Origin: Thermoplasmata archaeon | Lineage (GTDB): Archaea > Thermoplasmatota > SW-10-69-26 > JACQPN01 > JAJPHT01 | Length of the DNA: 64,000 bases | Assembly: GCA_034667685.1 (NCBI GenBank) | Contig: JAXDQU010000106.1 | Location: 11,610 to 75,609 of the forward strand | Direction of reading: 5' to 3' | Shown here: piece after piece, positions 1-64,000 of the stretch | Layout of the letters: every line of letters begins with the position of its first letter | Position numbering within the stretch: position 1 is the stretch's first letter | The notes under the pieces: model-generated | What the model was told of the DNA's origin: nothing | Seen by the model: only the letters and a program-made list of their open reading frames with translations | Databases searched by the model: none | Translations under genes and position numbers: made by a program

Positions 1-3
1 CGG

Positions 4-414
4 ATGGCCCCGGCCGCTCGCGGAGGACGCATGCGCGGGGCGGTGCGCGCGGCGGGCATCCTCTCCCTCGCGGCGGGGCTGGTCCACGCCGACCTGGGCC
101 CGGCGCACTTCCGCGTCTGGTGGGGGTACGGCCTCTTCTTCGCCGTCGCGGCGCTCGCGCAGATCGTGCTGGGCCTCGCGCTCCTGATGGACGCGCTGCC
201 GCGCATGCGCCCCGTCTACGTCGCCGGCATCGTGGGCAACCTCGCGCTCATCGGGCTCTACGTCCTCACGCGCACCGCGGGCATCCCGCTCCTCGGTCCG
301 GCGGCGGGCGGCGTCGAGCGCGTGGCGCCGCTCGACGTCGTCACGGAGGCCATGCAGGCGATCACGATCGCGCTGCTCGCGCGCGGCCTCGTCACATCGA
401 GCGCAGGCGCTTGA
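4..414 (+). CDS. hypothetical integral membrane protein
   Basis: 136-aa ATG ORF with several hydrophobic helices (GILSLAAGLV, GLFFAVAALAQIVLGLALL, VAGIVGNLALIGLYVL). No family recognised. True N-terminus may lie upstream of the window. Confidence 0.35.
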   Translation: MAPAARGGRMRGAVRAAGILSLAAGLVHADLGPAHFRVWWGYGLFFAVAALAQIVLGLALLMDALPRMRPVYVAGIVGNLALIGLYVLTRTAGIPLLGPAAGGVERVAPLDVVTEAMQAITIALLARGLVTSSAGA

Positions 415-1297
415 TGCGCTCGTCCAGCGGCGGGTGGGTGCTCCACGGGCTGGAGCTGGAGAGGTGGTTCCACGGGTTGGCGATGTAGAGCGCCGCGGCC
501 GTGCGCGAGCCCTTCGGGTCGTCGGGCAGGTCGGCCTTGATCTTCTCCAGCGCGTCGGCGAGGCCCTGCGGGTTGCGCGTGAGCTTCGCCCCGGTCGCGT
601 CGGCGAGGTACTCGCGCCTCCGTGATAGCATGAGGTAGACGAGGCGCGAGAGGATGGGCGCCAGGATCAGCGCCGCGATCGCGACGACGATCAGGACCGG
701 GCTCCCCTTGCGGTCGCGCCCGCGTCCTCCGCCGAACCACAGGAGGCGCGTGCCGATCTCGGCGAGCATGGCGATGGCGCCCACCACGCCCACCGTGACG
801 GTGGCGAGGCGCACGTCGTAGTTGGCGACGTGGCTCATCTCGTGGCCGATGACGCCTTCGAGCTCCTCCTGCGAGAGCTGCTCGATCGCGCCCCGCGTGA
901 CGCAGATGACGCTCTTCTGGGGTGCCAGGCCCGTGGCGAAGGCGTTGATGTCGCGCGAGTCCTGGATGTACACCTGCGGCACGGGGAGGCCCGCGGCGAT
1001 CGCCATCTCCTCGACCTTGTACTGGAGGAGCTTCTCCTCGCGCACGTTGGGGTTCGCCGGGCGCGCCTCGGCCGCGAGCAGCACGGTGCTCGTGGCGTTG
1101 GCGTAGGCGATGCCCACGTAGGCGAGCGCGACCACGAGCGCGATCGCGCCCGTGACGACGGGCTCTGCGCCCAGGACCGCGCCCACGGCGAAGACGACGC
1201 CGAAGAGGATCAGCAGCATCAGCGCCTCGACGAGCACGGTCTGGCGCTTGTTGCGCGCGATCTGCTCGGCGAAGCTGACCTTGGCGGGCTCGCTCAT
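392..1297 (-). CDS. htpX: HtpX-like M48 zinc metalloprotease
   Basis: HEMSHV zinc motif (GHEMSHVANYDV), N-terminal TM helices, EYLADATGAKLT region. Start taken at MSEPAKV, whose ATG overlaps the lemA stop (ATGA). Confidence 0.85.
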   Translation of the reverse strand: MSEPAKVSFAEQIARNKRQTVLVEALMLLILFGVVFAVGAVLGAEPVVTGAIALVVALAYVGIAYANATSTVLLAAEARPANPNVREEKLLQYKVEEMAIAAGLPVPQVYIQDSRDINAFATGLAPQKSVICVTRGAIEQLSQEELEGVIGHEMSHVANYDVRLATVTVGVVGAIAMLAEIGTRLLWFGGGRGRDRKGSPVLIVVAIAALILAPILSRLVYLMLSRRREYLADATGAKLTRNPQGLADALEKIKADLPDDPKGSRTAAALYIANPWNHLSSSSPWSTHPPLDERIKRLRSM

Positions 1298-1863
1298 GAG
1301 AACTTGACCTTGGGCGCCTCGCGGTCCGCGGGCGGGATCTCGAGCATGGGGCGCTTCGTCTTGCCCAGCGAGCCCGCGAAGAGCGTGCCGGGGAAGGTGG
1401 TGACGGCGTTGTTGTAGCGGAGCACCTCGTCGTTGTAGAACTGGCGCGCGAAGCCCACCTTGTTCTCGGTGTGCGTCAGCTCGTCCTGGAGCTGGAGGAA
1501 GTTCTGGTTCGCCTTGAGGTCGGGGTACGCCTCGGCCACCGCGAAGAGCTTGCCCAGCGCGGAGGTCAGCATGTTGTTGGCGGCGTTCGCGTCCTCGGGC
1601 GTCCTGGCGTTGACGAGCGCGCTGCGCGCCGCGGTCACGCCTTCCAACGTGGTCTTCTCGTGGGCCGCGTACCCCTTCACCGTCTCGACGAGGTTGGGGA
1701 TCAGGTCCGCGCGCCGCTTGAGCTGCACGTCGATCTGCGACCACGCGTTGTCCACGCTGTTGTCGGCGCGGATGATGCGGTTGCGGGCGCTCACGATGTA
1801 GAGAAGGAAGATCACGATCGCCGCGATCAGCACGATGGCGACGATGAATCCGGTTCCGGCCAT
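1294..1863 (-). CDS. lemA: LemA family protein
   Basis: N-terminal TM helix (FIVAIVLIAAIVIFLLYIV) followed by the LemA-type region NAWSQIDVQLKRRADLIPNLVETVKGYAAHEKTTLEGV. Classic lemA-htpX pair with a 4-nt overlap. Start at second Met (MAGTG). Confidence 0.8.
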   Translation of the reverse strand: MAGTGFIVAIVLIAAIVIFLLYIVSARNRIIRADNSVDNAWSQIDVQLKRRADLIPNLVETVKGYAAHEKTTLEGVTAARSALVNARTPEDANAANNMLTSALGKLFAVAEAYPDLKANQNFLQLQDELTHTENKVGFARQFYNDEVLRYNNAVTTFPGTLFAGSLGKTKRPMLEIPPADREAPKVKFS

Positions 1864-1921
1864 GGTATGCCTAGAGGCCCTCATCGCGCGCTTTCGGCGT
1901 TAGGCTTTGCATGGAAGCTTC

Positions 1922-2809
1922 CTAGCGGCGGCGCAGGGCGATCGCGACGATCACGGCGCCGATCACCAGAAGCCCGAAGCCGAAGCCGGGCGCCTTGGCG
2001 GGCGTCGACGAGGCCGGCGTGGTGGCGCCGCCGCTCGTGCCGGAGGCGGGGGTCGAGCCGGAGGGCGTCGTGCCCGCGGGCGTGGAGCCCGACGCGCCGC
2101 CGCTGGCGCCGTTGCACTTGTAGCCCTGCAGCTCCAGCGTCACGGTGGAGCCGCCCTGGGGGTTGGGCGACTCGGCCTTCACGAAGCCGCAGGCGTCGGG
2201 CGCGTACCACGAGTTGAGCGTCACGTTGTTGGTGGTCGCCTCGATCACGAGCGCGTCGAAGGTGCCCGCCGCGACGGTGATCTTCTCCTCGCGCGCGACC
2301 GTGTAGACGCCGTGCGTGGTCTTCGTCTGCTGCTGGCCGCTGGGCGAGGTGGTCGTGATGGTGCAGTCGACCGTCCACGTCTTGCCCACCGACATCGGGT
2401 ACTGGAACGTCGCGCAGGGCGGGTTGTACTCCGTGGTCGTGGTCTGGCCGCGGCTCGTGGAGACGGACTTCAGCGACGCGAAGTCGTCGACGCGCGTCCA
2501 CGCGGTCGTGTCGCTCGTCGCGGACTGGCTGATCGGCTGGCCCCCGGCGCTGCCGGTGAAGTTGCTCACGGTGTGGCTCGCGGCCTTCACCGCGTCGTAG
2601 GCGTGCCCGCCCACGGTCACGGACTCGGTGCCGGCGTAGGTCGTCGTCGTGTCGATGGTGCCCGAGCCGGTGCCGGGGATCTCGACCGTCCCGTGCAGCA
2701 CCTGGTAGTCGCCGGACTTCGGCACCGGCGGCGCATCCACCACGAGCGCGGCGGAGGCGAAGGGAAGCGTCAGGACCGCGAGCAGGAGCAGGGGGGCAAG
2801 GGATCGCAT
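1922..2809 (-). CDS. secreted PGF-CTERM-anchored surface protein
   Basis: Signal peptide (MRSLAPLLLLAVLTLPFASA), globular domain, Thr/Ser/Gly-rich linker, and C-terminal PGFGFGLLVIGAVIVAIALRRR (PGF-CTERM archaeosortase sorting signal). Start could instead be the upstream Met at 2833. Confidence 0.6.
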   Translation of the reverse strand: MRSLAPLLLLAVLTLPFASAALVVDAPPVPKSGDYQVLHGTVEIPGTGSGTIDTTTTYAGTESVTVGGHAYDAVKAASHTVSNFTGSAGGQPISQSATSDTTAWTRVDDFASLKSVSTSRGQTTTTEYNPPCATFQYPMSVGKTWTVDCTITTTSPSGQQQTKTTHGVYTVAREEKITVAAGTFDALVIEATTNNVTLNSWYAPDACGFVKAESPNPQGGSTVTLELQGYKCNGASGGASGSTPAGTTPSGSTPASGTSGGATTPASSTPAKAPGFGFGLLVIGAVIVAIALRRR

Positions 2810-2846
2810 CGGAGCGCGCCAGGCCCTCGGCACGCAAAGCCCTTCG

Positions 2847-3767
2847 CTAGAGCGTTTCCAGCGCGCTCGCCGGGTCGAGCTTGCGCGCCGCCACGGCGTC
2901 CAGGGCCGCCTGATAGCGCGGGCTCGACTGGACCGCGCGTTCGGCCCGCTCCCGCGCCGCCACGATTATCTCGGCCGCGGCCTGAGCACGGCGCTTCGCA
3001 TCCAGCCCACCATGCGTGGAGAGCCAGGCGCGGTGGCGCGCGACCTCCTCGGCGAGCGCCTCGATCCCAACGCCCGTGGCGGCGACGGTGCGCAGGACGC
3101 GGGGCGACCAGCCGCTCGCCGCGTGCTCCAGCCACGCCTCCAGCTCCGCGACGGTGCGGTCGGCGCCCTCGCGGTCGCCCTTGTTCACGACGAAGACGTC
3201 GCCGATCTCCATGAGGCCGGCCTTGATGTTCTGGATCTCGTCGCCCAGGCCCGGCACCGCGACGACGAGCACGGTGTCGGCCAGGCGCACGATGTCGATC
3301 TCGGCCTGGCCCACGCCCACCGTCTCCACGAGCACCACGTCCTTGCCGGAGGCGTCGAGGATGCGCGCGGCGTCGGCGGCGGCGCGCGAGAGCCCGCCCA
3401 GGTGCCCGCGCGTCGCCATGCTGCGGATGAAGACCTTCGGGTCGGTGGCGCGCTTCTCCATGCGGACACGGTCGCCCAGGAGCGCGCCGCCCGTGAAGGG
3501 GCTCGACGGATCGACCGCGACGACGCCCACGGTGCGCCCCGCCTTGCGGTGGTGCTCGATGAGCCGGTCCACGAGCGTGCTCTTGCCGCTGCCCGGCGGG
3601 CCCGTGACGCCCACGACCTGGGCGCGACCCGTGCGCGGGTACAGCGCCGCCATGAGCGGACGCGCCTCCGGGTCGCCCGACTCGACGAGGCTGATGGCGC
3701 GGGCGATGGCGCGGCGGTCGCCCTCCAGCACGCGCTTGGCGAGCGCGGCGCCCTCGCGGGGGAGCAT
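2847..3767 (-). CDS. meaB: methylmalonyl-CoA mutase-associated GTPase MeaB/ArgK
   Basis: P-loop GVTGPPGSGKST, DPSSPFTGGALLGDR, VETVGVGQ and NKGD motifs typical of MeaB/ArgK G3E GTPases. Start at MLPREG. Confidence 0.8.
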   Translation of the reverse strand: MLPREGAALAKRVLEGDRRAIARAISLVESGDPEARPLMAALYPRTGRAQVVGVTGPPGSGKSTLVDRLIEHHRKAGRTVGVVAVDPSSPFTGGALLGDRVRMEKRATDPKVFIRSMATRGHLGGLSRAAADAARILDASGKDVVLVETVGVGQAEIDIVRLADTVLVVAVPGLGDEIQNIKAGLMEIGDVFVVNKGDREGADRTVAELEAWLEHAASGWSPRVLRTVAATGVGIEALAEEVARHRAWLSTHGGLDAKRRAQAAAEIIVAARERAERAVQSSPRYQAALDAVAARKLDPASALETL

Positions 3768-3790
3768 CGCGCCGGAGAGCCGGCCAGGCG

Positions 3791-4720
3791 TCAAGAACGT
3801 TTCCGGAGGATCGCGAGGGCCACGACGCCCGCGAGGAGCAGCGCGAGGGGCGCGGCCGGCGACCTGGGCGAGACGGGCGGCGGGCTCGTGGTGACGCCTG
3901 GCGTCGTGCTCGGGCTCGTCGTCGTGGTCGGGGCCGGCGCCGTGCTCGTGCCGGGCGTCGTGCTGGGGATGACCGGCGTGGGCACGTTGGGCGCCTGCGC
4001 GCAGCGGAACGCGACGAGGTCCGAGCGCGCCACGAGCTGGTCGGGCGCGGCGTACGTCTCGCTGCGGACGATCTGGCACGCGGCCGGCGCCCACCAGTCG
4101 CGGCGCAGCGCGCCCCCGGGGAAGCGCCCTTCGAGGACGAAGGCGTGGAAGGCGCCGGCGGGCACGGCGAGGTCCTCCTCGCGCAGCACGGTCCAGTTGG
4201 CCGCGATCGTCGGCGTGGAGCCGTCGCTGCCGCGCAGCGCGCACGAGACGTTCCACGCGTCGCCCACGTGGAGCGGGAAGCGCGTCTCGCGGCAGGGGGC
4301 GTCGAGCGAGTACGTGACCGGGCCCGACGACTCGCGCATGAGGGCGAGGTCCTCGTCGCGGTACCAGGCGCTCTGCGACGCGGTGCCGTTGCGCGCCGTC
4401 GAGACGTTCCAGGCGTTGGCGAGCGTCCCGGCCGCCACGCGCTCCAGCCCGCCCACGGTGAGCGTGGCGTTCCCGCCCCCTTCGACGGCGTAGGACCACG
4501 CGTCTCCCTCGCTCCACGCGGGCTGCGTCATGGAGGCGGCGGCGGTGGGCACGAGCAGCACGAGGGCCAGGAGCAGGGCGCGCACGCGGGTGGGCACGTC
4601 GCGCCCGTGCTTGGCGCTTGCGCGCGGCGGCGGAGCAACGCGAGCAGCGCCACGCCCAGCACGAAGGCCGCGAGCGGCGCGGCGGGGGCGTCCTTCGTCG
4701 TCGACGACCTCGTTGCGCAC
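3791..4720 (-). CDS. secreted surface protein, paralog of 1922..2809
   Basis: Shares blocks with the neighbouring PGF-CTERM protein (PAGAFHAFVLEG vs AAGTFDALVIEA; WWAPAACQIVR vs WYAPDACGFVK). Many N-x-S/T sequons, Thr/Pro-rich linker, C-terminal TM plus RKRS. Start uncertain: signal peptide VRALLLALVLLVP suggests a GTG near 4585. Confidence 0.5.
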   Translation of the reverse strand: MRNEVVDDEGRPRRAARGLRAGRGAARVAPPPRASAKHGRDVPTRVRALLLALVLLVPTAAASMTQPAWSEGDAWSYAVEGGGNATLTVGGLERVAAGTLANAWNVSTARNGTASQSAWYRDEDLALMRESSGPVTYSLDAPCRETRFPLHVGDAWNVSCALRGSDGSTPTIAANWTVLREEDLAVPAGAFHAFVLEGRFPGGALRRDWWAPAACQIVRSETYAAPDQLVARSDLVAFRCAQAPNVPTPVIPSTTPGTSTAPAPTTTTSPSTTPGVTTSPPPVSPRSPAAPLALLLAGVVALAILRKRS

Positions 4721-4743
4721 GCGGCTCGCGGAGCCGTGATAGC

Positions 4744-5151
4744 TCAGGCGTGCCGCGCGGCGGCGACCTTGCGCACGAAGTCCACGATCGTGTCGGTGGG
4801 CGTGCCGGGGCCGAAGATCTCCTTGACGCCGCGCTTCTTGAGCTCGACCGCGTCGTCGGGCGGGATGACGCCCCCGCCCAGGACGACGATGTCCTCGGCG
4901 TCCTTCTCCTTGAGAAGCTCGACCACGCGCGGCATGAGCGTCATGTGCGCGCCCGAGAGCAGCGAGAGCGCGACGATGTCCACGTCCTCCTGCACGGCGG
5001 CCTCGGCCACCTGCTCGGGCGTCTGGCGCAGGCCCGTGTAGATGACCTCCATGCCCGCGTCGCGCAGGGCGCGCGCGAGCACCTTGGCGCCGCGGTCGTG
5101 GCCATCGAGGCCCGGCTTCGCGACGAGCACGCGGATCTTGCGCTCCGACAT
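4744..5151 (-). CDS. methylmalonyl-CoA mutase small subunit (B12-binding domain)
   Basis: Cobalamin-binding motif DGHDRGAKV and Rossmann-like VVLGGGVIP, characteristic of the archaeal split MCM C-terminal subunit. Start at MSERKIRV. Confidence 0.75.
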
Positions 5152-5332
5152 CGGCGCGGCGAGCGGGCCCTTGCGCAAATAGGTTTTCGGGGCGCGCCCA
5201 GAACCTGTTTCATGGCCTCCCCCCTGGCTACGAGGTCTTTCTTTTCACCTTCTGCGTGGCCCGGCCAGAGGCATGGGACGCAACAACAGGAGCGAATCCT
5301 GCGCGGCTGCGGCAGAGGTCGTGAAACAGCCT

Positions 5333-5641
5333 CTAGTCGCAGGGCCGCGGGTCGATCACCGGGATGTTGCAGGGCTGAATGGTCTGCCCGTCGGGGCCGC
5401 AGAGCACCTCGTACTCGTACACGCCCCGCACGGGCGGATCGACGACGAGGAAGTAGCAGACCGCGCCGCGCGAGGTGGTGTAGTTCCCCACGCACGCCTC
5501 GGGCTGTTGGTCGTTGGGGTTCGTGAGGGGCGCGCAGGCGGTGATGGCGGAGGCCGGGGGCGCGAGGAGCAGCGGGGCCAGGCAGCAGACGAGGAGGAGG
5601 AGGAGGAGGAGGAGGAGGAGGAGGAGAGTGGGGCGGATCAC
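5333..5641 (-). CDS. small secreted Cys-rich protein with poly-Leu signal peptide
   Basis: GTG start, V-I-R-P-T-(L)12-VCCLAPLLLAPPASA signal peptide, then a ~70-aa mature region with 6 Cys. The poly-Leu is encoded by a (GAG)12 repeat read on the minus strand. Confidence 0.45.
   Translation of the reverse strand: MIRPTLLLLLLLLLLLLVCCLAPLLLAPPASAITACAPLTNPNDQQPEACVGNYTTSRGAVCYFLVVDPPVRGVYEYEVLCGPDGQTIQPCNIPVIDPRPCD
5591..5626. repeat. (GAG)12 trinucleotide microsatellite
   Basis: Twelve perfect GAG units. On the minus strand this is CTC x12, coding the Leu12 core of the signal peptide of the 5333..5641 gene. Confidence 0.9.
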
Positions 5642-5707
5642 ACGCGAGGGCGCTCCTCCGAGGCCGTGAGGATTGTGGGCCAGTTTTTTGCCAGCCCTCC
5701 GCGCCGG

Positions 5708-5723
5708 CCAAATGCTTATAAGC
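5708..5723. promoter_or_regulatory. palindromic TATA box (GCTTATAAGC) in a divergent intergenic region
   Basis: AT-rich TTATAA in a GC-rich context, ~40-45 bp upstream of the larB start and ~70 bp upstream of the divergent small-protein start. Self-complementary, so it could serve both strands. Confidence 0.4.
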
Positions 5724-5761
5724 GGCGGAAGAATCACCGGCTCAGCCCGGAGAGGCTTTTC

Positions 5762-6472
5762 TTGAGGGTGTCCGACTTCGCCAAGCTCGACGTCGCACGG
5801 GAGGCCCGCACGGGCATGCCCGAGGTCGTCCTGGCGGAGGGGAAGCTCGATCACCACCTGGTGGAGATCGTCAAGGCCTTCGCCACGCGCAAGGCGCGCG
5901 TCCTCGTCTCGCGCCTCGCGCCCGATCGCCTCGCCCTCTTCGAAGGCATGCCGCACCTCGCGTACCACGAGTCCGCGCGCCTGCTCGTCGTCGGGAGGGA
6001 GGCGCCGCCCCGGACGGGCGGCCGCGTCCTCATCCTCGCGGCCGGCACGGCGGACGTCCCCGTGGCGGAGGAGGCGCGCCTGGTGGCCCAGGAGCTGGGC
6101 TGCGAGACGCGCGTCGCCTACGACGTGGGCGTCGCGGGCATCCACAGGCTCTTTCCGGAGCTCGACGCGGCCGACTGGGCCGACGTCGTGATCGTCGCGG
6201 CCGGGCGCGAAGGCGCGCTCGGCCCCGTGGTGGCTGGCCTCGTCGATCGGCCGGTCATCGGACTCCCCGTCTCGACGGGGTATGGCATGGGCGGGAAGGG
6301 CGAAGCCGCGCTCCTCTCCATGCTCCAGGCGTGCAGCCCGCTCCTCACCGTGAACATCGACGCCGGTGTGGTGGCGGGCCTGTGCGCCGCACAGATCGCG
6401 AACCGCGTGGCCGGGGCGCGCGAAAGCCCCGGCGAATCCGAGCCCCTGGAGAGCGGGGCAAGGAGGGCGTGA
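5762..6472 (+). CDS. larB: LarB / PurE-like nickel-pincer cofactor biosynthesis carboxylase
   Basis: PurE-like core (ILAAGTADVPVAEEA...VAYDVGVAGIHRL...VVIVAAGREGALGPVVAGL...GLPVSTGYGMGG), with the LarB-type N-terminal extension (DFAKLDVAREARTGMPEVV). Start TTG 5762 or GTG 5768. Confidence 0.65.
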   Translation: MRVSDFAKLDVAREARTGMPEVVLAEGKLDHHLVEIVKAFATRKARVLVSRLAPDRLALFEGMPHLAYHESARLLVVGREAPPRTGGRVLILAAGTADVPVAEEARLVAQELGCETRVAYDVGVAGIHRLFPELDAADWADVVIVAAGREGALGPVVAGLVDRPVIGLPVSTGYGMGGKGEAALLSMLQACSPLLTVNIDAGVVAGLCAAQIANRVAGARESPGESEPLESGARRA

Positions 6473-6473
6473 C

Positions 6474-7376
6474 ATGACCGAGCAGACGAACACCCAGATG
6501 GAAGACGGCGCGAACACTGCAAACCAGGGCGACCTGCGCAACGCGGAGAAGGACTTCCGCAGGCTCATCGAGCGGCGCAACGAGCTCAACGACCTCGCTC
6601 GCGAGGCGCGCGACGAGCGCGACGCGCTCAACGAGCAGAAGAAGGCCCTGGTCACCGAGATGCGCCGCCTCCAGACCGAGCGCGACGGCCGCAACGCGGC
6701 CGCGCGCGAGGAGAAGGAAAAGCGCAACGAGTTCCAGCGCCAGGCCAAGAGCCTCATCGAGAACAAGCGCAAGATGCGCAAGGACGGCTCGGGCGGCAAC
6801 GCCGGCACCATCCGCACCCTCGAGAACGAGATCAAGGCGATGGAGCGCACGCAGGAGACGACGGTCATGACCGTCGCCAAGGAAAACGAGCTGCTCGACA
6901 AGATCAAGCTCAAGCGCCGCGAGATGGAGGCCGCCAAGCTCGTCTACGCCGAGGAGGCGAAGCTCCTCTCGGACGTCAAGGACATCGACGCGAAGATCGA
7001 CGAGCTCTTCCGCATGGCGGACGAGGCCCACAAGCGCGTCGTCGAGCTCTCCAACGAAGGCCAGGCCCTCCACGACCAGATCGGCCCCGTGCTCGAGCAG
7101 CTGAAGTTCCTCGACGCCAAGAGCGACGAGAAGCACCAGGACTACATCGCCAAGCGCAAGGAGGCCGACGAGTTCCACGCGAAGGCCATGCTGCTGCGCG
7201 GCGAGGTCGAGAAGCTCCGCGACGCGCGCGCGAAGGCCTACGGCGAGCGCCGCGCCGAGCAGCAGGGCCAGAACAAGGACGCCCGCGAGCAGCTCTTCGA
7301 CGAGGCCAAGCTCGAAGACAAGGCCGACGATGCCATGAAAGCGCTCATGGCCGGCGGCAAGATCACGCTGGGCTAA
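6474..7376 (+). CDS. coiled-coil protein (Lys/Glu/Arg-rich), unknown function
   Basis: ATG 7 nt after a GGAGG. The ~300-aa product is strongly heptad-like (ERRNELNDLAREARDERDALNEQKKALVTEMRRLQTE...). The ATG lies 1 nt after the larB stop. Confidence 0.6.
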   Translation: MTEQTNTQMEDGANTANQGDLRNAEKDFRRLIERRNELNDLAREARDERDALNEQKKALVTEMRRLQTERDGRNAAAREEKEKRNEFQRQAKSLIENKRKMRKDGSGGNAGTIRTLENEIKAMERTQETTVMTVAKENELLDKIKLKRREMEAAKLVYAEEAKLLSDVKDIDAKIDELFRMADEAHKRVVELSNEGQALHDQIGPVLEQLKFLDAKSDEKHQDYIAKRKEADEFHAKAMLLRGEVEKLRDARAKAYGERRAEQQGQNKDAREQLFDEAKLEDKADDAMKALMAGGKITLG

Positions 7377-7404
7377 GCCCACAGGCGCCCGCGCGGCGCC
7401 AGCC

Positions 7405-7420
7405 ATTTTTTCCATCCTTT
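7405..7420 (+). terminator. oligo-T tract (ATTTTTTCCATCCTTT)
   Basis: T6 run immediately downstream of the coiled-coil gene stop. Archaeal intrinsic terminators are oligo-T tracts. Confidence 0.45.
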
Positions 7421-7504
7421 CGAACGCGTCAGCGTGCGCTCCCGGCTGCGCGCCGGATAGGCTGAAGCCGTGCGCGGCGCCTCGGGGCGCGAGGCCGTCC
7501 CCCC

Positions 7505-7828
7505 ATGCGCTTCTCCACCCTCTTCCTCGCCCTCGCCCTCCTCCCCGCCCTCGCGTTCCCCGTCGCCAGCGCGAACCTCACGCAGGTCTGCACCGGCGGC
7601 CTGATCGAGTCGGTCCAGGCGTGCGCCTCGACGAACGGCTGCGCGACCGTCTGGCTCGGACCCGCCGGGCACACCGTCTGCGCGGGCTCGCTCGTGGGCG
7701 CGGTCCACGTCTGCACGACGAACCTCGTCGAGTCGGTGGGCGTGTGCGTGGACACGGCGCCCGTCTGCGTCACGCTCTACGCGGGCCCCGCCGCGACGCC
7801 CGTGTGCCTGGGCAAGCTCCTCGCCTGA
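7505..7828 (+). CDS. small secreted Cys-rich protein with internal duplication
   Basis: Signal peptide MRFSTLFLALALLPALAFPVASA, then two ~35-aa repeats (VCTGGLIESVQACAS...TVCAGS / VCTTNLVESVGVCVD...PVCLGK). Confidence 0.5.
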   Translation: MRFSTLFLALALLPALAFPVASANLTQVCTGGLIESVQACASTNGCATVWLGPAGHTVCAGSLVGAVHVCTTNLVESVGVCVDTAPVCVTLYAGPAATPVCLGKLLA

Positions 7829-7851
7829 GGGCGCCGCCCGACTTCTGGGCC

Positions 7852-8053
7852 GCATGCGACGCGGCGACGACGCGACGCGCGCGAAGGCGAAAAACTTCGA
7901 TTCGCTTGAGGAGTGACCCCGGCGAATACCCGAGAACCCGGGCACCCGCCGACCCGACCGTAGATGTCCCGCTCGGGTTTTCGGGTCGTCGGGTTCTCGG
8001 GTCTTCGCTGGGGTCACAAGCCAACATCGCGCGCCTCGCGCTCGCCGCACGCG
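7852..8053. mobile_element. MITE-like element, copy 1 (degenerate right end)
   Basis: Left terminus GCATGCGACGCGGCGACGACGCGACGCGCGCGA is near-identical to copy 2 at 23699. Internal long palindrome (GTGACCCC...CCCGAGAACCCGG // CGGGTTCTCGGG...GGGGTCAC). Confidence 0.4.
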
Positions 8054-8123
8054 CCGCATGCGGAGCCGCGCAGCGCCCGCGCGGCAGCGAACCTTTATCG
8101 GCGGCACGCCTGTCCCCGCCTTC

Positions 8124-8846
8124 ATGCCTGAGGACTATGCAGCCTTCCTGAAGCGCGCACGCAGCAAGGTGCCCGAGAAGGTGGGCACGGGCGAGCGCTT
8201 CGTGATGCCGCAGATGGACGTCCTCCAGGAGGGCAAGCTCACCATCGTGCGCAACATGGCCGAGGTGCTCGACCGGCTCAACCGTCCCAGCGACCACCTC
8301 GTCCCGATCCTCCTGCGCGAGGTCGGCACGGCGGGCAGCTACGAGGACGGCCGCCTCACGCTCCAGGCCAAGGTCAGCCCGGACAGCCTCCAGACGCGCC
8401 TCGAGAAGTACGTCGAGACGTACGTCATCTGCGGCGAGTGCGGCCGCCCCGACACGCACCTCATGAAGGAGGAGCGCACGACCATCCTGAAGTGCGACGC
8501 GTGCGGCGCGCACCGGCCGATCAAGGGCGCGGCCAAGAAGGCCGCCGTCAAGCCCGAGGAGGCCGTCGTCGAGGGCAAGACCTACGAGGTCATGATCGAG
8601 GACAACGGCAAGCGCGGCGACGGCATCGCGCGGCGCGACCGCTACACCATCTTCGTGAAGGGCGCGCAGAAGGGCAACGTCTACCACGTCAAGATCGAGA
8701 AGGTCACGGGCACGCTCGCGTTCGGCGAGATCGTCAGCGCCGCGGCCGCGACGCCCAACACGGCCGGCCCCAAGACCGCCGCGCAGGCCGCCGCGGGCAA
8801 CAAGCCTGCTTCGGGCGCGAAGCCCGGCGGCCCCGCCAAGAAGTGA
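8124..8846 (+). CDS. translation initiation factor aIF2 beta subunit with C-terminal TRAM domain
   Basis: eIF2-beta/eIF5 core with the C4 zinc ribbon (CGECGRPDTHL...CDACGA), then TYEVMIEDNGKRGDGIARRDRYTIFVKGAQKGNVYHVKIEKVTGTLAFGEIV (TRAM-like beta-barrel) and an Ala/Lys/Pro-rich tail. Weak TTTATC ~28 nt upstream suggests a leaderless transcript. Confidence 0.8.
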   Translation: MPEDYAAFLKRARSKVPEKVGTGERFVMPQMDVLQEGKLTIVRNMAEVLDRLNRPSDHLVPILLREVGTAGSYEDGRLTLQAKVSPDSLQTRLEKYVETYVICGECGRPDTHLMKEERTTILKCDACGAHRPIKGAAKKAAVKPEEAVVEGKTYEVMIEDNGKRGDGIARRDRYTIFVKGAQKGNVYHVKIEKVTGTLAFGEIVSAAAATPNTAGPKTAAQAAAGNKPASGAKPGGPAKK

Positions 8847-8939
8847 TATCGCCGGAGGGCGGGGGGCGGGTCCCCGGCGCCCCCCGTTGGCCGAACCCTT
8901 TTTACGTGTCCCGAGGCTCCGCGCCCCAGAGGACCGCCC

Positions 8940-9716
8940 ATGGTCAACATCGTCACCCTCGTGAAGCAGTCGCCCGACGTCGAGGCGGTGCGCATCGGCG
9001 CCAACGGCGCGCCCGACCTGTCCGCCGCGGGCCTGAAGGTCTCCGACTACGACAAGAACGCCGTCGAGGCCGCGGTGCAGCTCAAGGAGAAGAACGCCGG
9101 GACGAAGGTCTTCGCGCTCTCGCTGGGCGGCGCCAAGCTGGAGGAGTCCATCAAGGAGGTCCTCGCGATGGGATGCGACGAGGCCGTCATGCTCACCGAC
9201 GCCGCGTTCGCGCAGGCGGACACCGCCGAGAAGGCGCGGCTGCTCGCGCTCGCGGTCAAGAAGATGGGCAACGTGGACCTCGTCATCGCCGCAGAGGAGT
9301 CGCTCGACTCGCACTCGGGGCAGACGGGCCCGCGCGTCGCCGAGGAGCTGGGCTGGCCGCTCGTGGCCTACGTCACCGACAACCTGCGTCTCGAAGGCAC
9401 GACGCTCAAGGCCGAGCGCGAGGTCGACGAGGGCATCGAGGAGGTCGAGGTGCAGCTCCCCGCCGTCATCACGGTGCTGGAGAGCCTCAACACGCCGCGC
9501 CTGCCCGCGCTCATGCAGATCCTCCAGGCGAAGAACAAGCCCAAGAAGACGTTCAGCGCCGCGGACCTCGGCGCGGGGACCGTCGCGCCCGTGCTATCAC
9601 GCCCCAAGAGCGAGGCGCCCAAGAGCGACCGCAAGGGCATCATGCTCCCCAACGACAACCTGGAGGCCGCGGCCGAGCAGCTTGCGAAGGCGCTCGCCAA
9701 GGAAGGGGTGATCTGA
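8940..9716 (+). CDS. etfB: electron transfer flavoprotein beta subunit
   Basis: Typical EtfB sequence (MVNIVTLVKQSPDVEAV...VFALSLGG...DLVIAAEESLDSHSGQTGPRVAE). Confidence 0.85.
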   Translation: MVNIVTLVKQSPDVEAVRIGANGAPDLSAAGLKVSDYDKNAVEAAVQLKEKNAGTKVFALSLGGAKLEESIKEVLAMGCDEAVMLTDAAFAQADTAEKARLLALAVKKMGNVDLVIAAEESLDSHSGQTGPRVAEELGWPLVAYVTDNLRLEGTTLKAEREVDEGIEEVEVQLPAVITVLESLNTPRLPALMQILQAKNKPKKTFSAADLGAGTVAPVLSRPKSEAPKSDRKGIMLPNDNLEAAAEQLAKALAKEGVI

Positions 9717-10661
9717 ATGAGCAACGTCGTCATCTGGGCACCCGAGGCGCGCCAGGCGCACGAGCTCGTCGCGAAGGCCAAGGAGCTGGGCCTCACGCCC
9801 GTCGTGCTCCACGTGGGCGCGGGCGACCCGCAGGCGTACGTCCAGCACGGCGCCGCGAAGGTCCTCGTGGCCGACTCGCCCAAGCTCGCCGACTTCCAGA
9901 GCGGCCCGATGACGGACGCGCTCGCCGACGCCGTCAAGCAGGTCGGCGCCAAGGCCGTGTTCCTCAGCGGCGGCCGCCGCGGCAAGGAGATCGCGCCCCG
10001 CCTGGGCGTCAAGCTCAAGGCCGGCGTCGTCACGCTCGCGCAGAAGGCGCGCAGCGAGGGCGGCAAGCTCGTCTTCGAGCGCATGTTCCTGGGCGGCAAG
10101 ACGCTCGCCACCGAGATCCCGCAGAGCGAGGTCGCGATCGCCACCTTCCCCGCGCGCCTCTTCGAGCCGCTCCCGGCCGACGCGGGCGCCAAGGGCGAGG
10201 TCGCCAAGCTCGCCGGCGAGATCCGTGATAGCAAAGTCAAGGTCACGAAGAAGATGCCGCGCAAGGAGAGCGGCGTCAACCTGGAGGCGGCGCCCGTCGT
10301 CGTGGGCGCGGGCCGCGGCTTCAAGTCGAAGGACGACCTCAAGCTCGCCTTCGACCTCGCGGCCACGATGGGCGGCCAGGTGGGCTGCTCGCGCCCCCTG
10401 GCGACGGACCTCGGCTGGCTCACCGACGAATACTGGATCGGCCTCTCCGGCAAGGAGGTCAAGCCCAAGGTCTACGTCGCCGCGGGCATCAGCGGCCAGA
10501 TCCAGCACACGACGGGCATCCGCAACAGCAAGCTCATCGTCGCGATCAACACGAACAAGGACGCGCCGATCTTCAAGATGGCCGACTATGGGATCGTCGG
10601 CGACTTGTACAAGGTGTTGCCCGCCCTCCAGGCTGCCGTGAAGAAGCAGAAGGGCCGGTAG
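9717..10661 (+). CDS. etfA: electron transfer flavoprotein alpha subunit
   Basis: FAD-binding C-terminal domain (PVVVGAGRGF...YVAAGISGQIQHTTGIRNSKLIVAINTNKDAPIF). Start is adjacent to the etfB stop. Confidence 0.85.
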   Translation: MSNVVIWAPEARQAHELVAKAKELGLTPVVLHVGAGDPQAYVQHGAAKVLVADSPKLADFQSGPMTDALADAVKQVGAKAVFLSGGRRGKEIAPRLGVKLKAGVVTLAQKARSEGGKLVFERMFLGGKTLATEIPQSEVAIATFPARLFEPLPADAGAKGEVAKLAGEIRDSKVKVTKKMPRKESGVNLEAAPVVVGAGRGFKSKDDLKLAFDLAATMGGQVGCSRPLATDLGWLTDEYWIGLSGKEVKPKVYVAAGISGQIQHTTGIRNSKLIVAINTNKDAPIFKMADYGIVGDLYKVLPALQAAVKKQKGR

Positions 10662-10667
10662 GTCGTC

Positions 10668-10922
10668 CTACAGGATCGTGCACGGCGTCAGCACGGGCCC
10701 CGAGCAGTCGAGGACGTTCCAGTAGAGGCACTGCACGTCCGGGCTGTTGGGGCACCACGTCTCGTCCGAGTTGACGAACGTGTTGCCGGTGCCGCAGTGC
10801 ACGTGCTCCCACCAGTCCCAGACGACGACCTGGCACGAGACGGGCGCGGTGGCCGAGGCGGCGGGGACGAGCAGGAAGGGGATCGCGACGAGGCTCGCGG
10901 CGAGGAGGAGGTTGCGGAGCAT
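10668..10922 (-). CDS. small secreted Cys-rich protein, tandem paralog 3 of 3
   Basis: Signal peptide MLRNLLLAASLVAIPFLLVPAASA. ~60-aa mature region with 6 conserved Cys ending ...LDCSGPVLTPCTIL. Confidence 0.5.
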   Translation of the reverse strand: MLRNLLLAASLVAIPFLLVPAASATAPVSCQVVVWDWWEHVHCGTGNTFVNSDETWCPNSPDVQCLYWNVLDCSGPVLTPCTIL

Positions 10923-10932
10923 CGCGTCCACC

Positions 10933-11175
10933 TCAGAGCACCGTGCACGGGAAGAGCAGCGTGCCGTCGCAGACGAGGATGTCGAAGTAGCCGCAGCGCG
11001 AGCCGGGCGGGCACCAGTTCTCGGAGGAGCTGACCGCGGTGGTCGTGGTGCCGCAGTGGACGCTCTCGTCCCAGTCCTGCACCGTGACCTGGCAGGTGGG
11101 CGAGCCGATCGAGGCGCTCGCGGCGGGAACGGAGAGAAGGACGACGAGAAGGGAAAGCAGCGTGGCGCGGAGCAT
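10933..11175 (-). CDS. small secreted Cys-rich protein, tandem paralog 2 of 3
   Basis: Signal peptide MLRATLLSLLVVLLSVPAASA. Same Cys framework (CQVTVQDW...HCG...WCP...C...LVCDGTLLFPCTVL). Confidence 0.5.
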   Translation of the reverse strand: MLRATLLSLLVVLLSVPAASASIGSPTCQVTVQDWDESVHCGTTTTAVSSSENWCPPGSRCGYFDILVCDGTLLFPCTVL

Positions 11176-11257
11176 GGCGGGGGTCACCGCGCCCGTCAGC
11201 GCCCGCGCAAGGGATAGCCGTGACGGAGCGCAACGCGCGCGTTGCGCGCCGCGGCGC

Positions 11258-11509
11258 TCAGAGCAGCGTGCACGGGAAGAGCAGGCTGCCGGTGCAGGCC
11301 AGGATCGTGCCGTCGGCGCAGAGCGTCGGGCTGGGGCACCAGGTCACGCTCCCGGCCGGGCCGACGTTGCTGACCTTGCAGCCGTACGTGGCGTCCCAGA
11401 AGTTGAGGACGAACGAGCAGCTCGCGGGCACCGCGGCGGCGGCCGAGCCGGCGAGCGCGACGGGCAGGAGGACGAGGAGCGCCGAGACGAGGATCGTGGG
11501 GGTTCGCAT
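11258..11509 (-). CDS. small secreted Cys-rich protein, tandem paralog 1 of 3
   Basis: Signal peptide MRTPTILVSALLVLLPVALAGSAAA. CSFVLNFW...YGC...WCP...C...LACTGSLLFPCTLL. Confidence 0.5.
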   Translation of the reverse strand: MRTPTILVSALLVLLPVALAGSAAAAVPASCSFVLNFWDATYGCKVSNVGPAGSVTWCPSPTLCADGTILACTGSLLFPCTLL

Positions 11510-11579
11510 GGGGGAATTCCCGCGCCCGGAACGGGCCACCGAGGCTTGGCTCCTTGGGTGCAGCCGCGCGGGTGCTGCC

Positions 11580-13154
11580 CTACTTCACGTGCACCACGAA
11601 GCGGCACTTGGCGTCGCCGCGCGACTCGCACGAGACCTCCGCGCCGCGCGCCGGGGCGTCGCCGTGCAGGCGCGAGGCGGCGCCCGTCGCGTAGCCCAGG
11701 GCGAGATAGCACGTCGTGGCGCGCGAGCCGGGCGACTTCTCGAAGAGGTCCGAGCCGGTGAACTCGTAGCGCCCGGCGTCCGCGGAGGTCGTCTCGATGC
11801 GGCCCAGGCCCATCTCGGCGTAGGCGCGCGAGAAGGCGTCGAGGTCCTGGGCCTCCGCGGTGCGCGCGAGCGACTCGCCCAGCCGCAGCAGCGCGCTCGC
11901 GTCGGCGTGCGTCTCGTCCATCAGCGCGCGGACGATGCGGCGCACCAGCGGGCGCGCCACGCGCGAGGAGACCAGCCGCTCGCGCGCCTCGTCGAGCTCG
12001 TGGAGCGCGCGGGCGTTGGCGAGCGTGGCGGAGGCCTCGGCCGCGACGATGGCGAGGAGGTTGCGGTCCACCGGCGCGAAGCGCGCGTTGCTGCGCCGGT
12101 TCGGGTGGATCAGCAGCGCGCCCATCTTCGCGCCGCCGGGGCCTTCGAGCGTCGCGGCCATCGGCGGCTCGCTGCTCGCACCCCCTTCGAAGTCGAGGCT
12201 CCACCGGCGCTCGCGGCCGTCCTGCTCGACGACGAGCGTCGTGCGCCCCGCCTGGAAGACGTCGCCGCAGGTCTGGAGGATGCGCGTCGCGGCGCGCTCG
12301 AAGTCCTTCTCGCCCACCAGGGCGCGCGTCATCCCGCTGAGGCGATCGTGGACGAGCGCCTCCCTCTCGGTGCGCGCCACGAGGCCGACGTGCTCGCGCG
12401 CGAGGTAGGCGAAGGGCACGAGCGCCGCGACGGCCACGGGATGGACGTTCCAGAGCGCCCACGTCGCGAGCCCGCCCGCGATGCCCAGCGCGACGTGCAG
12501 CAGCGTGGGGATCCAGAAGCGCTCGCCGAAGACGACGTGGACCGCGACGCGCTCGCGCAGCGAGAAGACGCTGGAGACGAGGACGTGCGTGACGAAGGTG
12601 TAGGCGACGAGGGCGCCGCAGATGGCGACGAGGGGCGGCGCGACGAGCTGGAGGAAGAGGTACGTCGAGACGCAGGCGCCGCCCGCGAGCGCGAGGACGG
12701 CGACGTTGGCCGCGGCGCGCAGGAGCGGCCGGCGCGTCTTGACCTGGTAGGCCGTCATCGGCACGATGGCGAAGAGGACGACGAACGGCAGCGGCAGCGC
12801 GAGGAGGGCGAGGAAGACGAGCACCTCGTCGGGACCGAGGGCGATGCGCTGCCCGCGCCAGTCGAAGAGGATGAGCCGGTTGAGGATCAGCCACGAGGCG
12901 GCGACGAGCCCGGCCAGGAGAAGCCAGCGCGGCGCGTCCATGCTCCCCGTGGCGGTGGGGAGCGCCCAGAGCGCGGTGGCGAGCACGACGGCGCCACCCG
13001 CCGCGAGGGAAGCCAGGTACGGGTCCACGAGGCGCGTCGGGTCGAAGGGCTGCGCGGGAGCGTACGCGTTCGCCATCGGCCGACCCGTCACCCTTCCCCG
13101 TGGGGCGCCTTCTTCAGGGTGCCGCATGTCCGGATTCTCACGAACGATGCTCAT
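11580..13154 (-). CDS. membrane sensor protein: N-terminal polytopic TM domain, central GAF-like region, C-terminal V4R domain
   Basis: ~7 hydrophobic helices in the first 250 aa. The C-terminus (TTCYLALGYATGAASRLHG...EVSCESRGDAKCRFVV) matches the V4R (4-vinyl reductase-like) small-molecule-binding domain. Start could be an internal Met (MANAYAP). Confidence 0.55.
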   Translation of the reverse strand: MSIVRENPDMRHPEEGAPRGRVTGRPMANAYAPAQPFDPTRLVDPYLASLAAGGAVVLATALWALPTATGSMDAPRWLLLAGLVAASWLILNRLILFDWRGQRIALGPDEVLVFLALLALPLPFVVLFAIVPMTAYQVKTRRPLLRAAANVAVLALAGGACVSTYLFLQLVAPPLVAICGALVAYTFVTHVLVSSVFSLRERVAVHVVFGERFWIPTLLHVALGIAGGLATWALWNVHPVAVAALVPFAYLAREHVGLVARTEREALVHDRLSGMTRALVGEKDFERAATRILQTCGDVFQAGRTTLVVEQDGRERRWSLDFEGGASSEPPMAATLEGPGGAKMGALLIHPNRRSNARFAPVDRNLLAIVAAEASATLANARALHELDEARERLVSSRVARPLVRRIVRALMDETHADASALLRLGESLARTAEAQDLDAFSRAYAEMGLGRIETTSADAGRYEFTGSDLFEKSPGSRATTCYLALGYATGAASRLHGDAPARGAEVSCESRGDAKCRFVVHVK

Positions 13155-13207
13155 GGCCGGCTGCGCCGACGGCGGGCTTTTCTCCCCGGCCCCGTGTGTG
13201 GGCGCGC

Positions 13208-13465
13208 ATGCGCTCCCTCCTTCTCGTCGCGCTCCTGGCGACCCCGGTCCTCGCCGCGCTCGCCACGCCCACCGCCTCCGCGACCTGCGCCACGCAGGAC
13301 GTCACGGTCAACGGCCAGGTCGTCGCCAGCCTGCTCTACGACGCGCCCAGCAAGGGCGGCCCGATCTGCATCACGCGCCTCACCGTGTACGAGTGCTCCG
13401 CCACGACCACGACGGACCTCGCGCGCGTGCTGACGTGCTCGTCCACGCCCTTCGTCGTGCTCTGA
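13208..13465 (+). CDS. small secreted Cys-rich protein
   Basis: Signal peptide MRSLLLVALLATPVLAALATPTASA. 60-aa mature region with 6 Cys ending TCSSTPFVVL. Confidence 0.45.
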   Translation: MRSLLLVALLATPVLAALATPTASATCATQDVTVNGQVVASLLYDAPSKGGPICITRLTVYECSATTTTDLARVLTCSSTPFVVL

Positions 13466-13502
13466 GGCGAGGCCTCAAGAGCCCGGGCCCGCCTGCTCGC
13501 GC

Positions 13503-14288
13503 GTGCGGCGCGCGGCGCTCCTCCTTGTCCTGCTCGTGCTGGCCGGCTGCGCCGGACCCACGGGGGCGTGCGACGTGGGGTGCCACCGCGTCTGGCAGGC
13601 GCAGGACCTCGCCGCGGGCTCCTACGACGCGCTCTCGGCCGGCGCGCGCCTCGCGCCCGCATCAGGGATCGCCTTGCCGAACGCCACGCTCGCGGCGCTC
13701 TACGGCGAAAGCTATCGCGTCGCGAGCCTCGTCTACGCGCCCAACGCGAGCGAGGACGCCCGCGCGACGCTGCTGCTCAACGGCACCGCGCCGCGCCTCG
13801 TCGTGGCCGTGCCCCCGACGTGGAACGCGACGCGCATCGAGGCGCTGGCCCGCGGCGCGTTGGCGAACCTGACCCGCGCGGACCTCGCGCCGATCCTCGC
13901 CGCGCTCGAAGCCAACCGCACGGAAGGCGCGTGCTGCCCCGCGCGGACGACGCTCTCCGCCGACCTCGCGGCGCCGCTGAACGTCTCGGGCCTCTGGGCG
14001 CGCCTCAAGCCCGTCGTGCGCGGCGACGAGGACCACCACCTCGACGGCGGCGAGCCCGTGACGAAGGGCGCATGGTCGTTCCTCCTCTCCTTCCCGACCG
14101 CGAGCGTCCAGGCCGGCTCGCCCGACGGGACGCTCCACGCGGAGGCCAACGCGCGCGGCCGCTACAGCGTGCTCCTGGAGCTGCCGCGCGACGAGAACGC
14201 GACGCAGGCGCGCGCCGCGCTCCACGCGCTGCTCGTGGCCGCCGGCGCGCGCGACGACGTGGACTGGGCGCTCGTGCCCGCCGCGTGA
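13503..14288 (+). CDS. putative lipoprotein / secreted glycoprotein
   Basis: GTG start. Lipobox-like LLVLAGCAG. Eight N-x-S/T sequons (NAT, NAS, NGT, NAT, NLT, NRT, NVS, NAT). Confidence 0.5.
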   Translation: MRRAALLLVLLVLAGCAGPTGACDVGCHRVWQAQDLAAGSYDALSAGARLAPASGIALPNATLAALYGESYRVASLVYAPNASEDARATLLLNGTAPRLVVAVPPTWNATRIEALARGALANLTRADLAPILAALEANRTEGACCPARTTLSADLAAPLNVSGLWARLKPVVRGDEDHHLDGGEPVTKGAWSFLLSFPTASVQAGSPDGTLHAEANARGRYSVLLELPRDENATQARAALHALLVAAGARDDVDWALVPAA

Positions 14289-14318
14289 TTCAAGCCTCGG
14301 CCCCGCGATGCGCGCCGC

Positions 14319-15305
14319 ATGGGCTCCGTCGAGCAGGGTGCGCGCAACGCCATCGAGGTCTGCATGGGCGTCAAGCCGGGCGAGTCGGTCGTCCTCGTCA
14401 CCGACCGCAAGGTCCCCGAGGTGGGCGACGCGCTGGAGAAGGCCGCGCGCAAGATCACCGACCACGTCCACCGCTTCGTCCTGGAGGACTTCGGCGCGCG
14501 GCCGCTCACGGACGTGCCGAAGGCGTTGGCGCAGGCCGCCGAGAAGGCGGACGTCTCGATCTGGGCCGCGAGCAGCGCCAAGGGCGAATTGCCCGTGCGC
14601 ATGGCGTACCGCAAGCACCTGGGCAACGCGCGCCACGGCCACATGCCCGGCGTCACGAAGGAGCTCATGGAGCAGGGCATGAACGCCGACTACGACGCCG
14701 TCGCCGACCTCACGACGCGCCTCTTCGAGCGCGTGCAGGGCATCCGCAAGGCGCGCGTCACGAACCCCCACGGCACCGACTTCGAGGTCCTCTTCCACCC
14801 CGACTGGAAGTGGCTCCCCGACACGGGCAAGTTCCACCACCAAGGCGACTGGGGCAACCTCCCCGCGGGCGAGGTCTACACCGCCCCCGTCTGGCTCCAC
14901 GGCACCATCGTCACGAACCTGCTCGGAGACTTCTTCTCCGAGAAATACAAGGAGCTCAAGCCGCCCATGCGCTTCGAGATCAAGGACAGCCGCCTCCAGG
15001 TCGACACGATCCACGGCGCCTCGCCCGAATGCGTCCGCGAGTTCAAGGAATACCTCCTGAGCGACCCCAACGGCACGCGCGCCGGCGAGTTCGCCATGGG
15101 CACCAACCTCGGCCTCACGCGCCTCGTGGGCAACCTCCTCCAGGACGAGAAGATCCCGGGCGTGCACGTCGCGTTCGGCAACCCCTACCCGGAGCAGACC
15201 GGCGCGCCCTGGCACGCCAAGACGCACGTCGACGTCGTCATGCTGGAGACCGACGTGTGGCTCGACGGCGTGCAGGTGCAGAAGCGCGGCAAGTACGTCT
15301 TCTGA
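14319..15305 (+). CDS. M29-family (AmpS/aminopeptidase T-like) aminopeptidase
   Basis: Similarity blocks to thermophilic aminopeptidases (NPHGTDFEV...HHQGDWGNLPAGEVYTAPV...GEFAMGTN...GVHVAFGNPY). Confidence 0.6.
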   Translation: MGSVEQGARNAIEVCMGVKPGESVVLVTDRKVPEVGDALEKAARKITDHVHRFVLEDFGARPLTDVPKALAQAAEKADVSIWAASSAKGELPVRMAYRKHLGNARHGHMPGVTKELMEQGMNADYDAVADLTTRLFERVQGIRKARVTNPHGTDFEVLFHPDWKWLPDTGKFHHQGDWGNLPAGEVYTAPVWLHGTIVTNLLGDFFSEKYKELKPPMRFEIKDSRLQVDTIHGASPECVREFKEYLLSDPNGTRAGEFAMGTNLGLTRLVGNLLQDEKIPGVHVAFGNPYPEQTGAPWHAKTHVDVVMLETDVWLDGVQVQKRGKYVF

Positions 15306-15308
15306 AGG

Positions 15309-15351
15309 GACTCGGGGCTCTGGACTCAAGGCTCCGGAGCCCCGAGTCCTG
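15309..15351 (+). repeat. hairpin (GGACTCGGGGCTC ... GAGCCCCGAGTCC) immediately 3' of the aminopeptidase gene
   Basis: 13-bp perfect inverted repeat with a ~17-nt loop, starting 4 nt after the stop codon. Confidence 0.4.
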
Positions 15352-15420
15352 AGCCCAGAGCCCCGAGCCCGCCACGTCTTTGCGATATGGTTTTCCCTCG
15401 CCGCCCCCTAGGCAAGCACG

Positions 15421-16548
15421 GTGGACGCGAGCCAGATCCTCCAACCCCTCGCGAACGGGGTCGTCTTCGGCGCGATCCTCGCGCTCTGCGCCATCGGCCT
15501 GACGCTGATCTACGGCATCCTCAACCTCTCCAGCTTCGCGCACGGCGACACGCTCGCCTTCGGCGCGTACATGGCGTTCTTCTTCGGGACCTCGCTGTAC
15601 CGGGGCGCGCAGATCGTGCCCCTCGCGCTGGGCGCCGCGGCGCTGCTCTTGATCGCCGTCGGGGCGGATCGCCTCTGGACGCGCAGGCTCGTGCGGCTGG
15701 AGCGCTGGACGCTCCTGGGCTTCGCCGCCGCGCTGGCGCTCGACGCCGCCTACGTGCGGCTCATGCAGGGCGGCGCGTGGGCCGGCACGACGGACCGCGT
15801 GCTCGTCCTCGCGGCGCTGCTCGCCATCGCCGCCACCGTCGCGCTCACCGTCCTCTTCGAGTTCGTCCTCTGGCGGCCGCTGCGCCGCAAGGGCGCCACG
15901 GTGCTCAGCCTCGTCATCGCGAGCCTCGGCCTCTCGCTCGTGATCCGCAACGGCCTCCAGATGTACTTCGGCGGCGACCAGGTCTCGCTCGAGCGCGGCG
16001 TCGACGAGAGCGCGACCTACCTGGGCGTCCACGTCAGCAGCGCGCAGTGGCTGACGCTGCTCCTGGCCGCGGTCGTCATCCTGGGCGTCCACCTCTTCAT
16101 GACGCGCGCCCGCACCGGCAAGGCCATGCGCGCGCTCGCCGACAACCGCGACCTCGCGCGCGTCTGCGGCATCGACGTGGACCGCGTGATCGTCTACGTC
16201 TGGGTCCTCGCCGCCGCGCTGGTCGCGCTCGCGGGCGTGCTGCTCTGCCTCAACAGCAACAACAGCCTCCGCGTGGACATGGGGTTCAACGTCCTGATCC
16301 CCATCTTCGCGGCCGTCCTCCTGGGCGGCATCGGCAGCCCCTACGGCGCGATGCTGGGCGGGCTCGTCGTGGGCGTCGCCATGCGCGCGGGCCCCGGGCT
16401 CATGTTCGTCCTGCTATCACGGACCGGCGGCCCCGGCTGGCTCATGCGCGACCTGGGCAACACCGCCTACGACCTCGCGTGGGCCTTCGTCGTCCTCGTG
16501 CTCGTGCTCCTCTTCCGGCCGCAGGGCATCCTCGGGAGGAAGGCGTAG
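15421..16548 (+). CDS. livH: branched-chain amino-acid ABC transporter permease
   Basis: GTG start. LivH-type polytopic permease (LANGVVFGAILALCAIGLTLIYG...). Confidence 0.85.
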   Translation: MDASQILQPLANGVVFGAILALCAIGLTLIYGILNLSSFAHGDTLAFGAYMAFFFGTSLYRGAQIVPLALGAAALLLIAVGADRLWTRRLVRLERWTLLGFAAALALDAAYVRLMQGGAWAGTTDRVLVLAALLAIAATVALTVLFEFVLWRPLRRKGATVLSLVIASLGLSLVIRNGLQMYFGGDQVSLERGVDESATYLGVHVSSAQWLTLLLAAVVILGVHLFMTRARTGKAMRALADNRDLARVCGIDVDRVIVYVWVLAAALVALAGVLLCLNSNNSLRVDMGFNVLIPIFAAVLLGGIGSPYGAMLGGLVVGVAMRAGPGLMFVLLSRTGGPGWLMRDLGNTAYDLAWAFVVLVLVLLFRPQGILGRKA

Positions 16549-17844
16549 ATGAAGCGCGGCCTGCGCGAGTGGCTCCTGCTGGGCGGGACGTTCCTCCTCG
16601 TCCTCGCCATCCTCGCCGCGTTCGGCTTCACCGGGCCCGGCGTCCACAAGCTGCGCGCGACTTACCTCGCCACCGTCCTCTTCACCATCGCCATCTACGC
16701 GCTCCTCGCGCTGGGCCTCTCCGTCGAGATGGGGTACGCGGGCCTCCTGAACTTCGGCCACGTCGCGTTCATGGGCATCGGCGCCTACGGCCTCGCCGTC
16801 TTCGTCCACAAGAACGCCGCCGCGATGAAGCCCGCGCTCACCGGCTCCCAGCCCTGGGGCCTCGCGCTGGTCGCGCTCATGGCGCTCGCGCTGGGCTTCC
16901 TCGTCTACGTGCTCGCGCTGCTCCTCGCGCAGCGCGTCAAGCCCCTCGCGCGCCTCGCCGCCTGGATCGCCGCGGGCCTGGGCGCGCTCGCCGCGCTGGG
17001 CGCCGCGTACGCGATGTTCCCGCTCGGCGACGTGGGCGCCGCCAACGCGCTCGTCTTCCTGGGCGTGCTCGTGGGCGTCGTGGGCGCCGCGCTCGCCGGC
17101 CTGCTGATGGGCTTCGCGGGCCTGCGCCTGCGCGAGGACTACCTCGCCATCGCGACGCTGGGCTTCGCGCAGGTCGTCTTCCTGGTCGCGCTCAACGAGG
17201 AGCCGCTCACCGGCGGATCGCTGGGCATCCAGGCCATCCACAACCCCGTCATCGACGCGGTCCGCAGCAGCCCGTGGCTCCAGGCGCTCGCCGAGCGCAT
17301 CGACAGCGCCTCGCCCATCCCGCTCGCCAACGCGCTGGGCAACGCCCTCTTCAGCCTCCTCCTCGTCGCCGTCTGCTTCGCGCTCCTGGAGACGCTGGCG
17401 CGCTCGCCCTGGGGGCGCGTGCTCAAGGCCATCCGCGAGGACGAGGAGGTCGCCGCCAGCCTGGGCAAGAACGTCCTGCTCTACAAGCTCCAGGCGCTCA
17501 TGATCGGCAGCGCGCTCGCCGCCGCGGCGGGCATCCTGTTCATCTGGAACGCGGGCGCCGTCGTCCCCGAGGACTTCCTCGCGCTCGTCACGTTCTACAC
17601 CTTCGCCATCCTCGTCCTGGGCGGCGTGGGCAACCACAAGGGGGCGCTCATCGGCGCGCTCGTCATCTGGGGCATCTTCGAGCTGGCCAGCAACGTCTCC
17701 AGCCTCGACTTCTTCAAGCAGCACGGCATCCAGTTCGCGGGCCCGCCCCAATCCATGTTCGTGGGCCTCGTGCTGATCCTCGTCGTGATGCTCCGCCCGC
17801 AAGGCGTGGTCGGCAAGAAGGAGGAGATGTCGCTTGGCAAGTGA
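16549..17844 (+). CDS. livM: branched-chain amino-acid ABC transporter permease
   Basis: LivM-type permease. ATG immediately after the livH TAG stop. Confidence 0.85.
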   Translation: MKRGLREWLLLGGTFLLVLAILAAFGFTGPGVHKLRATYLATVLFTIAIYALLALGLSVEMGYAGLLNFGHVAFMGIGAYGLAVFVHKNAAAMKPALTGSQPWGLALVALMALALGFLVYVLALLLAQRVKPLARLAAWIAAGLGALAALGAAYAMFPLGDVGAANALVFLGVLVGVVGAALAGLLMGFAGLRLREDYLAIATLGFAQVVFLVALNEEPLTGGSLGIQAIHNPVIDAVRSSPWLQALAERIDSASPIPLANALGNALFSLLLVAVCFALLETLARSPWGRVLKAIREDEEVAASLGKNVLLYKLQALMIGSALAAAAGILFIWNAGAVVPEDFLALVTFYTFAILVLGGVGNHKGALIGALVIWGIFELASNVSSLDFFKQHGIQFAGPPQSMFVGLVLILVVMLRPQGVVGKKEEMSLGK

Positions 17845-18616
17845 GCCTGATATCATCCTGGAGACGGTGGACCTCGCGAGGCGCTTCGGGGGCCTCCAGG
17901 CCGTCGACGGCGTGAGCCTCCGGGTCCGGCGCGGCACGCTCACCGCGATCATCGGCCCCAATGGCGCGGGCAAGACGACGTTCTTCAACCTGCTCGCGGG
18001 CAGCCTCCGCCCCCACGCCGGCCGCGTCCTCTTCGAGGGCGTTGATATCACGCGTCTCCCCCCGCACGCGCGCGCCCGGCGCGGCATCGCGCGCACCTTC
18101 CAGCTCACCCGCGCCCTCTCGCGCATGAGCGTCCGCGAGAACCTCATGCTCGCCCCCGACGCCCAGGCCGGCGAGCACGCCTGGGGCCCGCTCTTCGCGG
18201 GACCGCTCGTGGCGCAGCAGGAGCGCGCGCTGCGCGAGAAGGCCGACGCCATGCTCGACCTCTTCGCCCTCACGCGCGTCGCCGACGACTACGCGGGCTC
18301 GCTCTCCGGCGGCCAGAAGAAGCTCCTGGAGCTGGCGCGCGCCCTCATGCGCGACCCGCGCCTCGTGCTCATGGACGAGCCCATGGCCGGCGTCAACCCC
18401 ACGCTCGCCCGCAAGCTGCTCGACCGCGTGGAAGAACTGCGCCGCGACCGCGGCATCACCTTCGTCCTCGTCGAGCACAACCTCGAGGCCGTCTTCGAGC
18501 GCTGCGATCCCATCATGGTGATGGCGGCCGGCAGGAAGCTCGTGGAGGGTGACGCGGCGACCGTGCGCGCGCATCCGCAGGTCATCGAGGCGTATCTCGG
18601 CGGTGAAGCCGCTTGA
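17834..18616 (+). CDS. livG: branched-chain amino-acid ABC transporter ATP-binding protein
   Basis: Walker A GPNGAGKTT, signature LSGGQKK, Walker B LVLMDEP. TTG start overlapping the livM 3' end. Confidence 0.85.
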   Translation: MASEPDIILETVDLARRFGGLQAVDGVSLRVRRGTLTAIIGPNGAGKTTFFNLLAGSLRPHAGRVLFEGVDITRLPPHARARRGIARTFQLTRALSRMSVRENLMLAPDAQAGEHAWGPLFAGPLVAQQERALREKADAMLDLFALTRVADDYAGSLSGGQKKLLELARALMRDPRLVLMDEPMAGVNPTLARKLLDRVEELRRDRGITFVLVEHNLEAVFERCDPIMVMAAGRKLVEGDAATVRAHPQVIEAYLGGEAA

Positions 18617-18638
18617 CGCTCGGCCCGCTCTCTTCCAG

Positions 18639-18706
18639 CCACAGAGGACACGGAGGTCACAGAGGCGACTCTTCTCGTCCCTCTGTGACCTCCGTGTCCT
18701 CTGTGG
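18639..18706 (+). repeat. perfect 27-bp inverted repeat (hairpin) between livG and livF
   Basis: CCACAGAGGACACGGAGGTCACAGAGG, 14-nt loop, CCTCTGTGACCTCCGTGTCCTCTGTGG. No T-tract follows. Confidence 0.9.
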
Positions 18707-18730
18707 ATGGCGTGAAGCAGGGGGCCGCGC

Positions 18731-19453
18731 ATGCCTGACCCGGTGCTATCAGCCGAGGGCATCGTCGCGGGCTACGGCGAGTTGAACATCCTCCAGGGCG
18801 CCAGCGTCGAGGTGTACGAGGGCGAGCTGGTCTGCATCCTCGGACCCAACGGCGCCGGCAAGAGCACCATGCTCAAGGCCATCGCGGGGCTGCTGAAGCC
18901 GCGCGGCGGCACGGTCGCGCTCCTGGGCAAGGAGATCACCGGCCACGCGCCCGACAAGCTCGTGGGCGAAGGGCTCGCCTACGTCCCGCAGGTCGCCAAC
19001 GTCTTCCCCACCATGACCGTCGACGAGAACCTCGACATGGGCGCCTACCTCCTCCCGCCCGCCGAGATCCCCGAAGCCAAGCGCCGCGTCCACGAGCTTT
19101 TCCCGGTGCTGCGCGAGCGCGCCGCCGAGCGGGTGGGCCGCATGAGCGGGGGCCAGCGCCAGATGGTCGCCATCGGCCGCGCGCTCATGACGGAGCCCGC
19201 CGTGCTGCTCCTCGACGAGCCCAGCGCCGGCCTCGCGCCCAACCTCCAGGACCTCGTCTTCGCCCAGGCCCGCGCCATCGCCGACGCCGGCACGCCGATC
19301 CTGCTCGTCGAGCAGAACGCCAAGAAGGCGCTGCTCAAGAGCGACCGCGGCTACGTGCTCGACCAGGGCAAGAACGCCTACACTGGGACCGGCGCCGAGT
19401 TGCTGCACGATCCGAACGTCGGGAAGCTGTACCTGGGCGACCGGCCGACGTGA
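18731..19453 (+). CDS. livF: branched-chain amino-acid ABC transporter ATP-binding protein
   Basis: Walker A GPNGAGKST, MSGGQRQ, LLLDEP. Confidence 0.85.
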   Translation: MPDPVLSAEGIVAGYGELNILQGASVEVYEGELVCILGPNGAGKSTMLKAIAGLLKPRGGTVALLGKEITGHAPDKLVGEGLAYVPQVANVFPTMTVDENLDMGAYLLPPAEIPEAKRRVHELFPVLRERAAERVGRMSGGQRQMVAIGRALMTEPAVLLLDEPSAGLAPNLQDLVFAQARAIADAGTPILLVEQNAKKALLKSDRGYVLDQGKNAYTGTGAELLHDPNVGKLYLGDRPT

Positions 19454-19552
19454 GCGGGCGCACGCGCGGCATCACTCCTTGGCTGCCGGCTCTCCGACTC
19501 CAGCCACAGAGGACCAACCGCGAAACGCCCCGCCGTCGTGGAGGGGAGCCGC

Positions 19553-20164
19553 TCAGAACCCGAGGTTCGCGGTCGGCTTGTCGCGCGCCTCGCGGGCGTA
19601 CTGCACGAGGGCGCCTTCGACGACGCGCGTGAGGAAGCAGTTGCTCTCCGGCACGTTCTCGAAGGTCACGTCGGACTTGAGGCGGTCGATGGCCGCGATG
19701 GCGCCCGCGTAGTCCCAGACGGCCTCCTCGCTCAGGTCCGGCCGGAACACGCACGGCATGCCGACGAGCGCGAGGCCGTCCACGAGGTCGCCCGAGTAGA
19801 TCGGGTAGGCCGGGTGGTGGAAGTGCAGGATCGTCGTGAGCTGCGGGAGCGTCAGGCCCTCGGTGCCCGCGAGCGCGAGGAGCGGCTCCACGTCGGGATA
19901 ACGGATCGTCCGCATGATGCGCGCGATCTTGTCCTCGACGTCCTTCTTGCCCAGCGCGGGGACCTTGCCCTGCTGGCGGAACTCGAGCAGGTGGTTGTTG
20001 AAGTCGCCGTGCGCGGGCGGGTGGAGCGCGTAGATGAGCTTCTCGTAGGCGTCCGCCTCGCGCGCCTGGTTGGCCCAGAAGAGCGGCTTGAGGCTCGCGA
20101 GGAACGTGGGCTCGGCGAGATAGCGTTTCGGCGCGAGGCCGCGGGCGCCTCCCGTGACCTGCAT
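19553..20164 (-). CDS. hypothetical protein co-transcribed with the diiron oxygenase-like gene
   Basis: 203-aa ORF. ATG lies 3 nt after the TAG of the upstream gene. No confident family (HFHHPAYPIYSGDLVDG block). Confidence 0.4.
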   Translation of the reverse strand: MQVTGGARGLAPKRYLAEPTFLASLKPLFWANQAREADAYEKLIYALHPPAHGDFNNHLLEFRQQGKVPALGKKDVEDKIARIMRTIRYPDVEPLLALAGTEGLTLPQLTTILHFHHPAYPIYSGDLVDGLALVGMPCVFRPDLSEEAVWDYAGAIAAIDRLKSDVTFENVPESNCFLTRVVEGALVQYAREARDKPTANLGF

Positions 20165-20167
20165 GGC

Positions 20168-21280
20168 CTACTTCCCCTTGGGCGCGATCCAGTCGTTCGT
20201 CTTGAAGACCTCGGCCAGGCGCGCCTCGTCCTGCGCGCTGGGCAGCACGCTGGCAAGGTAGTCGGCGTAGGCCGCGTCGGTGCCGTGGAAGGGCTGGCCG
20301 TCCACGGAGAACTTCTGGCCCTCGTACTGGCCGATCTTGCGGTTGAACTTCAGCGAAGGCGCGACGAGGTGGGGCTCGCCGGGCTTGACGACGGTGTTGA
20401 GCTGGTCGACGAGCTCCACGCACTCGTTGTAGTAGATCGTGCGGTTGTAGTCGTTGAGCGTGCGCTTGTCGACCGGGTCCTCGGTCTCCAGCTCGTTGAA
20501 GCGGCACTTGATGCCCCAGACGTAGGCCCAGTGGGCGGTGCTGCTGGCGTCCTTGCCGAAGAGGTCGTAGGCGGTGGGGACCCAGTGGTTGAAGTACTTC
20601 TGGAGCAGCGTCGTGGGGATCTTGCCCGCCTGGACGACGCGGCGCAGGCCCGTGTGGCCCGTGCCGAGGTGGAACGCCTCCTCCTTGAGCATCGGTCCCA
20701 TGCTGCGCGCGAGCGGCGAGAAGGCGCTGCGGCTGAGCATCTTGAGCTGGTACTTGCCGTCGCGGTCGACGAACTCGGTGAAGACGAAGAAGTCGAGCCA
20801 GTGGCGCACGGGCTCGTTGAACGAGCCGAGCAGGCGCTGGTTGTCCCAGCTGCGGCGCTCCAGGAGCTTCGCGGCCTCGGTCTTGCCCGTCTCGCCGAAG
20901 TGGTTCACGAGCAGCGTCGCCATCTGCCAGCCGTGGCGCATCTCCTCCGAGTTGACGCGCACGAGGCTCTTCAGGTCGTAGTCGCTGGGCGCGGTGTTGA
21001 CGAGCGCGCGCTGCTGCTCGACGCTGGCGAACTCGGTGTCGCCCTGGTAGACGATCAGCGAGAGGAGCGCGTCCTTGACCTGCTGGTTGGGGATCTGCGC
21101 GAAGGTCTGCCACTTGGGGCGGCCCTTGTAGTCGCCGAACTCGATGACGGGCGAGTCCTCCTCCGCGAACTTCGATTCGAACTGGAAGTCGCCCAGCAGC
21201 GTGGTGTCGTAGCCGATGTCCTTCTGCCACTGGTGGAAGAGGTCGACCCAGTCGTCGAACGTGGACACGGACTTCGCCAT
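20168..21280 (-). CDS. ferritin-like diiron-carboxylate oxygenase (PaaA/BoxB-like)
   Basis: Two E-E-x-x-H motifs ~100 aa apart (SEEMRHGWQ and KEEAFHLGTGH), as in PaaA/BoxB-type diiron oxygenases. Start at MAKSVSTF. Confidence 0.5.
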   Translation of the reverse strand: MAKSVSTFDDWVDLFHQWQKDIGYDTTLLGDFQFESKFAEEDSPVIEFGDYKGRPKWQTFAQIPNQQVKDALLSLIVYQGDTEFASVEQQRALVNTAPSDYDLKSLVRVNSEEMRHGWQMATLLVNHFGETGKTEAAKLLERRSWDNQRLLGSFNEPVRHWLDFFVFTEFVDRDGKYQLKMLSRSAFSPLARSMGPMLKEEAFHLGTGHTGLRRVVQAGKIPTTLLQKYFNHWVPTAYDLFGKDASSTAHWAYVWGIKCRFNELETEDPVDKRTLNDYNRTIYYNECVELVDQLNTVVKPGEPHLVAPSLKFNRKIGQYEGQKFSVDGQPFHGTDAAYADYLASVLPSAQDEARLAEVFKTNDWIAPKGK

Positions 21281-21457
21281 GAGAATCCCTTGCGCCGCGA
21301 TTCCTTGGCCGAGGCTATAGGGGTTGCGGCCGCCCGGCCCGGAGTGTGTTGGTGGCAACACATTCATGGTCTGGCGTCTCGTGCGCACGAACGCTGCGCG
21401 GCCGCTCCCGAGGCGCCCGTGGGACCAGCCCGCCGCAGGCGCCGGACGCGAGAACCC

Positions 21458-21685
21458 ATGCCATCCCGCACGCTGAACGTCACGCAGGAAGCCTACGACC
21501 TGTTATCAGCCCTGAAGGGCCCGAACGAGAGCTTCACCGACGTCATCAAGCGCCTCGCGGGCGAGCGCTCGCTCCTCGACGTCGTGGGCGCGCTGGACGA
21601 GGCGCAGGCCGCGAAGCTGGAGGCGCGCGTGGAGTCGGCCCGCGAGCGCGCGCGAAAGCGGCGGCAGAAGCAGCTGAGGGTGTGA
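21458..21685 (+). CDS. vapB: VapB-type antitoxin (archaeal SFTDVIKRL family)
   Basis: 75-aa product (MPSRTLNVTQEAYDLLSALKGPNESFTDVIKRL...), 4 nt upstream of a PIN-domain gene. Confidence 0.55.
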   Translation: MPSRTLNVTQEAYDLLSALKGPNESFTDVIKRLAGERSLLDVVGALDEAQAAKLEARVESARERARKRRQKQLRV

Positions 21686-21689
21686 GACG

Positions 21690-22085
21690 ATGGCGCTGGC
21701 CGACACGCTCTTCCTGCTGGATCTCATGCGCGGGCGCGAGCGCGCCGTCGCGATGCTCGAGGCGCTGGAGGACGAGGGCGAGGCCATCCTGCTCGCGGCG
21801 CCCACGCTCGCCGAGTTCCACCGCGGCCTGGGCACGCTGGCGCTTCCCGCCGCGCAGCAGCGGCGGCTCGTCGAGGCGGTCCACGGCCGCGTCGTCCTGC
21901 CGCTGGACGCGGCGGCGGCGCGGCGCGCGGGCGAGGTGGACGCGCAGCTCTGGGCGCGCGGCGAGGCGATCGACCCCGAGGACGCGGCGCTGGCCGGCAT
22001 CGCGCTGACGCGGGACCAGGTGCTCGTGACGCGCAAGGCGCGCGAGCTGGGCCGCGTCCCGGGGCTGAGGCTGCGGACCTACTAG
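21690..22085 (+). CDS. vapC: PIN-domain ribonuclease toxin VapC
   Basis: 131 aa. Acidic residues positioned as in PIN domains (D5, E, D). Operon partner of the preceding antitoxin. Confidence 0.6.
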   Translation: MALADTLFLLDLMRGRERAVAMLEALEDEGEAILLAAPTLAEFHRGLGTLALPAAQQRRLVEAVHGRVVLPLDAAAARRAGEVDAQLWARGEAIDPEDAALAGIALTRDQVLVTRKARELGRVPGLRLRTY

Positions 22086-22129
22086 CTTCCGGCCACAAGC
22101 GGCATGGCGCCTCGCGCCGACCGCGCCGC

Positions 22130-23098
22130 GTGCCGCGCGTCCGCCCGTTGGACCTGCTCAAGCGCGCCCTGAAGGAGTGGGGCGAGGACAAGGCGCCCAA
22201 GCAGGCGGCCGCGCTCGCCTACTACAGCGTGTTCGCCCTGGGGCCCTTGCTGCTCGTGTGCGTGCTCGTCGCCGCGCTGGCGGTGGGCCGGGAGGCCGCG
22301 CAGCAGGCGATCCTCGCGCCCTTCGCCCGCCTCACGGGGGACGCGGGCGCGCAGGCGGCGGGCGACATCCTGCACGGCGCCGGTCCGCGCGGGTCGAGCC
22401 TCGTGGGCATCGCGACGGGGGCGGTCGCGCTCGTGCTGGGCGCGATGGGCGTCTTCACGCAGCTCAAGGAGGCCTTGAACACCGTCTTCGAGGTCGCGCG
22501 CAAGCCGCGACGCGGGCTGCGCGCCAAGATCCGCGGCGCCGTGCGCGACGACGCGCTCTCGTTCGCGGGCGTGATGACGGGCGCCTTCCTGCTCGCGGTG
22601 ACGCTCGTGGTCTCCGCCGGCATCGCGGCCCTCGCCGGGTGGATCGACGCGCTCCTGCCCGGAGGCGCCGCGCTGGGGATCGCGCTGGAGGCCGTGCTCG
22701 CGCTCATCGTGCTCACGCTGCTCTTCGCGGCGCTCTTCAAGCTCGTCCCCGACGTGAGGATCGCCTGGCGCGACTCCTTCGTGGGCGGCGCCGCGACCGC
22801 CATCCTCTTCGTCGCGGGCCAGGCGCTCATCGGCGTCTACCTGGGCCGGAGCGGCTTCGCGGCGCGCTACGGGGGCGCCGGCGCCGCGCTGCTGATCCTG
22901 CTCTGGATCTACTACTCCTCGCTCATCCTCGTCTTCGGCGCGGAGCTCACCCAGGTGTACGCGAACCTCTACGGCCGGCGCGTCAAGCCCGCGCCCAACG
23001 CCCGCTCGCTCCAGGAGCAGGTGCTCGACGAGCACCGCGGGCCGGATCGCGAAGGCACCGAGGGACGGCCGGTGAGCCGCAGGCGCCCCGCTACTTGA
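22130..23098 (+). CDS. YihY/BrkB (RNase BN-like) family membrane protein
   Basis: GTG start. Signature AALAYYSVFALGPLLLV and six TM segments. Confidence 0.7.
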   Translation: MPRVRPLDLLKRALKEWGEDKAPKQAAALAYYSVFALGPLLLVCVLVAALAVGREAAQQAILAPFARLTGDAGAQAAGDILHGAGPRGSSLVGIATGAVALVLGAMGVFTQLKEALNTVFEVARKPRRGLRAKIRGAVRDDALSFAGVMTGAFLLAVTLVVSAGIAALAGWIDALLPGGAALGIALEAVLALIVLTLLFAALFKLVPDVRIAWRDSFVGGAATAILFVAGQALIGVYLGRSGFAARYGGAGAALLILLWIYYSSLILVFGAELTQVYANLYGRRVKPAPNARSLQEQVLDEHRGPDREGTEGRPVSRRRPAT

Positions 23099-23669
23099 TC
23101 AGCGCCTGCACGGCCTTGAACTGCGGATGCTCCTTGCCGCCCATGAGCTCGAAGAGCGCCATCTCGACGTTGCTCGGCTCCGCGCCGTGGCGGCGGGCGC
23201 GCGCGAGGCCGCTCTCGCGGTTGGCCGGGTCGCGCGACCCTACGGCGTCCTCGACCACGTGGACGGCGTAGCCCGCTTCGAGAAGGTCGAGCGTCGTCTG
23301 GAGGACGCAGATGTGCGCCTCGATGCCCGCGACGAGGACGTTGGGCCTCCCCGCGGCGCGGATGCGCGCCGCGATGCTCGGGTCGCCCGCGCACGAGAAG
23401 CTCGTCTTCTCCAGCACGCCGCCGGCCGCGTCCACCGCCGCGCGAAGCTCGGGGATCGTGTGGCCCAACCCCTTCGGGTACTGCTCGGTGACCATGACCG
23501 GCACGCCCAGGAGACGCGCCCCCTCCGCGAGCGCGGCCGCCTTCTGACGCAGCGCCGCGTCGCCGTGGATCAGCGGCTGAAGGCGCTCCTGCATGTCGAC
23601 GAGAAGCAGCAGCGTGTCGTCCGGATGGAGGCGGGACATGGGTGCGGCAGGTCGTCCGCGCGGCATCAT
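23091..23669 (-). CDS. isochorismatase-family cysteine hydrolase
   Basis: LLLVDMQ, HICVLQT (Cys nucleophile), VVEDAVGSRD. Start at MM (23669) or MSRLH (23639). Confidence 0.7.
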   Translation of the reverse strand: MMPRGRPAAPMSRLHPDDTLLLLVDMQERLQPLIHGDAALRQKAAALAEGARLLGVPVMVTEQYPKGLGHTIPELRAAVDAAGGVLEKTSFSCAGDPSIAARIRAAGRPNVLVAGIEAHICVLQTTLDLLEAGYAVHVVEDAVGSRDPANRESGLARARRHGAEPSNVEMALFELMGGKEHPQFKAVQALIK

Positions 23670-23698
23670 GGTTTGTCCTCGCGGCTCGGCCGGCTCCG

Positions 23699-23892
23699 CA
23701 TGCGACGCGGCGACGGACGCGACGCGCGCGACGGCGGGCTTCGGTCGTCCATGCTGACCTCGGTGTGAACCCGACGGCCCGATGACCAGACTTTCACCCC
23801 GGGTTCTCGGGTTCGCGGGTCCTCGGGTTCCGCCAAGGTCACCAGCCCCGCGTCGCGCGCGTCGCGCCCGTCGCCGCGTCGCATGCGCAGCT
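23699..23892. mobile_element. MITE-like element, copy 2 (intact ~33-bp terminal inverted repeats)
   Basis: Left end GCATGCGACGCGGCGACGGACGCGACGCGCGCGA. Right end is its near-perfect reverse complement (...CGCGCGCGTCGCGCCCGTCGCCGCGTCGCATGC). Internal CGGGTTCTCGGGT motifs are shared with copy 1. Lies in the divergent intergenic region between the isochorismatase gene and speA. Confidence 0.45.
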
Positions 23893-23937
23893 GCGAAGCG
23901 TCGGCGCGGACCCGCCCCGACGAACAGCTTAAGGGAC

Positions 23938-25971
23938 ATGCGCATCGTGCCCGCTCTCGTGAAGGCAGGCGCCCAGCACGAGGAGCCCTGGACGGTCGAG
24001 CGCGCGTTGCAGTTCTACAACGTCGAGGGGTGGGGCGCGTCGTTCTTCACCATCAACCCCAACGGGAACCTCTGCGTGACGCCCTACGGCCAGCCGGGGC
24101 CCGTCATCGAGATCATGGACGTGATCGAGGACGCGCAGGAGAAGGGGCTCGGCTTCCCGCTGGTCATCCGCTTCAACGACATCCTGCGCACGCGCGTCGT
24201 GAAGCTCAACGACAAGTTCCGCGACGCCATCGCGTCGAACGGCTACAAGGGCGGCTACTTCGGCGTCTATCCCGTGAAGGTCAACCAGCTCCGCGAGGTC
24301 GTCGAGGAGATCCTGGACGCGGGCGCGCCCTACCACCACGGGCTGGAGGCGGGCAGCAAGCCCGAGCTCTTCGTCGCGCTCGCGCTGAACACCGATCCCG
24401 ACGCGCTCACCATCTGCAACGGCTACAAGGACGAGGACTACATGCGCCTCGCGCTCTCGGGCCGCAAGCTGGGCCGCAAGGTCATCGTCGTCATCGAGAA
24501 GCTCAGCGAGCTTCCGCTCCTGCTGCGCGTGGCGGCCGAGATGGGCGTCGAGCCGCTCATCGGCCTGCGCGCGAAGCTCACCACGAAGGGCGTGGGCAAG
24601 TGGGAGAAGAGCAGCGGCGACTTCGCCAAGTTCGGCCTCACCATCCCCGAGCTGATCGAGGCCGTCCGTCTCCTGAAGGAGGCGAACAAGCAGGACGCGT
24701 TGAAGCTGTTCCACTTCCACGTGGGCTCCCAGCTCACCGACATCCGCACCATCAAGGACGCCGTGAAGGAAGGCGCGCGCATCTACGCCAAGCTGCGCAA
24801 GATGGGGATGCCCGTCGAGTTCTTCGACATCGGCGGCGGCCTCGCCGTGGACTACATGGGGAGCCGCAACACCGACAACAGCAGCACCAACTACACGCTC
24901 GACGAGTACTGCGGCGACGTCGTGTACAACGTGCAGCAGATCTGCGAGAGCGAGGAGGTCCCCGTCCCCAACCTCGTCTCGGAGAGCGGCCGCGCGCTCA
25001 CGGCCTACCACTCCTGCATCATCATGAACGTCTTCGGCAACATCGAGATCGGCTCGCCCAAGGTGGCCATCCCGACCAACGCCGAGGAGTTCGGCGTCGA
25101 GATCGTCAAGCAGATGCGCGAGATCGTCGATGGCGTCACGCCCAAGAGCGCGCTGGAAAGCTATCACGACGCCACCGCCAAGAAGGACGAGGCGCTCGAC
25201 GCCTTCCGCCTGGGCCTCATCGGGCTGGAGGAGCGCGCCGCCGTCGAGGCGATGTTCTGGGAATTGATGAAGAAGCTCGTCCCGCTCACCAAGAAGATGC
25301 GCCGCGTCCCCGAGGACCTCCAGGACATCGAGACGAAGCTCGCCGACCAGTATCTCGCGAACTTCTCGCTCTTCCAGAGCGCCCTCGACCACTGGGCCTT
25401 CGACCAGCTCTTCCCCGTCATGCCCGTGCACCGCCTCGACGAGGCGCCCACGCACGAAGCCACGCTCGTGGACATCACGTGCGACTCCGACGGCAAGATC
25501 GACGAGTTCGTCGGCCCCGAATCCAGCGCGCCCACCGTGAAGCTCCATGATATCAGAGGCAACGAGCCCTACTTCATCGGCATGTTCCTCACCGGCGCCT
25601 ACCAGGACATCATGGGCGACATGCACAACCTCTTCGGACGCACCAACGAAGTCCACGTCTTCGTCGACGACGAGGACCCCGAGGACTTCTACCTCGAGAC
25701 CGTCATCCCCGGCGACATCATCAGCGACGTCCTCGCCCGCGTCCAGTACGAGCCGCGCGAGATGCTCCGTCGGGTCAAGACCGCGATCGACGCGCGCGTC
25801 AAGGACCCGCAGTTCCCGCTGAAGCCCAAGGACGGCGTCGCCATCATGGACTTCCTGGAGCAGACGCTGCGCAGCTACACGTACCTCCTGCCCATGAGCG
25901 CGGACGGCAGCGAGCGCATCACGCCCGCCGCGGTCAAGGCGCTCGAGGCGCCCAAGACCGAGCGCGCATGA
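23938..25971 (+). CDS. speA: biosynthetic arginine decarboxylase (PLP, fold type III)
   Basis: 677 aa. Strong SpeA blocks (FYNVEGWGASFFTINPNGNL, GFPLVIRFNDILRTRV, GGYFGVYPVKVNQ, HFHVGSQ). Confidence 0.8.
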   Translation: MRIVPALVKAGAQHEEPWTVERALQFYNVEGWGASFFTINPNGNLCVTPYGQPGPVIEIMDVIEDAQEKGLGFPLVIRFNDILRTRVVKLNDKFRDAIASNGYKGGYFGVYPVKVNQLREVVEEILDAGAPYHHGLEAGSKPELFVALALNTDPDALTICNGYKDEDYMRLALSGRKLGRKVIVVIEKLSELPLLLRVAAEMGVEPLIGLRAKLTTKGVGKWEKSSGDFAKFGLTIPELIEAVRLLKEANKQDALKLFHFHVGSQLTDIRTIKDAVKEGARIYAKLRKMGMPVEFFDIGGGLAVDYMGSRNTDNSSTNYTLDEYCGDVVYNVQQICESEEVPVPNLVSESGRALTAYHSCIIMNVFGNIEIGSPKVAIPTNAEEFGVEIVKQMREIVDGVTPKSALESYHDATAKKDEALDAFRLGLIGLEERAAVEAMFWELMKKLVPLTKKMRRVPEDLQDIETKLADQYLANFSLFQSALDHWAFDQLFPVMPVHRLDEAPTHEATLVDITCDSDGKIDEFVGPESSAPTVKLHDIRGNEPYFIGMFLTGAYQDIMGDMHNLFGRTNEVHVFVDDEDPEDFYLETVIPGDIISDVLARVQYEPREMLRRVKTAIDARVKDPQFPLKPKDGVAIMDFLEQTLRSYTYLLPMSADGSERITPAAVKALEAPKTERA

Positions 25972-26948
25972 TCCGGGAGCGCCTCGCCCGCGAAGCGCCC
26001 ATCCGCGTGCGCGACGCGATGAAGATGTGTCTAGACGCCTACTAGGGCGGCGGCCGCCCCATTGGGGCGGCCGGAGATTTCTACACCGCCGCCAACGCCT
26101 CGCTCTTCAGCCACGCGATGGCGCGCTTCGCCCACGCGGCCGCGGAGCGCCTCGAAGGCGCGCGCATCGTCGAGCTGGGCGGCGGCACCGGCATCCTCGC
26201 CGCCACGCTGGACGCGCCCGTCACGATCGTCGAGCCCCATGCCGGCATGGCCGCGCAGCAGAAGGCGCGCGGGCTCCACGTCGTCGCCTCGCTGGACGAC
26301 CTGCGCCCGGCCCCCACCATTTTCCTCGCCAACGAGGTGCTCGACGCGCTCCCCGTGCACCGCCTGCTCGGGACGGCCGAGGGCGTGCGCGAAGGCTACC
26401 TCGACGCGGACCTGCGCGAGGTGCCGGGCCCCCTCTCGCCCGAGCTGGCCGAGGCCGCCAAGCGCCTCGAGCATCTGCTTCCGGAAGGCGCGGCGGCGGA
26501 GGTGTGCCTCGACGCGCAGCCGCTCCTCGCGCAGATGGCCCGCGCCGCGCCGCGCGGCTACGCGCTCTTCCTCGACTACGGCGACGCGCCCGAGAAGCTC
26601 AACCCGGCCGGCACGCTGCGCGGCTTCCGTGAGCACCGCGTCGTCCCCCCCTTCGAGGCGCCCGGCGAGCATGATATCACGGCCGACGTCGACTTTCCGT
26701 GGATCGCCACGCTCGCGCAGCGCGAAGGGTGGCGCCAGCACGCGACCACGCGCCAGCGCGACCTCCTCGCCGACCTCGGCCTCGTGGAGGACATGATGGG
26801 CGCGATGTCGCGCGGCGACCACGCGGCCTACCTCGCGGGCAAGAACCTGCTCGTCGGCATGGGCGAGCGCTTCGGCGCGCTGCTCCTCGCCCGCGACGCG
26901 CCGCTCGATCCTCCGCTGCCCGGCTTCCGCGCGAGGGGCCTGCGATGA
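25968..26948 (+). pseudogene. NDUFAF7/MidA-like (COG1565) SAM-dependent methyltransferase, interrupted by an in-frame TAG at 26043..26045
   Basis: ATG overlaps the speA stop (ATGA). The reading frame MIRERLAREAPIRVRDAMKMCLDAY-TAG-GGGRPIGAAGDFYTAANASLF... is continuous and aligns with paralog 26945..27949 (IAAEGPIPFHDFMALALAEYYGRGPAIGPGGDFSTSVRF). The TAG sits where the paralog has Tyr (TAC to TAG). The ORF track only picks up the downstream part from 26118. Confidence 0.5.
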
Positions 26949-27949
26949 GCGCCGAGGCCGCGATCCGCGCGCGCATCGCCGCGGAGGGCCCGATCCCGTT
27001 CCACGACTTCATGGCGCTCGCCCTCGCGGAATACTACGGGCGCGGTCCCGCCATCGGCCCCGGCGGCGACTTCAGCACGAGCGTGCGCTTCCCCGCGTTC
27101 CGCCGCGCGATGGCCCGGCTCGTCGCGCACGCGCGCCAGGCCGTGCCGGACCTGCGCGTGGTCGAGCTGGGCGCCGGCACGGGGCAGCTCGCGCGCAGCA
27201 TCCTCGCCGAGCACCCGGGCCTCGACTACGTCACCGTCGACCCCAGCGAAGCGCTGCGCGAGCGCCAGCGCGAGGCCGGCGCGCGGCCGGTCGCCTCGCC
27301 CGGGATGCTATCACCCGCGCCCTCGCTCGTCTTCGGGAACGAGGTGCTCGACGCGCTCCCCGTGCGCCGCGTGGTGGGCGCGCCCGATGGCGGCCTGCTG
27401 GAGATCGGCGTCGACGTGAAGGAGGGACGCTTCCGCGAGCGGCTGATCCCCATGCGCGACGCGCGCGTCGAGGCGCGCCTGAAGGCCGAGGGCGTCTGGC
27501 CCGCGCGGGGGCAGGTGTTCGACGTCGCGCCCATGCTGGAGGACGTCGTCCGCGCCGCCGCGCGCCTCGTCGATCCCGGCTTCCTCGTCTTCGTCGACTA
27601 CGGCGACCCCGCGCCCGCGCTCTACGGCCCGCAACGGCTGCACGGCACGCTCGCGGCGTACAAGGCGGGCGGGCGCTTCCAGGAGCCGCTCGATGAGCCG
27701 GGCCGCCGCGACCTCACCGCCGACGTCGATTTCACCGCGGTCGAGCGCGCCGCGACGGAGGCGGGCCTGGAGCCGCTCGGCCTCGTCACGCAGGGCGCGT
27801 TCCTCGAAGCGCTGGGCATCGGCGACCTGGGCCTCCCCGACGAGGTGCGCGACGTCGCGGGCATGGCCGGCCTGGGCAGCGCGTTCCACGTCGCCGCGTT
27901 CCGGCGCGGGACGAGCGCCACGCTTCCCGGCTACGCGCCTTCGCGCTGA
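26945..27949 (+). CDS. NDUFAF7/MidA-like (COG1565) SAM-dependent methyltransferase
   Basis: Family blocks (GPIPFHDFM, GDFSTS, VVELGAGTGQLA, FGNEVLDALPV, LTADVDFT). ATG overlaps the stop of the preceding paralog. Confidence 0.7.
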   Translation: MSAEAAIRARIAAEGPIPFHDFMALALAEYYGRGPAIGPGGDFSTSVRFPAFRRAMARLVAHARQAVPDLRVVELGAGTGQLARSILAEHPGLDYVTVDPSEALRERQREAGARPVASPGMLSPAPSLVFGNEVLDALPVRRVVGAPDGGLLEIGVDVKEGRFRERLIPMRDARVEARLKAEGVWPARGQVFDVAPMLEDVVRAAARLVDPGFLVFVDYGDPAPALYGPQRLHGTLAAYKAGGRFQEPLDEPGRRDLTADVDFTAVERAATEAGLEPLGLVTQGAFLEALGIGDLGLPDEVRDVAGMAGLGSAFHVAAFRRGTSATLPGYAPSR

Positions 27950-28380
27950 GCGTCCCGAAGCTCCTCGGCGGCCTTGTGCAGCCTCGCGCGGCGCTCCAGC
28001 AGCGTCTCGACGTGCGCGCGCTGCTGCTCCGCGAGGTAGGAGGTCTCGTGCGCGGCCTCGACGCGCGGCGTGCCGGTCCCCTCGCGGCGCTCTGCCGCGA
28101 TCTCGGCGTTGTGAACGTGCTCCGCGGCGCGGTTCGCGATCCGGCGCAGGCGCTCCGCGTCCGGGGGCGCGTCGCGATCCTCCAGCGCGCGCTGGGCCCG
28201 GTCCGTCAGGCGCCGCATCGCCTCCACCGCGAGGATGCGCCGCGACTCGGGCGCTCCCTCGGTCGTCGCCAGCAGGTCCATGAGCAGCGCGTCGTCCAGC
28301 GCCCGCGCCGCCTCGACGAGGGTCGCCGCGCGGCGCCGCGCCTCCTCCCAGCGGGGCCACGGGTCGTTGCGGATCGGCAT
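27931..28380 (-). CDS. hypothetical helical protein
   Basis: 149-aa ORF, Arg/Glu/Ala-rich predicted helices. 3' end overlaps the convergent methyltransferase gene by 19 nt. Confidence 0.3.
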   Translation of the reverse strand: MPIRNDPWPRWEEARRRAATLVEAARALDDALLMDLLATTEGAPESRRILAVEAMRRLTDRAQRALEDRDAPPDAERLRRIANRAAEHVHNAEIAAERREGTGTPRVEAAHETSYLAEQQRAHVETLLERRARLHKAAEELRDAQREGA

Positions 28381-28469
28381 GCGTCCGGCTCGCCCTGCGA
28401 GGGAATGCCGGCTCTGGCCCGATCCTCGCTCAGAAGCGCTTATCCCGAATCGGCCCCGTCGCGCCGCGC

Positions 28470-30065
28470 GTGCAGCCGTTCCTCCTCGGGGAGCAGCCCC
28501 TCCGCGTGCCGGACGTCGTGGACGTCGCGCGCCGCCAGCGCCGGGTCGCCCTCGCGCCCGCCGCCCGCGCCCGCATCGAGGCCTCCCGCGCGCGCGTCGT
28601 GCGCATGCTCGGCCACGACGCCGACATGCACTACGGCGTCACCAGCGACGCGCGCCTCCCGATCTCGCGCATGCAGGTCGAACGCTACGACGCCAAGAGC
28701 GGCGTCGCGTACGGCGTCACGACCGGCTTCGGCGAGCTCGCCCGCGTCCGCATCCCCGCCGAGGACCTCGAAGCGCTCCAGCGCAACCTCCTCCTCTCGC
28801 ACGCCTGCGGCGTGGGCGACCCCCTCCCCGACGAGGTCGTCCGCGCCCTCCTCCTCCTGCGCGCCGCGAGCCTCGCCGTGGGCTTGTCGGGCGTGCGCGT
28901 CGAGACCGTCGAGGCGATCCTCGCCCTGCTGAACCATGATATCACGCCCGTCGTCCCCTCGCGCGGAAGCCTGGGCGCCTCGGGCGACCTCGTGCCCCTC
29001 GCGCACGCCTCGCTGGTCCTCATCGGCGAAGGCGAAGCGCGCCACCAGGGCAAGCTCATCTCCGGCCGCGAGGCGATGGCGGCCGCGGGCCTCGCGCCGC
29101 TCGTCCTCCAACCCAAGGAAGGCCTCGCGCTGATCAACGGCACGCAGATGATGAGCGCCCTGCTCGCGCTCGCGGTCCACGACGGCTGGGCGCTCGTCCG
29201 CACCGCCGAGGTCGCGGCCGCCATGAGCATCGAGGCGCTCCTGGGCAGCGTCGCCCCCTTCGACGCGCGCCTCCAGGCCGCGCGCCCGCACCCCGGCCAG
29301 GCCGAGACGGCGGCGCACCTGCGCGCGCTCCTGGAAGGCTCGGGGATCGTGGCGTCGCACGCCGACTGCGACCGCGTCCAGGACGCCTACTCGCTGCGCT
29401 GCACGCCGCAGGTCCTCGGCCCCGTCCGCGACGCCCTCCGCCACGCCCAGGAGCGCCTGGAGGTCGAGCTCTCCAGCGTCACCGACAACCCCCTGATCCT
29501 GGAGGACGGCGCGCACAGCGGGGGCAACTTCCACGGCGAGAACCTGGGCCTCCTCTGCGCGTACCTGGCGCCCGCGCTCGCCGAGGTCGCCGCGCTGGCC
29601 GAGCGCCGCGTCGCGCGCCTCGTCGACCCGCGCCTCTCCGAGGGATTGCCCGCCTTCCTCGTGGAGAAGAGCGGCCTCAACAGCGGACTCATGATCCCGC
29701 AGTACGTCGCCGCGGCGCTCGTGCTGGAGAACCAGGTCCTCGCGCACCCCGCCGTCGTGGGCAGCCTTCCCACGAGCGCGAACCAGGAGGACCTCGTGAG
29801 CAACGGCGCCGTGGGCGCGCTGCTCCTGCGCCAGATCCTGGAGAACGCGCAGCGCGTCGTGGGCATCGAGCTCCTCTGCGCCGCGCAGGCGCTCGACCTG
29901 CGCAAGCCGCTGGAGCCGGGCGTCGGCACGCGCAAGGCGCTCGCGCGCGTGCGGCAGGAAATCGCGTTCCTCCACCACGACCGGGTGCTATCAGGCGACC
30001 TCGCGAAGGCGCACGCCCTGGTCCGCGCCGGCGCCATCCTCGCGGCGACCGGAGGCGCGCCGTAG
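28470..30065 (+). CDS. hutH: histidine ammonia-lyase-like MIO enzyme (HAL/PAL family)
   Basis: GTG start. MIO-forming Ala-Ser-Gly triad in GSLGASGDLVPLAH. YGVTTGFG, NLLLSHACGVG, QDAYSLRC blocks. ~25-aa insertion near the N-terminus relative to canonical HutH. Confidence 0.75.
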   Translation: MQPFLLGEQPLRVPDVVDVARRQRRVALAPAARARIEASRARVVRMLGHDADMHYGVTSDARLPISRMQVERYDAKSGVAYGVTTGFGELARVRIPAEDLEALQRNLLLSHACGVGDPLPDEVVRALLLLRAASLAVGLSGVRVETVEAILALLNHDITPVVPSRGSLGASGDLVPLAHASLVLIGEGEARHQGKLISGREAMAAAGLAPLVLQPKEGLALINGTQMMSALLALAVHDGWALVRTAEVAAAMSIEALLGSVAPFDARLQAARPHPGQAETAAHLRALLEGSGIVASHADCDRVQDAYSLRCTPQVLGPVRDALRHAQERLEVELSSVTDNPLILEDGAHSGGNFHGENLGLLCAYLAPALAEVAALAERRVARLVDPRLSEGLPAFLVEKSGLNSGLMIPQYVAAALVLENQVLAHPAVVGSLPTSANQEDLVSNGAVGALLLRQILENAQRVVGIELLCAAQALDLRKPLEPGVGTRKALARVRQEIAFLHHDRVLSGDLAKAHALVRAGAILAATGGAP

Positions 30066-30586
30066 TGCCCCCCGAGCTGCGCGGCGAGCGCGTCGTCCTG
30101 CGCGCGCCCACGGAGCGGGACGTCCCCTTCCTCCTGGCGTTCGCCAACGACCCCGACCTGCGCGGGTGGCTGCGCTTCACGATGCCCACGACCGAGGAGC
30201 TGGAGCTGCGCTGGCTCGCCAGCCTCGACGACGCGCACGACCGCGTCTGGCTCATGCTCGACGGGACGCGCGCCGTGGGCTGCGTCGGCCTGCACGGCTG
30301 GGACCCGGTCGCGCGCCACGCCGAGCTGGGCCTGGGGATCCTGCTCCCCGCGGATCGAGGGCGCGGCCTGGGCCACGAGGCGTGCGCGCTCGCCCTGCGC
30401 CACGCCTTCGACGAGATGGGGCTCCAGCGCGTCTGGCTCCACGTGATCGAGGACAACCCGGCGCGCAAGCTCTACGAGCGCCTCGGCTTCCGCGAGGAGG
30501 GGCGCCTGCGCCGGCACGTCTACAAGCGCGGCGCGTGGCGCGACAGCATCGCGATGGGCCTGCTGCGCGAGGAGCGGCGCGGATGA
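30065..30586 (+). CDS. GNAT family N-acetyltransferase (RimJ/RimL-like)
   Basis: GTG start overlapping the hutH TAG by 1 nt. Acetyl-CoA motif RGRGLGHEA...LGFREEG. Confidence 0.65.
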   Translation: MPPELRGERVVLRAPTERDVPFLLAFANDPDLRGWLRFTMPTTEELELRWLASLDDAHDRVWLMLDGTRAVGCVGLHGWDPVARHAELGLGILLPADRGRGLGHEACALALRHAFDEMGLQRVWLHVIEDNPARKLYERLGFREEGRLRRHVYKRGAWRDSIAMGLLREERRG

Positions 30587-31035
30587 GCGTCTTCCTGCGC
30601 GGGCCGCGCGTCGACGTGCTCGCGAGCGACGCCGCCGACCCCGCCTTCGCCGCGGCGCGCGAGCCGTGGCTCCTTCCCGCCGGCGCGCCCGCGGTCGACG
30701 TGGACATGGACGGCGAGGTGAGCCTCGTCTGGGCGCCCGCGCGCGGCGGGAAGACGGGCGGCAGCCTCGCGCTGGCCGACGTCGACTGGATCGCGCGCCG
30801 CGCCCTGCTCGTCGCGTACCTGGCCCCCGGCGCGCCGCGCGACCTGGCCCGCGAGGCGCTCGCGCTGGTGGTCCGCTACGCGCAGGACGAGCTCGCGCTC
30901 GAACGGCTCGACGCGCAGGTCCGCGCCGGGGACGCGGGGACGCTGGCGGCGCTCGCCGCGCTCGGCTTCGTCAAGGAAGCCGAACGGGTCGACGTGGTCA
31001 TTTGCTCGCGCCGCGTGCCCGTCCACCCGCGTTGA
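30583..31035 (+). CDS. GNAT-like acetyltransferase (divergent)
   Basis: ATG overlaps the previous stop (ATGA). ~150 aa with a GNAT-like C-terminal half (LVVRYAQDELALERLDAQVRAGDAGTLAALAALGFVKEAE). Confidence 0.45.
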   Translation: MSVFLRGPRVDVLASDAADPAFAAAREPWLLPAGAPAVDVDMDGEVSLVWAPARGGKTGGSLALADVDWIARRALLVAYLAPGAPRDLAREALALVVRYAQDELALERLDAQVRAGDAGTLAALAALGFVKEAERVDVVICSRRVPVHPR

Positions 31036-31347
31036 CGGCGCGCGTCGAGAAGCCGCACCGAAGGGTTATGCGCCCCCGGTGGATTGCGCCTTGCGAGGCT
31101 GTGTCATGGGCATCCGGAGCGAGACGGCGGCGTTCGCCGCGGGCGGCCTGGCGCTGATCGGCGCGTGCGTGCTCCCCTTCACCGCGGCGTGCCTCGCCGC
31201 CTGCGGCATCGCGCTCTCCGTGGGCGAGGTCCTCGTCGCGCGGCGCGCCCTCGTGGGCGCCTGAGCCGGACCGCGGCAACCGTTCGGGTGCAGCGCGCGA
31301 ACTTGCATCTTCGCAGGTTTGGGTCGCGGCAGCGAGGCACAACCCCC

Positions 31348-32364
31348 ATGCGCCGCTTCCTTGCCCTCAGCTTGCCTGCCATCCTGCTTCTCTCGGGCGT
31401 CACGCTCGTCGCGTCGAACGCCGCCGCGTCGGACCAGCTCTGGGACTGCCAGAGCCTCCTCAACGATGACGGCACCTGCGCGGGCTCCGTCTGCGCGGGC
31501 AACGGCGGCTGGGGCGAGTGCGCGCCGCAGACGACCGAGAAGGTCTGCACGCAGGGCCACGCGCCCTGCCAGGGGCTCGACGTCCTGTGCGTCTACGGCC
31601 CCAAGGTCAACGAGTGCCTGATGGGCTGCGCGTGCTACATCGGGGGCGCCGCCACCACGCCCCAGCCGTGCGTCGACTGCCCCACGTACCCCATCGTGTG
31701 CGTCTCCGGCGTCACGGCCGGCACGTGCGGCGACGGCGACGACGTGTGCGTCTCGATCGGCACGCTGCCGCGCCACTGCGAGGACCTGCCCGGCACGACG
31801 TGCAACGTGCCGTGCCAGCAGCACGTGGAGTGCGTCGTGTTCGTGGGCTCCGGCGCCGCGGCCGCGACGTGCTTCGTCGATGGCCGCGAGGTCGGCCCCG
31901 TGCAGACGTGCGACACGTGCGCCGTCCTCTTCGGCGTCACCTGCCAGGTCGGCACGGACGCGAACGCCTGCGACGGCGTGAGCCCGCCGCCCTGCGCGTG
32001 CATCCCGGCGAGCCAGCCCCAGCCGATCCCCGTCGCCCTCTGCGTGCGCAGCGTCAACGCGGCGCACTGCACCTGGGCCGGCCAGGACCACCCCGCGTGC
32101 GTCACGATCAGCCAGCAGGTCCCGCAGTGCCTGCCCGACCCCGGCGTGGTCTTCACCTGTGGCGACCTCGCGCCCGCCTGCTCCGACCCGACGAACCCGT
32201 GCGCGTGGGGCTGGATCGAGTGCGGGCCCAGCGGCCTGCCCCCGGTGCGCGCCGCGTCCCCGGTGGAGTGCATGGAGTACTACTGGTCGCAGGACTTCGG
32301 CCCCGTGAGCGTCACGATGCGCGACTCGTGTCACGTCTCGGTCGAGCAGCACGTGCTGGCCTAG
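31348..32364 (+). CDS. large secreted Cys-rich protein (~50 Cys)
   Basis: Signal peptide MRRFLALSLPAILLLSGVTLVASNAAAS, then 310 aa with many Cys pairs (CAGSVCAGNGGWGEC, CTQGHAPCQGLDVLC, CLMGCAC...). Confidence 0.5.
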   Translation: MRRFLALSLPAILLLSGVTLVASNAAASDQLWDCQSLLNDDGTCAGSVCAGNGGWGECAPQTTEKVCTQGHAPCQGLDVLCVYGPKVNECLMGCACYIGGAATTPQPCVDCPTYPIVCVSGVTAGTCGDGDDVCVSIGTLPRHCEDLPGTTCNVPCQQHVECVVFVGSGAAAATCFVDGREVGPVQTCDTCAVLFGVTCQVGTDANACDGVSPPPCACIPASQPQPIPVALCVRSVNAAHCTWAGQDHPACVTISQQVPQCLPDPGVVFTCGDLAPACSDPTNPCAWGWIECGPSGLPPVRAASPVECMEYYWSQDFGPVSVTMRDSCHVSVEQHVLA

Positions 32365-32387
32365 AGCGCGACCAGGCGGGAGCCATC

Positions 32388-33212
32388 CTATCGGACCGCG
32401 ACCGGCTGGCCGTCCTTCTCCCGCGGTGGCGCGCGCTGCGGGCGAACGACCTCCAGGTGAGCGCCCGGCGCGATCCCGACCTCGGAGAGGAGGCGCGTGT
32501 CGCGCTCCATGCCGTGCTCCTCGGCCCATCGTGTGCCCATCTCCGGCAGCGGGGCTCCGTTCGCGCGCAAGGCCCAGCGCCGGCCGTAGGTGAACGGCGG
32601 CAGCCGCGCGTGCGCCTTGCTCAGGCGCGCCCACAGGTCGTCCAGGAAGTCGGCGCACGTGGTCTCCTTGCTCCACGGCACGAGCCAGCCGCCCGCCTCC
32701 GGCCCCAGGAGCGGCGTGGCGTCCACCGCGAGGAAAGCGGTTTCGCGCACGTTCGCCGTGACCTGCTCGATGGCGTGCCGCATGACGGCGGAAGCGGCCG
32801 AGGCGTTGCCCGGTCCCGCGAGCGCTTCGAGCGTGTCGCTGGACGTGAGCGTCAACTCCAGGGAGCGGCGCATCTCGTCGAGGATCTCTCCTCCGTCGGC
32901 GGGCGAGCGCGCCATGGCTTGGGCGTAGGCGTTCACGTCGGTGTCCTTGAAATCGGCCGGCGTGTAGAACACCTTGTTGTTCTTCCAGAGGATGAGGAAG
33001 AAGCACGCCGCCACGCCGGTCGCAAAGAACATCGCGAAGAGGAGCGAGGCCCATTGGACGGCGCCCGTGGTCGTCGTCAGCGCGTAGGCGAACACGCCCT
33101 CCACCAGCGCGACGAACAGGCCGATGACCCAGAGCGGGCTGAGCTGATGGCTCGCAGAAGGAAATCCCGGCACGGCGCTCGCCGCCACGCCAGCAGGGCC
33201 GCGCCATTTCAA
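32388..33212 (-). CDS. hypothetical membrane protein (2 N-terminal TM helices)
   Basis: 274-aa ORF with TM helices LWVIGLFVALVEGVFAYAL and LLFAMFFATGVAACFFLILW followed by a soluble domain. No family recognised. Confidence 0.4.
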   Translation of the reverse strand: MKWRGPAGVAASAVPGFPSASHQLSPLWVIGLFVALVEGVFAYALTTTTGAVQWASLLFAMFFATGVAACFFLILWKNNKVFYTPADFKDTDVNAYAQAMARSPADGGEILDEMRRSLELTLTSSDTLEALAGPGNASAASAVMRHAIEQVTANVRETAFLAVDATPLLGPEAGGWLVPWSKETTCADFLDDLWARLSKAHARLPPFTYGRRWALRANGAPLPEMGTRWAEEHGMERDTRLLSEVGIAPGAHLEVVRPQRAPPREKDGQPVAVR

Positions 33213-33228
33213 GGCGGCAGGTGGACTG

Positions 33229-34401
33229 TTATCCGATCACGAGCGTCTCCTTCTCCGGCTGCCAGCCGGGCCCGAAGCGGTCGAGCCGGTAGGGCTTCGG
33301 GTCGACGGGCGGCTGGCGCCCCAGGATCAGGTCGGCGACGATGCGCGTCGTCATGGGGCTCACCATGAAGCCGTGGCCGGAGGCGCCGTTGAGCTGGAGC
33401 AGGTTGTCGACGCCGGGCGTCGGGCCGAGGATCGGCTTGTTGTCCGGCGTGACGTCGTACGCGCCGGCCCACTGGCGCATCACCTTGACCTCGCCCAGCG
33501 TGGGCAGGACGTCGAGGAGGGCGCGCGCGACGCGCTTGGTGAAGTCGAAGCTGCTCGCGAAGTTGACGCCGGGCTTCTCGCCGGGCGTGCCGATGCCGCA
33601 GACCAATTCGCCCCGCATGTCCTGGCTCGCGTAGAGGCCGTTGCGCAGGTCGACGACCATCGGGTCGAGGAACGGCTTCAACGCCTCGGTGACGAGGATC
33701 TCGTGGCGCACCGGCGTGTTGGGAAGCTCCACGCCCGCGAGCGCGGCCACCTCGCGGCTCCAGCACCCCGCGGCGTTGACCACCGTCTCGCACGCCACCC
33801 GTCCGCGCGTGGTCTCGACCGCCACGATGCGGCCCCCCGAGGTCTCGAAGCCGGTGGCGCCCGTGAAGGTGCGCACGTCGACGCCCAGCTCGACGCAGCG
33901 CTTGGCGAGCCCCTGCACGACGGCCCACGGGAAGATGATGCCGTCGCCCGGATGATAGCTCGCGGCGACGAGGCCCTCCAGGTTCAGCTCGGGCACCAGG
34001 ACGTGCGCCTCGGTGGGCTCGACGTAGCGGCTGGGCACGCCGTTGGCGTTGTGGAACTTGACGACGTCGCGCAGCGCGCGCGCCTTCTCCTCGTCGTGCG
34101 CGAGGAAGAGGTAGCCGCCCTGCCGGAACCAGACGTTGAAGCCCAATTCCTGGCTCATGCTGCGGAACATCGGGATGCTCTCGCGCGCCAGGACGAGGTT
34201 GTCGCCCGTGCCCCACTGCGCGCGCACGCCGCCGCCGTTCCGGCCGCTGGCGCCGTGCAGGAGATAGCTTTTCTCCAGGACGAGGACGTCGGTGACGCCG
34301 GCCAACGCGAGGTGGCGCGCGAGCCCCAGGCCGTTGACGCCGCCCCCGACGATCACGACCTGATATCGTTCCCGCAGCGGGCCCTCGGTGGTGAACCTCA
34401 C
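33229..34401 (-). CDS. FAD-dependent oxidoreductase, sarcosine oxidase beta / HcnC / proline dehydrogenase beta-like
   Basis: GTG start. Dinucleotide-binding YQVVIVGGGVNG. DAO-family blocks (HGASGRNGGGV, GLYASQD..GE, GASGHGFM). Confidence 0.7.
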   Translation of the reverse strand: MRFTTEGPLRERYQVVIVGGGVNGLGLARHLALAGVTDVLVLEKSYLLHGASGRNGGGVRAQWGTGDNLVLARESIPMFRSMSQELGFNVWFRQGGYLFLAHDEEKARALRDVVKFHNANGVPSRYVEPTEAHVLVPELNLEGLVAASYHPGDGIIFPWAVVQGLAKRCVELGVDVRTFTGATGFETSGGRIVAVETTRGRVACETVVNAAGCWSREVAALAGVELPNTPVRHEILVTEALKPFLDPMVVDLRNGLYASQDMRGELVCGIGTPGEKPGVNFASSFDFTKRVARALLDVLPTLGEVKVMRQWAGAYDVTPDNKPILGPTPGVDNLLQLNGASGHGFMVSPMTTRIVADLILGRQPPVDPKPYRLDRFGPGWQPEKETLVIG

Positions 34402-34667
34402 TCCGCTTCCCCCGCGAGGTAGCGCAGCGGGATGGGCTGGACGGGCGCGCGGAAGGTGATCGCGCCCAGCGCCCCGGCGGGCTGGCCCGTCTCCTCGGCG
34501 AGCATCTGGCGCGCGAGCGTCAGGCACGTCTTCCCCTGGCAGGGGCCGGTGGCGAAGCCCGTGAGGCGCTTGAGGCTCTCCAGGTCCGTGCAGCCCGCGG
34601 CGATGGCCTCGCGAAGCTCGACGTCGTTGACGTCCTCGCACGCGCATACGATGCACTTGGGGGTCAA
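34398..34667 (-). CDS. small (2Fe-2S)-binding BFD-like subunit
   Basis: 89 aa with CIVCACEDV...GPCQGKTC. TTG start 7 nt after GGAGG, overlapping the upstream stop (TTGA). Its stop overlaps the downstream GTG (GTGA). Confidence 0.5.
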   Translation of the reverse strand: MTPKCIVCACEDVNDVELREAIAAGCTDLESLKRLTGFATGPCQGKTCLTLARQMLAEETGQPAGALGAITFRAPVQPIPLRYLAGEAE

Positions 34668-35950
34668 GCGCGTGCCTCCTTCGCGGCGGCGCGCCCGGCC
34701 GCTTCGCCCTGGCGCAGGCGCTCGGCGAGGGGCGCGTCGCCCAGCACGCTGCCGCACGCGAAGACGCGCGGCGCCGGCGCGGGGCTTGCGGGCGCGAGGG
34801 CCCATCCCTTCGGCGTCAGCGCGCCGCCCGCCTGCTGCACCAATTCGACGCGCGGCGTGGCGTTGCCCGCGGCGAGCACGCAGTCGGCCTCCATGCGCTC
34901 GCCGCTTGATAGCACGACGGCCTTGACGTGGTCGGAGCCTTCGATGGCCGAGACGTCGGCGATCCGGGCCTCGGCGCCCGCCTTGCGCAGGTCGTCCGCG
35001 GCCTGCTGGCCCCAGCCCTCCGCCGAGGTGACGACGACGCGGCGCCCGGCGAGGACGCCGTGGCGGTGGAGGAGGATCAACGCGGCGCGCGCGCCCATCA
35101 CACCAGGAAGGTCGTTGCCCGGGAGGAGCGGGGGGGTCTCGTGGGCGCCGGCGGCGACGACCACCGCGCGGGGGCGGCATTCGAGGATGCGTTCGGCGGT
35201 GAGGATCGCGGCGAGGCCCGGCGCGGGAAGGGCGTCTCCGTGGCCGTCCGTGGGGTAGAGGCCGAAGACGACGCTGCGCGTCAGGACGGGGCCCGCGATA
35301 TCATTCAAGAGAGCGTCGGCCTGCGCGCGCTCGCCCAGGAGGAGCGAGCCCCCCGCGCGGTCGCCTTCGTCCACGAGGGCCACTCGGGCGCCTTCGCGGG
35401 TGGCGGCGCGCGCGGCGGCCAGGCCGCTGGGTCCCGCGCCCACGACGAGGACGTCGGCGTCGAGCTGGCCGATGGCGGGGCGGCGCGGGCCCATCGGCCG
35501 AAGGTCGGGCAGTTTGCCAAAGCCGGCCATGCGGCGCACGATCGCGTGGTGGATCGGGCGCAGCCACGGCGCGCGCGCGAACTGGCCGTGCACGTCGAGC
35601 ACGCGCGGGTAGGCGCGGTCGATCACCCCGAAGAAATCGCGCCGCGCGCTGGGGAACGCGTTCTGCGTCTCGACGACCATGCCATCATGGGCGGGCGTGA
35701 CGCAGGCGCGCACGTTGGGCACGCCGTCCACGCGCATCAGGCAGCCCGCGCACTTGCCCGTGCAGCAGAAGAGCCCGCGCGGCCGGTGGTACTTGATCGA
35801 GCGCATCAGGGTGCGCTCGCCGTGCGCGTGCAGCGCTGCGCCGACCGTCTCGCCCTCGAACGCCCGGATGGCGCGCCCGTCGAGGCGCAGCGTGATGGGC
35901 TTCCCGCGGAACGCCGAAGGGCCGGGCTCGACGCGGAGGTCGTGGGCCAT
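34664..35950 (-). CDS. SoxA/HcnB-like NAD(P)/FAD-binding subunit with N-terminal 2Fe-2S motif
   Basis: CCTGKCAGC cluster, then Rossmann VLVVGAGPSGLAAA and a second nucleotide-binding region. Confidence 0.65.
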   Translation of the reverse strand: MAHDLRVEPGPSAFRGKPITLRLDGRAIRAFEGETVGAALHAHGERTLMRSIKYHRPRGLFCCTGKCAGCLMRVDGVPNVRACVTPAHDGMVVETQNAFPSARRDFFGVIDRAYPRVLDVHGQFARAPWLRPIHHAIVRRMAGFGKLPDLRPMGPRRPAIGQLDADVLVVGAGPSGLAAARAATREGARVALVDEGDRAGGSLLLGERAQADALLNDIAGPVLTRSVVFGLYPTDGHGDALPAPGLAAILTAERILECRPRAVVVAAGAHETPPLLPGNDLPGVMGARAALILLHRHGVLAGRRVVVTSAEGWGQQAADDLRKAGAEARIADVSAIEGSDHVKAVVLSSGERMEADCVLAAGNATPRVELVQQAGGALTPKGWALAPASPAPAPRVFACGSVLGDAPLAERLRQGEAAGRAAAKEARA

Positions 35951-35970
35951 CTTGGGCGCCGCAGCCGGAG

Positions 35971-35992
35971 GGGGCTACTTGGGGGTTGCGGG
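35971..35992 (+). repeat. 22-bp direct repeat GGGGCTACTTGGGGGTTGCGGG, copy 1
   Basis: Exact 22-mer also present at ~42779..42800. Located between the soxA-like start and the archaeosortase 3' end. Confidence 0.85.
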
Positions 35993-36029
35993 ACGTTTGG
36001 CCGGGTGGGGGGATGGCCGTTCCGCTCGT

Positions 36030-37127
36030 TCAGGCATGGTCCGCGGCGCGCGGCGCATCGTACCTGGCCCGCATGCGGCTGCGCCAGACAAGCCACCCCA
36101 ACATGGGCAGGCCGATGTCGCCCACCATGTAGAGCGTATAGAGGCCGGGCGTGACCGCGCCCTGGGTCACCAGGCCCGTCGCGACGAACGCGACCACGAT
36201 CCCGCCCGCGACGACCGGCAGCGCGACGCACGCGACGATGCCGGCGAGCTTGTCACGCATGGGCACGCCGCGCGCCGCGAGGACGAGCGATCCGAAGCCG
36301 ATCATGGCGACGAGGAGGAGGCGGCCGCGGTCCAAGGCATTGAGCCGCTCGGGCGAGACGCGGCCCGTCCAGAACACGTGGGCCAGCGGCGCGGCGACGG
36401 CGAGGACGGCGCGCTCGAGCAGGACATCGGCGCCGACGCGCAGCGCAATCCATGTGATGGCCAGGAAGAGAGCGATGAAGGCGAGGACGGCCCCCAGACG
36501 CGCGGCGAGGGCGCGCAGGCCCATGTCGTGGGCGCTCTGGAGCGCGCCGAGGGAGAGCCAGAGGACGAACCCCGCCGCGCCGATGAGGATCACGCCCGCC
36601 TGCCAGAGGACCACGTGCGCGTAATCGAACCACGCCGGCGCGTTCACGCCGACCCATCCCAGGGTGACCAGGCGCGCGACGTTCACCACGAGCACGAACG
36701 GGAGCGCGGCGAGGGTGCCGATGGCGCGCCAGCGGACCGGGGCGGGGTGAGCGACGATGGCCGCGACAAGCATGATGGCGACGGAGTAGGCGGTGCAGCC
36801 CAGGCTGATGAAGAAAGAGAAGGAGCCCGCGAACGTCACCTGGGGCCCGACGCTGCGCGCGGGCAAGCCCACCAGGCTCGCGCTCCAGGCGACCAGCGCC
36901 GCCGTGCCGTCCTGGAACGGCGGGCCCTCGTCCGGGAAGAGGAGGTACACGACGAGCCCGACGATGCTGAAAGCGAGAAGATATCGTCCGGCCACGCGCG
37001 CCTGCTCGCCCTTCGCGGCGCGGCGCAGCGACGCGTGCAGCCTCGACACGCTGGGGAGCCCAAGGTAATCGAGCCAGCGCACCTCATTGGGTCGTCGTCG
37101 TCTCGTGCAGACACCCCTGCGCGACAT
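36030..37127 (-). CDS. archaeosortase/exosortase family transpeptidase
   Basis: Polytopic membrane protein with a Cys-containing SLGCTAYS region and the downstream VVNVARLVTLGW (N-x-x-R) motif of exosortase/archaeosortase families. Start at MSRRG; a longer ORF extends to 37220. Confidence 0.55.
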   Translation of the reverse strand: MSRRGVCTRRRRPNEVRWLDYLGLPSVSRLHASLRRAAKGEQARVAGRYLLAFSIVGLVVYLLFPDEGPPFQDGTAALVAWSASLVGLPARSVGPQVTFAGSFSFFISLGCTAYSVAIMLVAAIVAHPAPVRWRAIGTLAALPFVLVVNVARLVTLGWVGVNAPAWFDYAHVVLWQAGVILIGAAGFVLWLSLGALQSAHDMGLRALAARLGAVLAFIALFLAITWIALRVGADVLLERAVLAVAAPLAHVFWTGRVSPERLNALDRGRLLLVAMIGFGSLVLAARGVPMRDKLAGIVACVALPVVAGGIVVAFVATGLVTQGAVTPGLYTLYMVGDIGLPMLGWLVWRSRMRARYDAPRAADHA

Positions 37128-37397
37128 GGGGTCACGCGGCCGCGCGTCCTTGGAGCTTGTGGAGCATTGCTTTCTTTCATCGAGAGGAACAGACAACCCC
37201 CCACGTGCTTTTGGAAACAATTCGTTATGTTAAGCTTCCTCGGTGAGCAGGTATCTAGCCTGCTCCCACGAGGCTGCATGGCACGATATACTTCCGCAAG
37301 TCACAACGATGGTCTAGTCTGTTACTTGCATGATGATATCCTTCGTGCCCCGGGCGACAGCTCGCCCGAGTGTGGAGGAATCCAATTGGCCAAAGAC

Positions 37398-39173
37398 ATG
37401 CAATCTCCGATCCGAACGCGGCTTCGCGGCAACGGCGTCCGGACGCTGCTGCTCGCGCTCGTCCTCATCGCGCCGCTCTCTCTCGCGGTCGCCGCGACGC
37501 AGCCGCAGGACGTCACCGTGCCCGCTGGGACGACCCTCACCGTGGCGGCGCCCCTCTCCGTGGGCACGCTCACCGTGCTGGGCACGTTGAAGATGGACGC
37601 GCCCGGCGACTTGCGCATCGTCGCGCAGAGCATCCACGTCGGGCCCCACGGCGTAATCGCTGGCTTCGCCGGCGCGCCCGGGCGAGACGCGCACGGCCTG
37701 GGCGCGACGGGAGCGCCAGGCCTCGACGGCGGCTCCGTGTACCTGACCGCACAGTCGGTCGAGGTGGACGAGGGCGGCTTCATCCTGGCGGGCGCGGGCG
37801 GCCACGGCGGCAACGCCGAAGGGCTCGGCCTCGTGACCGCAGGCCCGGGCGGCCAGGGCGGCTCCGTCGTCGTCCAGGCCGTCACGAGCCGGCTCGACGG
37901 CGCGCTCGTGCCCGGGGACGGCGGCGACGGCGGCAACGCGGCCGAGGTCGTCCATGACCTCGTGCTCCAGGGCGCGACGGTGGCAGGTAACGGTGGCGAC
38001 GCGGGCTGGGCTCTCCTCAATGGGCGCCCGGTCGCGCCGAGCGCCGCGCCGCCCCCGATCGTCGCGGAAGTCATCGACCTCGTCTTCTACTGCGGAGTGC
38101 CGCTCCCCCTGACTCCCGTAGGGGCTCCCGGGGCGCCGGGCGTCGTTACGCGCGGCGGGCGTGGCGGCGACGCGTGCATGAGATCCTTCAGCGCCGATGG
38201 CCTGCCGTGCGTCGGTGATGCGGGCGATGGCGAAACCCCCCACCCCACCCACGCGTCGGCCACGGCGGGCAACGGCGGCGCCGGCGGCCCGACCCAGCCC
38301 GGCGGCGCGGGCGGCACGGCCGTCGCTTGGGCCCGCTCGGGCAACGGGTCCGACGGATGCCCGGGCGCGACGACGGGCGGCGCGGCCGGCAATGGCGCGG
38401 GCGCCACGGCCGACGCGCAAGGCGGCCGGGGCGGCCAGGGCGGCCACTCCGTCGGCCTCACCGCCGGCGGCAGCGGCGGTGGCGGCGGCAGCGCGTTCTC
38501 GGAAGCATACGGCGGCATCGCCGGCAACGGCGGCAGCATCACGACGGCGATCGGCACCGGCGGCGCCGCCGGCATCGGCGGGGGCGCCTCGGCCACCGCG
38601 GTGGCCGGCGATGGCGGCAGCGGCGGCGACAACAACTCGGGCATCGGCGGTGGCGGCGGTTCGGCGAACGCGACGGCGATCGCGGGTCACGGCGGCAACG
38701 GCGGCAACGCCGGGCCCGGCCTGACTGGCGGCACCGCGGGCCTCGGCGGCTCCGGCGGCAATCCCTCGTCCTCGGCCCGTGCGGGCAGCGGCGGTGCAGG
38801 CTCGATCGGCGGTGGCGGCGGCGACGCGAAGGCGACCACCGGCGGCCCGGGTCAGAGCCCGTACGGCGGCGACGCGGGCAACATCGGCACGGCTCAGCCC
38901 GGCGGCAGTGGCGGGAGTTGGAGCGCGGTCGCCATCGCAGGCGATGGTGGCGACGGCTGCTCGAGCCCGACCCACACGCCCGTCCCGGGCAACGGCGGCC
39001 AGGGCGTGGCGTCCGGCCCCACGGGCGGTGCGCCCGGAGGCAACGGCACGCCCCACGGCCAGGCCGGCTCGAGCCTCCAGACATCCTCCGCCAACGGGAG
39101 CTCCGGCGGCATCGACGGACCCACGTGCGCGACGGGCATGCACGCCCCGCCGCCTTTCCAGGACGTCTTCTAG
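37398..39173 (+). CDS. secreted Gly-rich GGxGG-repeat protein 1
   Basis: ATG 14 nt after GGAGG. Signal peptide MQSPIRTRLRGNGVRTLLLALVLIAPLSLAVAA. ~100-aa N-terminal domain, a Cys-containing block, then ~350 aa of GGxGG-type repeats (GGNGGAGG, GGRGGQGG, GGDGGSGG). The antisense frame encodes only Pro/Arg-rich junk. Confidence 0.55.
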   Translation: MQSPIRTRLRGNGVRTLLLALVLIAPLSLAVAATQPQDVTVPAGTTLTVAAPLSVGTLTVLGTLKMDAPGDLRIVAQSIHVGPHGVIAGFAGAPGRDAHGLGATGAPGLDGGSVYLTAQSVEVDEGGFILAGAGGHGGNAEGLGLVTAGPGGQGGSVVVQAVTSRLDGALVPGDGGDGGNAAEVVHDLVLQGATVAGNGGDAGWALLNGRPVAPSAAPPPIVAEVIDLVFYCGVPLPLTPVGAPGAPGVVTRGGRGGDACMRSFSADGLPCVGDAGDGETPHPTHASATAGNGGAGGPTQPGGAGGTAVAWARSGNGSDGCPGATTGGAAGNGAGATADAQGGRGGQGGHSVGLTAGGSGGGGGSAFSEAYGGIAGNGGSITTAIGTGGAAGIGGGASATAVAGDGGSGGDNNSGIGGGGGSANATAIAGHGGNGGNAGPGLTGGTAGLGGSGGNPSSSARAGSGGAGSIGGGGGDAKATTGGPGQSPYGGDAGNIGTAQPGGSGGSWSAVAIAGDGGDGCSSPTHTPVPGNGGQGVASGPTGGAPGGNGTPHGQAGSSLQTSSANGSSGGIDGPTCATGMHAPPPFQDVF

Positions 39174-39259
39174 GAGGAGACGGCAAGAGCGTGACATCCG
39201 GAGCCGTGCGTTCCGCGCCGCACGGCTCCTCTTTTCCCTTTTCCCCAGGAGAACGACGC

Positions 39260-40909
39260 ATGGACCCCGGACGCAAGCCCCGTATCCCGCGTGCATTTGC
39301 CATCGCGTGCGCCGCGCTCGTCGCCCTGACGAGCCTCGGCGCCGCCTCGCTCGCGCAATCCGCGGGGCCCGACATTGTCGTCGCGCGGGGCGTGACGCTC
39401 ACGCTCGATGCGCCCGCGCACCTGCGCCATCTCCTCGTCCAGGGCGAGCTGGTCCTCGACCTGCCGCCCCATGCGGTCCTCGCTGCCGATGACGTCCGCG
39501 TCGCCTCGTCCGGCGCGATCCGCGGCGCCAACGGCGCGGACGCGCCCGCCGCGCGCGGCCTCGACGCGTCTGGCCTGCCAGGCGCGCCCGGCGCGAGCGT
39601 CGCGCTGCGCGTCGGCTCGCTGGTGGTCGAGCGCGGCGGCGCGATCGTTGCCGGCTCGGGCGGGCGCGGCGGCGACGCCCTCGGATCCGGCCTCCTCCGC
39701 GGCGGCCCCGGAGGCGCCGGCGGCTCGCTCCTCCTCGACGCGGCGCAGAGCAGTGTCGAGGGGCGCCTCGCGGCGGGCTCGGGTGGCGAAGGCGGCGACG
39801 CGATCGCGCTGCGCGCGCCGGCGACCGCGCAGGGCGGACGCGGCGGCGACACGGGCGTCGCGCTGCTCGACGGCGCGCCGATCCCCATGACGAATGATAT
39901 CATGCCGTCCCCGCGCTTCGCGGCCGGGTGCAGCTCGCCGCCTCTCGGCGCGCCCGGCGCGGCCGTCGTCGGCGGCGCGGGCGGATACGCCTGCATGCGC
40001 GTCGAGAGCGAGGCCGGCGCGCCCGGCCCCGCGTGCGGCCCCGGCACGGAAGGCGGGCCGGCCCTCGCCCTCGCCATCGGCGGCGACGGCGGCGACGGCC
40101 TCGCGCCTGGCGCCCCCGGAGGCGCCGGCGGCAGCGCGTTCGCGCAGGCCGACGCCGGGCAAGGCGGCGCGGGCGCGGACTGCATCACGGGCAGCGGCGG
40201 CGCCGGAGGCGTTGGCGGCCGGGCCCTCGCCCAGGCGCGCGCGGGCCAGGGCGGCCAGGGAGGCGTGGGCGCGGCGGGCGGCGCCGGCGGACTCGCCTTC
40301 GCGCAGGCGCGCGGCGGACCCGGTGGCGCAGGCGGGTCGGGCGCGCTCGCGGGAGGCGCTGGCGGCGTCGGCGGCGCGGCGGACGCCTCGGCGCTTGGCG
40401 GCGCGGGCGGCGCGGGCGGAGCGCTCGGCGCGCCCGCAGGCGGAGGCGGCCCCGGCCGCGCGGACGCTTCGGGCGGCCACGGCGGCGCGGGAGGCCGCGG
40501 CCAGACGGCGGGCGGGAATGGCGGCGAAGGAGGCGCAACCTCCGCCAACGCCACCGGAGGCGGCGGCGGGGCCGGGGATTCCGGCGGAGGCGGCGGACCG
40601 GGAATCACCAGCATCGACGCGCGCGGCGGCGACGGCGGCGCGCCCGATGGCCTGGGCGGAGCGGGAGGCGCGTGGCGCTCCATCGCCACCGGAGGCGCGG
40701 GCGGCGACGGGTGCGACGGCGGCCAGGGCGCGAACGGCGGCTTCGCGGTGGCCGGCACGCCGGGCCCAGGCGTCTCGGGCGGATCGAACACGGAAGGTGG
40801 CACGGCTCCCCCGGGCGCCGGCAGCGCCACCGCGACGCAAGGCCGGGCCGGAGCCGCGGGCGGGCCGGGCTGCATGTTGTTAGCGATCGACTGGAGGACA
40901 CCAAGATGA
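39260..40909 (+). CDS. secreted Gly-rich GGxGG-repeat protein 2
   Basis: Signal peptide MDPGRKPRIPRAFAIACAALVALTSLGAASLA. Paralogous N-terminal domain and Cys block. Long GGAGG/GGQGG repeat region. Confidence 0.55.
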   Translation: MDPGRKPRIPRAFAIACAALVALTSLGAASLAQSAGPDIVVARGVTLTLDAPAHLRHLLVQGELVLDLPPHAVLAADDVRVASSGAIRGANGADAPAARGLDASGLPGAPGASVALRVGSLVVERGGAIVAGSGGRGGDALGSGLLRGGPGGAGGSLLLDAAQSSVEGRLAAGSGGEGGDAIALRAPATAQGGRGGDTGVALLDGAPIPMTNDIMPSPRFAAGCSSPPLGAPGAAVVGGAGGYACMRVESEAGAPGPACGPGTEGGPALALAIGGDGGDGLAPGAPGGAGGSAFAQADAGQGGAGADCITGSGGAGGVGGRALAQARAGQGGQGGVGAAGGAGGLAFAQARGGPGGAGGSGALAGGAGGVGGAADASALGGAGGAGGALGAPAGGGGPGRADASGGHGGAGGRGQTAGGNGGEGGATSANATGGGGGAGDSGGGGGPGITSIDARGGDGGAPDGLGGAGGAWRSIATGGAGGDGCDGGQGANGGFAVAGTPGPGVSGGSNTEGGTAPPGAGSATATQGRAGAAGGPGCMLLAIDWRTPR

Positions 40910-42723
40910 TATCAGGACACGGAGCCCGAAGGACAAACCGATCGACCCGGCTCGCTGCGACCTGCGCGGTCGCGTTGGGCCTCGTTCTCCTGACGCCGAT
41001 CGTGGGCAGCTTCGGGACCAATGCGCCCGGGATGGACGCGAGCGTCCCTGAGGGCGCGGTGACGACGCTGCAAGGCGCGCGCTCGTTGCACGACATCGAC
41101 GTGCTGGGCACGCTCGTGCTCGACCTCGCCCCCGGCCAGACCCTCGACGCGGTCCATGTGCACGTGGGCGGCCACGGCGCGATCGTGGGTGCCGCAGGCG
41201 CGGCGGGCGCAGACGCGCAGGGACGCGACGCGCAGGGCGCCGCAGGCGCGGAGGGCGGCCGCGTGGTGATCCAGGCGGACTCCATCACGCTCGACGAAGG
41301 AAGCCTCGTGCAGGGCGGCCGTGGCGGTGAGGGCGGCGCGGCGACTGGCTACGGCGTCGTGGTCGGCGGCAACGGAGGCACGGGCGGCTTCGTGCGCGTG
41401 ACCGCGCGGGAGCGCAGCGTGCACGGCCTCATCCTGCCCGGCTCGGGCGGCGACGGCGGCGCGGCCGTCGAGATCGTCAACGCGTCGCAGGTCGTCGGCA
41501 TGAGCGTCAAGGCCGTCGGCGGGCGCGGGGGCGACACGGGCCGCGCGTGGCTCAATGGCGTCCTGGTCCCGGCCAAGCTGCCCGACCTGCCGAAGCCGCC
41601 GCTTGTCTCGATCAATCCGCCGCTCCAGTGCCCCGGCGGCGCGGCGCTCATCATCGGCTCGCCCGGGTTGCCCGAGGGCGGCCACGGCGGGACCGCGTGC
41701 ATGCTCAGCATCGGCGCCCCGGGCGCCAACGGGTCGGGCTGCGCTGGCTCGACGGGCGACGCGGGCTCGACGGGAGACGCGGCAGCGGCTGCGGCGGTCG
41801 GCGGACGCGGCGGCGACGCCGCGCTTCCGGGCGTGCCCGGCGGCGGGGGCGGCGACGCGTGGGCGATCGCGCGCGGCGGCAACGGCGGCGACGGAAACAG
41901 CTGCCTGACCGGCGGCGCGGGTGGCAACGGTGGCGGCGCACAAGCGGAGGCCGTCGGAGGCGAGGGCGGCATGGGCGGGACGCTCGGCGCCCTGGGCGGC
42001 TTGGGCGGCTGCGGCTACGCAGAGGCCAAGGGAGGGCTCGGCGGCACGGGAGGCTCGGGCTCGACCACCGGAGGCGCTGGCGGCTCGGGCGGCAGCGCGT
42101 CCGCCACGACGGACGGCGGCGACGGCGGGCCCGGCGGCCTGCCCAACGGCCTGGCCGGCGACGGCGGCTGCACGTTCACCTTCGGGGCGGGCGGCAACGG
42201 AGGCCGCGGTGGGGCCTGCACCAGCATGTCCCTCTGCACGGCCGGCACGGGCGGCAGCGCGGGCCAGCCCACCGACGCCAAGTCGCGCGGCGGACGCGGT
42301 GGCGACGGCGGGCGCGGAGGGAATGGCGGCGCGGCGCACAGCGAGGTTGACCCGCGCGGCGGGGACGGCGGCGTGCCCAATGGCCTGGGCGGGCTGGGCG
42401 GCAGCGTGAGCGTCCTGGCGGCGGGCGGCGACGGCGGGAACAGCCTCACCTGGCCCGAAGGGGGACTGGGCGGCGAGGCGAGCACGCTGATCCCCCAGGG
42501 GAGCCTCGATGGCGGCCTGGGCGGCGACGGCACCCCCGCGCTGGGCGGGGTGGTTCTCGCCGACCAATCCAAGCGGGGCGAGGATGGGGTCGGGACCGGT
42601 GGGCCTGGGCCCTCCGTTGGCGGCGCACCCACGCTCTCATCCTGGGGCGCGGCGCTCATGGCCGCCGCGCTGCTTGGCGTGGGCGTCGCCTTCACGCGGC
42701 CCCGAAGGCCCGATCAGCCCTGA
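40906..42723 (+). CDS. secreted Gly-rich GGxGG-repeat protein 3 with C-terminal TM anchor
   Basis: ATG overlaps the stop of protein 2 (ATGA). Signal peptide, paralogous N-domain, GGxGG repeats, then C-terminal WGAALMAAALLGVGVAFTRPRRP (hydrophobic helix plus basic cluster, sorting-signal-like). Confidence 0.55.
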   Translation: MISGHGARRTNRSTRLAATCAVALGLVLLTPIVGSFGTNAPGMDASVPEGAVTTLQGARSLHDIDVLGTLVLDLAPGQTLDAVHVHVGGHGAIVGAAGAAGADAQGRDAQGAAGAEGGRVVIQADSITLDEGSLVQGGRGGEGGAATGYGVVVGGNGGTGGFVRVTARERSVHGLILPGSGGDGGAAVEIVNASQVVGMSVKAVGGRGGDTGRAWLNGVLVPAKLPDLPKPPLVSINPPLQCPGGAALIIGSPGLPEGGHGGTACMLSIGAPGANGSGCAGSTGDAGSTGDAAAAAAVGGRGGDAALPGVPGGGGGDAWAIARGGNGGDGNSCLTGGAGGNGGGAQAEAVGGEGGMGGTLGALGGLGGCGYAEAKGGLGGTGGSGSTTGGAGGSGGSASATTDGGDGGPGGLPNGLAGDGGCTFTFGAGGNGGRGGACTSMSLCTAGTGGSAGQPTDAKSRGGRGGDGGRGGNGGAAHSEVDPRGGDGGVPNGLGGLGGSVSVLAAGGDGGNSLTWPEGGLGGEASTLIPQGSLDGGLGGDGTPALGGVVLADQSKRGEDGVGTGGPGPSVGGAPTLSSWGAALMAAALLGVGVAFTRPRRPDQP

Positions 42724-42778
42724 GCACCGCTCGGACGCATGGCCCGCGCCACGGCGGGATGCACCTCGGCTCGGCCGC

Positions 42779-42800
42779 GGGGCTACTTGGGGGTTGCGGG
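42779..42800 (+). repeat. 22-bp direct repeat GGGGCTACTTGGGGGTTGCGGG, copy 2
   Basis: Exact copy of 35971..35992, ~55 nt downstream of the Gly-rich protein 3 stop. Confidence 0.85.
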
Positions 42801-43142
42801 TGCGGGCGTCTCCCGCTCGCGGTTGATGAGCCGCACGGCCGAGGCGCGCGTCTTGGCGCTGGGGGGCCACGCGATGTCGCGGCGCCCCTTCGCGTCGCGC
42901 TTGACGTCGTGGTCGGCGCGGGCGGGCGCGGGCGCGGCGACGGGGGCATCCCCGGCGCGGACCGCGCGCGGCGCGTGCATCGCGCGCATGACGTCCGCGC
43001 TGCGCAGCCACGCCTTGCAGCCCACGCAGGCCATCCCTCCGGCGCGGCTGAGCGTCACGAGGTGGGCCGCGTTGGCCCCCGCGCAGACGGGGCACACGAA
43101 CGGGATCAGGACGGGGGCGCGCGGAGGTGAGACGTTCAACAC
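42783..43142 (-). CDS. possible small zinc-ribbon protein
   Basis: 119-aa ORF with CPVC...CVGC (four Cys in a zinc-ribbon arrangement) near the N-terminus. Compositionally ordinary otherwise. Could be a GC-frame artefact. Confidence 0.25.
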   Translation of the reverse strand: MLNVSPPRAPVLIPFVCPVCAGANAAHLVTLSRAGGMACVGCKAWLRSADVMRAMHAPRAVRAGDAPVAAPAPARADHDVKRDAKGRRDIAWPPSAKTRASAVRLINRERETPAPATPK

Positions 43143-43173
43143 AACCTAGGGGGCCGCCAGGGACACGCCCGCC

Positions 43174-44682
43174 TTATAAGGCAGACGGGTCCGCGAGGGG
43201 TGGGAGCGCCTCCAGCGCGCCGCGCAGCGCCGGCCCTTCCGCCAGCGTGCCCACCGTGAGCACGTTGCCCATCTTGTGGACGGTCGGGTCGGTGACGCAT
43301 TTCTCGTTGCAGACGTCGACGAAGACGGCGTAGGGGCGGCCCTGGGGGTCGATGGCGGCGTCGATGAAGTCGTCCATCCCGCCGCAGCGCGTCTTGCCGC
43401 ACACGCCGCGCGCGAGGGGGTTGGCCGGGTCGTTGGCGGTGACGGTGGTGGCGACGGGGTGCGCGTCCTTCGCGTCGGTCATGACGGTGAGGTAGCCGTT
43501 CCACGAGGCGTTGGCCCACTCGGGCGGGTCCTGCGCGGGGCTGGCGATGTCGGTGACCGTGCCCTCGGGGCCGGTCTGCTTGCCCGCGTACCCGCCGGGG
43601 ATCGTCGTGGCGACGTAGGCGAACACGAGGCGGCCGTCGGCGCCCGCGGCGAGGGCGGGGAACGCGGCGGCGGTGACCTCGGGGGGCGAGACGACGAGGG
43701 CGGGCGCCCACGTGACACCGTGGTCCTTGCTCCAGGCGTAGGTGGGCAGGCCCTTGTCGCTGATCCATCCCGCGTACACGGTGCCGTTGTCGTCGACGGC
43801 GAGGTTCACGTCGTGCACGACGCCGCTGTTGATCACGGCGGAGCCCTTCGCGATGACGTGCGAGGTCCACGTGAGGCCGTCGTCCTCGGTGACGCCGATC
43901 GTGGGGTTGCGGTTGCAGCCGCCGTGCGCGAGGAAGACGCGCCCGTCCTTGTCCGTGACCGGGTGGCCCAGCGAGTCGCCCGGGCAGTCGGTGGGGTCGG
44001 TCGTCTGCGGGAAGACCGTCACGACGGGGCCGAACGTGTAGCCGCCGTTGAGCGAGGTGGCGCACTCGGTCGTGACGCCGGTGTTCGTGCACGAGTAGAC
44101 GACATTGGGATAGAGCGGGCTCACGGGGAGCATGCGCGGCTTGGCGGCGACCATGCTCTGGTGGTCCGCGATGGGGACACCCGCGCCCACGCCGCAGCCC
44201 ACGGGGCTCGTGGTCCACGTGGCGCCCGCGTCGTCCGTCCACGAGAGGATCGCGCACTCGGCGTCGTTCTCGTTCTTGTAGACGCGCCCCGTCGTCGGGT
44301 CGAGGTACATGTACGGGTCGAGCGTCTGCGGCGGCGCGTGCTGGCCCGTGGGCAGCGTGGGCCCCACGTCCTTCCACGTCAGGCCGTGGTCCTCGGAGCG
44401 CATGATGGTGGGCTCGCCAGCCTGGAACGCCTCGGCGAAGATGCGCCCCTTGCTATCAATGCCCAGCGTGGGCTCGCCGCCCGAGGCGCCGGTGGAGAGC
44501 TGCAGGCCGCGGGCGGGCAGGGGCGCGGCGGCCGGGATCGCGCCGCCGCCGAGGACGTGGACCTCGCCCGCGAGCGAGGCGGGGAGCGTCGAGGCGCTCT
44601 GGACGGGCTGGGGGACGGCGCCGGGCGCGGCGCAGCCGGCGAGCAGGACGGCCAAGGCGAGGAAGACGAGCGCGAGACGCAT
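43174..44682 (-). CDS. BNR/Asp-box repeat (sialidase-like beta-propeller) lipoprotein
   Basis: Lipobox-like LAVLLAGCAAPG. Four Asp-boxes (SEDHGLTW, TDDAGATW, TEDDGLTW, SKDHGVTW). Start at MRLALVFLAL. Confidence 0.65.
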   Translation of the reverse strand: MRLALVFLALAVLLAGCAAPGAVPQPVQSASTLPASLAGEVHVLGGGAIPAAAPLPARGLQLSTGASGGEPTLGIDSKGRIFAEAFQAGEPTIMRSEDHGLTWKDVGPTLPTGQHAPPQTLDPYMYLDPTTGRVYKNENDAECAILSWTDDAGATWTTSPVGCGVGAGVPIADHQSMVAAKPRMLPVSPLYPNVVYSCTNTGVTTECATSLNGGYTFGPVVTVFPQTTDPTDCPGDSLGHPVTDKDGRVFLAHGGCNRNPTIGVTEDDGLTWTSHVIAKGSAVINSGVVHDVNLAVDDNGTVYAGWISDKGLPTYAWSKDHGVTWAPALVVSPPEVTAAAFPALAAGADGRLVFAYVATTIPGGYAGKQTGPEGTVTDIASPAQDPPEWANASWNGYLTVMTDAKDAHPVATTVTANDPANPLARGVCGKTRCGGMDDFIDAAIDPQGRPYAVFVDVCNEKCVTDPTVHKMGNVLTVGTLAEGPALRGALEALPPLADPSAL

Positions 44683-44765
44683 GCGCGCGCACGGCCGGCG
44701 GGCACACAAAGGCGTTGTGGTGCTGTCGCAACAATCCTCCACAACGATGATCGGCGCGCGCCCCG

Positions 44766-45131
44766 ATGTCCGAGGCGGTGTCGGTTGTGCGGACCCCTCT
44801 CTTCCTCGGCATGCTCCTCGTGACGTCCCTCGTCGCCCTCGCGCCCTCGGGCAACGCCGCCGCGAACGGCTGCGTCGACGCGGGCAGCGGCATCACCGCG
44901 TGCGGCGCGGCCGTCGCGGTCGGGTGCGGCGTCAGCACGGGTGTGGGCGCGGCGACCGGCATCGTCGCGTGGACGCTCGTGAGCAGCACCGAATCGGGCT
45001 CGAAGTCGTTCAGCCTGCGCGCGCCCGCCTTCGCCGGCGCCGCCGACGCGCCGTGCACCACGGCCTCGTGCACGACGGGCTTCCTCTACGCCAACGGCGT
45101 GCTTGTCTCCGAGAGCCAGACCGTGTGCTGA
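44766..45131 (+). CDS. small secreted Cys-containing protein
   Basis: Hydrophobic leader (LFLGMLLVTSLVALAPSGNAAA) then ~90 aa with 7 Cys, ending SQTVC. Gly/Ala/Thr-rich. Confidence 0.4.
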   Translation: MSEAVSVVRTPLFLGMLLVTSLVALAPSGNAAANGCVDAGSGITACGAAVAVGCGVSTGVGAATGIVAWTLVSSTESGSKSFSLRAPAFAGAADAPCTTASCTTGFLYANGVLVSESQTVC

Positions 45132-45244
45132 GGCTCAGAGCCGCTTCTGAGCCGCGGAGAGAAGGCGAAGCGTCCTCGCACCCAGGGGCCGCGCCCCCTT
45201 GACAAGGTACGCGGGCGGTGTTCACGCGGCGGAGCCCCCTGACC

Positions 45245-46072
45245 TCACGCGATGGGGTGCGAACTGACGTCGTTGACGGCCTTCTTGAGCCGCTTCAGGT
45301 CGAGTCTCTTCCTTGCGTGCGCATCGCGCTGCCAGGCGTCCAACGAATCGATGACCGTGTGCGCCTCGACGAGGTAGCATTCCGCGGCCTTCCACGTCAG
45401 GAGCTGATCCCCCTCCCTCCACGTGTGGACGAGCCAGATGCCGTTCTCGTCGTAATCGCGCGCCCACATCGAGTGCCCGCCGCCCGAGTTGGGCAGCCAG
45501 TCGCCGATCGCGGGCTGCCCGACGGGAATGTCCCAGGCCTTTGGGGGCGAGATGGACTCGAACGCCTTCGGGAGCGCAAGGCACACCGCGATCCCATGGG
45601 CGCCGCTCGAGGCGATCGCGCGGCGAACCTCCTGCTGGTCGAGGTGGTTGACCCTGACGTACGCGTCGATGGTCAGCGCGCGTCCGCTGGCGTCGCGGAT
45701 CGACAGCTCGGGGCGGCGCCAACGGTCGAGCGCGTCGGTCTCGTACGCGCCCTCGTCGTTGCCCCCGTAGAGGTCCGCGCACATCTTCTCGAACACGCGA
45801 AGCGGCTCGTCCTCGGCAATCTGCGGGACGTGCCCCGTCTCGAGCCGCTCCATGCGCAGCATGGCGACGGCCTGCTTCGCGATCGTGCAATCGTTGTGCT
45901 CTGTGTTGCCGTAGGCATGCCTGGCGAAAGGCGCCCTGCGGTTCCAGAAGCCCGTCGCCTTGGGAGGCTTCACGGTCCCCCGCGCGAAGGCTCCGAACAT
46001 CAGGGCTTTCGCCGACGTCTTCGGGGGCAGGCATCCGGTTCTCCTGTTCGCGAGTGGTGTTCGCATCATGGT
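45245..46072 (-). CDS. hypothetical protein, possible papain-like/CHAP-like Cys-His hydrolase
   Basis: ~275 aa. Candidate nucleophile in GNTEHNDCTIAKQ and His in GGGHSMWARDYDENGIWLVHTW. Assignment is speculative. Start at MMRTPL, abutting the upstream stop. Confidence 0.35.
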   Translation of the reverse strand, partial: TMMRTPLANRRTGCLPPKTSAKALMFGAFARGTVKPPKATGFWNRRAPFARHAYGNTEHNDCTIAKQAVAMLRMERLETGHVPQIAEDEPLRVFEKMCADLYGGNDEGAYETDALDRWRRPELSIRDASGRALTIDAYVRVNHLDQQEVRRAIASSGAHGIAVCLALPKAFESISPPKAWDIPVGQPAIGDWLPNSGGGHSMWARDYDENGIWLVHTWREGDQLLTWKAAECYLVEAHTVIDSLDAWQRDAHARKRLDLKRLKKAVNDVSSHPIA

Positions 46073-46821
46073 TCTTCCTTCAGCGTGATCTCGGGTCGAG
46101 CGGGCGCGCGCGGTGGCGGCGCAACGGGCCCTGGGACGCGGAGCGCGCCGCGCGTGGCGTCTTGCCAAGAACGCAGCACGTCGGGCGCGATGGGCTCGGG
46201 CAGGATGGGCGCGAGGTCCTTCGCGAGCCGCGCGGGATCCGCGGCGAGGAAACCGGCAGGGTCCTTGATCGCGGTCTTTGCGATCGCTTCCAGGAGCGCC
46301 GGAGGGATCGTCGGTAGCGCGAGGATCGCCGCCTTGTCGAGCGCGCGATCGAGGCTCGCGCCAAGCCTGAGGTTCGCGAGCGCTGCGCGCCCCGCGGCGG
46401 TCTGCGAGATGCGCATCAGGTCGTCCACCGAGAAGACGCGATGCGCGGCAAGCTTCTCAATCGCCTGATGCGGGAGCCCAAGCGTCGAGAGCGGCTGCGG
46501 CGCGCTCGGAAGCGGCGCGCGTGGCGCGTCTTGCGAGGGCCGCACGCGCAGGCGAAGCGTCGCGCCGCCCGGCGCCGCGTCGTTCGAGAGGCTCACGAGG
46601 ACTTGGCCCAGCTCGTCGAGACGCGCGCGGACGGGCAGCGTCAACTCCAGGTCGTCCAGGATGTAACAGCCTGACGCTCTCGGATGCCGCGCCAGCTCCT
46701 CGTGGATGCCCATCGCGGCGGAGGCGACGGTTTCGCCCAGCTCGTGCAGGACGACCTCGGAAGGGAGCGACGAGAGAGGCTCAACCGGCACGCCCGTCAC
46801 CTCCCGACGCCAGAAAGGCAA
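46066..46821 (-). CDS. hypothetical protein (possible HhH-like helical C-terminal region)
   Basis: 251-aa ORF. Region LGLPHQAIEKLAAHRVFSVDDLMRISQTAAGRAAL resembles a helix-hairpin-helix. No confident family. Confidence 0.35.
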   Translation of the reverse strand: MPFWRREVTGVPVEPLSSLPSEVVLHELGETVASAAMGIHEELARHPRASGCYILDDLELTLPVRARLDELGQVLVSLSNDAAPGGATLRLRVRPSQDAPRAPLPSAPQPLSTLGLPHQAIEKLAAHRVFSVDDLMRISQTAAGRAALANLRLGASLDRALDKAAILALPTIPPALLEAIAKTAIKDPAGFLAADPARLAKDLAPILPEPIAPDVLRSWQDATRGALRVPGPVAPPPRAPARPEITLKEEP

Positions 46822-46873
46822 GGCCGGAATGAGACGACCGCGGCTGCGCGAGAACCGCCGCCATCGTCGCGCC

Positions 46874-48061
46874 TCAGATGTTGATCCCGACGTCGGCGTT
46901 CACGTAGCCGAAGGACGCGTGGACGACCGTCGCGGCGGGAGGCTTCGTCTTGTCGAATTGCGCTCCTTCGCGGGACACCGTGATGACCACCTTGCCCGCG
47001 CTGTCCGTCTTGTCGGTTGTGGACTTGTACGTCCAGCTCAGGAAGGGGTCGCTCAGCGTGATGTCGATGGACTTGCCCGCGAGCGCCGTGCTGTCCACCT
47101 TCAGGAGCGTGAGGGTGACGTCCACGGCGCGCCCCGTGGGGTCGGGGGGCGACCCTCCAGGGGGCGTAGCGGGGACCACGTCCACGCGGGGTCCCGCGGT
47201 CAGCTTCAGCGAGGGGCCCTTCTGCACGATGACCGGCTTAGGAATCTGCATGTCGGGGCGCGGCTCCAACGTCGCGTCGAGATGCATGGAGCCCGCGGCC
47301 TGATCCGTGGACGTGCTCGAATCGCCGGATGCCGCGTAGGAGCCGAAGCTGTAACCGATGCTCCCCGACGCGCCCACGCCGTGCAGGCGGCTGTACGTGG
47401 CGGCCGCGCCCACCGAGAAGCCTTGGCTTTTCCCTTGGACGTTGAACCCGTTGGCGGTGTTGAACTCCGAGACCTTCATGTCGGCCGAGATGTGGACGGA
47501 CTTCCACAAGTAGGCGGGCGGCGTGATGTAGTTGATCAGCGGGAGCTTCATCACAACGGGGTGTCCGTCCACCAGCTGGCCATCGTCGTCGAGCTTCTGC
47601 TCGAAGACCGCGATGACGTCGATCATCTGCTGCGAGAGCGCCGAGGCCGTGACGACGAGGCCTGCGTCGAGCTGGGCCTGCGCTTCCGCGACGGCATCGC
47701 CAACCTTGCTCACGAGCAGACCGAACGCCGGTCCCCCTCGGGCGAGCTCGTCGGTGATGTCAGCATCCGGAGCGACCACGGGCGTCACGCCCATCTTCGC
47801 TTCGCCGACGTGCAATGCCGTGGGGTGCCCGGTCCCGCCTGCCGTGAGGGCCCCCTGCCGGAGATCGCGAGCGTCCTGCTGCGCGAGGCGGATGGCCCGG
47901 AGCTGCGCGGCCTGGGCGGCGTCGATGGCTTCCTGAACGTCCTTGGAGATGGGCGCCTTTCGCTGGCTGGCGTTCGACGATTCGTGCTTGCTCTTCTTGA
48001 CGTGCGTGAGTGCCACGTGATCAGACCTCCGGGCTCGCGAGGAGAAAGGATGTGATACCAT
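46874..48061 (-). CDS. hypothetical protein: N-terminal coiled-coil, C-terminal beta-rich region
   Basis: ~395 aa. N-terminal KKSKHESSNASQRKAPISKDVQEAIDAAQAAQLRAIRLAQQDARDL, then a Gly/Ser/Thr-rich beta region (GSIGYSFGSYAASGDSST...VDVTLTLLKVDSTALAGKSIDITL). Start at MVSHPF preceded by GAGGAA. Confidence 0.4.
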   Translation of the reverse strand: MVSHPFSSRARRSDHVALTHVKKSKHESSNASQRKAPISKDVQEAIDAAQAAQLRAIRLAQQDARDLRQGALTAGGTGHPTALHVGEAKMGVTPVVAPDADITDELARGGPAFGLLVSKVGDAVAEAQAQLDAGLVVTASALSQQMIDVIAVFEQKLDDDGQLVDGHPVVMKLPLINYITPPAYLWKSVHISADMKVSEFNTANGFNVQGKSQGFSVGAAATYSRLHGVGASGSIGYSFGSYAASGDSSTSTDQAAGSMHLDATLEPRPDMQIPKPVIVQKGPSLKLTAGPRVDVVPATPPGGSPPDPTGRAVDVTLTLLKVDSTALAGKSIDITLSDPFLSWTYKSTTDKTDSAGKVVITVSREGAQFDKTKPPAATVVHASFGYVNADVGINI

Positions 48062-48202
48062 TCCTCGCCGCGAGTCCGGTATGCGTGGACCTATGGGCTC
48101 CTCGGGTTTACGCCTTGCAGCGTCCATACGGTTGCTATAGGCGTTCCGAGCGGCAACGCCGACCATGCAAGGCCGAAAGCAGGGTCTCCGCGCGAAGGCG
48201 CG

Positions 48203-49240
48203 TTACAAGCGCTTCTGCGCGACGAAAAGCTCCGCACCCAGCACGTTGGACCCGGCCGCGCCGCGGATCGTGTTGGACCCGCTCGCGATCCAGCGCAGGT
48301 CTAGCACGTTGTCGGGCCGGATGCGCCCCACGCTCACGGCCATGCCCTTCTCCGCATACACGTCCTTGCGCGGCTGCGGCCGGTCGGGCTCGCTGCGCAC
48401 GTGGAGCGGGCGCAGCGGCGCGCTGGGCAGCTTGAGCTTCTGCGGCGCGCCCTGCCACGTCGCCATGACCTCCGCGGCTTCCTCGGGTGTGGGCTTGCTG
48501 CGGAACTGCGCGGTGATCGCGACGGTGTGCCCCTCCTGCACGGGGACGCGGACGCACGTCGCGCTCACGCCGATCTCGGCGAGCTTGACGCCCTCCGGCG
48601 CGACGGCGCCGAGGAACTTGCGCGTCTCCTTCTCCATCTTCTCTTCTTCGCCGCCGATGTGCGGGATCACGTTGTTCATGATCGCCAGCGACGGAACGCC
48701 AGGATAACCGGCGCCGCTGACGGCCTGGTACGTCGCGAAGAAGACCTTCTCCAGGCCGAACACGTCGTGAAGCGGCTTGAGGCTCATCAGCGCGGTGATG
48801 GTGCTGCAGTTGCCGTTGGTGACGATCTTGCCGCGCGTCTTCTGGCGTTCGACCAGCGCGAGGTGGTCCGGGTTGACCTCGGGCAGGAGGAGCGGCACGT
48901 CGGCGTCCCAGCGGTGGTCGCGGGCGTTGCTGAAGACGTGGATCCCGCGCTCGGCGAGCGAGGTCTCGATCGGCCCTGCCTTGCCTCCGGGAATGGCGCT
49001 GAAGACGAGGTCGACGTCGAGGTCGTCCGCGGGCGTCTTGACGCGCATGTCGCGCACCGATGCCGGCATCGGATCGTCGACGACCCACGTGGCGGCGTCC
49101 TTGTAGAGCTTGCCGGCGCTCCGCTCGGAGGCGACGAGCTCGGTGACGCGGAACCAGGGGTGGTTGTCGAGGAGCATGGCGAATCGCTGGCCCACCATGC
49201 CGGTGGCGCCGAGGATGCCGACTTTCACGGTCTGGGTCAT
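48203..49240 (-). CDS. asd: aspartate-semialdehyde dehydrogenase
   Basis: [15 protein letters not shown](P) motif, active-site NGNCSTI, QAVSGAG. ATG overlaps the lysC stop (ATGA). Confidence 0.85.
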
Positions 49241-50643
49241 GACGGATTCTCCTTGGGCGCCGGGCGTTCGAAGAGGAACTCGTGGTGGATGGCGCGCACG
49301 CAGGCGTCTCGGTCCTTGCGCTTGACGACGAAGTTGAGCGCGATGTCGGACGCGCCCACCGAGATCATCTCGATGTTGACGCCCGCCTTGCCCACGGCGG
49401 TGAAGATCTTGCCGGCGGTGCCCTGCGAGCTGCCGATGCCGCGGCCCACGACGCAGATCAGCGTCATGTCGGTGATGCCCTCGACGCTCTGGATGGTGCC
49501 CTCGCGGATCGACTCCAGCGCCTTGAGGCCGCGGTCGAGGTCCTGCTCCTCGATGAGCAGGGCGAAGCTGGCCTGGCTCGCGGCCATGTTGTAGACGTTG
49601 ACCTTGGCCTTGGCGAGCGCGTCGAACACCTTCTGGCCGATGCCCGGCGTGTACGCCATGCCGGGGCCGTAGATCTTCAGGATCGCGAGGCTGTCCTTGG
49701 TGGCCGCGCTGCGCAGCGCGTCGCGGCGCATCGAGGCGACGCCGGTGATCAGGGTGCCCTGGACGTCGGGCTGCTGCGTGTTGCGCACGAGGATCGGGAT
49801 GTGGTGGTCCTTGAGCGGCTCGACCGTGCGCGGGTGGAGGACCTTCGCGCCCACACCCGCAAGCTCCGCCGCCTCCTCGTAGGTCATCTCGGCGATGGGC
49901 TGCGCGTCCTTGAGGATGCGCGGGTCGGCGGTGAGGAAGCCGTCGACGTCCTTCCAGACCTCGAGGCGCTGCGCGCGCAGGGCGGCCGCGACGATGGCGG
50001 CGGCGTAGTCGCTCCCGCCGCGGCCGAAGGTGGTGACGCGGCCCACGGCGTCGCAGCCGAAGAAGCCCGTGAGCACCGGCGTGACGCCTTCGCGCAGGCG
50101 GCCCACGAGCGAGCGTTCGAGGTTGCGCTCGATGGCGCTCATGATGGGCGTCGCGTTGCCGAAGACGCCGTCGGTGAGCATGCCCGCCTCGTCCGCGTCG
50201 AGCGCTTCGGCGGGGACGCCGCGGCTGCGCAGGACGCCCGCGAGCAGGCGCACGCTCATGCGCTCGCCGAACGAGACGGCGAGGTCCTTCGTCTTGGCCG
50301 TGAGCTCCTCGGTGTACGCGATGCCGTAGAGCAGGCGCTCGAAACGTTGCAGCAGCGCGTCCATCTCCTGCGTGACGCGGAGCGTCTCGGGCTCCGTGGC
50401 GCCGGCCTCCTGCAGCGCGCCCAGGTGCTTGCCGAGCATCTCGCGCAGGAAGGGCTCGATCGCCCCCTCGTCGCGCTGCACGCGCGGGAGGACGTTGAGG
50501 ATCGCGTCGGTGACGCCGGCCATCGCGGAGATGACGACGACGCGCTCGGGCGGCGCCTGGCCCACGATGTCGCTGACGCGGACGAGCATCTTGCCCGACC
50601 CGACGCTCGTGCCGCCGAACTTCATCACGATCAATCGTACCAC
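49237..50643 (-). CDS. lysC: aspartate kinase (with C-terminal ACT domains)
   Basis: [21 protein letters not shown], two ACT repeats ([11 protein letters not shown]..., [11 protein letters not shown]...). Confidence 0.85.
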
Positions 50644-51713
50644 TCCTGGACCTGCGCCATGTAGGCGCGGAACGCCTGGCGGTCGGGCACCGCGGCCTCC
50701 AACGCATCAAGGCTTCGCCGGAGCCGCGCGAGCACCTCCGCGGTGTGCGGATTGAGGCGCTGGATCTCGTGGTAGAGGTCCTTGTTCTCGTGGGCGACCT
50801 CGCGGCTCACGGCGACCTGCTTCTGGAACGTGGGGCCGCCCAGGCCCCGGACCTGCTCGAAGGAAATCGGCTGCGAGGCGAGCGCGTGGCCGAACGCGAG
50901 CGCGACGGCGTGCGGAAGCCCGAGCACGAGCCCCATGTAGCGGTCGTGCTCCTCCAGGCCCATCTCGACGACGTGCGCCGCGGTGTGCGCGAAGAGGTCG
51001 CGCGCCGCGCGCGCCGCCTCCGCGTTCCCGCAGTCGCACACGACGAGGTTGCGCCCCGCGAGCAGGTCGGCGCCCGGGCCCCACATGGGATGGAGGCTCG
51101 CGACGCGCGTGCCGGAGGCGGCGAGCGCCCGCAGGGCGTCGGCGTGGGGCGCCTTGAGGCTCGCGATGTCCACGACGAGGCCGCGCGTCTTGCCCTGGAG
51201 CGCGCGCAGGGCGTCCGCGGTCGCGCTGGGCGGCGTGGCGAGGAGCACGAGGTCGTAGTCCTTCGCGGCGCTGGCGAAGTCCGGGACATGCTTGCGCCCG
51301 GGCGGCGCGCCGCGCGGGTCGGCGACGGCGACCTCGTGCCCCATGCTCTCGAGGAACTCGACGAACCAGCGCCCCATGTTGCCCGCGCCGCCCACCACGA
51401 GCGCCTTGCCCGCGTGGCCGTCGGCCTTGACGCGGCCGGCGCGGTCCTTCTCCTGCACGCGGAGGCTCTCGCGGATCTCCAGCTTGAGCAGCTCCTCGGC
51501 GACGTTGGGATCGACGCGCAGCGCGCTTGCGGCCTCGCGCACGAGGCGGATGGCCTCGGCCTCCACCACGTAGTTGCGCACGGGCTGGTGCGCCGCGGCC
51601 TTGATATCACCGACACGCCGCGCGAGGTCGAGCCGGCGGGCGGTCATCTCGACGAGGGCGCGGTCGATGGCGCGGATCTCGTCGCGCAGCTTCGCCAATT
51701 CCTCTTCGCTCAG
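50631..51713 (-). CDS. tyrA: bifunctional chorismate mutase (AroQ) / prephenate dehydrogenase (TyrA)
   Basis: N-terminal AroQ helix (SEEELAKLRDEIRAIDRALVEMTARRLDLARRVGDIKAA), then PDH with ALVVGGAGNMGRWF and MGLEEHDRYMGLVLGLPH. Start uncertain: no ATG. Either a CTG overlapping the aroC stop (CTGA) at 51713 or a GTG at ~51764. Confidence 0.7.
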   Translation of the reverse strand: MSEEELAKLRDEIRAIDRALVEMTARRLDLARRVGDIKAAAHQPVRNYVVEAEAIRLVREAASALRVDPNVAEELLKLEIRESLRVQEKDRAGRVKADGHAGKALVVGGAGNMGRWFVEFLESMGHEVAVADPRGAPPGRKHVPDFASAAKDYDLVLLATPPSATADALRALQGKTRGLVVDIASLKAPHADALRALAASGTRVASLHPMWGPGADLLAGRNLVVCDCGNAEAARAARDLFAHTAAHVVEMGLEEHDRYMGLVLGLPHAVALAFGHALASQPISFEQVRGLGGPTFQKQVAVSREVAHENKDLYHEIQRLNPHTAEVLARLRRSLDALEAAVPDRQAFRAYMAQVQEWYD

Positions 51714-52783
51714 GGGCGCGCCTCCAGGAGCAGGTCGAGGAGCACGCACGCGGCGAGGCTCTCGACCACGGGGACGGCGCGCGGCACGATGCAGGGATCG
51801 TGGCGCCCCTTCACCTTCAGGTCGGCGGGCTGGCCCGTGGCGAGGTCCACCGTGCGCTGGGTCAGCGGGATGCTGCTCGTGGGCTTGAACGCCGCGCGGA
51901 AGCGAAGCGGCATGCCCGTCGTCATGCCCCCGAGCGCCCCGCCGTTGTGGTTTGCCTTGGTCGCGACGCGGCCCTCGCGCATCTCCCATTCGTCGCGCGC
52001 CTCGCTGCCGCGCATGCTGGCGAGGCGGAAGCCGTCGCCGAACTCGACGCCTTTGACTGCGGGCACCGCAAAGAGGGCATGGGATAGCATCGACTCGACG
52101 CTGTCCATCAGCGGATCGCCGATCCCCGCGGGCAAGCCTTCGGCGACGCATTCGACGACGCCACCCACGGAATCGCCGGCCTTGCGCGCGGCCTCGACGG
52201 CGTCGACCATGTCCTGCGCGGTGCCGTAGACGGCGCAACGGGCGGGGGTGGCTTCGACGCCCTTGCGGATCTCGGCGACGTCGAGCTGCGCGTCGGTCCA
52301 GACGTGGCCGATTCGAACCGAGTGGGCCGCGATCTCGGCGCCGCGGGTCGATAGCACTTTGGCGGCGAGGCTGCCGGCCATCGTCCACGCGGCGGTGAGG
52401 CGCCCGCTGAAGATGCCGCTGCCGCGCGGGTCGTTGTGGTTTTGATAGCGCACGCCCGCGGGATAGTCGGCGTGGCCGGGGCGCGGCGTGCGGCGCAGGT
52501 CGGCGTAGTCCTGGCTTCGGGGGTCCTCGTTCGCGATCTCCATGAGGATCGGCGCGCCGGTGGTCTTGCCTTCGAAGACGCCGCTGCGGATCTTCACGCG
52601 GTCCGCCTCCTGGCGCTGCGTGGTAAGGAGGCTCTGGCCGGGGCGGCGGCGGTCCATCTGGGGCTGGACGTCGGCCTCGCTGAACGGGACGCCGGGGGGC
52701 GCGCCGTCGACGACGACGCCCACCATCTCGCCGTGGCTCTCGCCGAGGACCGTGAGGCGGTAGCGGCGGCCGATCGTGTTCAT
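51710..52783 (-). CDS. aroC: chorismate synthase
   Basis: Signature blocks (LTVLGESHGE, GRHDPCIVPRAVPVVE). ATG overlaps the aroA stop. Confidence 0.85.
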   Translation of the reverse strand: MNTIGRRYRLTVLGESHGEMVGVVVDGAPPGVPFSEADVQPQMDRRRPGQSLLTTQRQEADRVKIRSGVFEGKTTGAPILMEIANEDPRSQDYADLRRTPRPGHADYPAGVRYQNHNDPRGSGIFSGRLTAAWTMAGSLAAKVLSTRGAEIAAHSVRIGHVWTDAQLDVAEIRKGVEATPARCAVYGTAQDMVDAVEAARKAGDSVGGVVECVAEGLPAGIGDPLMDSVESMLSHALFAVPAVKGVEFGDGFRLASMRGSEARDEWEMREGRVATKANHNGGALGGMTTGMPLRFRAAFKPTSSIPLTQRTVDLATGQPADLKVKGRHDPCIVPRAVPVVESLAACVLLDLLLEARP

Positions 52784-54030
52784 GATATCACCTGGAGGCT
52801 GGCGCCGAGGCGCTGGAAGTCGGTCAGGAAGGCGGGATAGCTGACGGCGTGCGCCTCGTGGTCGTCCAGCACGAGCGGGCCCTGCGCGGCGAGGCCGCAG
52901 ACGGCGAGCGCCATCTCGACGCGGTGGTCGCCTTCCGTGACGAGGCCGCCCGCGCCGTGGACCGGGCCGCCGCGGATGATGGCGCCATCCTCGCGCTCGC
53001 GGGCGTCGACGCCCAGGCGCTGCAGGTTCGTCACCATCGCGCGGATGCGGTCGCTCTCCTTGAAGCGCAGGTGCGCCGCGCCGGATAGCACCGTCTCGCC
53101 CTGCGCATGGGCCGCGATCGCGCAGAGGATGGGGAAGAGGTCGGGCGTGTCGCTGAGATCGGCTTCGATCCCACGCAGCGGCGCCTTCGCGACCGTGACG
53201 CTCCGGCCGCGCGCCGCGACCCTGGCGCCGAAGCGCCGCAGCAGCTCCACGATGGCCCGGTCGCCCTGCGCGGTGCGCTCGGGCAGGTTCTCCACCGTGA
53301 CCTCGCCCGCAAGCGCGCCCGCCGCGAGCGGAAAGGCCGCGGTGCTGAAGTCGCCCGGCACCGGGTAGTCGCGCGCGCGGTAGCTCTGACCGCCGGGCAC
53401 CGCGAGCCCATCCACGCGCGCCCCGAAGTCGCGCATCATCTCCCGGGTGATATCAACGTACGGCTCGCTCTTGAGCGCGCCCTCGATCTCCACCGTGACG
53501 CCCTGCGGCGTCCGGGCGCCGGCGAGGAGCAACGCGCTCACGAACTGGCTCGACACATCGCCGGGAAGACGCGCGCGTCCCCCCTGGAGCGGCCCGCGGA
53601 TGGCGAGCGGCGCATTGCCCTCGGCGCTCGTCGTCTTGGCGCCCAGCGACTCCAGCGCCGCGAGGAGCGGGCCCATCGGACGCTTGCGCAGCGAGGCGTC
53701 GCCCGTGAGCCGGACTTCCGCGCCCGAGAGCGCGACGATCGCGCTGAGCAGCCGCAGCGTCGTCCCGCTGTTGAGGCAATCGATCGTCTCGCGGGGCGCG
53801 CGCACGACGCCGTCGCTCGTGATCCGGATCGCCTCGCCGCGCTCGACCGTGGCGCCGAGCATCTCGACCGCCTGGAGCGTGGCGCGCGGGTCCTCCGAGA
53901 GGAGCGCGTCGCGCACCGTGGTCGTGCCCTCGGCGAGCAGGCCCAGGAGGAGCGCGCGGTGCGTGTAGGACTTGGAGGGCGCGGCCTTGACCGTGCCGTG
54001 GACCGACGAGGGCGAGACGCGGAGGCTCAT
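52780..54030 (-). CDS. aroA: 3-phosphoshikimate 1-carboxyvinyltransferase (EPSP synthase)
   Basis: KSYTHRALLLG, LNSGTTLRLL, DVSSQFVSALLLAGA blocks. 416 aa. Confidence 0.85.
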   Translation of the reverse strand: MSLRVSPSSVHGTVKAAPSKSYTHRALLLGLLAEGTTTVRDALLSEDPRATLQAVEMLGATVERGEAIRITSDGVVRAPRETIDCLNSGTTLRLLSAIVALSGAEVRLTGDASLRKRPMGPLLAALESLGAKTTSAEGNAPLAIRGPLQGGRARLPGDVSSQFVSALLLAGARTPQGVTVEIEGALKSEPYVDITREMMRDFGARVDGLAVPGGQSYRARDYPVPGDFSTAAFPLAAGALAGEVTVENLPERTAQGDRAIVELLRRFGARVAARGRSVTVAKAPLRGIEADLSDTPDLFPILCAIAAHAQGETVLSGAAHLRFKESDRIRAMVTNLQRLGVDAREREDGAIIRGGPVHGAGGLVTEGDHRVEMALAVCGLAAQGPLVLDDHEAHAVSYPAFLTDFQRLGASLQVIS

Positions 54031-54914
54031 GATAGCACCTCGGCGCGCGCGTTGGTGGGGCGCGTCAGGAGGACCTGCGCGTTGGGGGCGAGGCTCCGCA
54101 GCGCGCTCTCGACGGCCTTGGTGTCGGCCTCGCGCGCGACCGCCGCGAACGCGGGGCCCTTGCCCGAGACGCCCGCGGCGAGCGCGCCCGACGCAAGCGC
54201 GGCGCGGGTCCACCCGGGAGACGTGCCGTAGAGCGCGCCGCAGACGAGGCCGTTCATCGTCATCGCATCCGCCCAACGCCCGACCCGCGCGAGCGTGTGC
54301 GCCTCCAGCGCGAGCGGCGCGAAGGGCGCGTAAGGCAGGTCCTTGACCGAGAGAGTAGGAGTCTTGGTGGAGGGAACTAGGAGGATAACACGGAGCGACT
54401 CGTCCACGTCCTCGCGGTGGAGCACCTTCCGCTGGCGGTTGTCCGTCACGACGAGGCCCCCCTGCATGGAAGCGCTCGCATCGTCGAACGCGCCCGTGAT
54501 CGTGACGCCCGCGTCGAGCGCGGCCTCGATGGCGGCGTCGAGCAACGCCGCGCGATCCAGCGCGCGCCCCTCGTAGAGCTGGAAGGCGCGGTTCGCGGCC
54601 AACACGATGGCATTGGCCGCCGCGCTGCTGGATTTCAGCCCGCGGGTCGCGGGGATCGTGCTGGTCGTCTCGACGCGACCGCCCCAATCCGGCTCGCCCA
54701 GGCGCGCGACGACGGCCTTGAGCGCGAGACGCGCCAGCATCGGGTCCTCCGCCTCCTCCCCGTCGATCACGACCTCGACCTCGGGCACGTCCTCGAGCAG
54801 CGTCACCTTGGCCTCCGTGCGCAGGTCCACCGCGAACGCCGCCCCCGCGTGGCCCGTGACGATGGCGTTGACGACGCTCACCGCGCCCTGGGCGAACGCG
54901 CGCGCCACGCTCAT
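54027..54914 (-). CDS. aroK: archaeal GHMP-type shikimate kinase
   Basis: GHMP motif PATRGLKSSSAAANA. 295 aa, in aro operon context. ATG overlaps the upstream stop. Confidence 0.75.
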   Translation of the reverse strand: MSVARAFAQGAVSVVNAIVTGHAGAAFAVDLRTEAKVTLLEDVPEVEVVIDGEEAEDPMLARLALKAVVARLGEPDWGGRVETTSTIPATRGLKSSSAAANAIVLAANRAFQLYEGRALDRAALLDAAIEAALDAGVTITGAFDDASASMQGGLVVTDNRQRKVLHREDVDESLRVILLVPSTKTPTLSVKDLPYAPFAPLALEAHTLARVGRWADAMTMNGLVCGALYGTSPGWTRAALASGALAAGVSGKGPAFAAVAREADTKAVESALRSLAPNAQVLLTRPTNARAEVLS

Positions 54915-56368
54915 GATAGCACGCTCCGCATCGCGTCGAGGGGCGCCTCGCGGCCCGTCCAGAGCTTGAACGCGCGCGCCCCCTGGTGCAGGAGCATCGC
55001 CCGCCCGTCCACCGCCACGAGACCGCGCGCGCGGGCCTCGCGGACCAGACGCGTGCCGCCCGGCCGGTAAACCGCATCGAGCAACGCCGCCCCGGACCCG
55101 AGACGCGCGACGTCGATCGGGCTTTCGTCCTGGTGGAGCCCCACCGTCGTGCAGTTCACGACGAGCGCAAAAGGAGCAGGGTCCGCGCCCCACGGCAGCA
55201 CGGCAAAGCCCAACGCCGCCGCCTTCTCGGCCGTCCGGTTGCTGACCGTCACGCGCGCCCCGGCGCCCGCCAACGCATGCGCCACGCCACGCGCCGCGCC
55301 CCCCGCGCCCAAAACGAGCGCACCGAGCCCGCGGACCGCGACACCCGCCTCGGCCAGCGCATCGAGCGCCCCCGCGCCATCCGTGTTGTGCGCCTCCACC
55401 TTGCCGTCGCGGAACACGAGCGCGTTGGCCGCGCCCGCCGCCCGCGCCTCCGGCGAGACGACGTCCACCAGGTCCAACGCCGCGACCTTGTGCGGCACCG
55501 TCAGGCTGACGCCCAAGGGCGGCGCGGCCCGAAAGCCCGCGATCGCCGCATCCAGGTTCTGCGGCGCGACGTCCAACGCAAGATAGCACGCATCGAGACC
55601 GAGCGCGCGGAACGCCGCGTTGTGCATCGCGGGCGAAAGCGAATGCGAGACGGGATGGCCCACGACGTAGGCCGCGCGCGTCGCCGCGCCGAAGCTAGAT
55701 CTGCTGAGATCTAGCTGGACCCGGCGCAGCGCGTCGAGGGGCACCTGCCCCGCGGTCGCGGCTGGCGCGCCGGGCACGCTGCCATACGCGAGCGCGAGGC
55801 CCAGCGCGGGCGCAAGCAGGCGCAGGAACGGATCGTTGACCGCCATGATCGCGCACGGGATCTTCTCCTGGCGGGCGCGTTGGGCGGCTTCGACGAGCGC
55901 GGCGGCGTCCTGCGGGCCCTGGACGAACGTGGCGATCTTGGCGACGTCGGCGCCCAGCGCGCGCATCTGACGCAGCGTGGCGAGGAGCGCGTCGGCGCTG
56001 GGCGTGCCGGCGAGGTCGTGCTGCGAGACGATCGCCTGGGCGTCCATGGCGTGGGCTTCGGCGACGAGGGCGCGCGCTTCGTCGTTGGCGAGCTCGACGT
56101 CGATCGCCTTGGCGCCGGCCCGGAGCGCGCGGCGGAGGATATCGTTCCGGGTCTTGTCGTCAGCATGGCTACGGCCGCCGTCGTCCGCGTGGCGCATGGT
56201 GGCGATGCAGGGCTTGGCGAAGCTGAAGAACGCGCGCAGGTCCCAGGGCAGGCCGCTGGGCCCGTCGAGGCGGATCTCGATCCAGTCGGCGTGGGCCTCG
56301 GCGGCCCGGGCGCGGGCGTAGAGCTCGTCGGGCGTCTCGCCGATGGCCGTCGCGACGAGGAGCGTCAT
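54911..56368 (-). CDS. aroDE: fused 3-dehydroquinate dehydratase (type I) / shikimate 5-dehydrogenase
   Basis: N-terminal type I DHQase (IEIRLD, catalytic Lys in DVAKIATF). C-terminal AroE (HSLSPAMHNAAF, NTDGAGALDAL, LVLGAGGAARGVA). Confidence 0.8.
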   Translation of the reverse strand: MTLLVATAIGETPDELYARARAAEAHADWIEIRLDGPSGLPWDLRAFFSFAKPCIATMRHADDGGRSHADDKTRNDILRRALRAGAKAIDVELANDEARALVAEAHAMDAQAIVSQHDLAGTPSADALLATLRQMRALGADVAKIATFVQGPQDAAALVEAAQRARQEKIPCAIMAVNDPFLRLLAPALGLALAYGSVPGAPAATAGQVPLDALRRVQLDLSRSSFGAATRAAYVVGHPVSHSLSPAMHNAAFRALGLDACYLALDVAPQNLDAAIAGFRAAPPLGVSLTVPHKVAALDLVDVVSPEARAAGAANALVFRDGKVEAHNTDGAGALDALAEAGVAVRGLGALVLGAGGAARGVAHALAGAGARVTVSNRTAEKAAALGFAVLPWGADPAPFALVVNCTTVGLHQDESPIDVARLGSGAALLDAVYRPGGTRLVREARARGLVAVDGRAMLLHQGARAFKLWTGREAPLDAMRSVLS

Positions 56369-56369
56369 G

Positions 56370-57371
56370 CTATCGCTCCGTGACCGTCTCGTCGACGCTC
56401 ATGCCGAAGTGGCGGCCGCCCCGGTCGAGGCGCACGAGGATGATATCGCCTGGCGCGAGCGCGACGACGCTCTTGGTGCCTTGGGGGCCCACGAGGCGGA
56501 TGGTCTCGGCGTTCTGGACGAGGGTGGCGACGTGCTTGCCCTCGGGCGTCTGCGCCTCGATGAGCAGGAGGGGGCGGCGCTCGATCTTCACGCGGCCCAG
56601 CACGACCTTGCGGGCGTGGCCGTCGCGTCCCACCGCGAGGACCTCGTCGCCGGCGCGCAGCTCGGAAAGATATCGCGTCCCGCCGCCCGGGACGAGGCAG
56701 TAGGCGTGGACGGCGCCCGCGTTCACCCGGAACGGCCGCGCGGCGACGTAGCCGCTCTCGCGCGCCTCGGACGCGACGAGGAAGAGCGCGCCGCTCGCGT
56801 TGCCGCACAGGACACCCTCGTCCTCGGCCAGGAGGCTGGCGGTATCGAGGCAGGCGCGGTCGCCGGCGCCCACGGGGTGGATGCGCGTGACGCGGGCCTC
56901 CACGAGGCTCTCTTGGGCGGCGGCCTTGAGCGCGTCGGCGGCCGCGCGCGCGTGCTTGGCCGGGAGGAGGACGACGTCGACGCCGCTCTCGAGCGTCTCC
57001 AGGAGCACCTTGGCGTCGGCGGCGTCGGCGGCGGTGGCGATCAGGCGCGTGCCCTGCCGGCGGTAGGCGGCGATGAGGTTCTCGTGCGGGATCACGCGCC
57101 AGTCGCGCGCGTCGACGTGCACGGCCTCGTGCCGGCCGGCCATCTGGAGCGCGCGGGCCTGGTCGTCGGGCGTGCGGATCTCGACGCGCGGCGCGAGGAG
57201 CGCATCGCCTTCGCGCAGCCCCTGCTCGTCGAGGCGCAGCACGCGGACGCGCGCGAGGCCTTGCGGAAGCTCGCCCTGCGCGACGAAGGTGGTGAAGCCC
57301 GCCTCCAGCGCCTCGGTCATTGCCGCTTGGGGCGACTTGGCGGGGAGGAGGATCCAGACGCGCTCGATCAC
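56370..57371 (-). CDS. 3-dehydroquinate synthase II (archaeal AroB')
   Basis: GTG start overlapping the upstream stop (GTGA). Family blocks (VWILLPAK...LVEARVTRIHPVGAGDRACLDT...GMSVDETVTER) typical of archaeal DHQ synthase II. Confidence 0.8.
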   Translation of the reverse strand: MIERVWILLPAKSPQAAMTEALEAGFTTFVAQGELPQGLARVRVLRLDEQGLREGDALLAPRVEIRTPDDQARALQMAGRHEAVHVDARDWRVIPHENLIAAYRRQGTRLIATAADAADAKVLLETLESGVDVVLLPAKHARAAADALKAAAQESLVEARVTRIHPVGAGDRACLDTASLLAEDEGVLCGNASGALFLVASEARESGYVAARPFRVNAGAVHAYCLVPGGGTRYLSELRAGDEVLAVGRDGHARKVVLGRVKIERRPLLLIEAQTPEGKHVATLVQNAETIRLVGPQGTKSVVALAPGDIILVRLDRGGRHFGMSVDETVTER

Positions 57372-58156
57372 AGGTCGCGGACCACCTCGTCCAGCGTGGC
57401 CTTGCCGTGGACGAGGCGGCCCACGGCGCGCGTGATGCCGGCGACGTCCTTGTGCTGCCAGAGGTTGCGTCCGACCGAGACGCCCGCGCCGCCCGCGGCG
57501 AGCGAGCCGGCGACCATCTCCAGGAAGGCGCGGTCGGTGTCGGCCTTGGGGCCGCCGCTGATGACGACGGGCACGTCCACGGACCGCACGACCTCGCGGA
57601 ACGTGTCGGGCGAGCCCGTGTAGGGGACCTTGATGATATCAGCGCCCAGCTCGTAGCCTAGGCGCGCGACCTTCTTGACGAGCTTGAGGTCGTGCGGGTT
57701 GGTGATCTCGTGGCCGCGCGGGTACATCATGGCCAGGAGCGGGAGGCCGTAGCGGTCGCAGTCGTCCGAGAGACGGCCCACGTCCTCGATCATGCGCGAC
57801 TCCTCGGGGCTGCCGACGTTCACGTGGACCGAGAGCCCGTCCGCGCCCAGGCGGAGCGCCTCCTCGACCGACGCGACGACGCGCTTGTCGTTGGGGTCGG
57901 GGTTGAGGCCCGTGCTGGCGCTCACGTGGAGCCACACGCCCATCCCGCCGACGCTGCCCGCCAGCGAGCGCACGACGCCCTTGTGGACGACGATGCTGTC
58001 GGCGCCGCCCCGCGCGACGGCGGCCGCGGTCTCGGCCGGCCGCTCCAGGCCGGGGAGGGGGCCGTCGCTGACGCCGTGGTCCATGGGGACGATGACGCCC
58101 TTGCCTTCCGCACCGAGGAGGCGGCGGAGCCGGAGCCGCTTGCCAACGCTTGTCAT
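57368..58156 (-). CDS. 2-amino-3,7-dideoxy-D-threo-hept-6-ulosonate (ADH) synthase, class I aldolase family (AroA')
   Basis: DhnA-type class I aldolase blocks (GVIVPMDHGV, Schiff-base Lys in ADIIKVPYTG). First gene of the aro operon. Start at MTSVGK. Confidence 0.75.
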   Translation of the reverse strand: MTSVGKRLRLRRLLGAEGKGVIVPMDHGVSDGPLPGLERPAETAAAVARGGADSIVVHKGVVRSLAGSVGGMGVWLHVSASTGLNPDPNDKRVVASVEEALRLGADGLSVHVNVGSPEESRMIEDVGRLSDDCDRYGLPLLAMMYPRGHEITNPHDLKLVKKVARLGYELGADIIKVPYTGSPDTFREVVRSVDVPVVISGGPKADTDRAFLEMVAGSLAAGGAGVSVGRNLWQHKDVAGITRAVGRLVHGKATLDEVVRDL

Positions 58157-58284
58157 GGTCTGTCGAGGGTGTATACGCGCGGGCATATCAAGACATTGCT
58201 CCGCAAGATTGGTCATCGCCACTGTCCAGAAGTCGCCATTCTGGAAGGATTTATGACTCCGCTGCGCATCCTCGATCATTGGCC

Positions 58285-58785
58285 ATGTGGGACCTTCTCA
58301 CGCGCTACTTCCAGCGCTTCCCCGCCCAGAGCCGCGTCGCCCAGACGCTCCTCACCCAGGGACTGAGCGTGCGCGACGACGGCGTCTACTCGGGAGAGGT
58401 CGCCATCAGCGACACGGCCCTCGCCCGCGCGTGCGGCGTCGACCGGCGCATCATCGCCGCCACGGTCGAGACCATCCGCCGCGAGCCGGAGCTCCAGAAG
58501 GTCTACTCGCGTCTCCAACCCACCGGCCTCCTCAAGGACGTCGCGCCGCAGCTGCGCTGGGGCGTCATCGAGATCGTCCCCAGCGACGCGCGCGAGCCCG
58601 GCATCCTCGCCCACGTCGCCACCGTCATCGCCAAGCGCGGGCTCTCCATCCGCCAGGCCATCGTCGACGACCCCGACCTCGTCGAGGAGCCGCGCCTCTA
58701 CGTCATCACGGAAGCGCAGGTGCCCATGGACGTCATCAGCGAGATCCGCGAAGGGCACGGCATCAAGAGCGTCGTGATCTCGTAA
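58285..58785 (+). CDS. ACT-domain regulator of amino-acid metabolism (COG2150-like) with N-terminal HTH
   Basis: HTH-like SDTALARACGVDRRIIAATVETIRRE. C-terminal ACT-like GILAHVATVIAKRGLSIRQAIVDD. Divergent from the aro operon, which is a common archaeal arrangement. Start at MWDLL. Confidence 0.55.
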   Translation: MWDLLTRYFQRFPAQSRVAQTLLTQGLSVRDDGVYSGEVAISDTALARACGVDRRIIAATVETIRREPELQKVYSRLQPTGLLKDVAPQLRWGVIEIVPSDAREPGILAHVATVIAKRGLSIRQAIVDDPDLVEEPRLYVITEAQVPMDVISEIREGHGIKSVVIS

Positions 58786-58805
58786 CGGCGCGCGGACTTG
58801 TTTCC

Positions 58806-58975
58806 TGCAACGTGTTCCGTGCTTCCGTGCAACGTGAACGTGGAACGAACGCCGTGAACGAGAACGTGAACGACCGTCCCGGCTAGATCTGGCCAGATCT
58901 AGCCGAGCCGCGGCGCCGTCCTGCCGTTCACGTTCACGGCCAACGTTCACGTCGCACGTTGCACGGGACGCGCCC
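58806..58975. repeat. complex inverted-repeat region with >=7 GTGAACG/CGTTCAC-type motifs around a perfect 24-bp palindrome GGCTAGATCTGGCCAGATCTAGCC (58881..58904)
   Basis: Left arm TGCAACGTGAACGTGGAACGAACGCCGTGAACGAGAACGTGAACG. Right arm is its imperfect reverse complement (CCGTTCACGTTCACGGCCAACGTTCACGTCGCACGTTGCACG). Confidence 0.8.
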
Positions 58976-59003
58976 AAGTCGCCTGCGCCTGGAGCAAGCC
59001 ATC

Positions 59004-59495
59004 ATGTGCTCGCCGCGGGTTGAGGACGGCGTGCGCCCCCGCATGGTCTGGTACCGCTACCGGCGCGAGTTCCCGCACGGCGCGCAGGAATGCTATCGGT
59101 GGCTCACGGACTACCAAGACCACGACCCCGACCTGGCCAACCGGAACATCCTCCAGGAGCGGCAGGTCGAGTCGCGCAGCCCGGAGCGCGTCGTGATGCG
59201 CGTGCGCAACGACGTCCTGGGGCGCAGCATGGCCGGGCGCGCGGAGGTGCGCCTGTTCCCCGAGGAATTGCGCTACGAGGCGCGCCCGCTCGAAGGCGAT
59301 GGCGGCGGCCTTCTCTACACCTATCGGCTCACGCCCCTGGGGCCCGGCCGCGCGCGGCTGGAGGTCGCCTACGGGCACCGCGCGCGGAAGCTGAAGCGCT
59401 GGCTTCAGCTGCAGCTCGCGCGCCTGGCCGCGCTGCGCCGCATCGCGCGCATGTGGGACGGGTTCGCCGACGCGATGGCGAAGGACCTGGGCTGA
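59004..59495 (+). CDS. SRPBCC (START/polyketide-cyclase-like) family protein
   Basis: MVWYRYRREFPHGAQECYRWLTDYQDHDPDL N-terminal beta-strand/helix pattern resembling SRPBCC ligand-binding proteins. Weak assignment. Confidence 0.4.
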   Translation: MCSPRVEDGVRPRMVWYRYRREFPHGAQECYRWLTDYQDHDPDLANRNILQERQVESRSPERVVMRVRNDVLGRSMAGRAEVRLFPEELRYEARPLEGDGGGLLYTYRLTPLGPGRARLEVAYGHRARKLKRWLQLQLARLAALRRIARMWDGFADAMAKDLG

Positions 59496-59813
59496 ACGCC
59501 TGGCGCGCCGAAGCGGATTCGGGGGCAGGTTCATCTGATCCGGCGGCCAAGCACAGGCCACATGCCTGGCCGCAAGAACCCGTCGAGCCACGACAACGAG
59601 GACCTGCGCGACTTCCGCCGCTTCCAGGCGCGCCTGCGCGGCGAAGGCGTCGTGGGCGACCAGGCGCCCGGCATGGACATCCTCGCCTCGCCGCGGCCGG
59701 ACGCTGAAGTCCGGCGGTCGAAGCACCGCGAGAATTTTAGGCGATAGGGGGTTCGGGGGCGCAGCCCCAACGTCTGGACCTCGTCTCAACCTGGGGTTGA
59801 GATTCCGTTCGCG

Positions 59814-60584
59814 CTACGTGAAGCCCGCGCGACTCTCGATGACCACACTTTGGATGACCGTCTCAGGCACGAATCGCGCGTCCATGTCCGACGCAGCCGG
59901 TCCGGTGAGGTCCCGGACGTAGAATCCGTCGGGCGTCTGAGCCACGAAGAAGAACGTCTGGTTGTCCAGGTCGGACGGGGCCGTCGTGTGGAGCGTGACT
60001 ACCTTGTAGCTTGAGCGATGGGCAAGCGCGTCGTCGGCGGCGTTCCTGCCAAGCTCGGAGGCGCCGAACGTGACGAAAGCGACGACGAGGAACACGCCGA
60101 GCGCGAGCATCCCAAGCGAGGACGCAGTCTCCGGGTCCTTCCGCTGCCACCTGCGGACGAGAAGAACGCCCACCACGCAAGCCACAATGAGCAGGAGCAC
60201 CAGGCCGATGCCCCAATCCTGCGCGATGGGGCGCCCCGCAAGGGTCAGCGTGGTCACGGCGTGTGGCGTGAACGAGCTGAGCAGGAAGATGAACGCGACG
60301 ATGATCGTCAACACAGCGATCTCGGCAGACGTTGCTTCACGAGGCAACCGTCGGAACTGGACGAAGAAGCGGCGGACCAGGATCGCGGCGCCGCCGAGGA
60401 CCACCAACCACATCGACATGACGAAGCCTTGGATCACGAGGGTCTGCGGCGCACGGACGATGACGTTCTCGGGCACGCGCATTCGGACGTCGTAGGACGC
60501 GAACCAGAGCGTGCCCATGAACAGCCAAGCGCCCGTGACGAGGGCGACGAGGAATGCGCCATCGAGGGGGCGAGGCAACTTCAT
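59814..60584 (-). CDS. hypothetical polytopic membrane protein
   Basis: ~5 TM helices and a C-terminal soluble tail. Start at MKLPRP. Confidence 0.4.
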   Translation of the reverse strand: MKLPRPLDGAFLVALVTGAWLFMGTLWFASYDVRMRVPENVIVRAPQTLVIQGFVMSMWLVVLGGAAILVRRFFVQFRRLPREATSAEIAVLTIIVAFIFLLSSFTPHAVTTLTLAGRPIAQDWGIGLVLLLIVACVVGVLLVRRWQRKDPETASSLGMLALGVFLVVAFVTFGASELGRNAADDALAHRSSYKVVTLHTTAPSDLDNQTFFFVAQTPDGFYVRDLTGPAASDMDARFVPETVIQSVVIESRAGFT

Positions 60585-60642
60585 GCCCGCCCAAGCTCCG
60601 CCGGCAGGCAAGAACTGCGCGGAACGCGTCGGCTGTTACGCG

Positions 60643-62289
60643 TCACGTCTCCGCCGGCGTGTCGGCGCCGCTGGGCGTGATCTGCACGTTCAGCTCGGCC
60701 CACGCGGGTCCGGCGAAGTAGCGCACCTGGCGGCCGTCCTTGACGCGCTTGACGAGGCCGACGCCTTCGAGCTTCTCGACGTGCCAGCTGGCGAGCGAGG
60801 GCTGGATGCCCACGGCGGCGCACAATTCCTTCTGGCTGCTGCCGGGGTGCTCGACGATGAACTCGGCGACCTTCTTGGCCGTCTCGTTGCGCAGCGCGCC
60901 GTAGACGTCCTTCTTCTTGGTGTACTCGCCGGTGTTCACGAAGAAGCGCTTGTAGCGGCCGCTCTTCTTGGAGACGACGAGGCCGTGGCTCTCCAGGAGC
61001 TTGAGGTGGTAGACGGTCGTGCCCCAGCCGATGAGCGCCTTCTCGCCGATCTCGTGGGCGTGGATGCCGGGCGTGGCGCGGATCAGCTCGTAGATCTCGT
61101 CGCGCTTGCCGTGCTCCAGGACGTCCTGGCGCTCGATGCGGCTGTAGAGCGGGAGGAGGAGCGCGGTGGCGGCGAAGCGGAGGCGCGGCCAGAAGTAGAC
61201 CAGCGCGGCGAGGAGGCCCGCGCCGCCCGCGCCGGCGGCGCCCGCGGCGACGAGCGCGGCGGTGCCGCTCTTGGCGTCGGGGTGCGCGGGCGGGATGACG
61301 CGGAGCGTGTCGCTCACGGTGAAGACGATGCGCGCGGGGTTGCCCGCCTTGGCGCTGACGAGCCCGAGCGAGATGGGGCCGGGGAGCGTGACGTCCTGGT
61401 TGGAGTTGACGACGACGGGCTGGCCGTTGAGCGTCGTGTGGCCGCTGGCCTGCGCGAGCTGCGCGGAGCCGTGGACGTCCGCGATCGCGATGCCATAGCC
61501 CACGAAGGGGGCGTCGGACTGCGCCGCGAGGTCGCCGCGCGTGACGTCGACCACGAGGAACGTCTCGTCGCCGCCGTTCGTCGCGAGCGTGGTGGGGAGG
61601 ACGGTGTCGACGGCCTTGCCGGTGGCGGCGGACGTGCCGCGCAGGTGGACCTTGACGCCCTGGAGCAGCACGCGCATGCCCTGGTCCGCGCTGACGCTGC
61701 CGCCCCCGTTGGCGGAGAGCGAGAAGCCGTTCGCGTCGGCCTGGTAGAAGGGCTCGCCGGGTGCGCGCGCGGTGCTCGACGACCAGCCCGGCTCGTAGCC
61801 GGAGAGGTGCTGGGCCTGCGGGTTGGTGCCCAGCGAGGAGGCGGGGCCGGTCGTCGCGACGAGGCTGCCGGGCGCGCCGAAGCTCGGGCTGGGCGTCGCC
61901 TGCGTGCGGTTGTTGGTGACCGCGACCTGGTAGGCACCGGTCGCGCCCTCGACCGTCAGCGTCGCGTCGCGCAGCGTGTCGCCCTCGCTCTTGGGCGCAG
62001 CATCCGCGCAGCCCGACGGAAGGGGCGAGCCGCCGCTGCACGAGGCGGGGGAGTACGTGGTCGTGTTGTACGCGAGCTCCTGGGCGTTCAGCGTGAGCGC
62101 GAGGGGCTCGCTCCCCTTGGTCGAGACCCAGGAGACGACGCCACCGACGTAAGCCGAGTCCACCTTGCCGTTCAGGTAGATGGGGTCGTTGGCCTCGAAC
62201 GTGCTTCCGCCGAAGTCGGCGGCCAGCGCGAAAGGGGCCAGGAGGGCGACGAGGGCCAAGGATGTGACCGCTGCGGCTCGCATGCTCAT
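60643..62289 (-). CDS. membrane-tethered transcription regulator: signal peptide, extracellular domain, single TM, two cytoplasmic winged-helix domains
   Basis: Signal peptide MSMRAAAVTSLALVALLAPFALA. ~380-aa extracellular region with N-x-T sequons. TM LVAAGAAGAGGAGLLAALVYFW. Then wHTH 1 (DEIYELIRATPGIHAHEIGEKALIGWGTTVYHLKLLESHGLVVSKK) and wHTH 2 (VAEFIVEHPGSSQKELCAAVGIQPSLASWHVEKLEGVGLVKRV). Confidence 0.55.
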   Translation of the reverse strand: MSMRAAAVTSLALVALLAPFALAADFGGSTFEANDPIYLNGKVDSAYVGGVVSWVSTKGSEPLALTLNAQELAYNTTTYSPASCSGGSPLPSGCADAAPKSEGDTLRDATLTVEGATGAYQVAVTNNRTQATPSPSFGAPGSLVATTGPASSLGTNPQAQHLSGYEPGWSSSTARAPGEPFYQADANGFSLSANGGGSVSADQGMRVLLQGVKVHLRGTSAATGKAVDTVLPTTLATNGGDETFLVVDVTRGDLAAQSDAPFVGYGIAIADVHGSAQLAQASGHTTLNGQPVVVNSNQDVTLPGPISLGLVSAKAGNPARIVFTVSDTLRVIPPAHPDAKSGTAALVAAGAAGAGGAGLLAALVYFWPRLRFAATALLLPLYSRIERQDVLEHGKRDEIYELIRATPGIHAHEIGEKALIGWGTTVYHLKLLESHGLVVSKKSGRYKRFFVNTGEYTKKKDVYGALRNETAKKVAEFIVEHPGSSQKELCAAVGIQPSLASWHVEKLEGVGLVKRVKDGRQVRYFAGPAWAELNVQITPSGADTPAET

Positions 62290-62300
62290 CCACCCGGAAC

Positions 62301-62380
62301 CTCGACATATAAGGGTGCTGGGCTGGCCGTTGAAACGAGATTGAAACAACGCTTCAGGCCGCGATTTGACGATTGAAATC
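62301..62380 (-). promoter_or_regulatory. AT-rich promoter region: TATA box (CCCTTATATG on the coding strand) ~20 nt upstream of the regulator start, plus three TTTCAA repeats
   Basis: TATAAG-type box at ~62306..62313. TTGAAA (plus-strand view) at ~62330, 62341 and 62373, the first two spaced 11 bp apart. Confidence 0.45.
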
Positions 62381-63122
62381 AGGCGCGGCGCGCTTTCTGG
62401 ACGGCGGCGATGACCTCGCCGAGCCGGTCGAAGTGGCCGTTCTCCGCGATGGTCCCGGTGACCAGGATGTCGGCTCCGGCGGCCAGGATCGCCTCGGCCT
62501 GGGCGCCGCTCCGGATGCCGCCCCCCACCACCAGGGGGATCTTGATCGCGGCGCGGACCGCGCGCACGATCTCGACGGGGCAGGGCTCGGGCGCGCCGGA
62601 GCCGCATTCGAGGTAGACGACACGCATGCCGAACATCTCGGCCGCCAGCGCCAGGCTCGCCGCCCGCGTGGCACCCGCCGCGTCCCGCGTGATGAGATCC
62701 GCCTGGCTGACCTGGCCGACCTTCATGCCCGGCGCGACGATGAGATAGCCCATCGGGATCGCCTCGGTGCCCAAGGCGCGCAGGAGCGGGGCGCCGCGCG
62801 CCTGCTCGCCCACGATCATGCGCGGGTCGCGCGAGTTGAGCACGCTGAGGAACCAGATCGCGTCCACGTGCGGCGACATCGCGCTCGCCGTGCTCGGGAA
62901 GAGGATCACGGGCAGGTGCGTCTTCTCCCGGACGTGCAGGACGAGCTCGTCGAGGTTCTCGCTCGACACGTCGGTGCTCCCGCCCACCATGATCGCGTCG
63001 GTGCCGGCCTCCGCCGCCAGCGTGGCGATGCGCTCGCCCGCCTTCCCGCTGGAGGTCGCCGGATCGAGCAGCGTCATGTGGACCGGGCCGCCGCGCAGGC
63101 GCTCCTCCACGTGGGCCCACAC
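62379..63122 (-). CDS. geranylgeranylglyceryl phosphate synthase (PcrB family)
   Basis: GTG start giving VWAHVEERLRGGPVHMTLLDP (W-x-H...LDP N-terminal motif), IMVGGS, VVYLECGSGA, PLVVGGGIRS blocks. Confidence 0.8.
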   Translation of the reverse strand: MWAHVEERLRGGPVHMTLLDPATSSGKAGERIATLAAEAGTDAIMVGGSTDVSSENLDELVLHVREKTHLPVILFPSTASAMSPHVDAIWFLSVLNSRDPRMIVGEQARGAPLLRALGTEAIPMGYLIVAPGMKVGQVSQADLITRDAAGATRAASLALAAEMFGMRVVYLECGSGAPEPCPVEIVRAVRAAIKIPLVVGGGIRSGAQAEAILAAGADILVTGTIAENGHFDRLGEVIAAVQKARRA

Positions 63123-63133
63123 CCTCGCGCGCG

Positions 63134-63970
63134 TCACCAACCCGCCACCACCTGCGCCCGCCCCGCCACGAGGGCCGCGAGCGCCAGCACCATCCCGGCC
63201 TTCACGAGGCGCTGGGCCCGGTCCGGACGCGAGAAGCCCGTCGCCACCGCCGCCAAGAAAGCAGCATCGGCCAAGGCGACCGCGGGAACATAGGCCCACC
63301 CTAAAACGTTTCCCCGCCACCACGGCCACGGCGAGAGCAGCACGGTGGCCACCAGGAACGCGCCCGCCACGAGCGCCGCGCCGCGCGCCCCGACGCGCAT
63401 CGGCAACGTCCGCCGCGCGCCGCGATCCGCCTCGACGTCCTCCACGTCCTTGAGCACCTCGCGCCCCACCGTCGCCAACGCCGCGAGCGCCGCGACCACG
63501 AGGACGGGCCACGCGAGCCCGCCCGCCGCCAGGCCACCCACGAGGAACGGCGCGGCCGTCAACGCGCCGATGGCGAGGTTGCCCACGAGGCCCTGCGCCT
63601 TCAGCGCGCGCTCGTACCCTTCCATCAGCGGAAGCGCGACCAGCACGAGCAGGCCCACCCACGGCGCGATCAGGAAGCCCGCCGCGAGCGCGACCGCGTA
63701 GAGGGCGAGGGCCGCGACGTTCGCCGCGCGCGCCGAGACGAGCCCTCGGGGAAGCGGCCGCGACGGATGCGCCACGCGATCGACCTCGACGTCGAGCACG
63801 TCGTTGCGCAGGTTGCCCGCCGCCGCGAACGCGACCGACGCCAGGATCGCGAGCCCGACGCGCCACGCGGGAAGGAGCGCCGCGCCCGCCAGCAGCGAGC
63901 CGGCCCACGCCCCCGCGCCCGCGACGAGCACGTTGGCGGGGCGCGTCATGCGGACCAGCGGCGCGAGCAC
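63134..63970 (-). CDS. UbiA-family digeranylgeranylglyceryl phosphate synthase
   Basis: Polytopic UbiA prenyltransferase with Asp-rich motifs (NDVLDVEVDR, KDVEDVEADR). Adjacent to the GGGPS gene as in many archaea. Confidence 0.75.
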   Translation of the reverse strand: MLAPLVRMTRPANVLVAGAGAWAGSLLAGAALLPAWRVGLAILASVAFAAAGNLRNDVLDVEVDRVAHPSRPLPRGLVSARAANVAALALYAVALAAGFLIAPWVGLLVLVALPLMEGYERALKAQGLVGNLAIGALTAAPFLVGGLAAGGLAWPVLVVAALAALATVGREVLKDVEDVEADRGARRTLPMRVGARGAALVAGAFLVATVLLSPWPWWRGNVLGWAYVPAVALADAAFLAAVATGFSRPDRAQRLVKAGMVLALAALVAGRAQVVAGW

Positions 63971-64000
63971 GGGCGGCGAAGGCGCAGCGAGCGGATGAAG

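Follow-up and report, generated by a model that had tools for sequence, protein, structure and literature searches.

Three tandem small cysteine-rich secreted proteins beside a 7TM-GAF-V4R membrane protein in a Thermoplasmata archaeon

Gene content of the locus

In the window (the whole 64-kb stretch of DNA analysed here), three consecutive small genes, P1 to P3, lie directly downstream of a gene for a polytopic membrane protein, with other small secreted proteins encoded nearby (Table 1). Such genes are concentrated around this locus, with 6 of the window's 7 small secreted Cys-rich open reading frames (ORFs) falling within 5.3–13.5 kb. The surrounding genes include those for ETF, aIF2-beta, an M29 peptidase, a lipoprotein-like protein and an amino-acid-type ABC transporter. 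None was found near the locus for a kinase or response regulator, nor for a protease or exporter that would process or release peptides.

Table 1. Features of the locus (positions in the window)
Feature	Position	Strand	Description
ETF alpha	9717..10661	+	Pfam match; convergent with P3
P3 (QOE90_3128)	10668..10922 (alternative start 10931)	-	84-aa precursor; six-Cys mature domain
P2 (QOE90_3129)	10933..11175 (alternative start 11187)	-	80-aa precursor; six-Cys mature domain
Palindrome	11228..11247	.	Perfect, 20 nt; directly 3' of the P1 stop
P1	11258..11509	-	83-aa precursor, ATG start (GTG at 11539 as alternative); signal peptide and 57-aa six-Cys mature domain
Membrane protein (QOE90_3131)	11580..13076 (ORF open to 13154)	-	498 aa in the NCBI annotation; 7TM (S-component/CbiM-like), GAF and C-terminal V4R
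P4 (QOE90_3132)	13208..13465	+	85-aa secreted four-Cys protein of another family; divergent from the membrane protein
Lipoprotein-like gene	13503..14288	+	261 aa; lipobox-like LAGC signal; no Pfam match

That P1–P3 are three consecutive same-strand genes of about 80 codons, each with a signal peptide and a six-Cys framework, had been proposed in a sequence-only reading of this DNA and is borne out by the ORFs, their codon composition and conservation across 18 family members. Third-codon GC content (GC3) is 0.95–1.00 (0.97 for P1) with the usual GC1/GC2 pattern, as in true genes of this 72% GC genome, and all three have database counterparts (P0033 for P2, P0031 for P3 and, one residue off, P0022 for P1). 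A Shine–Dalgarno-like element, GGTGAC, stands immediately 5' of P2, and 10 nt separate the P2 stop from the P3 start. Across their final 92 nt, P1 and P2 share 74% DNA identity, a remnant of tandem duplication. High-GC DNA does produce many long spurious ORFs, and the small genes might be chance ORFs of this kind; the probability of this is negligible, since it is already refuted by conservation (homologues that keep all six cysteines are found on at least 10 independent metagenome contigs), and the codon composition and a confident structure prediction from 17 sequences argue against it as well.

The palindrome directly behind P1, GCGCAACGCGCGCGTTGCGC, may act as an RNA hairpin or binding site; it is not kept in the alignment with the related contig L012. 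A conserved block, CACGGCTATCC, is also present at the locus. No Rfam family or tRNA was detected in the entire window, and a bacterial-type promoter and terminator scan of the locus, ill-suited to archaea, found nothing. Because P1–P3 are co-oriented with the membrane-protein gene at a gap of about 70 nt, with no terminator detected in that scan, their co-transcription in this genome is possible.

A narrowly distributed family of secreted proteins

The N-termini of P1–P3 are hydrophobic signal peptides closing in an AxA-type site, and the mature parts (57–59 aa) each contain six cysteines. A class III (pilin) signal peptide was rejected, the signals being plain Sec type with AxA sites, and no lipobox, C-terminal transmembrane segment or archaeosortase signal was found in the three sequences. 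Interpreting the C-terminal C-T-[ILV]-L as a CaaX-like motif was also dropped: the last cysteine is one of an even number (six) of invariant cysteines in an exported protein and is therefore more likely disulfide-bonded, and other family members end in CQLL, in CSA or with an additional proline. The six cysteines and a W-C-P motif are invariant in 18 of the 18 family members collected, far past chance, a pattern from which three disulfides are probable in each of P1–P3. All three proteins are acidic (pI about 4.1), hydrophobic (positive GRAVY) and aromatic-rich, with only 0–2 lysines plus arginines.

Searches returned 16 family proteins among 5.8 billion clusters; in 1.84 billion representatives only 9 matches reached E ≤ 0.001, and several of these 9 were spurious repeat proteins. 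Pfam and NCBIfam scans of P1–P4 were empty except for a 15-bit chance match of P2 to DUF2574, and a PDB sequence profile search with the family gave chance matches only (E ≥ 0.6). Profile searching of the mature peptides, which the sequence-only reading had proposed, thus had a divided outcome: a small homologous family exists, and it has no Pfam, NCBIfam or PDB relative. Nothing directly relevant was found in the literature on small Cys-rich secreted archaeal proteins. In comparable genome pairs, P-family orthologues are 52–76% identical versus 72–82% for the membrane protein; Nei–Gojobori dN/dS values, inflated and noisy with GC3 near 1, are 0.23–0.98 for the peptides versus 0.31–0.35 for the membrane protein. 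A lack of homologues or a dN/dS of about 1 had been named as grounds for discounting the small ORFs; homologues exist, and the dN/dS values are those just given. The P family is new, lineage-restricted, very narrowly distributed and fast-diverging.

Modelling of the P3 mature domain (pLDDT 85.7; alignment of 17 sequences) predicts an all-beta miniprotein of five strands, with no convincing fold match and none to known self-assembling proteins. The suggestion of a knottin-like fold did not hold: knottins and other inhibitor cystine-knot miniproteins share six cysteines, small size and beta structure with the P family, but the mature P domain is about twice as large and is predicted to have five strands, unlike the three-strand cystine knot of about 30–40 aa. 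P4 had been described as a fourth related small secreted Cys protein; it is small, secreted and Cys-bearing, but with four cysteines, no WCP motif and no detectable homology to P1–P3 (hhalign probability 0.2%) it is ruled out as a fourth P paralogue and falls into a separate family of five members. The 261-aa lipoprotein-like gene accompanies P4 and the membrane protein in relatives (homologues in L001 and L025).

The neighbouring membrane protein

An AlphaFold model of the membrane protein (pLDDT 83) contains seven membrane helices, then GAF, then V4R, in agreement with the earlier description of a co-oriented upstream polytopic 7TM-GAF-V4R protein but not with the statement that no soluble module other than V4R can be recognised in it: the fold identifies GAF as well, and the membrane domain too. 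V4R (PF02830) was the sole Pfam match, and at 30.6 bits it fell just short of the gathering score of 31; the same family is among the domains precomputed for this protein and most of its homologues, and the V4R fold and its conserved Cys/Glu cluster are present. The GAF fold lies between the membrane domain and V4R, and some homologues carry a PAS domain inserted between GAF and V4R. For the membrane domain, the model has the six- to seven-helix fold of ECF S-components (CbiM), at a sequence identity of only 5–14%, with no CbiM or S-component Pfam match at E ≤ 0.1. Its most conserved element is an FDWRGQR...PDE hairpin (W73, R74, G75, R77, D83 and E84), which an N-out/C-in topology, suggested by a positive-inside count, would place outside the cell; the loops are at most about 10 residues long.

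These features suggest that the protein most likely binds small molecules, with an S-component-like pocket in the membrane and GAF and V4R pockets in the cytoplasm, and, lacking any output domain that is an enzyme or binds DNA, it would signal through protein contacts. In PoxR, MopR and DmpR and in archaeal MJ1460 and MsvR, V4R either serves as the N-terminal sensor in a sigma-54 activator or forms the tail of a DNA-binding protein, whereas here it follows GAF and ends a membrane protein. The ECF S-components CbiM, RibU, ThiT and BioY are distant, at about 10% identity, and differ from the protein described here in that its membrane domain is fused to a cytoplasmic GAF-V4R portion. Nothing directly relevant was found in the literature on S-component-like sensor domains, and an S-component-like membrane domain joined to GAF and V4R without an output domain is an undescribed combination.

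The missing output domain would also suit a solitary S-component-type transporter gated by its GAF-V4R tail, with the small genes as unrelated neighbours, as would the conserved linkage with the M29 peptidase, amino-acid-type ABC transporter and ETF genes. We consider a transporter unlikely, given the low identity to S-components and the empty Pfam search for CbiM, the absence of adjacent EcfT/EcfA genes, and the PAS-insertion variants, which are typical of signalling proteins. CbiM and NikM start with a Met-His metal-binding N-terminus, and this motif is missing here.

Gene neighbourhoods in relatives

Conservation of synteny between the membrane protein and the peptides, a check put forward with the sequence-only reading, was not found beyond a single case: the order membrane protein–P1–P2–P3 is kept only in the window and on one 1.2-kb contig (L012), and elsewhere the content of the slot differs. 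In L001, L013 and L014 (one genome) and in L024, where the membrane protein is 78–83% identical, the gene downstream of it is a convergent P4-like gene, which is therefore not co-transcribable with it. In orthologues of 72% and 55% identity, the slot before ETF alpha is filled by a cation-efflux gene (L002) or by a gene for a 65-aa membrane protein (L003), and ETF alpha, as in the window, delimits the variable slot on the right and is conserved there. A 51% orthologue sits at the end of its contig, and its upstream side carries no small secreted Cys-rich gene. Nonetheless, a small secreted Cys-rich gene flanks the membrane protein in 4 of the 4 close relatives with a known flank (identity of at least 78%), which exceeds the expectation from random placement. 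A scan of GTDB genomes with the membrane protein found one locus only, in the same organism as L001, and a metagenome scan with its profile returned the L001 contig again (as L014) plus nine V4R paralogues, all of them distant and without a P-family gene beside them.

Conversely, the P family occurs with no such membrane protein nearby in L005–L011 and L025, an absence established locally only, on contigs that are mostly 1–4 kb long. A single-copy P-family gene in L005–L010 lies beside DUF1684, two other four-Cys secreted genes and a TPR gene, and the L005 cluster adjoins type-IV-pilus-like assembly genes (T2SSE/T2SSF). The P-family array of L011 is split by a gene for a 433-aa secreted protein, and in L025 a P2-like gene is divergent from four-Cys, P4-like and lipoprotein-like genes, with no membrane-protein gene between them.

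The sequence-only reading had seen in this arrangement a candidate signal/receptor or bacteriocin/immunity module. In a signal/receptor module, P1–P3 would be secreted pheromone-like or autoinducer proteins sensed at the outer 7TM face, for example at the invariant FDWRGQR...PDE hairpin, with the signal passed to GAF and V4R. Consistent with such a module are the shared strand and small intergenic gaps in the window, the identical gene order of L012, a small secreted Cys-rich neighbour at every close orthologue and the suggested outside position of the most conserved membrane-domain element. We nevertheless judge it improbable: the secreted genes next to the membrane protein come from unrelated families and differ in orientation, some being convergent; more distant orthologues lack small secreted Cys-rich genes in the available flank; P genes occur apart from the membrane protein; neither an output through a kinase or regulator nor a gene for export or processing was found; and the loops are short, in a membrane domain folded like those that bind small molecules. 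Because adjacency varies between relatives, P1–P3 and the membrane protein probably do not form a signal–receptor pair. The pheromone loci Agr and Com of Firmicutes likewise place small secreted products beside a co-oriented polytopic membrane protein with short external loops, but the protein here carries no histidine kinase (HisKA/HATPase) and is not paired with a response regulator. Genes of the AgrB or ComAB type, for processing or export, are missing from the locus, the secreted products are folded disulfide proteins of about 58 aa and not short modified peptides, and the genes do not stay linked across relatives. The accompanying remark that no such archaeal system is characterised stands, as none matches.

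Discussion

Our preferred reading, to which we give an even chance, is that P1–P3 are fast-diverging accessory secreted miniproteins in a hotspot of small secreted proteins, and not cognate ligands of their neighbour. They would be tandem duplicates within a lineage-restricted family of small exported proteins, their precursors exported by Sec and, as the sequences suggest, cleaved after an AxA-type site to release an acidic, hydrophobic, almost Lys/Arg-free product of 57–59 aa that is predicted to fold into a five-strand beta miniprotein, presumably with three disulfides. The slot they fill, bounded by a conserved membrane-protein gene on one side and ETF genes on the other, is variable, and the genes would belong to a shuffling set of unrelated small secreted Cys-rich genes (P, P4, four-Cys families and others) clustered in this clade of soil Thermoplasmata; this variable slot and shuffling gene population suggest accessory extracellular proteins that act alone.

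As to their role, archaeocin-like antagonism or another interaction with the envelopes of neighbouring cells may be the most likely, a tentative assignment by analogy with small, hydrophobic, acidic, disulfide-rich, amplified and fast-evolving proteins. Microhalocins and halocin C8 are likewise small, secreted, acidic, hydrophobic and Cys-rich archaeal proteins. The NCBIfam scan of P1–P4, presumably covering the TIGRFAM halocin_C8 model TIGR04449, gave no halocin_C8 match at E ≤ 0.1. P1–P3 have six cysteines and halocin C8 ten, and no halR- or halT-like neighbours are present at the P locus. Halocin C8 has 76 aa and is thought to act on the envelopes of others (in part from bioRxiv 10.64898/2026.07.27.741052); it is exported by Tat as a long precursor that is cut into an immunity protein and the halocin (bioRxiv 10.64898/2026.07.27.741052), whereas P1–P3 have Sec-type signals (no twin arginine; a simple hydrophobic stretch leading to an AxA site) on precursors of only 80–84 aa, with no HalI immunity half.

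Next most likely is a cell-surface or surface-active role. P1–P3, together with the remaining small Cys-rich hydrophobic proteins, would then resemble hydrophobins or be associated with the envelope, serving in a cell coat or in adhesion in soil, with the paralogues providing dosage or variation. The composition of P1–P3 would suit it (positive GRAVY, aromatic-rich, pI 4.1, almost no basic residues), as would the clustering of several unrelated families of the same type with one another and with a lipoprotein-like gene, and the position of the L005 cluster beside type-IV-pilus-like genes. We regard this role as rather unlikely, since P1–P3 have no anchor (lipobox, C-terminal transmembrane segment or archaeosortase signal), their fast divergence and copy-number change would be unusual in structural envelope components, and the predicted fold matches no known self-assembling protein.

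Comparative genomics weakens a pairing of ligand and receptor, and the P family is an orphan. It is very unlikely that the 7TM-GAF-V4R protein is a receptor for several fast-evolving families of folded, disulfide-rich secreted miniproteins whose genes surround it (P1–P3, P4 and the four-Cys proteins), recognised through an outward FDWRGQR hairpin; if it were, this would be the first protein-ligand system for cell–cell signalling or kin recognition described in archaea, and one with no histidine kinase. The membrane protein is a lead on how archaea couple ligand binding in the membrane to cytoplasmic signalling. If P1–P3 turn out to serve in antagonism or recognition, they would provide a new disulfide-rich miniprotein scaffold and would carry archaeocin-type biology from halophiles and Sulfolobales into a new setting, the abundant but uncultured soil Thermoplasmata.

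Coordinates of the features discussed (sensor and P1–P3 as in the ORF listing)
Locus	Coordinates	Strand	Feature
Window	11580..13154	-	Sensor ORF, 524 aa
Window	11258..11509	-	P1
Window	10933..11175	-	P2
Window	10668..10922	-	P3
Window	13208..13465	+	P4
Window	9717..10661	+	ETF alpha
Window	5333-5641	-	Small Cys ORF, 102 aa
Window	7505-7828	+	Small Cys ORF, 107 aa
Window	44778-45131	+	Small Cys ORF, 117 aa
Window	13503-14288	+	Lipobox-like family
L001	5153-5983		Lipobox-like family
L001	4236-5105		Lipobox-like family
L025	898-1026		Lipobox-like family
L005	7033-7843		Trio between DUF1684 and TPR genes
L011	537-1838	+	433-aa secreted protein
Window	43174-44742		522-aa weakly BNR-like secreted protein
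Window	37300-42723	+	Three GGxGG-repeat genes
Window	8058-8846	+	aIF2-beta
Window	31084-32364	+	Candidate 426-aa ORF

A new family of six-cysteine miniproteins

The three tandem small genes (P1, P2 and P3) and the domain architecture of the adjacent membrane protein (the sensor) are real. Window GC content is 70–79%, the GC3 of P1–P3 (0.95–1.00) matches that of bona fide window genes, and the locus proteins are identical to QOE90_3128 to QOE90_3132 of an NCBI 'Thermoplasmata archaeon' MAG. Each precursor starts with a hydrophobic signal peptide, whose last residues are AASA or AAAA, and continues into a mature part of 57–59 aa; the mature parts of P2 and P3 are 37–38% identical to that of P1 (16 invariant columns, six Cys included), and the last 92 nt of P1 and P2 still share 74% DNA identity. 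The sequence-only reading of three secreted proteins with a common six-Cys framework was borne out by the ORFs, GC3, signal peptides and homologues. In all 18 assembled sequences the Cys number exactly six and occupy shared alignment columns, with W-C-P invariant and one Trp near-invariant.

The profile searches proposed as a check did recover homologues. Built from the mature domains of P1–P3, a HMMER profile had nine matches at E ≤ 0.001 among 1.84 billion representative proteins: six were genuine proteins of 80–88 aa and the remainder repetitive artefacts. Profile searching across 5.8 billion clusters yielded 16 family members, all unnamed and lacking Pfam domains. Pfam, NCBIfam and PDB sequence searches found no relative, and the family is new. 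By record names, the related sequences come from soil-type metagenomes (forest, grassland, Centralia). Two subfamilies are distinguished by their C-termini, ...PCT[ILV]L(P) in the window type and ...YVDLTPPWYCQLL in the second.

In an AlphaFold2 model from a 17-sequence alignment (pLDDT 85.7; 62–86 over five models), the mature domain is predicted to form five beta strands and no helix, so the suggested knottin-like fold lacks support; solved structures included no convincing relative. The mature domains are anionic and hydrophobic (pI ~4.1, GRAVY 0.1–1.0, 4–9 aromatics, 0–2 Lys+Arg), unlike cationic antimicrobial peptides. The divergent gene P4, previously read as a fourth relative, does encode a small secreted Cys protein (85 aa), but a fourth P paralogue was rejected: it has four Cys, matches the P family with a profile–profile probability of 0.2%, and belongs with its homologues to a separate five-member family.

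Architecture of the sensor

NCBI annotation and homologue alignment favour a sensor start at 13076 (498 aa). The AlphaFold model (19 homologues, pLDDT 83) contains helices at residues 13–37, 48–66, 84–113, 118–142, 148–175, 179–211 and 213–253, a short beta hairpin (69–80) and alpha/beta domains at 259–369 and 376–497. In Foldseek, the last domain matched V4R domains that sense phenol in PoxR, MopR and DmpR (E 2.5e-4; the Pfam V4R score of 30.6 bits falls just short of the cut-off, 31) and the middle domain matched GAF domains. Beside the C-terminal V4R, GAF is a second soluble module recognisable by fold. In some homologues a PAS domain separates GAF from V4R, and the sensor lacks any kinase, cyclase, HD or DNA-binding domain. 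C456, E480, C483 and C491 are invariant among homologues, which we take to be the MopR/PoxR zinc-site pattern. A Cys cluster shared with PoxR/MopR has been reported (PMC5847659). Counted by the positive-inside rule, the model points to an N-out/C-in topology, which would place the invariant FDWRGQR...PDE hairpin outside.

Gene order among relatives

The window order (sensor, then P1-P2-P3 downstream, with P4 divergent upstream) was sought in relatives' contigs and recurred only in L012, where the V4R end (82% identity over 113 aa) is followed by P1, P2 and P3. The other sensor orthologues differed: L024 (83%) has a P4-like gene that converges on the sensor, 6 nt from the sensor's stop codon; L001 (= L013 = L014; 78–80%) has a convergent P4-like gene and an unrelated 4-Cys secreted gene, with P1–P3 absent within 10 kb on each side of the sensor; in L002 (72%) a cation-efflux gene and in L003 (55%) a 65-aa Cys-free membrane protein separates the sensor from ETF alpha; and in L004 (51%), whose contig stops at the sensor, the upstream side lacks a small Cys protein. 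A metagenome scan added nine more distant V4R paralogues, none beside a P-family gene. Since ETF alpha is also the next gene past P3 in the window, the space between sensor and ETF alpha is a variable slot.

P genes were likewise found in other settings. In L025 a P2-like gene stands divergent to three genes, one with 4 Cys, one P4-like and one homologous to the lipoprotein-like gene (261 aa) of the window, with no sensor between them; L011 carries P2, a 433-aa secreted protein, a further paralogue and P3. The second subfamily is single copy in another conserved context (L005–L010: DUF1684, P gene, two further unrelated 4-Cys secreted genes, TPR gene), with the sensor absent from a 15-kb stretch. 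No specific sensor–peptide operon is conserved.

Spacers measure ~70 nt (sensor–P1), ~80 nt (P1–P2) and 10 nt (P2–P3). Between P1 and P2, a CACGGCTATCC block ~45 nt ahead of the P2 start and a GGTGAC Shine–Dalgarno-like element are kept in the window and L012, and the window alone has a perfect 20-nt palindrome after the P1 stop; these features are compatible with an internal promoter, and the genes may still be co-transcribed. Nei–Gojobori dN/dS ratios, inflated and noisy at GC3 near 1, were 0.63 (P1) and 0.76 (P2) against L012, 0.23 (P2) and 0.98 (P3) against L011, 1.1 for P4 against L001 and 0.31–0.35 for the sensor. The small proteins nonetheless clearly diverge faster than the sensor, with every Cys retained.

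Clustered genes for small secreted Cys-rich proteins

Screening for a signal-like N-terminus, at least 4 Cys and GC3 > 0.85 identified seven ORFs in the window, six within 5.3–13.5 kb. Besides P1–P4, three small ORFs with signal peptides and 6–8 Cys had no Pfam match and were not matched by tblastn with P1–P3 and P4 queries; two lie within 6 kb of the P1–P3 array, so that the region forms a hotspot of genes of this type. The conserved feature is that small secreted Cys-rich genes cluster with one another and, in the closest clade, loosely about the sensor.

Other genes accompany these clusters. The conserved L005 trio of small secreted Cys-rich genes (also in L006, L007 and L008; partial in L009 and L010) comprises one six-Cys P-subfamily gene and two four-Cys families, mutually unrelated; in L005, T2SSE/T2SSF pilus-assembly-like genes and the gene for a 1309-aa ChW-repeat protein lie within a few kb of it. 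The 433-aa protein interrupting the L011 array has no Pfam match, and a weakly BNR-like secreted protein adjoins another small Cys-rich ORF in the window. A 260–290-aa family (lipobox-like signal, several Cys, no known domain), duplicated in L001, is linked to the sensor/P4 neighbourhood.

Elsewhere in the window, three large tandem genes encode signal-peptide proteins in which similar N-terminal domains precede long Gly-rich GGxGG-type repeats, the last with a C-terminal hydrophobic anchor and RPRR; local GC reaches 78–80%, and the GC3 gene filter caught none of them. The aIF2-beta (eIF-5_eIF-2B domain) carries at its C-terminus a TRAM domain along with a low-complexity tail, and a candidate ORF with 37 Cys passes the GC3 filter and overlaps a 61-aa ORF with 5 Cys. 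L013 (JAJPHT010000046.1, a GTDB species representative) is titled 'Proteobacteria bacterium Centralia_MAG_189'; it is co-linear with the JGI contig L001 in the compared stretch (equal tblastn identities at matching offsets), and its sensor and M29 peptidase are 78–85% identical to those of the window MAG. The record is probably mislabelled as to organism, or its bin is mixed.

Possible roles of the miniproteins

The pheromone- or bacteriocin-like sensor and peptide module of the sequence-only reading was not upheld, given the unconserved arrangement and a P family that also occurs apart from the sensor, and the small proteins and the sensor are less likely to form a dedicated signal/receptor or bacteriocin/immunity module. 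The evidence favours P1–P3 as secreted miniproteins that are accessory and fast-evolving, occupying a variable slot beside a protein built for small-molecule binding. From their chemistry and evolutionary behaviour, we infer that an archaeocin-like role would rank first and a surface role second.

Follow-up and report, generated by a model that had tools for sequence, protein, structure and literature searches.

The DNA analyzed here (the window; 64 kb) is part of JGI contig Ga0467038_0000142 (111.8 kb). Two of the encoded proteins, SpeA and aIF2-beta, have 100% identical counterparts in an NCBI MAG labeled "Thermoplasmata archaeon" (SpeA = MEA3201717.1), and the aIF2-beta domain and a DUF7121 in the window already pointed to an archaeal host. 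On sequence evidence, the host is an archaeon (i.e., a Thermoplasmata MAG; 72% GC) and not a bacterium. An isochorismatase-family gene and speA, both confirmed by Pfam, are arranged divergently, and the spacer between them holds a long GC-rich palindrome (copy A). The original prediction placed a miniature inverted-repeat element here, ending 46 bp upstream of the speA ATG; the palindrome ends 46 to 50 nt ahead of that codon. A related palindrome (copy B) begins 23 nt past the stop codon that closes an ORF of 107 aa and ends 61 nt ahead of the ATG of an aIF2-beta-TRAM gene (Table 1).

Table 1. Features of the two palindrome sites (positions refer to the window) and length of the isochorismatase-speA spacer in the window and in relatives
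Feature	Position	Strand	Size, composition, or annotation	Remarks
107-aa ORF	7505..7828	+	gene called in Logan and JGI assemblies	left of B
Copy B	7851..8062		212 bp, 69% GC	same orientation as A, ~16 kb away
Copy B core hairpin	7913..8017		GTGACC-(ACCCGAGA-type)n - loop - (TCTCGGGT-type)n-GGTCAC	
Putative TATA box (TTTAT) of aIF2-beta	8094-8098			26-30 nt before ATG, 31 nt after palindrome B
aIF2-beta-TRAM gene	8124..8846	+	Pfam PF01873 + PF01938	right of B
Isochorismatase-family gene	23091..23639	-	Pfam PF00857, E = 7e-30; JGI gene call	left of A
Copy A left outer arm	23693..23740		GCGACG(G/C)NC-type 8-9-nt units	92% complementary to 23844-23891
Copy A, minimal palindromic element	23697..23887		191 bp, 74% GC	C-GCATGC ... 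GCATGC-G
Copy A inner tandem octamers	23800..23830	+	CGGGTTCT, period 8, x3.9 (TRF)	
Copy A right outer arm	23844..23891		period 9, 3.9 copies at 23849-23882 (TRF)	
Right flank of A	23888..23917	+		matches right flank of B (8063..8092, +) at 20/30
TATA-like CTTAAG of speA (putative)	23926-23931	+		conserved in relatives
speA, biosynthetic arginine decarboxylase	23938..25971	+	Pfam Orn_Arg_deC_N and related	right of A
Isochorismatase-speA spacer, window			298 nt	
Isochorismatase-speA spacer, L126 / L127			103 nt	SpeA in same 90%-identity cluster as window
Isochorismatase-speA spacer, L123 / L124			113 nt	SpeA 77% identical
Isochorismatase-speA spacer, L125			103 nt	SpeA 77% identical

The outer arms of copy A (48 nt each; 92% complementary; spacer, 103 nt) form the longest inverted repeat anywhere in the window. 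They are built from GCGACGCG-type units, with a period of 9 detected by TRF at positions 23710 to 23734 of the left arm, while the inner arms consist of ACCCGAGA/TCTCGGGT units. The internal repeats that had been described from the letters were recovered by TRF as the inner octamers of Table 1, and these have a degenerate inverse partner at 23767 to 23790; the core is flanked by CTGACC (23754 to 23759) and GGTCAC (23837 to 23842). As the interior is self-complementary too, the entire stretch makes up a single long hairpin. Folded as RNA, it reaches a dG of -153.9 kcal/mol (z = -9.6), which none of 200 dinucleotide-preserving shuffles equaled, and folded as DNA it gives a z of -9.5. A generic long-hairpin Rfam model chose the same limits as those of our minimal element.

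This structure changes some details of what had been predicted. Terminal inverted repeats are present, but the inverted-repeat search gives arms of ~44 to 48 nt instead of 33 nt, and the ~195 bp ascribed to the interior correspond to the length of the entire element. The statement that the element has no coding capacity holds in that neither JGI nor Logan called a gene in A or B and that their six-frame translations, joined as one query, found no similar protein among 5.8 billion; open frames nevertheless exist, among them one of 72 codons at A (23666 to 23884, minus strand). In G+C content, the copies lie on either side of the window (A, 74%; B, 69%; window, 72%).

Copy B has the same build. 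Its hairpin is similarly stable (z = -9.3), its ends are GCATGCGACGCGGCGAC..., and its outer arms, again of GCGACGCG units, are 79% complementary. The core arms (7913 to 7960 and 7970 to 8017; 48 nt) are 81% complementary, and an inner arm shows a period of 8 (4.4 copies at 7973 to 8007; TRF). A match of the two-arm pattern also found B. In the same orientation, the two copies align at 72% identity over 215 to 237 nt with many indels, and in the opposite orientation at 66 to 68%. A BLAST comparison within the window gave an E value of 3e-29 for the A-B pair, versus 1e-5 for the best unrelated match, and nhmmer returned E values of 1e-43 to 1e-50 for both copies with no other match. A pattern of 28 to 29 nt taken from the element end matched three arms of the four that the window contains, where none would be expected by chance. 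The non-repetitive core motifs GTGACC ... GGTCAC are common to A and B, and the similarity spans this core; therefore, it amounts to more than shared GC-rich low complexity. Judged by alignment, A and B share ancestry, and the likeness of A to positions 7852 to 8053, which might have proved confined to a short GC-rich stretch, reflects a genuine second copy.

Similarity continues beyond the palindromes on the right side only, for ~25 to 30 nt. The 20 matches in 30 nt between the right flanks (Table 1) have a background frequency of ~1e-4 among all 30-mers of the window, while the left flanks match at 8 of 30, which is the background level. The right-flank stretch of A occurs also in L126, a relative whose site is empty. 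The likeness may reflect either a repeat unit that extends into the flank or a target preference; a target preference, a co-mobilized flank, and a secondary loss in L126 are readings between which two copies do not distinguish.

Copy B is complete and 100% identical in a contig of an independent Logan assembly (L175). Other short-read contigs break in the hairpins: L174 starts at 7971 (i.e., the center of B) and ends at 15353, while L177 ends at 58843 and L002 begins at 23881, both inside palindromes. Such breaks are an effect of palindromes on de Bruijn assemblers and not evidence of high copy number, and their practical consequence is that hairpins fragment the short-read contigs of this organism (L174, L177, and L002). 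At gathering score, Rfam 15 has no match in the whole window; permissive searching retrieved only a generic plant miRNA-precursor hairpin model (MIR918) at 29 to 40 bits, compared with a cutoff of 268. An archaeal replication origin (ORB) was also considered as an identity for the palindromes and set aside: the arms do not enclose an AT-rich unwinding element, the annotated parts hold no orc1/cdc6 gene, and the palindrome occurs twice, at sites separated by 16 kb.

Relatives keep the divergent isochorismatase-speA pair but with a much shorter spacer (Table 1). The flanks of A can be matched by eye to L126, on the left as CATG..CCT.GCG.GCTCG.CCG. and on the right as GAAGCG ... CCGCCCCG.CGAACA.CTTAAGG. 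Base for base, the match between empty and filled sites is not clean: L126 has ~12 nt with no equivalent in the window. A global alignment of filled and empty sites was uninformative, the neutral intergenic DNA being too diverged. For site B, the closest relative found is L176 (aIF2-beta 90% identical; genes 86 to 89% identical at the DNA level), which has the same gene order, namely, AIRC, DUF7121, two small ORFs, and aIF2-beta. One of the small ORFs, upstream of aIF2-beta, has the same length (107 aa) as the ORF next to B, and the spacer between it and aIF2-beta measures 98 nt in L176 versus 295 nt in the window. L125 was rejected as an empty site for B, since its downstream genes are not syntenic. 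The spacer differences are 195 nt at site A and 197 nt at site B, near the element length. Since the spacers of the relatives are shorter by about one element, both copies represent insertion/deletion differences, and an insertion of A in the lineage of the window is parsimonious because A is absent from five relative contigs at two levels of divergence.

In an archaeal host, promoters have to be read in terms of TATA/BRE elements, and a bacterial sigma-70 reading is ruled out. Upstream of speA, CGAACA(G/C)CTTAAGGGACATG is kept in the empty-site relative L126 and lies 38 nt past palindrome A. The TTTAT of aIF2-beta is conserved in L176, whose alignment to the window picks up exactly at position 8093. 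Both putative TATA boxes lie 31 to 38 nt outside the palindromes and are intact; therefore, the element neither supplies nor destroys the putative core promoters, contrary to the suggestion that it might provide or disrupt promoter elements of speA. As to the neighboring genes, the element probably does no more than displace upstream sequence by ~200 bp from the putative TATA/BRE regions of speA and aIF2-beta, which are intact. For speA regulation in particular, the element probably matters little, the putative core promoter being conserved and outside it.

The palindrome does affect gene calling. In the JGI annotation, aIF2-beta has 262 aa (8058 to 8846) and starts at an ATG in the terminal GCATGC of B (8058), while the NCBI and Logan calls begin at 8124 and give 240 aa, and the proteins of relatives have 208 to 216 aa; the terminal GCATGC gave JGI a false in-frame ATG, which extends the protein by 22 codons. 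The protein itself is an aIF2-beta fused to a C-terminal TRAM, and both Pfam domains occur in nearly all of the 120 homologs listed, the named ones among them belonging to Thermoplasmatota and Methanomassiliicoccales. The speA gene of this archaeon belongs to the biosynthetic type of bacteria. It has a small group of Thermoplasmatota relatives at 66 to 79% identity, outside which the best named matches are from Anaeromyxobacter and other Myxococcota (~64 to 67%), and this distribution of protein similarity suggests an old horizontal transfer.

We searched for further copies in 81 kb of the contig, i.e., the window plus 8.7 kb beyond its left end and 8.3 kb beyond its right end (L178, L180, and L177). 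These 81 kb hold only the two copies, with none in the extra 17 kb, and none was found in ~100 kb from five relatives. A scan of GTDB genomes with an 18-nt end pattern returned at least 120 stretches, all of them chance single matches among those listed; two matches from Thermoplasmata/Thermoplasmatota (L022 and L108) were discarded as unrelated sequence sharing only the 18-mer. In the JGI metagenomes, a collection that does not include the source contig itself, a 26-nt end pattern had no match, and the 38 stretches retrieved from metagenomes by the two-arm pattern were all unrelated, sharing only the fixed 12-mers. Scans of viral contigs for the element end and core gave chance matches only, and a blastn search of a plasmid collection in "distant" mode gave none. 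Target-site duplications, which had been proposed as a check, are not visible at any length at either copy, with every plausible boundary and the empty sites of L126 and L176 taken into account. In the Pfam annotation of the 81 kb, there is no transposase or IS with matching ends and no Y1 transposase, RAYT-like, or IS200-like gene; no TnpA or TnpB gene was found nearby. Our search of the literature found no paper naming both MITEs and Thermoplasmata.

Other palindromes occur on the contig. A second, unrelated family is represented at 58825 to 58966 by CGTGAACG-type octamer arms around the center GGCTAGATCTGGCCAGATCTAGCC; this copy follows a stop codon. Its partner (L178:15403-15606) is on the same contig, ~3.5 kb beyond the window start, between convergent genes, with arms of 75 nt (89%). 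The two are ~80% identical, and their central palindrome GGCTAGATCTGGCCAGATCTAGCC is identical. A hairpin at 18635 to 18710 (31-nt arms, 97% complementary; 14-nt loop; CACAGAGGA/CACGGAGGT 9-mers) lies within the 114 nt that separate two genes for ABC-transporter ATPases, and no second copy of it was found in the sequence searched. Another intergenic palindrome (15307 to 15370; GGGACTC/GGGGCTCT-type units) follows a stop codon (15305) at a distance of 2 nt, and it is within this palindrome that Logan contig L174 ends. In a relative whose aIF2-beta is 83% identical (L183), a different GC-rich palindrome (3840 to 3960) with two GGCTAGATGATGCATCATCTAGCC units lies directly upstream of the aIF2-beta TATA box (CCTTTAAAC), and its GGCTAGAT...ATCTAGCC motif resembles the center of the 58825-58966 family. 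From these octamer and 9-mer palindromes on the contig and on L183, it follows that the lineage carries several unrelated palindrome families with tandem-unit arms. Two further repetitive or compositionally unusual regions were seen: window positions 38000 to 43000 (78 to 80% GC) contain long open frames of 897 and 942 codons that overlap and have no Pfam match, and L180:4223-4540, ~4 kb beyond the window end, is an intergenic region of GGTCC/GGGCC-rich 9-nt repeats with inverted repeats of 43 to 52 nt at 73 to 79%.

We interpret copy A as a MITE/foldback-like insertion element of ~190 to 210 bp that is non-coding, palindromic, and lineage specific and that has at least two copies, a reading to which we assign a probability of roughly 60%. 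The second palindromic family, with its like octamer-array architecture, is a precedent for such elements in this genome. Both copies would have arrived by insertion after the lineages split. They may have been mobilized in trans by a transposase or recombinase that is encoded elsewhere and recognizes the repeated end units, and their insertion would duplicate either nothing of the target or a very short stretch of it. A partner element carrying an ORF for this enzyme would be expected to have CGCATGCGACGCGGCGAC at its ends, inverted with respect to each other. In the form of DNA, the element can extrude a cruciform. A transcript of it would fold into a hairpin of ~95 bp, and B could be transcribed within the 3' UTR of the upstream ORF.

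The palindromes might instead be host cis-acting elements, either octamer arrays bound by a lineage-specific DNA-binding protein (i.e., a regulatory or insulator function) or RNA 3'-end stabilizers or terminators like REP/BIME/ERIC. This is unlikely, although several observations agree with it. A and B have the same orientation and lie 31 to 38 nt upstream of a conserved TATA-like box, inverted arrays of tandem 8-nt units resemble repeated protein-binding sites, and L183 has its different palindrome ahead of the TATA box of aIF2-beta. In addition, of six long hairpins on the contig, five start no more than ~40 nt after the upstream stop codon. Intergenic spacers are only ~100 nt here, however, and an insertion into any of them comes to lie close to a promoter. 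Copy A sits in a divergent promoter region, which is not expected to be transcribed. The copies have moreover drifted to 72% identity with many indels, and two sequences give no covariation support. The same promoters of the closest relatives are without the element, which is therefore dispensable there.

It is rather improbable that the palindromes are ancestral and were lost in the relatives, or that B derives from A by local ectopic recombination or gene conversion without a transposase. Long palindromes are deletion-prone, the absence of target duplications and the imperfect empty sites fit such a history, and A and B are only 16 kb apart in the same orientation. Ancestry with loss, however, would require several independent losses, A being absent from five relative contigs that represent three or four distinct genomes. 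The right-flank match of 20 of 30 nt fits a copied segment larger than the palindrome, but the left flanks are at background (8 of 30), and the second palindromic family on the contig has copies ~62 kb apart, so that dispersal extends beyond a single locus.

A broader proposal, which we offer as a speculation with a small chance of being correct, is that the lineage carries an unrecognized class of prokaryotic "foldback" elements. This class would comprise several unrelated families of 70- to 210-bp palindromes with arms of 8- to 9-nt units, which spread without target duplication, perhaps directed by hairpins or flanks, and land just upstream of archaeal core promoters or just downstream of stop codons; A/B (with the right flank of 25 to 30 nt that its copies share), the CGTGAACG family, and the L183 palindrome would be its products.

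It is scarcely credible that the feature is a chimera produced by fold-back during assembly or a chance match of GC-rich, low-complexity sequence. The sequence is CpG rich, the outer arms are simple GCGACG-type repeats, and short-read contigs of other assemblies break inside the hairpins. However, neither the fold nor the end pattern ever arose in dinucleotide-preserving shuffles, the A-B homology takes in the non-simple core, B is identical and complete in the separate assembly L175, and a chimera would be a perfect palindrome, whereas the element is 72% self-complementary with an asymmetric spacer.

Read as an insertion element, the A/B family adds one case from an uncultured, high-GC member of the Thermoplasmata to the sparsely described MITE-like repeats of archaea, and its importance is modest. 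If the genome holds many octamer-array palindromes that were inserted without target duplication, the mechanism of their mobilization would be worth pursuing.

Prokaryotic MITEs are shorter than 500 bp, carry terminal inverted repeats of ~4 to 30 bp, are usually AT rich and multicopy, are flanked by direct repeats in their younger copies, and are mobilized in trans by a related IS (PMC10969869). Both copies are of MITE size (191 and 212 bp) and encode no transposase. They have terminal inverted repeats (A arms, 92% complementary; B outer arms, 79%; B core, 81%) and show insertion polymorphism, site A being empty in L123 to L127 and site B in L176. Like the SM elements of Sulfolobus, the MITEs of Haloquadratum and Halobacterium, Correia/NEMIS, and QMITE, they are intergenic, are predicted to form a stable stem-loop, and differ in presence between related genomes (PMC10969869). 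Unlike MITEs, they have arms of 44 to 48 nt instead of the usual 4 to 30 nt (PMC10969869), and the whole element is palindromic. Direct repeats flank neither A nor B, and the AT richness that is typical, if not obligatory, of MITEs and of the intergenic DNA around them is replaced by 74% and 69% GC (window, 72%). Target duplications can decay with age (PMC10969869), but the arms of A are still 92 to 93% matched. The original reading of a MITE thus stands as far as a small, non-coding, intergenic element with long terminal inverted repeats, a diverged second copy, and empty sites is concerned, and falls short at the target duplication; the MITE label is only partly supported.

Other small repeats share different subsets of these features. 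ERIC/IRU, REP/BIME, and RPE are imperfect palindromes of bacteria, located in intergenic regions or 3' UTRs, with no obligatory target duplication and with possible RNA hairpins. The A/B family resembles ERIC, REP, and RPE in being an imperfect intergenic palindrome that has no target duplication and could form an RNA hairpin, but it has no sequence similarity to the ERIC, REP/BIME, or RPE families. REPs are 20 to 40 nt long, number in the hundreds, and go together with RAYT genes. The A/B unit, by comparison, measures 190 to 210 nt and resides in an archaeal host, with no Y1 family among the annotations of the 81 kb (for REP/RAYT background, see PMC2817692). Nor does it correspond to a curated structured RNA of Rfam 15. 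PATEs derived from IS200/IS605, known from haloarchaea and cyanobacteria, have no target duplication and hairpin-forming ends and are common in archaea; in place of terminal inverted repeats or a palindrome that spans the whole element, they carry a distinct subterminal hairpin at each end. A and B are like PATEs in the absence of target duplications and in a possible reliance on specific flanking target sequence.

Foldback-type transposons (i.e., Drosophila FB, Galileo, and Tetris) have long inverted arms made of short tandem repeats (PMC3573991, PMC4079207). They are eukaryotic, of kilobase scale, and associated with target duplications and, where known, with P- or MULE-type transposases (PMC3573991, PMC4079207). 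Neither the duplication nor such a transposase accompanies A or B. Arms of tandem repeats around a small or absent center, however, are found in both copies (periods of 8 to 9; TRF). This likeness is architectural only, homology being neither shown nor expected. Set against all of these systems, A and B most likely represent a family that is new and restricted to its lineage, while the kind of element, namely, the small palindromic insertion, is a known one.

Follow-up and report, generated by a model that had tools for sequence, protein, structure and literature searches.

The three-gene run at positions 23,938 to 27,949 of the window (the whole 64,000-nucleotide stretch of archaeal DNA analysed here) probably consists of two unrelated, separately conserved blocks, a bacterial speA acquired by an old transfer and a pair of methyltransferase genes (MT1 and MT2), which a rearrangement juxtaposed in one species. 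In this sense the locus is an ordinary old gene transfer combined with a species-specific gene juxtaposition. According to the scenario that we favor, an ancestor of the archaeal clade would have acquired speA from a Myxococcota-like bacterium, at a time so distant that the codon usage now matches that of the host fully, and a recent rearrangement would have put MT1-MT2 directly after the speA stop codon in the window species. The features of the locus are collected in Table 1.

Table 1. Features at the speA-MT1-MT2 locus (window coordinates).
Feature	Position	Strand	Basis
Isochorismatase-family hydrolase gene, 182 aa	23091..23639	-	PF00857 104.9 bits; only a weak YcaC-like match in NCBIfam
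Intergenic region, 298 bp, isochorismatase-family gene / speA	23640..23937	.	Gene coordinates
speA, 677 aa, PLP-dependent biosynthetic arginine decarboxylase (alanine-racemase fold)	23938..25971	+	NF003763, TIGR01273, three Pfam domains
MT1, first MidA/NDUFAF7-family methyltransferase paralog (PF02636, COG1565), interrupted by in-frame stop	25968..26948	+	
In-frame TAG, codon 26 of MT1	26043..26045	+	
MT1 remnant, 276 aa (MEA3201718.1)	26118..26948	+	JGI and NCBI calls
MT2, second MidA/NDUFAF7-family methyltransferase paralog, 334 aa, intact	26945..27949	+	PF02636 124 bits
Convergent ORF, 149 aa, no Pfam/NCBIfam match	27931..28380	-	JGI call

Several genes in the window identify the host as archaeal. 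An aIF2-beta gene is found at 8058-8846 (NF008993, 252 bits against a cut-off of 243), and a DHQS-II gene with an adjoining DeoC-family aldolase gene, the latter read as archaeal ADTH synthase, represents archaeal-type shikimate genes. Proteins identical to those of the window are deposited under “Thermoplasmata archaeon”, and the MAG is labelled Thermoplasmata at NCBI. The loci of the archaeal relatives carry the L7Ae-S28e-L24e operon, AglB and DUF5817. The host is a high-GC soil member of the Thermoplasmatota. When the window was scanned for Rfam families and tRNAs no matches were obtained, and Pfam scans of its 37-43 kb region gave none either.

The speA product is, as judged by its sequence, a full-length PLP-dependent biosynthetic arginine decarboxylase. 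Residues 13-650 scored 828 bits against NF003763 (cut-off 369) and 725 bits against TIGR01273 (cut-off 624), and the domains Orn_Arg_deC_N, Arg_decarb_HB and Arg_decarbox_C were each found above cut-off. The protein matches the solved structures 3N2O (E = 2e-144), 3NZQ and 3NZP, and its YPVKVNQ, GGGLAVDY and DITCDSDG stretches align to 3N2O with identical or near-identical residues. We take YPVKVNQ (with the PLP-lysine), GGGLAVDY and CDSDG to be the active-site motifs of SpeA. The three domains, the PLP-lysine motif, the GGG loop and CDSDG are shared with the SpeA proteins of E. coli (3NZQ), Vibrio vulnificus (3N2O) and Campylobacter jejuni (3NZP). Unlike these, the window SpeA resides in an archaeon of the Thermoplasmatota, where pyruvoyl-dependent PdaD is the usual enzyme, it has a 27-residue C-terminal tail past the family model, and in the window species the stop codon of its gene overlaps the start codon of a methyltransferase gene unrelated to it. 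SpeA and PdaD (e.g., Thermococcus kodakarensis TK0149) are non-homologous enzymes with different cofactors, although they presumably share the reaction from arginine to agmatine and serve the same physiological need. SpeA would make agmatine from arginine, with a presumptive physiological role in the host organism. No report of SpeA in Thermoplasmatota was found in the literature. The equivalog scores, the Pfam domains and the archaeal markers of the window thereby bear out the original prediction of a bacterial-type PLP SpeA of 677 aa in an archaeon.

Horizontal acquisition from bacteria, likewise part of that prediction, is the reading best supported by the sequences. In neighbor-joining (NJ) trees, whose taxon sample is biased toward the nearest relatives of the query, the seven archaeal SpeA copies group together in a single clade (99/100 bootstraps), which is placed among bacterial sequences, nearest to Anaeromyxobacteraceae. 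The closest non-archaeal proteins, from Anaeromyxobacteraceae/Myxococcota, are 62-67% identical. The sister group of the archaeal clade includes Anaeromyxobacteraceae in 82 of the 99 bootstraps that recover the clade, and a clade without the more distant bacteria was obtained in 66/100, so that support for the nesting among Anaeromyxobacteraceae-type sequences is moderate. An ancestrally archaeal SpeA, inherited vertically or even donated to bacteria, would fit the monophyly of the archaeal copies, their occurrence, at 69-89% identity, in more than one lineage of the Thermoplasmatota, and their fully host-adapted codon usage. We nevertheless find this very improbable, as the archaeal clade is shallow and lies in the NJ trees inside a broad bacterial radiation of Anaeromyxobacteraceae, other Myxococcota, Oligoflexia and Nitrospira, outside which Bdellovibrionota and Pseudohongiella branch. 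Moreover, SpeA-type arginine decarboxylases are typically bacterial, and the enzymes normally employed by archaea are of the pyruvoyl type (PMC12979288, PMC10407285). The total GC content of speA is low (65.5% vs. 72-75%), but we rejected this as a sign of recent transfer: its GC3 is 0.94, like that of other host genes, and the dip stems from amino-acid composition (GC2 0.39). The host-like GC3 indicates that the transfer is old.

At its upstream side speA belongs to a conserved unit. The isochorismatase-family gene also lies upstream of speA, in divergent orientation, in L005/L171, L006, L007, L008, L172, L173 and L174; it is the sole speA neighbor that recurs in the archaeal relatives, and it is absent beside bacterial speA genes. 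The region between the two genes presumably holds the promoters of both. In nucleotide comparisons, homology blocks with the relatives stop at 23640 and restart near 23904. The conserved units are this divergent gene pair and, separately, the MT1-MT2 tandem.

No linkage of speA to the methyltransferase genes was seen in any other genome. A PF02636 gene was found near speA in 0 of 80 speA loci (flanks of up to 10 kb a side), and speA was found near the methyltransferase genes in 0 of 85 MT loci. Downstream of speA the methyltransferases were absent in seven archaeal relatives, among them four loci additional to these surveys (L172-L175); the stretch examined was ∼3 kb for L175 and 5-10 kb for the rest. 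In the closest relative, whose SpeA is 89% identical, both blocks are present on one 378-kb contig (Ga0070741_10000063) on the same strand, with speA at ∼252.4-254.5 kb and MT1-MT2 at ∼102.4-104.5 kb, i.e., ∼148 kb apart. In blastn, the homology fell into two distinct blocks, one at 23091-25958 and the other at about 25989-27935. As the adjacency occurs in no relative, it provides no evidence of shared function. Such a lack of linkage elsewhere had been named in advance as decisive against the proposed functional coupling of speA and the methyltransferases, and that proposal is not supported.

Since no relative has the two blocks linked and SpeA resembles bacterial proteins, the speA/MT1 junction might be suspected to be chimeric, through misassembly, or to lie on a bacterial fragment that was binned wrongly. 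We rejected this explanation, which has hardly any probability left. A contig from a different sample (L004) covers all three genes and joins speA to MT1 exactly as the window contig does, showing that the junction is no assembly artefact; the three proteins have consecutive NCBI accessions (MEA3201717-19), archaeal genes lie on both flanks, and GC3 stays uniform from one side of the junction to the other.

Both ATGA stop/start overlaps described in the original prediction are real: the speA TGA stop (25969-25971) overlaps the MT1 ATG at 25968, and the MT1 stop overlaps the MT2 start at 26945-26948. The convergent ORF, which shares 19 nt with the 3′ end of MT2, ends the co-directional gene run. 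With the three genes of the window species joined in this manner on one strand, they could form a functional operon in which the methyltransferases act on agmatine, on another arginine-derived metabolite or on SpeA itself. The NDUFAF7 family does act on a guanidino group, namely that of protein arginine (PMC3829151). Still, we consider such an operon highly unlikely. Besides the missing linkage in the 80 speA and 85 MT loci and the distance of ∼148 kb in the closest relative, the MT pair has a different neighborhood in each lineage, and a stop codon knocks out MT1 in the window allele. Furthermore, 4-nt overlaps are common in the window (e.g., 30583-30586, 34398-34401, 34664-34667, and 57368-57371), so an overlap by itself is no mark of a special functional relationship. 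Under the juxtaposition that we favor, speA, MT1 and MT2 are probably co-transcribed in the window species, from which nothing can be concluded as to a common function. Given the 4-nt overlap, MT1 translation could be coupled to that of speA in this species, as a newly evolved local regulatory link.

The methyltransferase genes themselves form a two-gene unit that is conserved across the clade. The tandem was observed on the same strand and in the same order in eight loci (the window, L085, L086/L087, L088, L090, L091, L093, and L100), and the junction is a 4-nt overlap (ATGA or GTGA) in five of these. In addition, for 33 MT1 ortholog clusters the longest contig was equal in size to that of an MT2 ortholog cluster. 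When the flanking ORFs of nine loci were compared all against all, only the methyltransferases themselves recurred beside the pair in at least three loci. MT1 orthologs have lengths of 329-405 aa and show 53-72% identity; MT2 orthologs are 49-80% identical, and the named ones are all labelled Thermoplasmatota.

MT1, read through its stop, scored 123.5 bits against PF02636 (Methyltransf_28) at a cut-off of 23.3, close to the score of MT2, and both match the model over nearly its full length. The MidA/NDUFAF7 family that it describes includes human NDUFAF7, Dictyostelium MidA (5ZTZ) and the uncharacterised bacterial proteins 4F3N and 1ZKD. Among solved structures, MT2 matched 4F3N (E = 1.5e-29) and 1ZKD (1.3e-18), and MT1 matched 1ZKD (2.6e-17), 4F3N (1.4e-9) and 5ZTZ (2.1e-7). 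With this family they share the ExGxGxG, NExxDAxP, DYG and DxTAxVDF motifs. The SAM-binding motif ExGxGxG reads VELGGGTG in MT1 and VELGAGTG in MT2; NEVLDALP, DYGD and D(I/L)TADVDF occur in both, and ortholog alignments show ExGxGxG, NE(V)LDALP, DYG and D(L/I/V)TADVDF to be kept in both paralog families. Unlike the known family members, MT1 and MT2 are archaeal and make up a conserved tandem of diverged paralogs in which the stop codon of one gene overlaps the start codon of the next; the bacterial loci examined showed a single PF02636 copy within the available sequence. The two proteins are 35% identical. A lineage-specific duplication was rejected, since an exclusive clade of MT1 and MT2 appeared in 0 of 100 bootstraps. 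MT2 groups with Nitrospirales homologs, and MT1 is not its closest relative. Thus, the pair is not the product of a simple recent duplication.

The window copy of MT1 carries a TAG at codon 26, which explains why JGI and NCBI call only the 276-aa remnant with its start at 26118. This remnant lacks the conserved N-terminal 50 residues, and many invariant residues of the MT1 ortholog alignment fall in the first 54 positions. In L004, from the sister sample, the codon is TAT (Tyr) and MT1 is intact at 326 aa. The tyrosine is invariant in 20 MT1 orthologs, and so is the equivalent Y31 in 25 MT2 orthologs. Hence, the two tandem NDUFAF7-like methyltransferases of the original prediction hold as to family, both belonging to PF02636, but not as to two intact ORFs in the window. 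The premature stop had been overlooked there. Read-through of the TAG or insertion of pyrrolysine, which is known in some Thermoplasmatota, was rejected: TAG is the stop of 15 of the 44 window genes, and the sister allele encodes Tyr.

The stop might also stem from an error in sequencing or assembly, or represent a minor allele, in which case most cells of the population would have an intact, functional MT1. L004 is identical apart from its TAT over the stretch compared, the remainder of MT1 is undamaged (100% identical to the intact copy), and the Logan contig L002 starts exactly one base past the variable position, as expected if polymorphism had broken the assembly there. On the other hand, the NCBI MAG, with a 148-kb contig, likewise gives only the remnant MEA3201718.1, placing the TAG in two deposited assemblies, possibly from the same reads. 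On balance we regard an error or minor allele as a possibility, though not the likelier case.

MT1 and MT2 probably act together as a heteromeric MidA-type methyltransferase, and we infer that they methylate a protein arginine. By analogy with NDUFAF7, the putative target could be a NuoD/NDUFS2-type subunit, in which a conserved arginine would be symmetrically dimethylated; a nuoD gene is absent from the window. We know of no N-methylating arginine methyltransferase system described in archaea. A more far-reaching view, in which the pair is an obligate heteromeric arginine methyltransferase of soil Thermoplasmatota that has come under the control of agmatine synthesis by its position behind speA, as a new regulatory link, appears rather unlikely to us.

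Taken together, the locus illustrates that an arrangement of genes with overlapping codons can mislead, as it reflects here a recent rearrangement and not a functional operon. Archaea require agmatine to make polyamines and to modify tRNA-Ile with agmatidine (PMC12979288). Because agmatine is essential in archaea, the archaeal clade with a bacterial PLP-type SpeA is a candidate for non-orthologous displacement, or for a back-up, of PdaD and is of modest interest to the biology of polyamines and of tRNA modification. The conserved tandem of MidA-like genes, in turn, offers a concrete and testable lead to the function of prokaryotic COG1565 proteins.

Two NCBIfam equivalog models assign the speA product to the biosynthetic arginine decarboxylases (NF003763, 828 bits against a cut-off of 369; TIGR01273, 725 against 624), and three Pfam domains of SpeA type were found in its 677 aa. 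Its alignment to three solved SpeA structures (3N2O, 3NZQ and 3NZP) is full-length, and the motifs YPVKVNQ, GGGLAVDY and CDSDG are kept. From this family assignment it is predicted with high confidence to decarboxylate arginine to agmatine. The stop codon of speA (TGA, 25969-25971) overlaps the ATG at 25968 that opens MT1, the first of two tandem methyltransferase frames; speA, MT1 and MT2 are three co-directional ORFs on the + strand.

Genes of the speA and methyltransferase region, with the isochorismatase-family gene in comparison loci
Feature	Position	Strand	Description
speA	23938-25971	+	677 aa; NF003763, TIGR01273, three SpeA Pfam domains
MT1	25968-26948	+	PF02636 (MidA/NDUFAF7, COG1565) frame; TAG at codon 26
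MT1 remnant	26118-26948	+	276 aa; sole MT1 call in the window's contig and the NCBI MAG
MT2	26945-27949	+	second PF02636 gene; start ATG overlaps the stop of the MT1 frame
isochorismatase-family hydrolase gene	23091-23639	-	divergent from speA
isochorismatase-family gene, L171	7349-7897		archaeal relative
isochorismatase-family gene, L172	4339-4887		archaeal relative
isochorismatase-family gene, L173	4349-4897		archaeal relative
isochorismatase-family gene, L174	4333-4881		archaeal relative

The host had been taken to be an archaeon, and this was borne out despite a window GC of 72%. The window is part of the JGI contig Ga0467038_0000142. The window encodes aIF2-beta (NF008993, 252 bits against a cut-off of 243) and a 3-dehydroquinate synthase II with an adjoining DeoC-family aldolase gene, a pair that we read as the archaeal shikimate entry route. 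Proteins identical to those of the window have been deposited as 'MAG: Thermoplasmata archaeon' (MEA3201717-19), and the relatives' loci carry an L7Ae-S28e-L24e-NDK operon, AglB and DUF5817; the archaeal part of the observation is therefore sound. The synthase and the aldolase, which we read as ADTH synthase, overlap by 4 nt within an aromatic amino-acid and aspartate-pathway cluster (49237-58279, - strand) that also includes aspartate kinase, chorismate synthase and a fused type I dehydroquinase/shikimate dehydrogenase. A related contig (JAJPHT010000010.1, GCA_021325135.1; our L005/L170) belongs to a MAG titled 'Proteobacteria bacterium Centralia_MAG_189'. As this MAG carries the L7Ae-S28e-L24e-NDK operon and an archaeal-clade speA, its NCBI organism label appears to be wrong, and it represents an archaeal close relative of the window's organism.

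Agmatine, which archaea need for agmatidine in tRNA-Ile and for polyamines, is normally made there by pyruvoyl enzymes (PMC12979288, PMC10407285). A PLP-type SpeA clade is therefore atypical in archaea, though mechanistically not new. The best protein-database matches (68-79% identity) are metagenome proteins and, where named, are labelled Thermoplasmatota; they are followed by Anaeromyxobacter/Myxococcota (64-67%). A scan of species-representative genomes yielded six archaeal speA loci (69-89% identity) ahead of bacterial loci numbering in the dozens, from Anaeromyxobacteraceae and other groups (47-67%). In a neighbor-joining tree of 77 sequences, seven of them archaeal and with sampling biased to the query, the archaeal sequences were monophyletic in 99/100 bootstraps, and in 82 of those 99 the sister group included Anaeromyxobacteraceae. 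A clade of archaea and Anaeromyxobacteraceae without Bdellovibrionota, Nitrospira and more distant bacteria was recovered in 66/100. Horizontal acquisition of speA, as originally predicted, is thus supported, and the topology supports one acquisition event with a Myxococcota-like donor; because of the tree method and the query-biased sampling, we hold this with moderate confidence. The local GC of speA dips to 65.5%, which could be taken for a recent transfer; this was ruled out, as its GC3 of 0.94 is like that of the neighbouring genes and the GC2 is 0.39.

The only recurrent neighbour of speA in the archaeal clade is the divergent isochorismatase-family gene, present in the window and seven archaeal relatives and not found beside bacterial speA genes. 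Its product gave a weak YcaC-like match. At 21458-22085 (+ strand), 1.9 kb 5' of speA, is a VapB/PIN (VapC) toxin-antitoxin pair; this portion of the neighbourhood lacks synteny with the closest relative.

The original prediction also coupled speA functionally to the methyltransferases, and here the comparisons pointed the other way. No MT1 or MT2 homolog was detected by tblastn in 80 speA loci of other genomes, archaeal ones included, searched together with their flanks (as much as 10 kb per side). Downstream of speA, three of four further archaeal loci have a convergent DUF5817 gene, not a methyltransferase, and the fourth (L175) a co-directional 158-aa ORF with no family match. Conversely, speA was absent from all 85 MT loci, which came from scanning metagenomes with an alignment of MT2 and from looking up its orthologs. 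The closest relative, whose SpeA (P0243) is 89% identical, has both blocks on the 378-kb contig Ga0070741_10000063: speA at ~252.4-254.5 kb, followed by a convergent MFS gene, and MT1-MT2 on the same strand at ~102.4-104.5 kb, ~148 kb away. In blastn against relatives the region likewise fell into two homology blocks, 23091-25958 (isochorismatase-family gene and speA) and ~25989-27935 (MT1 and MT2). An assembly artefact as the source of the speA/MT1 join was ruled out by the presence of the join in contigs of two samples. Overlaps of 4 nt between genes are commonplace in this genome. In this species speA, MT1 and MT2 probably share a transcript. With no linkage in either set of loci, the distance in the relative and the separate blocks, the adjacency is, judged by gene order, a species-specific juxtaposition with no sign of a common pathway.

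The ORFs and overlaps originally described are largely real, but a stop codon within MT1 had been overlooked. TAG at 26043-26045 replaces a Tyr (codon 26) that is invariant across 20 MT1 orthologs and whose equivalent is invariant across 25 MT2 orthologs. Recoding of TAG was rejected because it terminates 15 of the 44 window genes. The stop may be a real nonsense allele or an error. A contig from the sister metagenome sample (L004) is identical to the window over the compared stretch save for TAT at this codon; in the JGI annotation of that contig MT1 is 326 aa long, and its start codon overlaps the stop of speA. A Logan contig (L002, SRR24887406) begins one base after the variable base (window 26045/26046), as expected if polymorphism had broken the assembly graph at this site. 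The MT1 of the sequenced allele is truncated, lacking the conserved N-terminal 50 residues, and so is probably inactive.

MT1 and MT2 are 35% identical to each other. Both match the solved relatives 4F3N and 1ZKD, and MT1 also matches Dictyostelium MidA (5ZTZ). Many orthologs were found for MT1 (53-72% identity, all 329-405 aa) and for MT2 (49-80%), mostly on metagenome contigs and, where labelled, from Thermoplasmatota. The pair was observed directly in eight loci, always in the same order, with ATGA/GTGA junctions in five; of the other three loci, one has a spacer of 7 nt and two have longer ones. For 33 MT1 ortholog clusters the longest contig equals in size that of an MT2 ortholog cluster, which is indirect evidence that both lie on one contig. 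The neighbours of the pair vary by lineage, with no flanking gene family common to three or more of the compared loci. In the metagenome contig L100 an MT1-type (4-666) and an MT2-type (2078-2677) gene lie ~1.4 kb apart without overlap. Distant, mostly bacterial homologs occur as one copy within the available sequence, many of these loci being short. MT1 and MT2 do not make up a clade of their own, as MT2 falls with sequences of Nitrospirales type. Nitrospirales COG1565 proteins (P0196, P0197, P0200, P0233 and others) cluster with the archaeal MT2 clade and not with other bacterial homologs, which hints that the MT2 type has passed between the domains, in one or the other direction.

Past the methyltransferases, a convergent 149-aa ORF is immediately followed by 28470-31035 (+ strand), where the first gene encodes a histidine ammonia-lyase (TIGR01225, 623 bits). 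The lyase stop is overlapped by 1 nt by a gene for a GNAT acetyltransferase with weak, below-cut-off similarity to spermidine N1-acetyltransferase, and the next ORF, with a sub-threshold GNAT-like match, overlaps the GNAT gene by 4 nt. At 37200-42800 the GC content is 78-80%, and both strands show long ORFs in several frames; five candidate ORFs from this stretch were tested and gave no Pfam match.

Taken together, the novelty is limited to a new archaeal clade of an already known enzyme, SpeA, and to the tandem pairing, not remarked on before, of genes from a known methyltransferase family. Because the order of MT1 and MT2 is conserved, their translational coupling recurs and the SAM-binding and family signature motifs are kept in both families, the two would most likely act jointly as SAM-dependent subunits. 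NDUFAF7 dimethylates Arg-85 of NDUFS2 (PMC3829151, PMC9006661), and by analogy the target of the pair would be a protein arginine.
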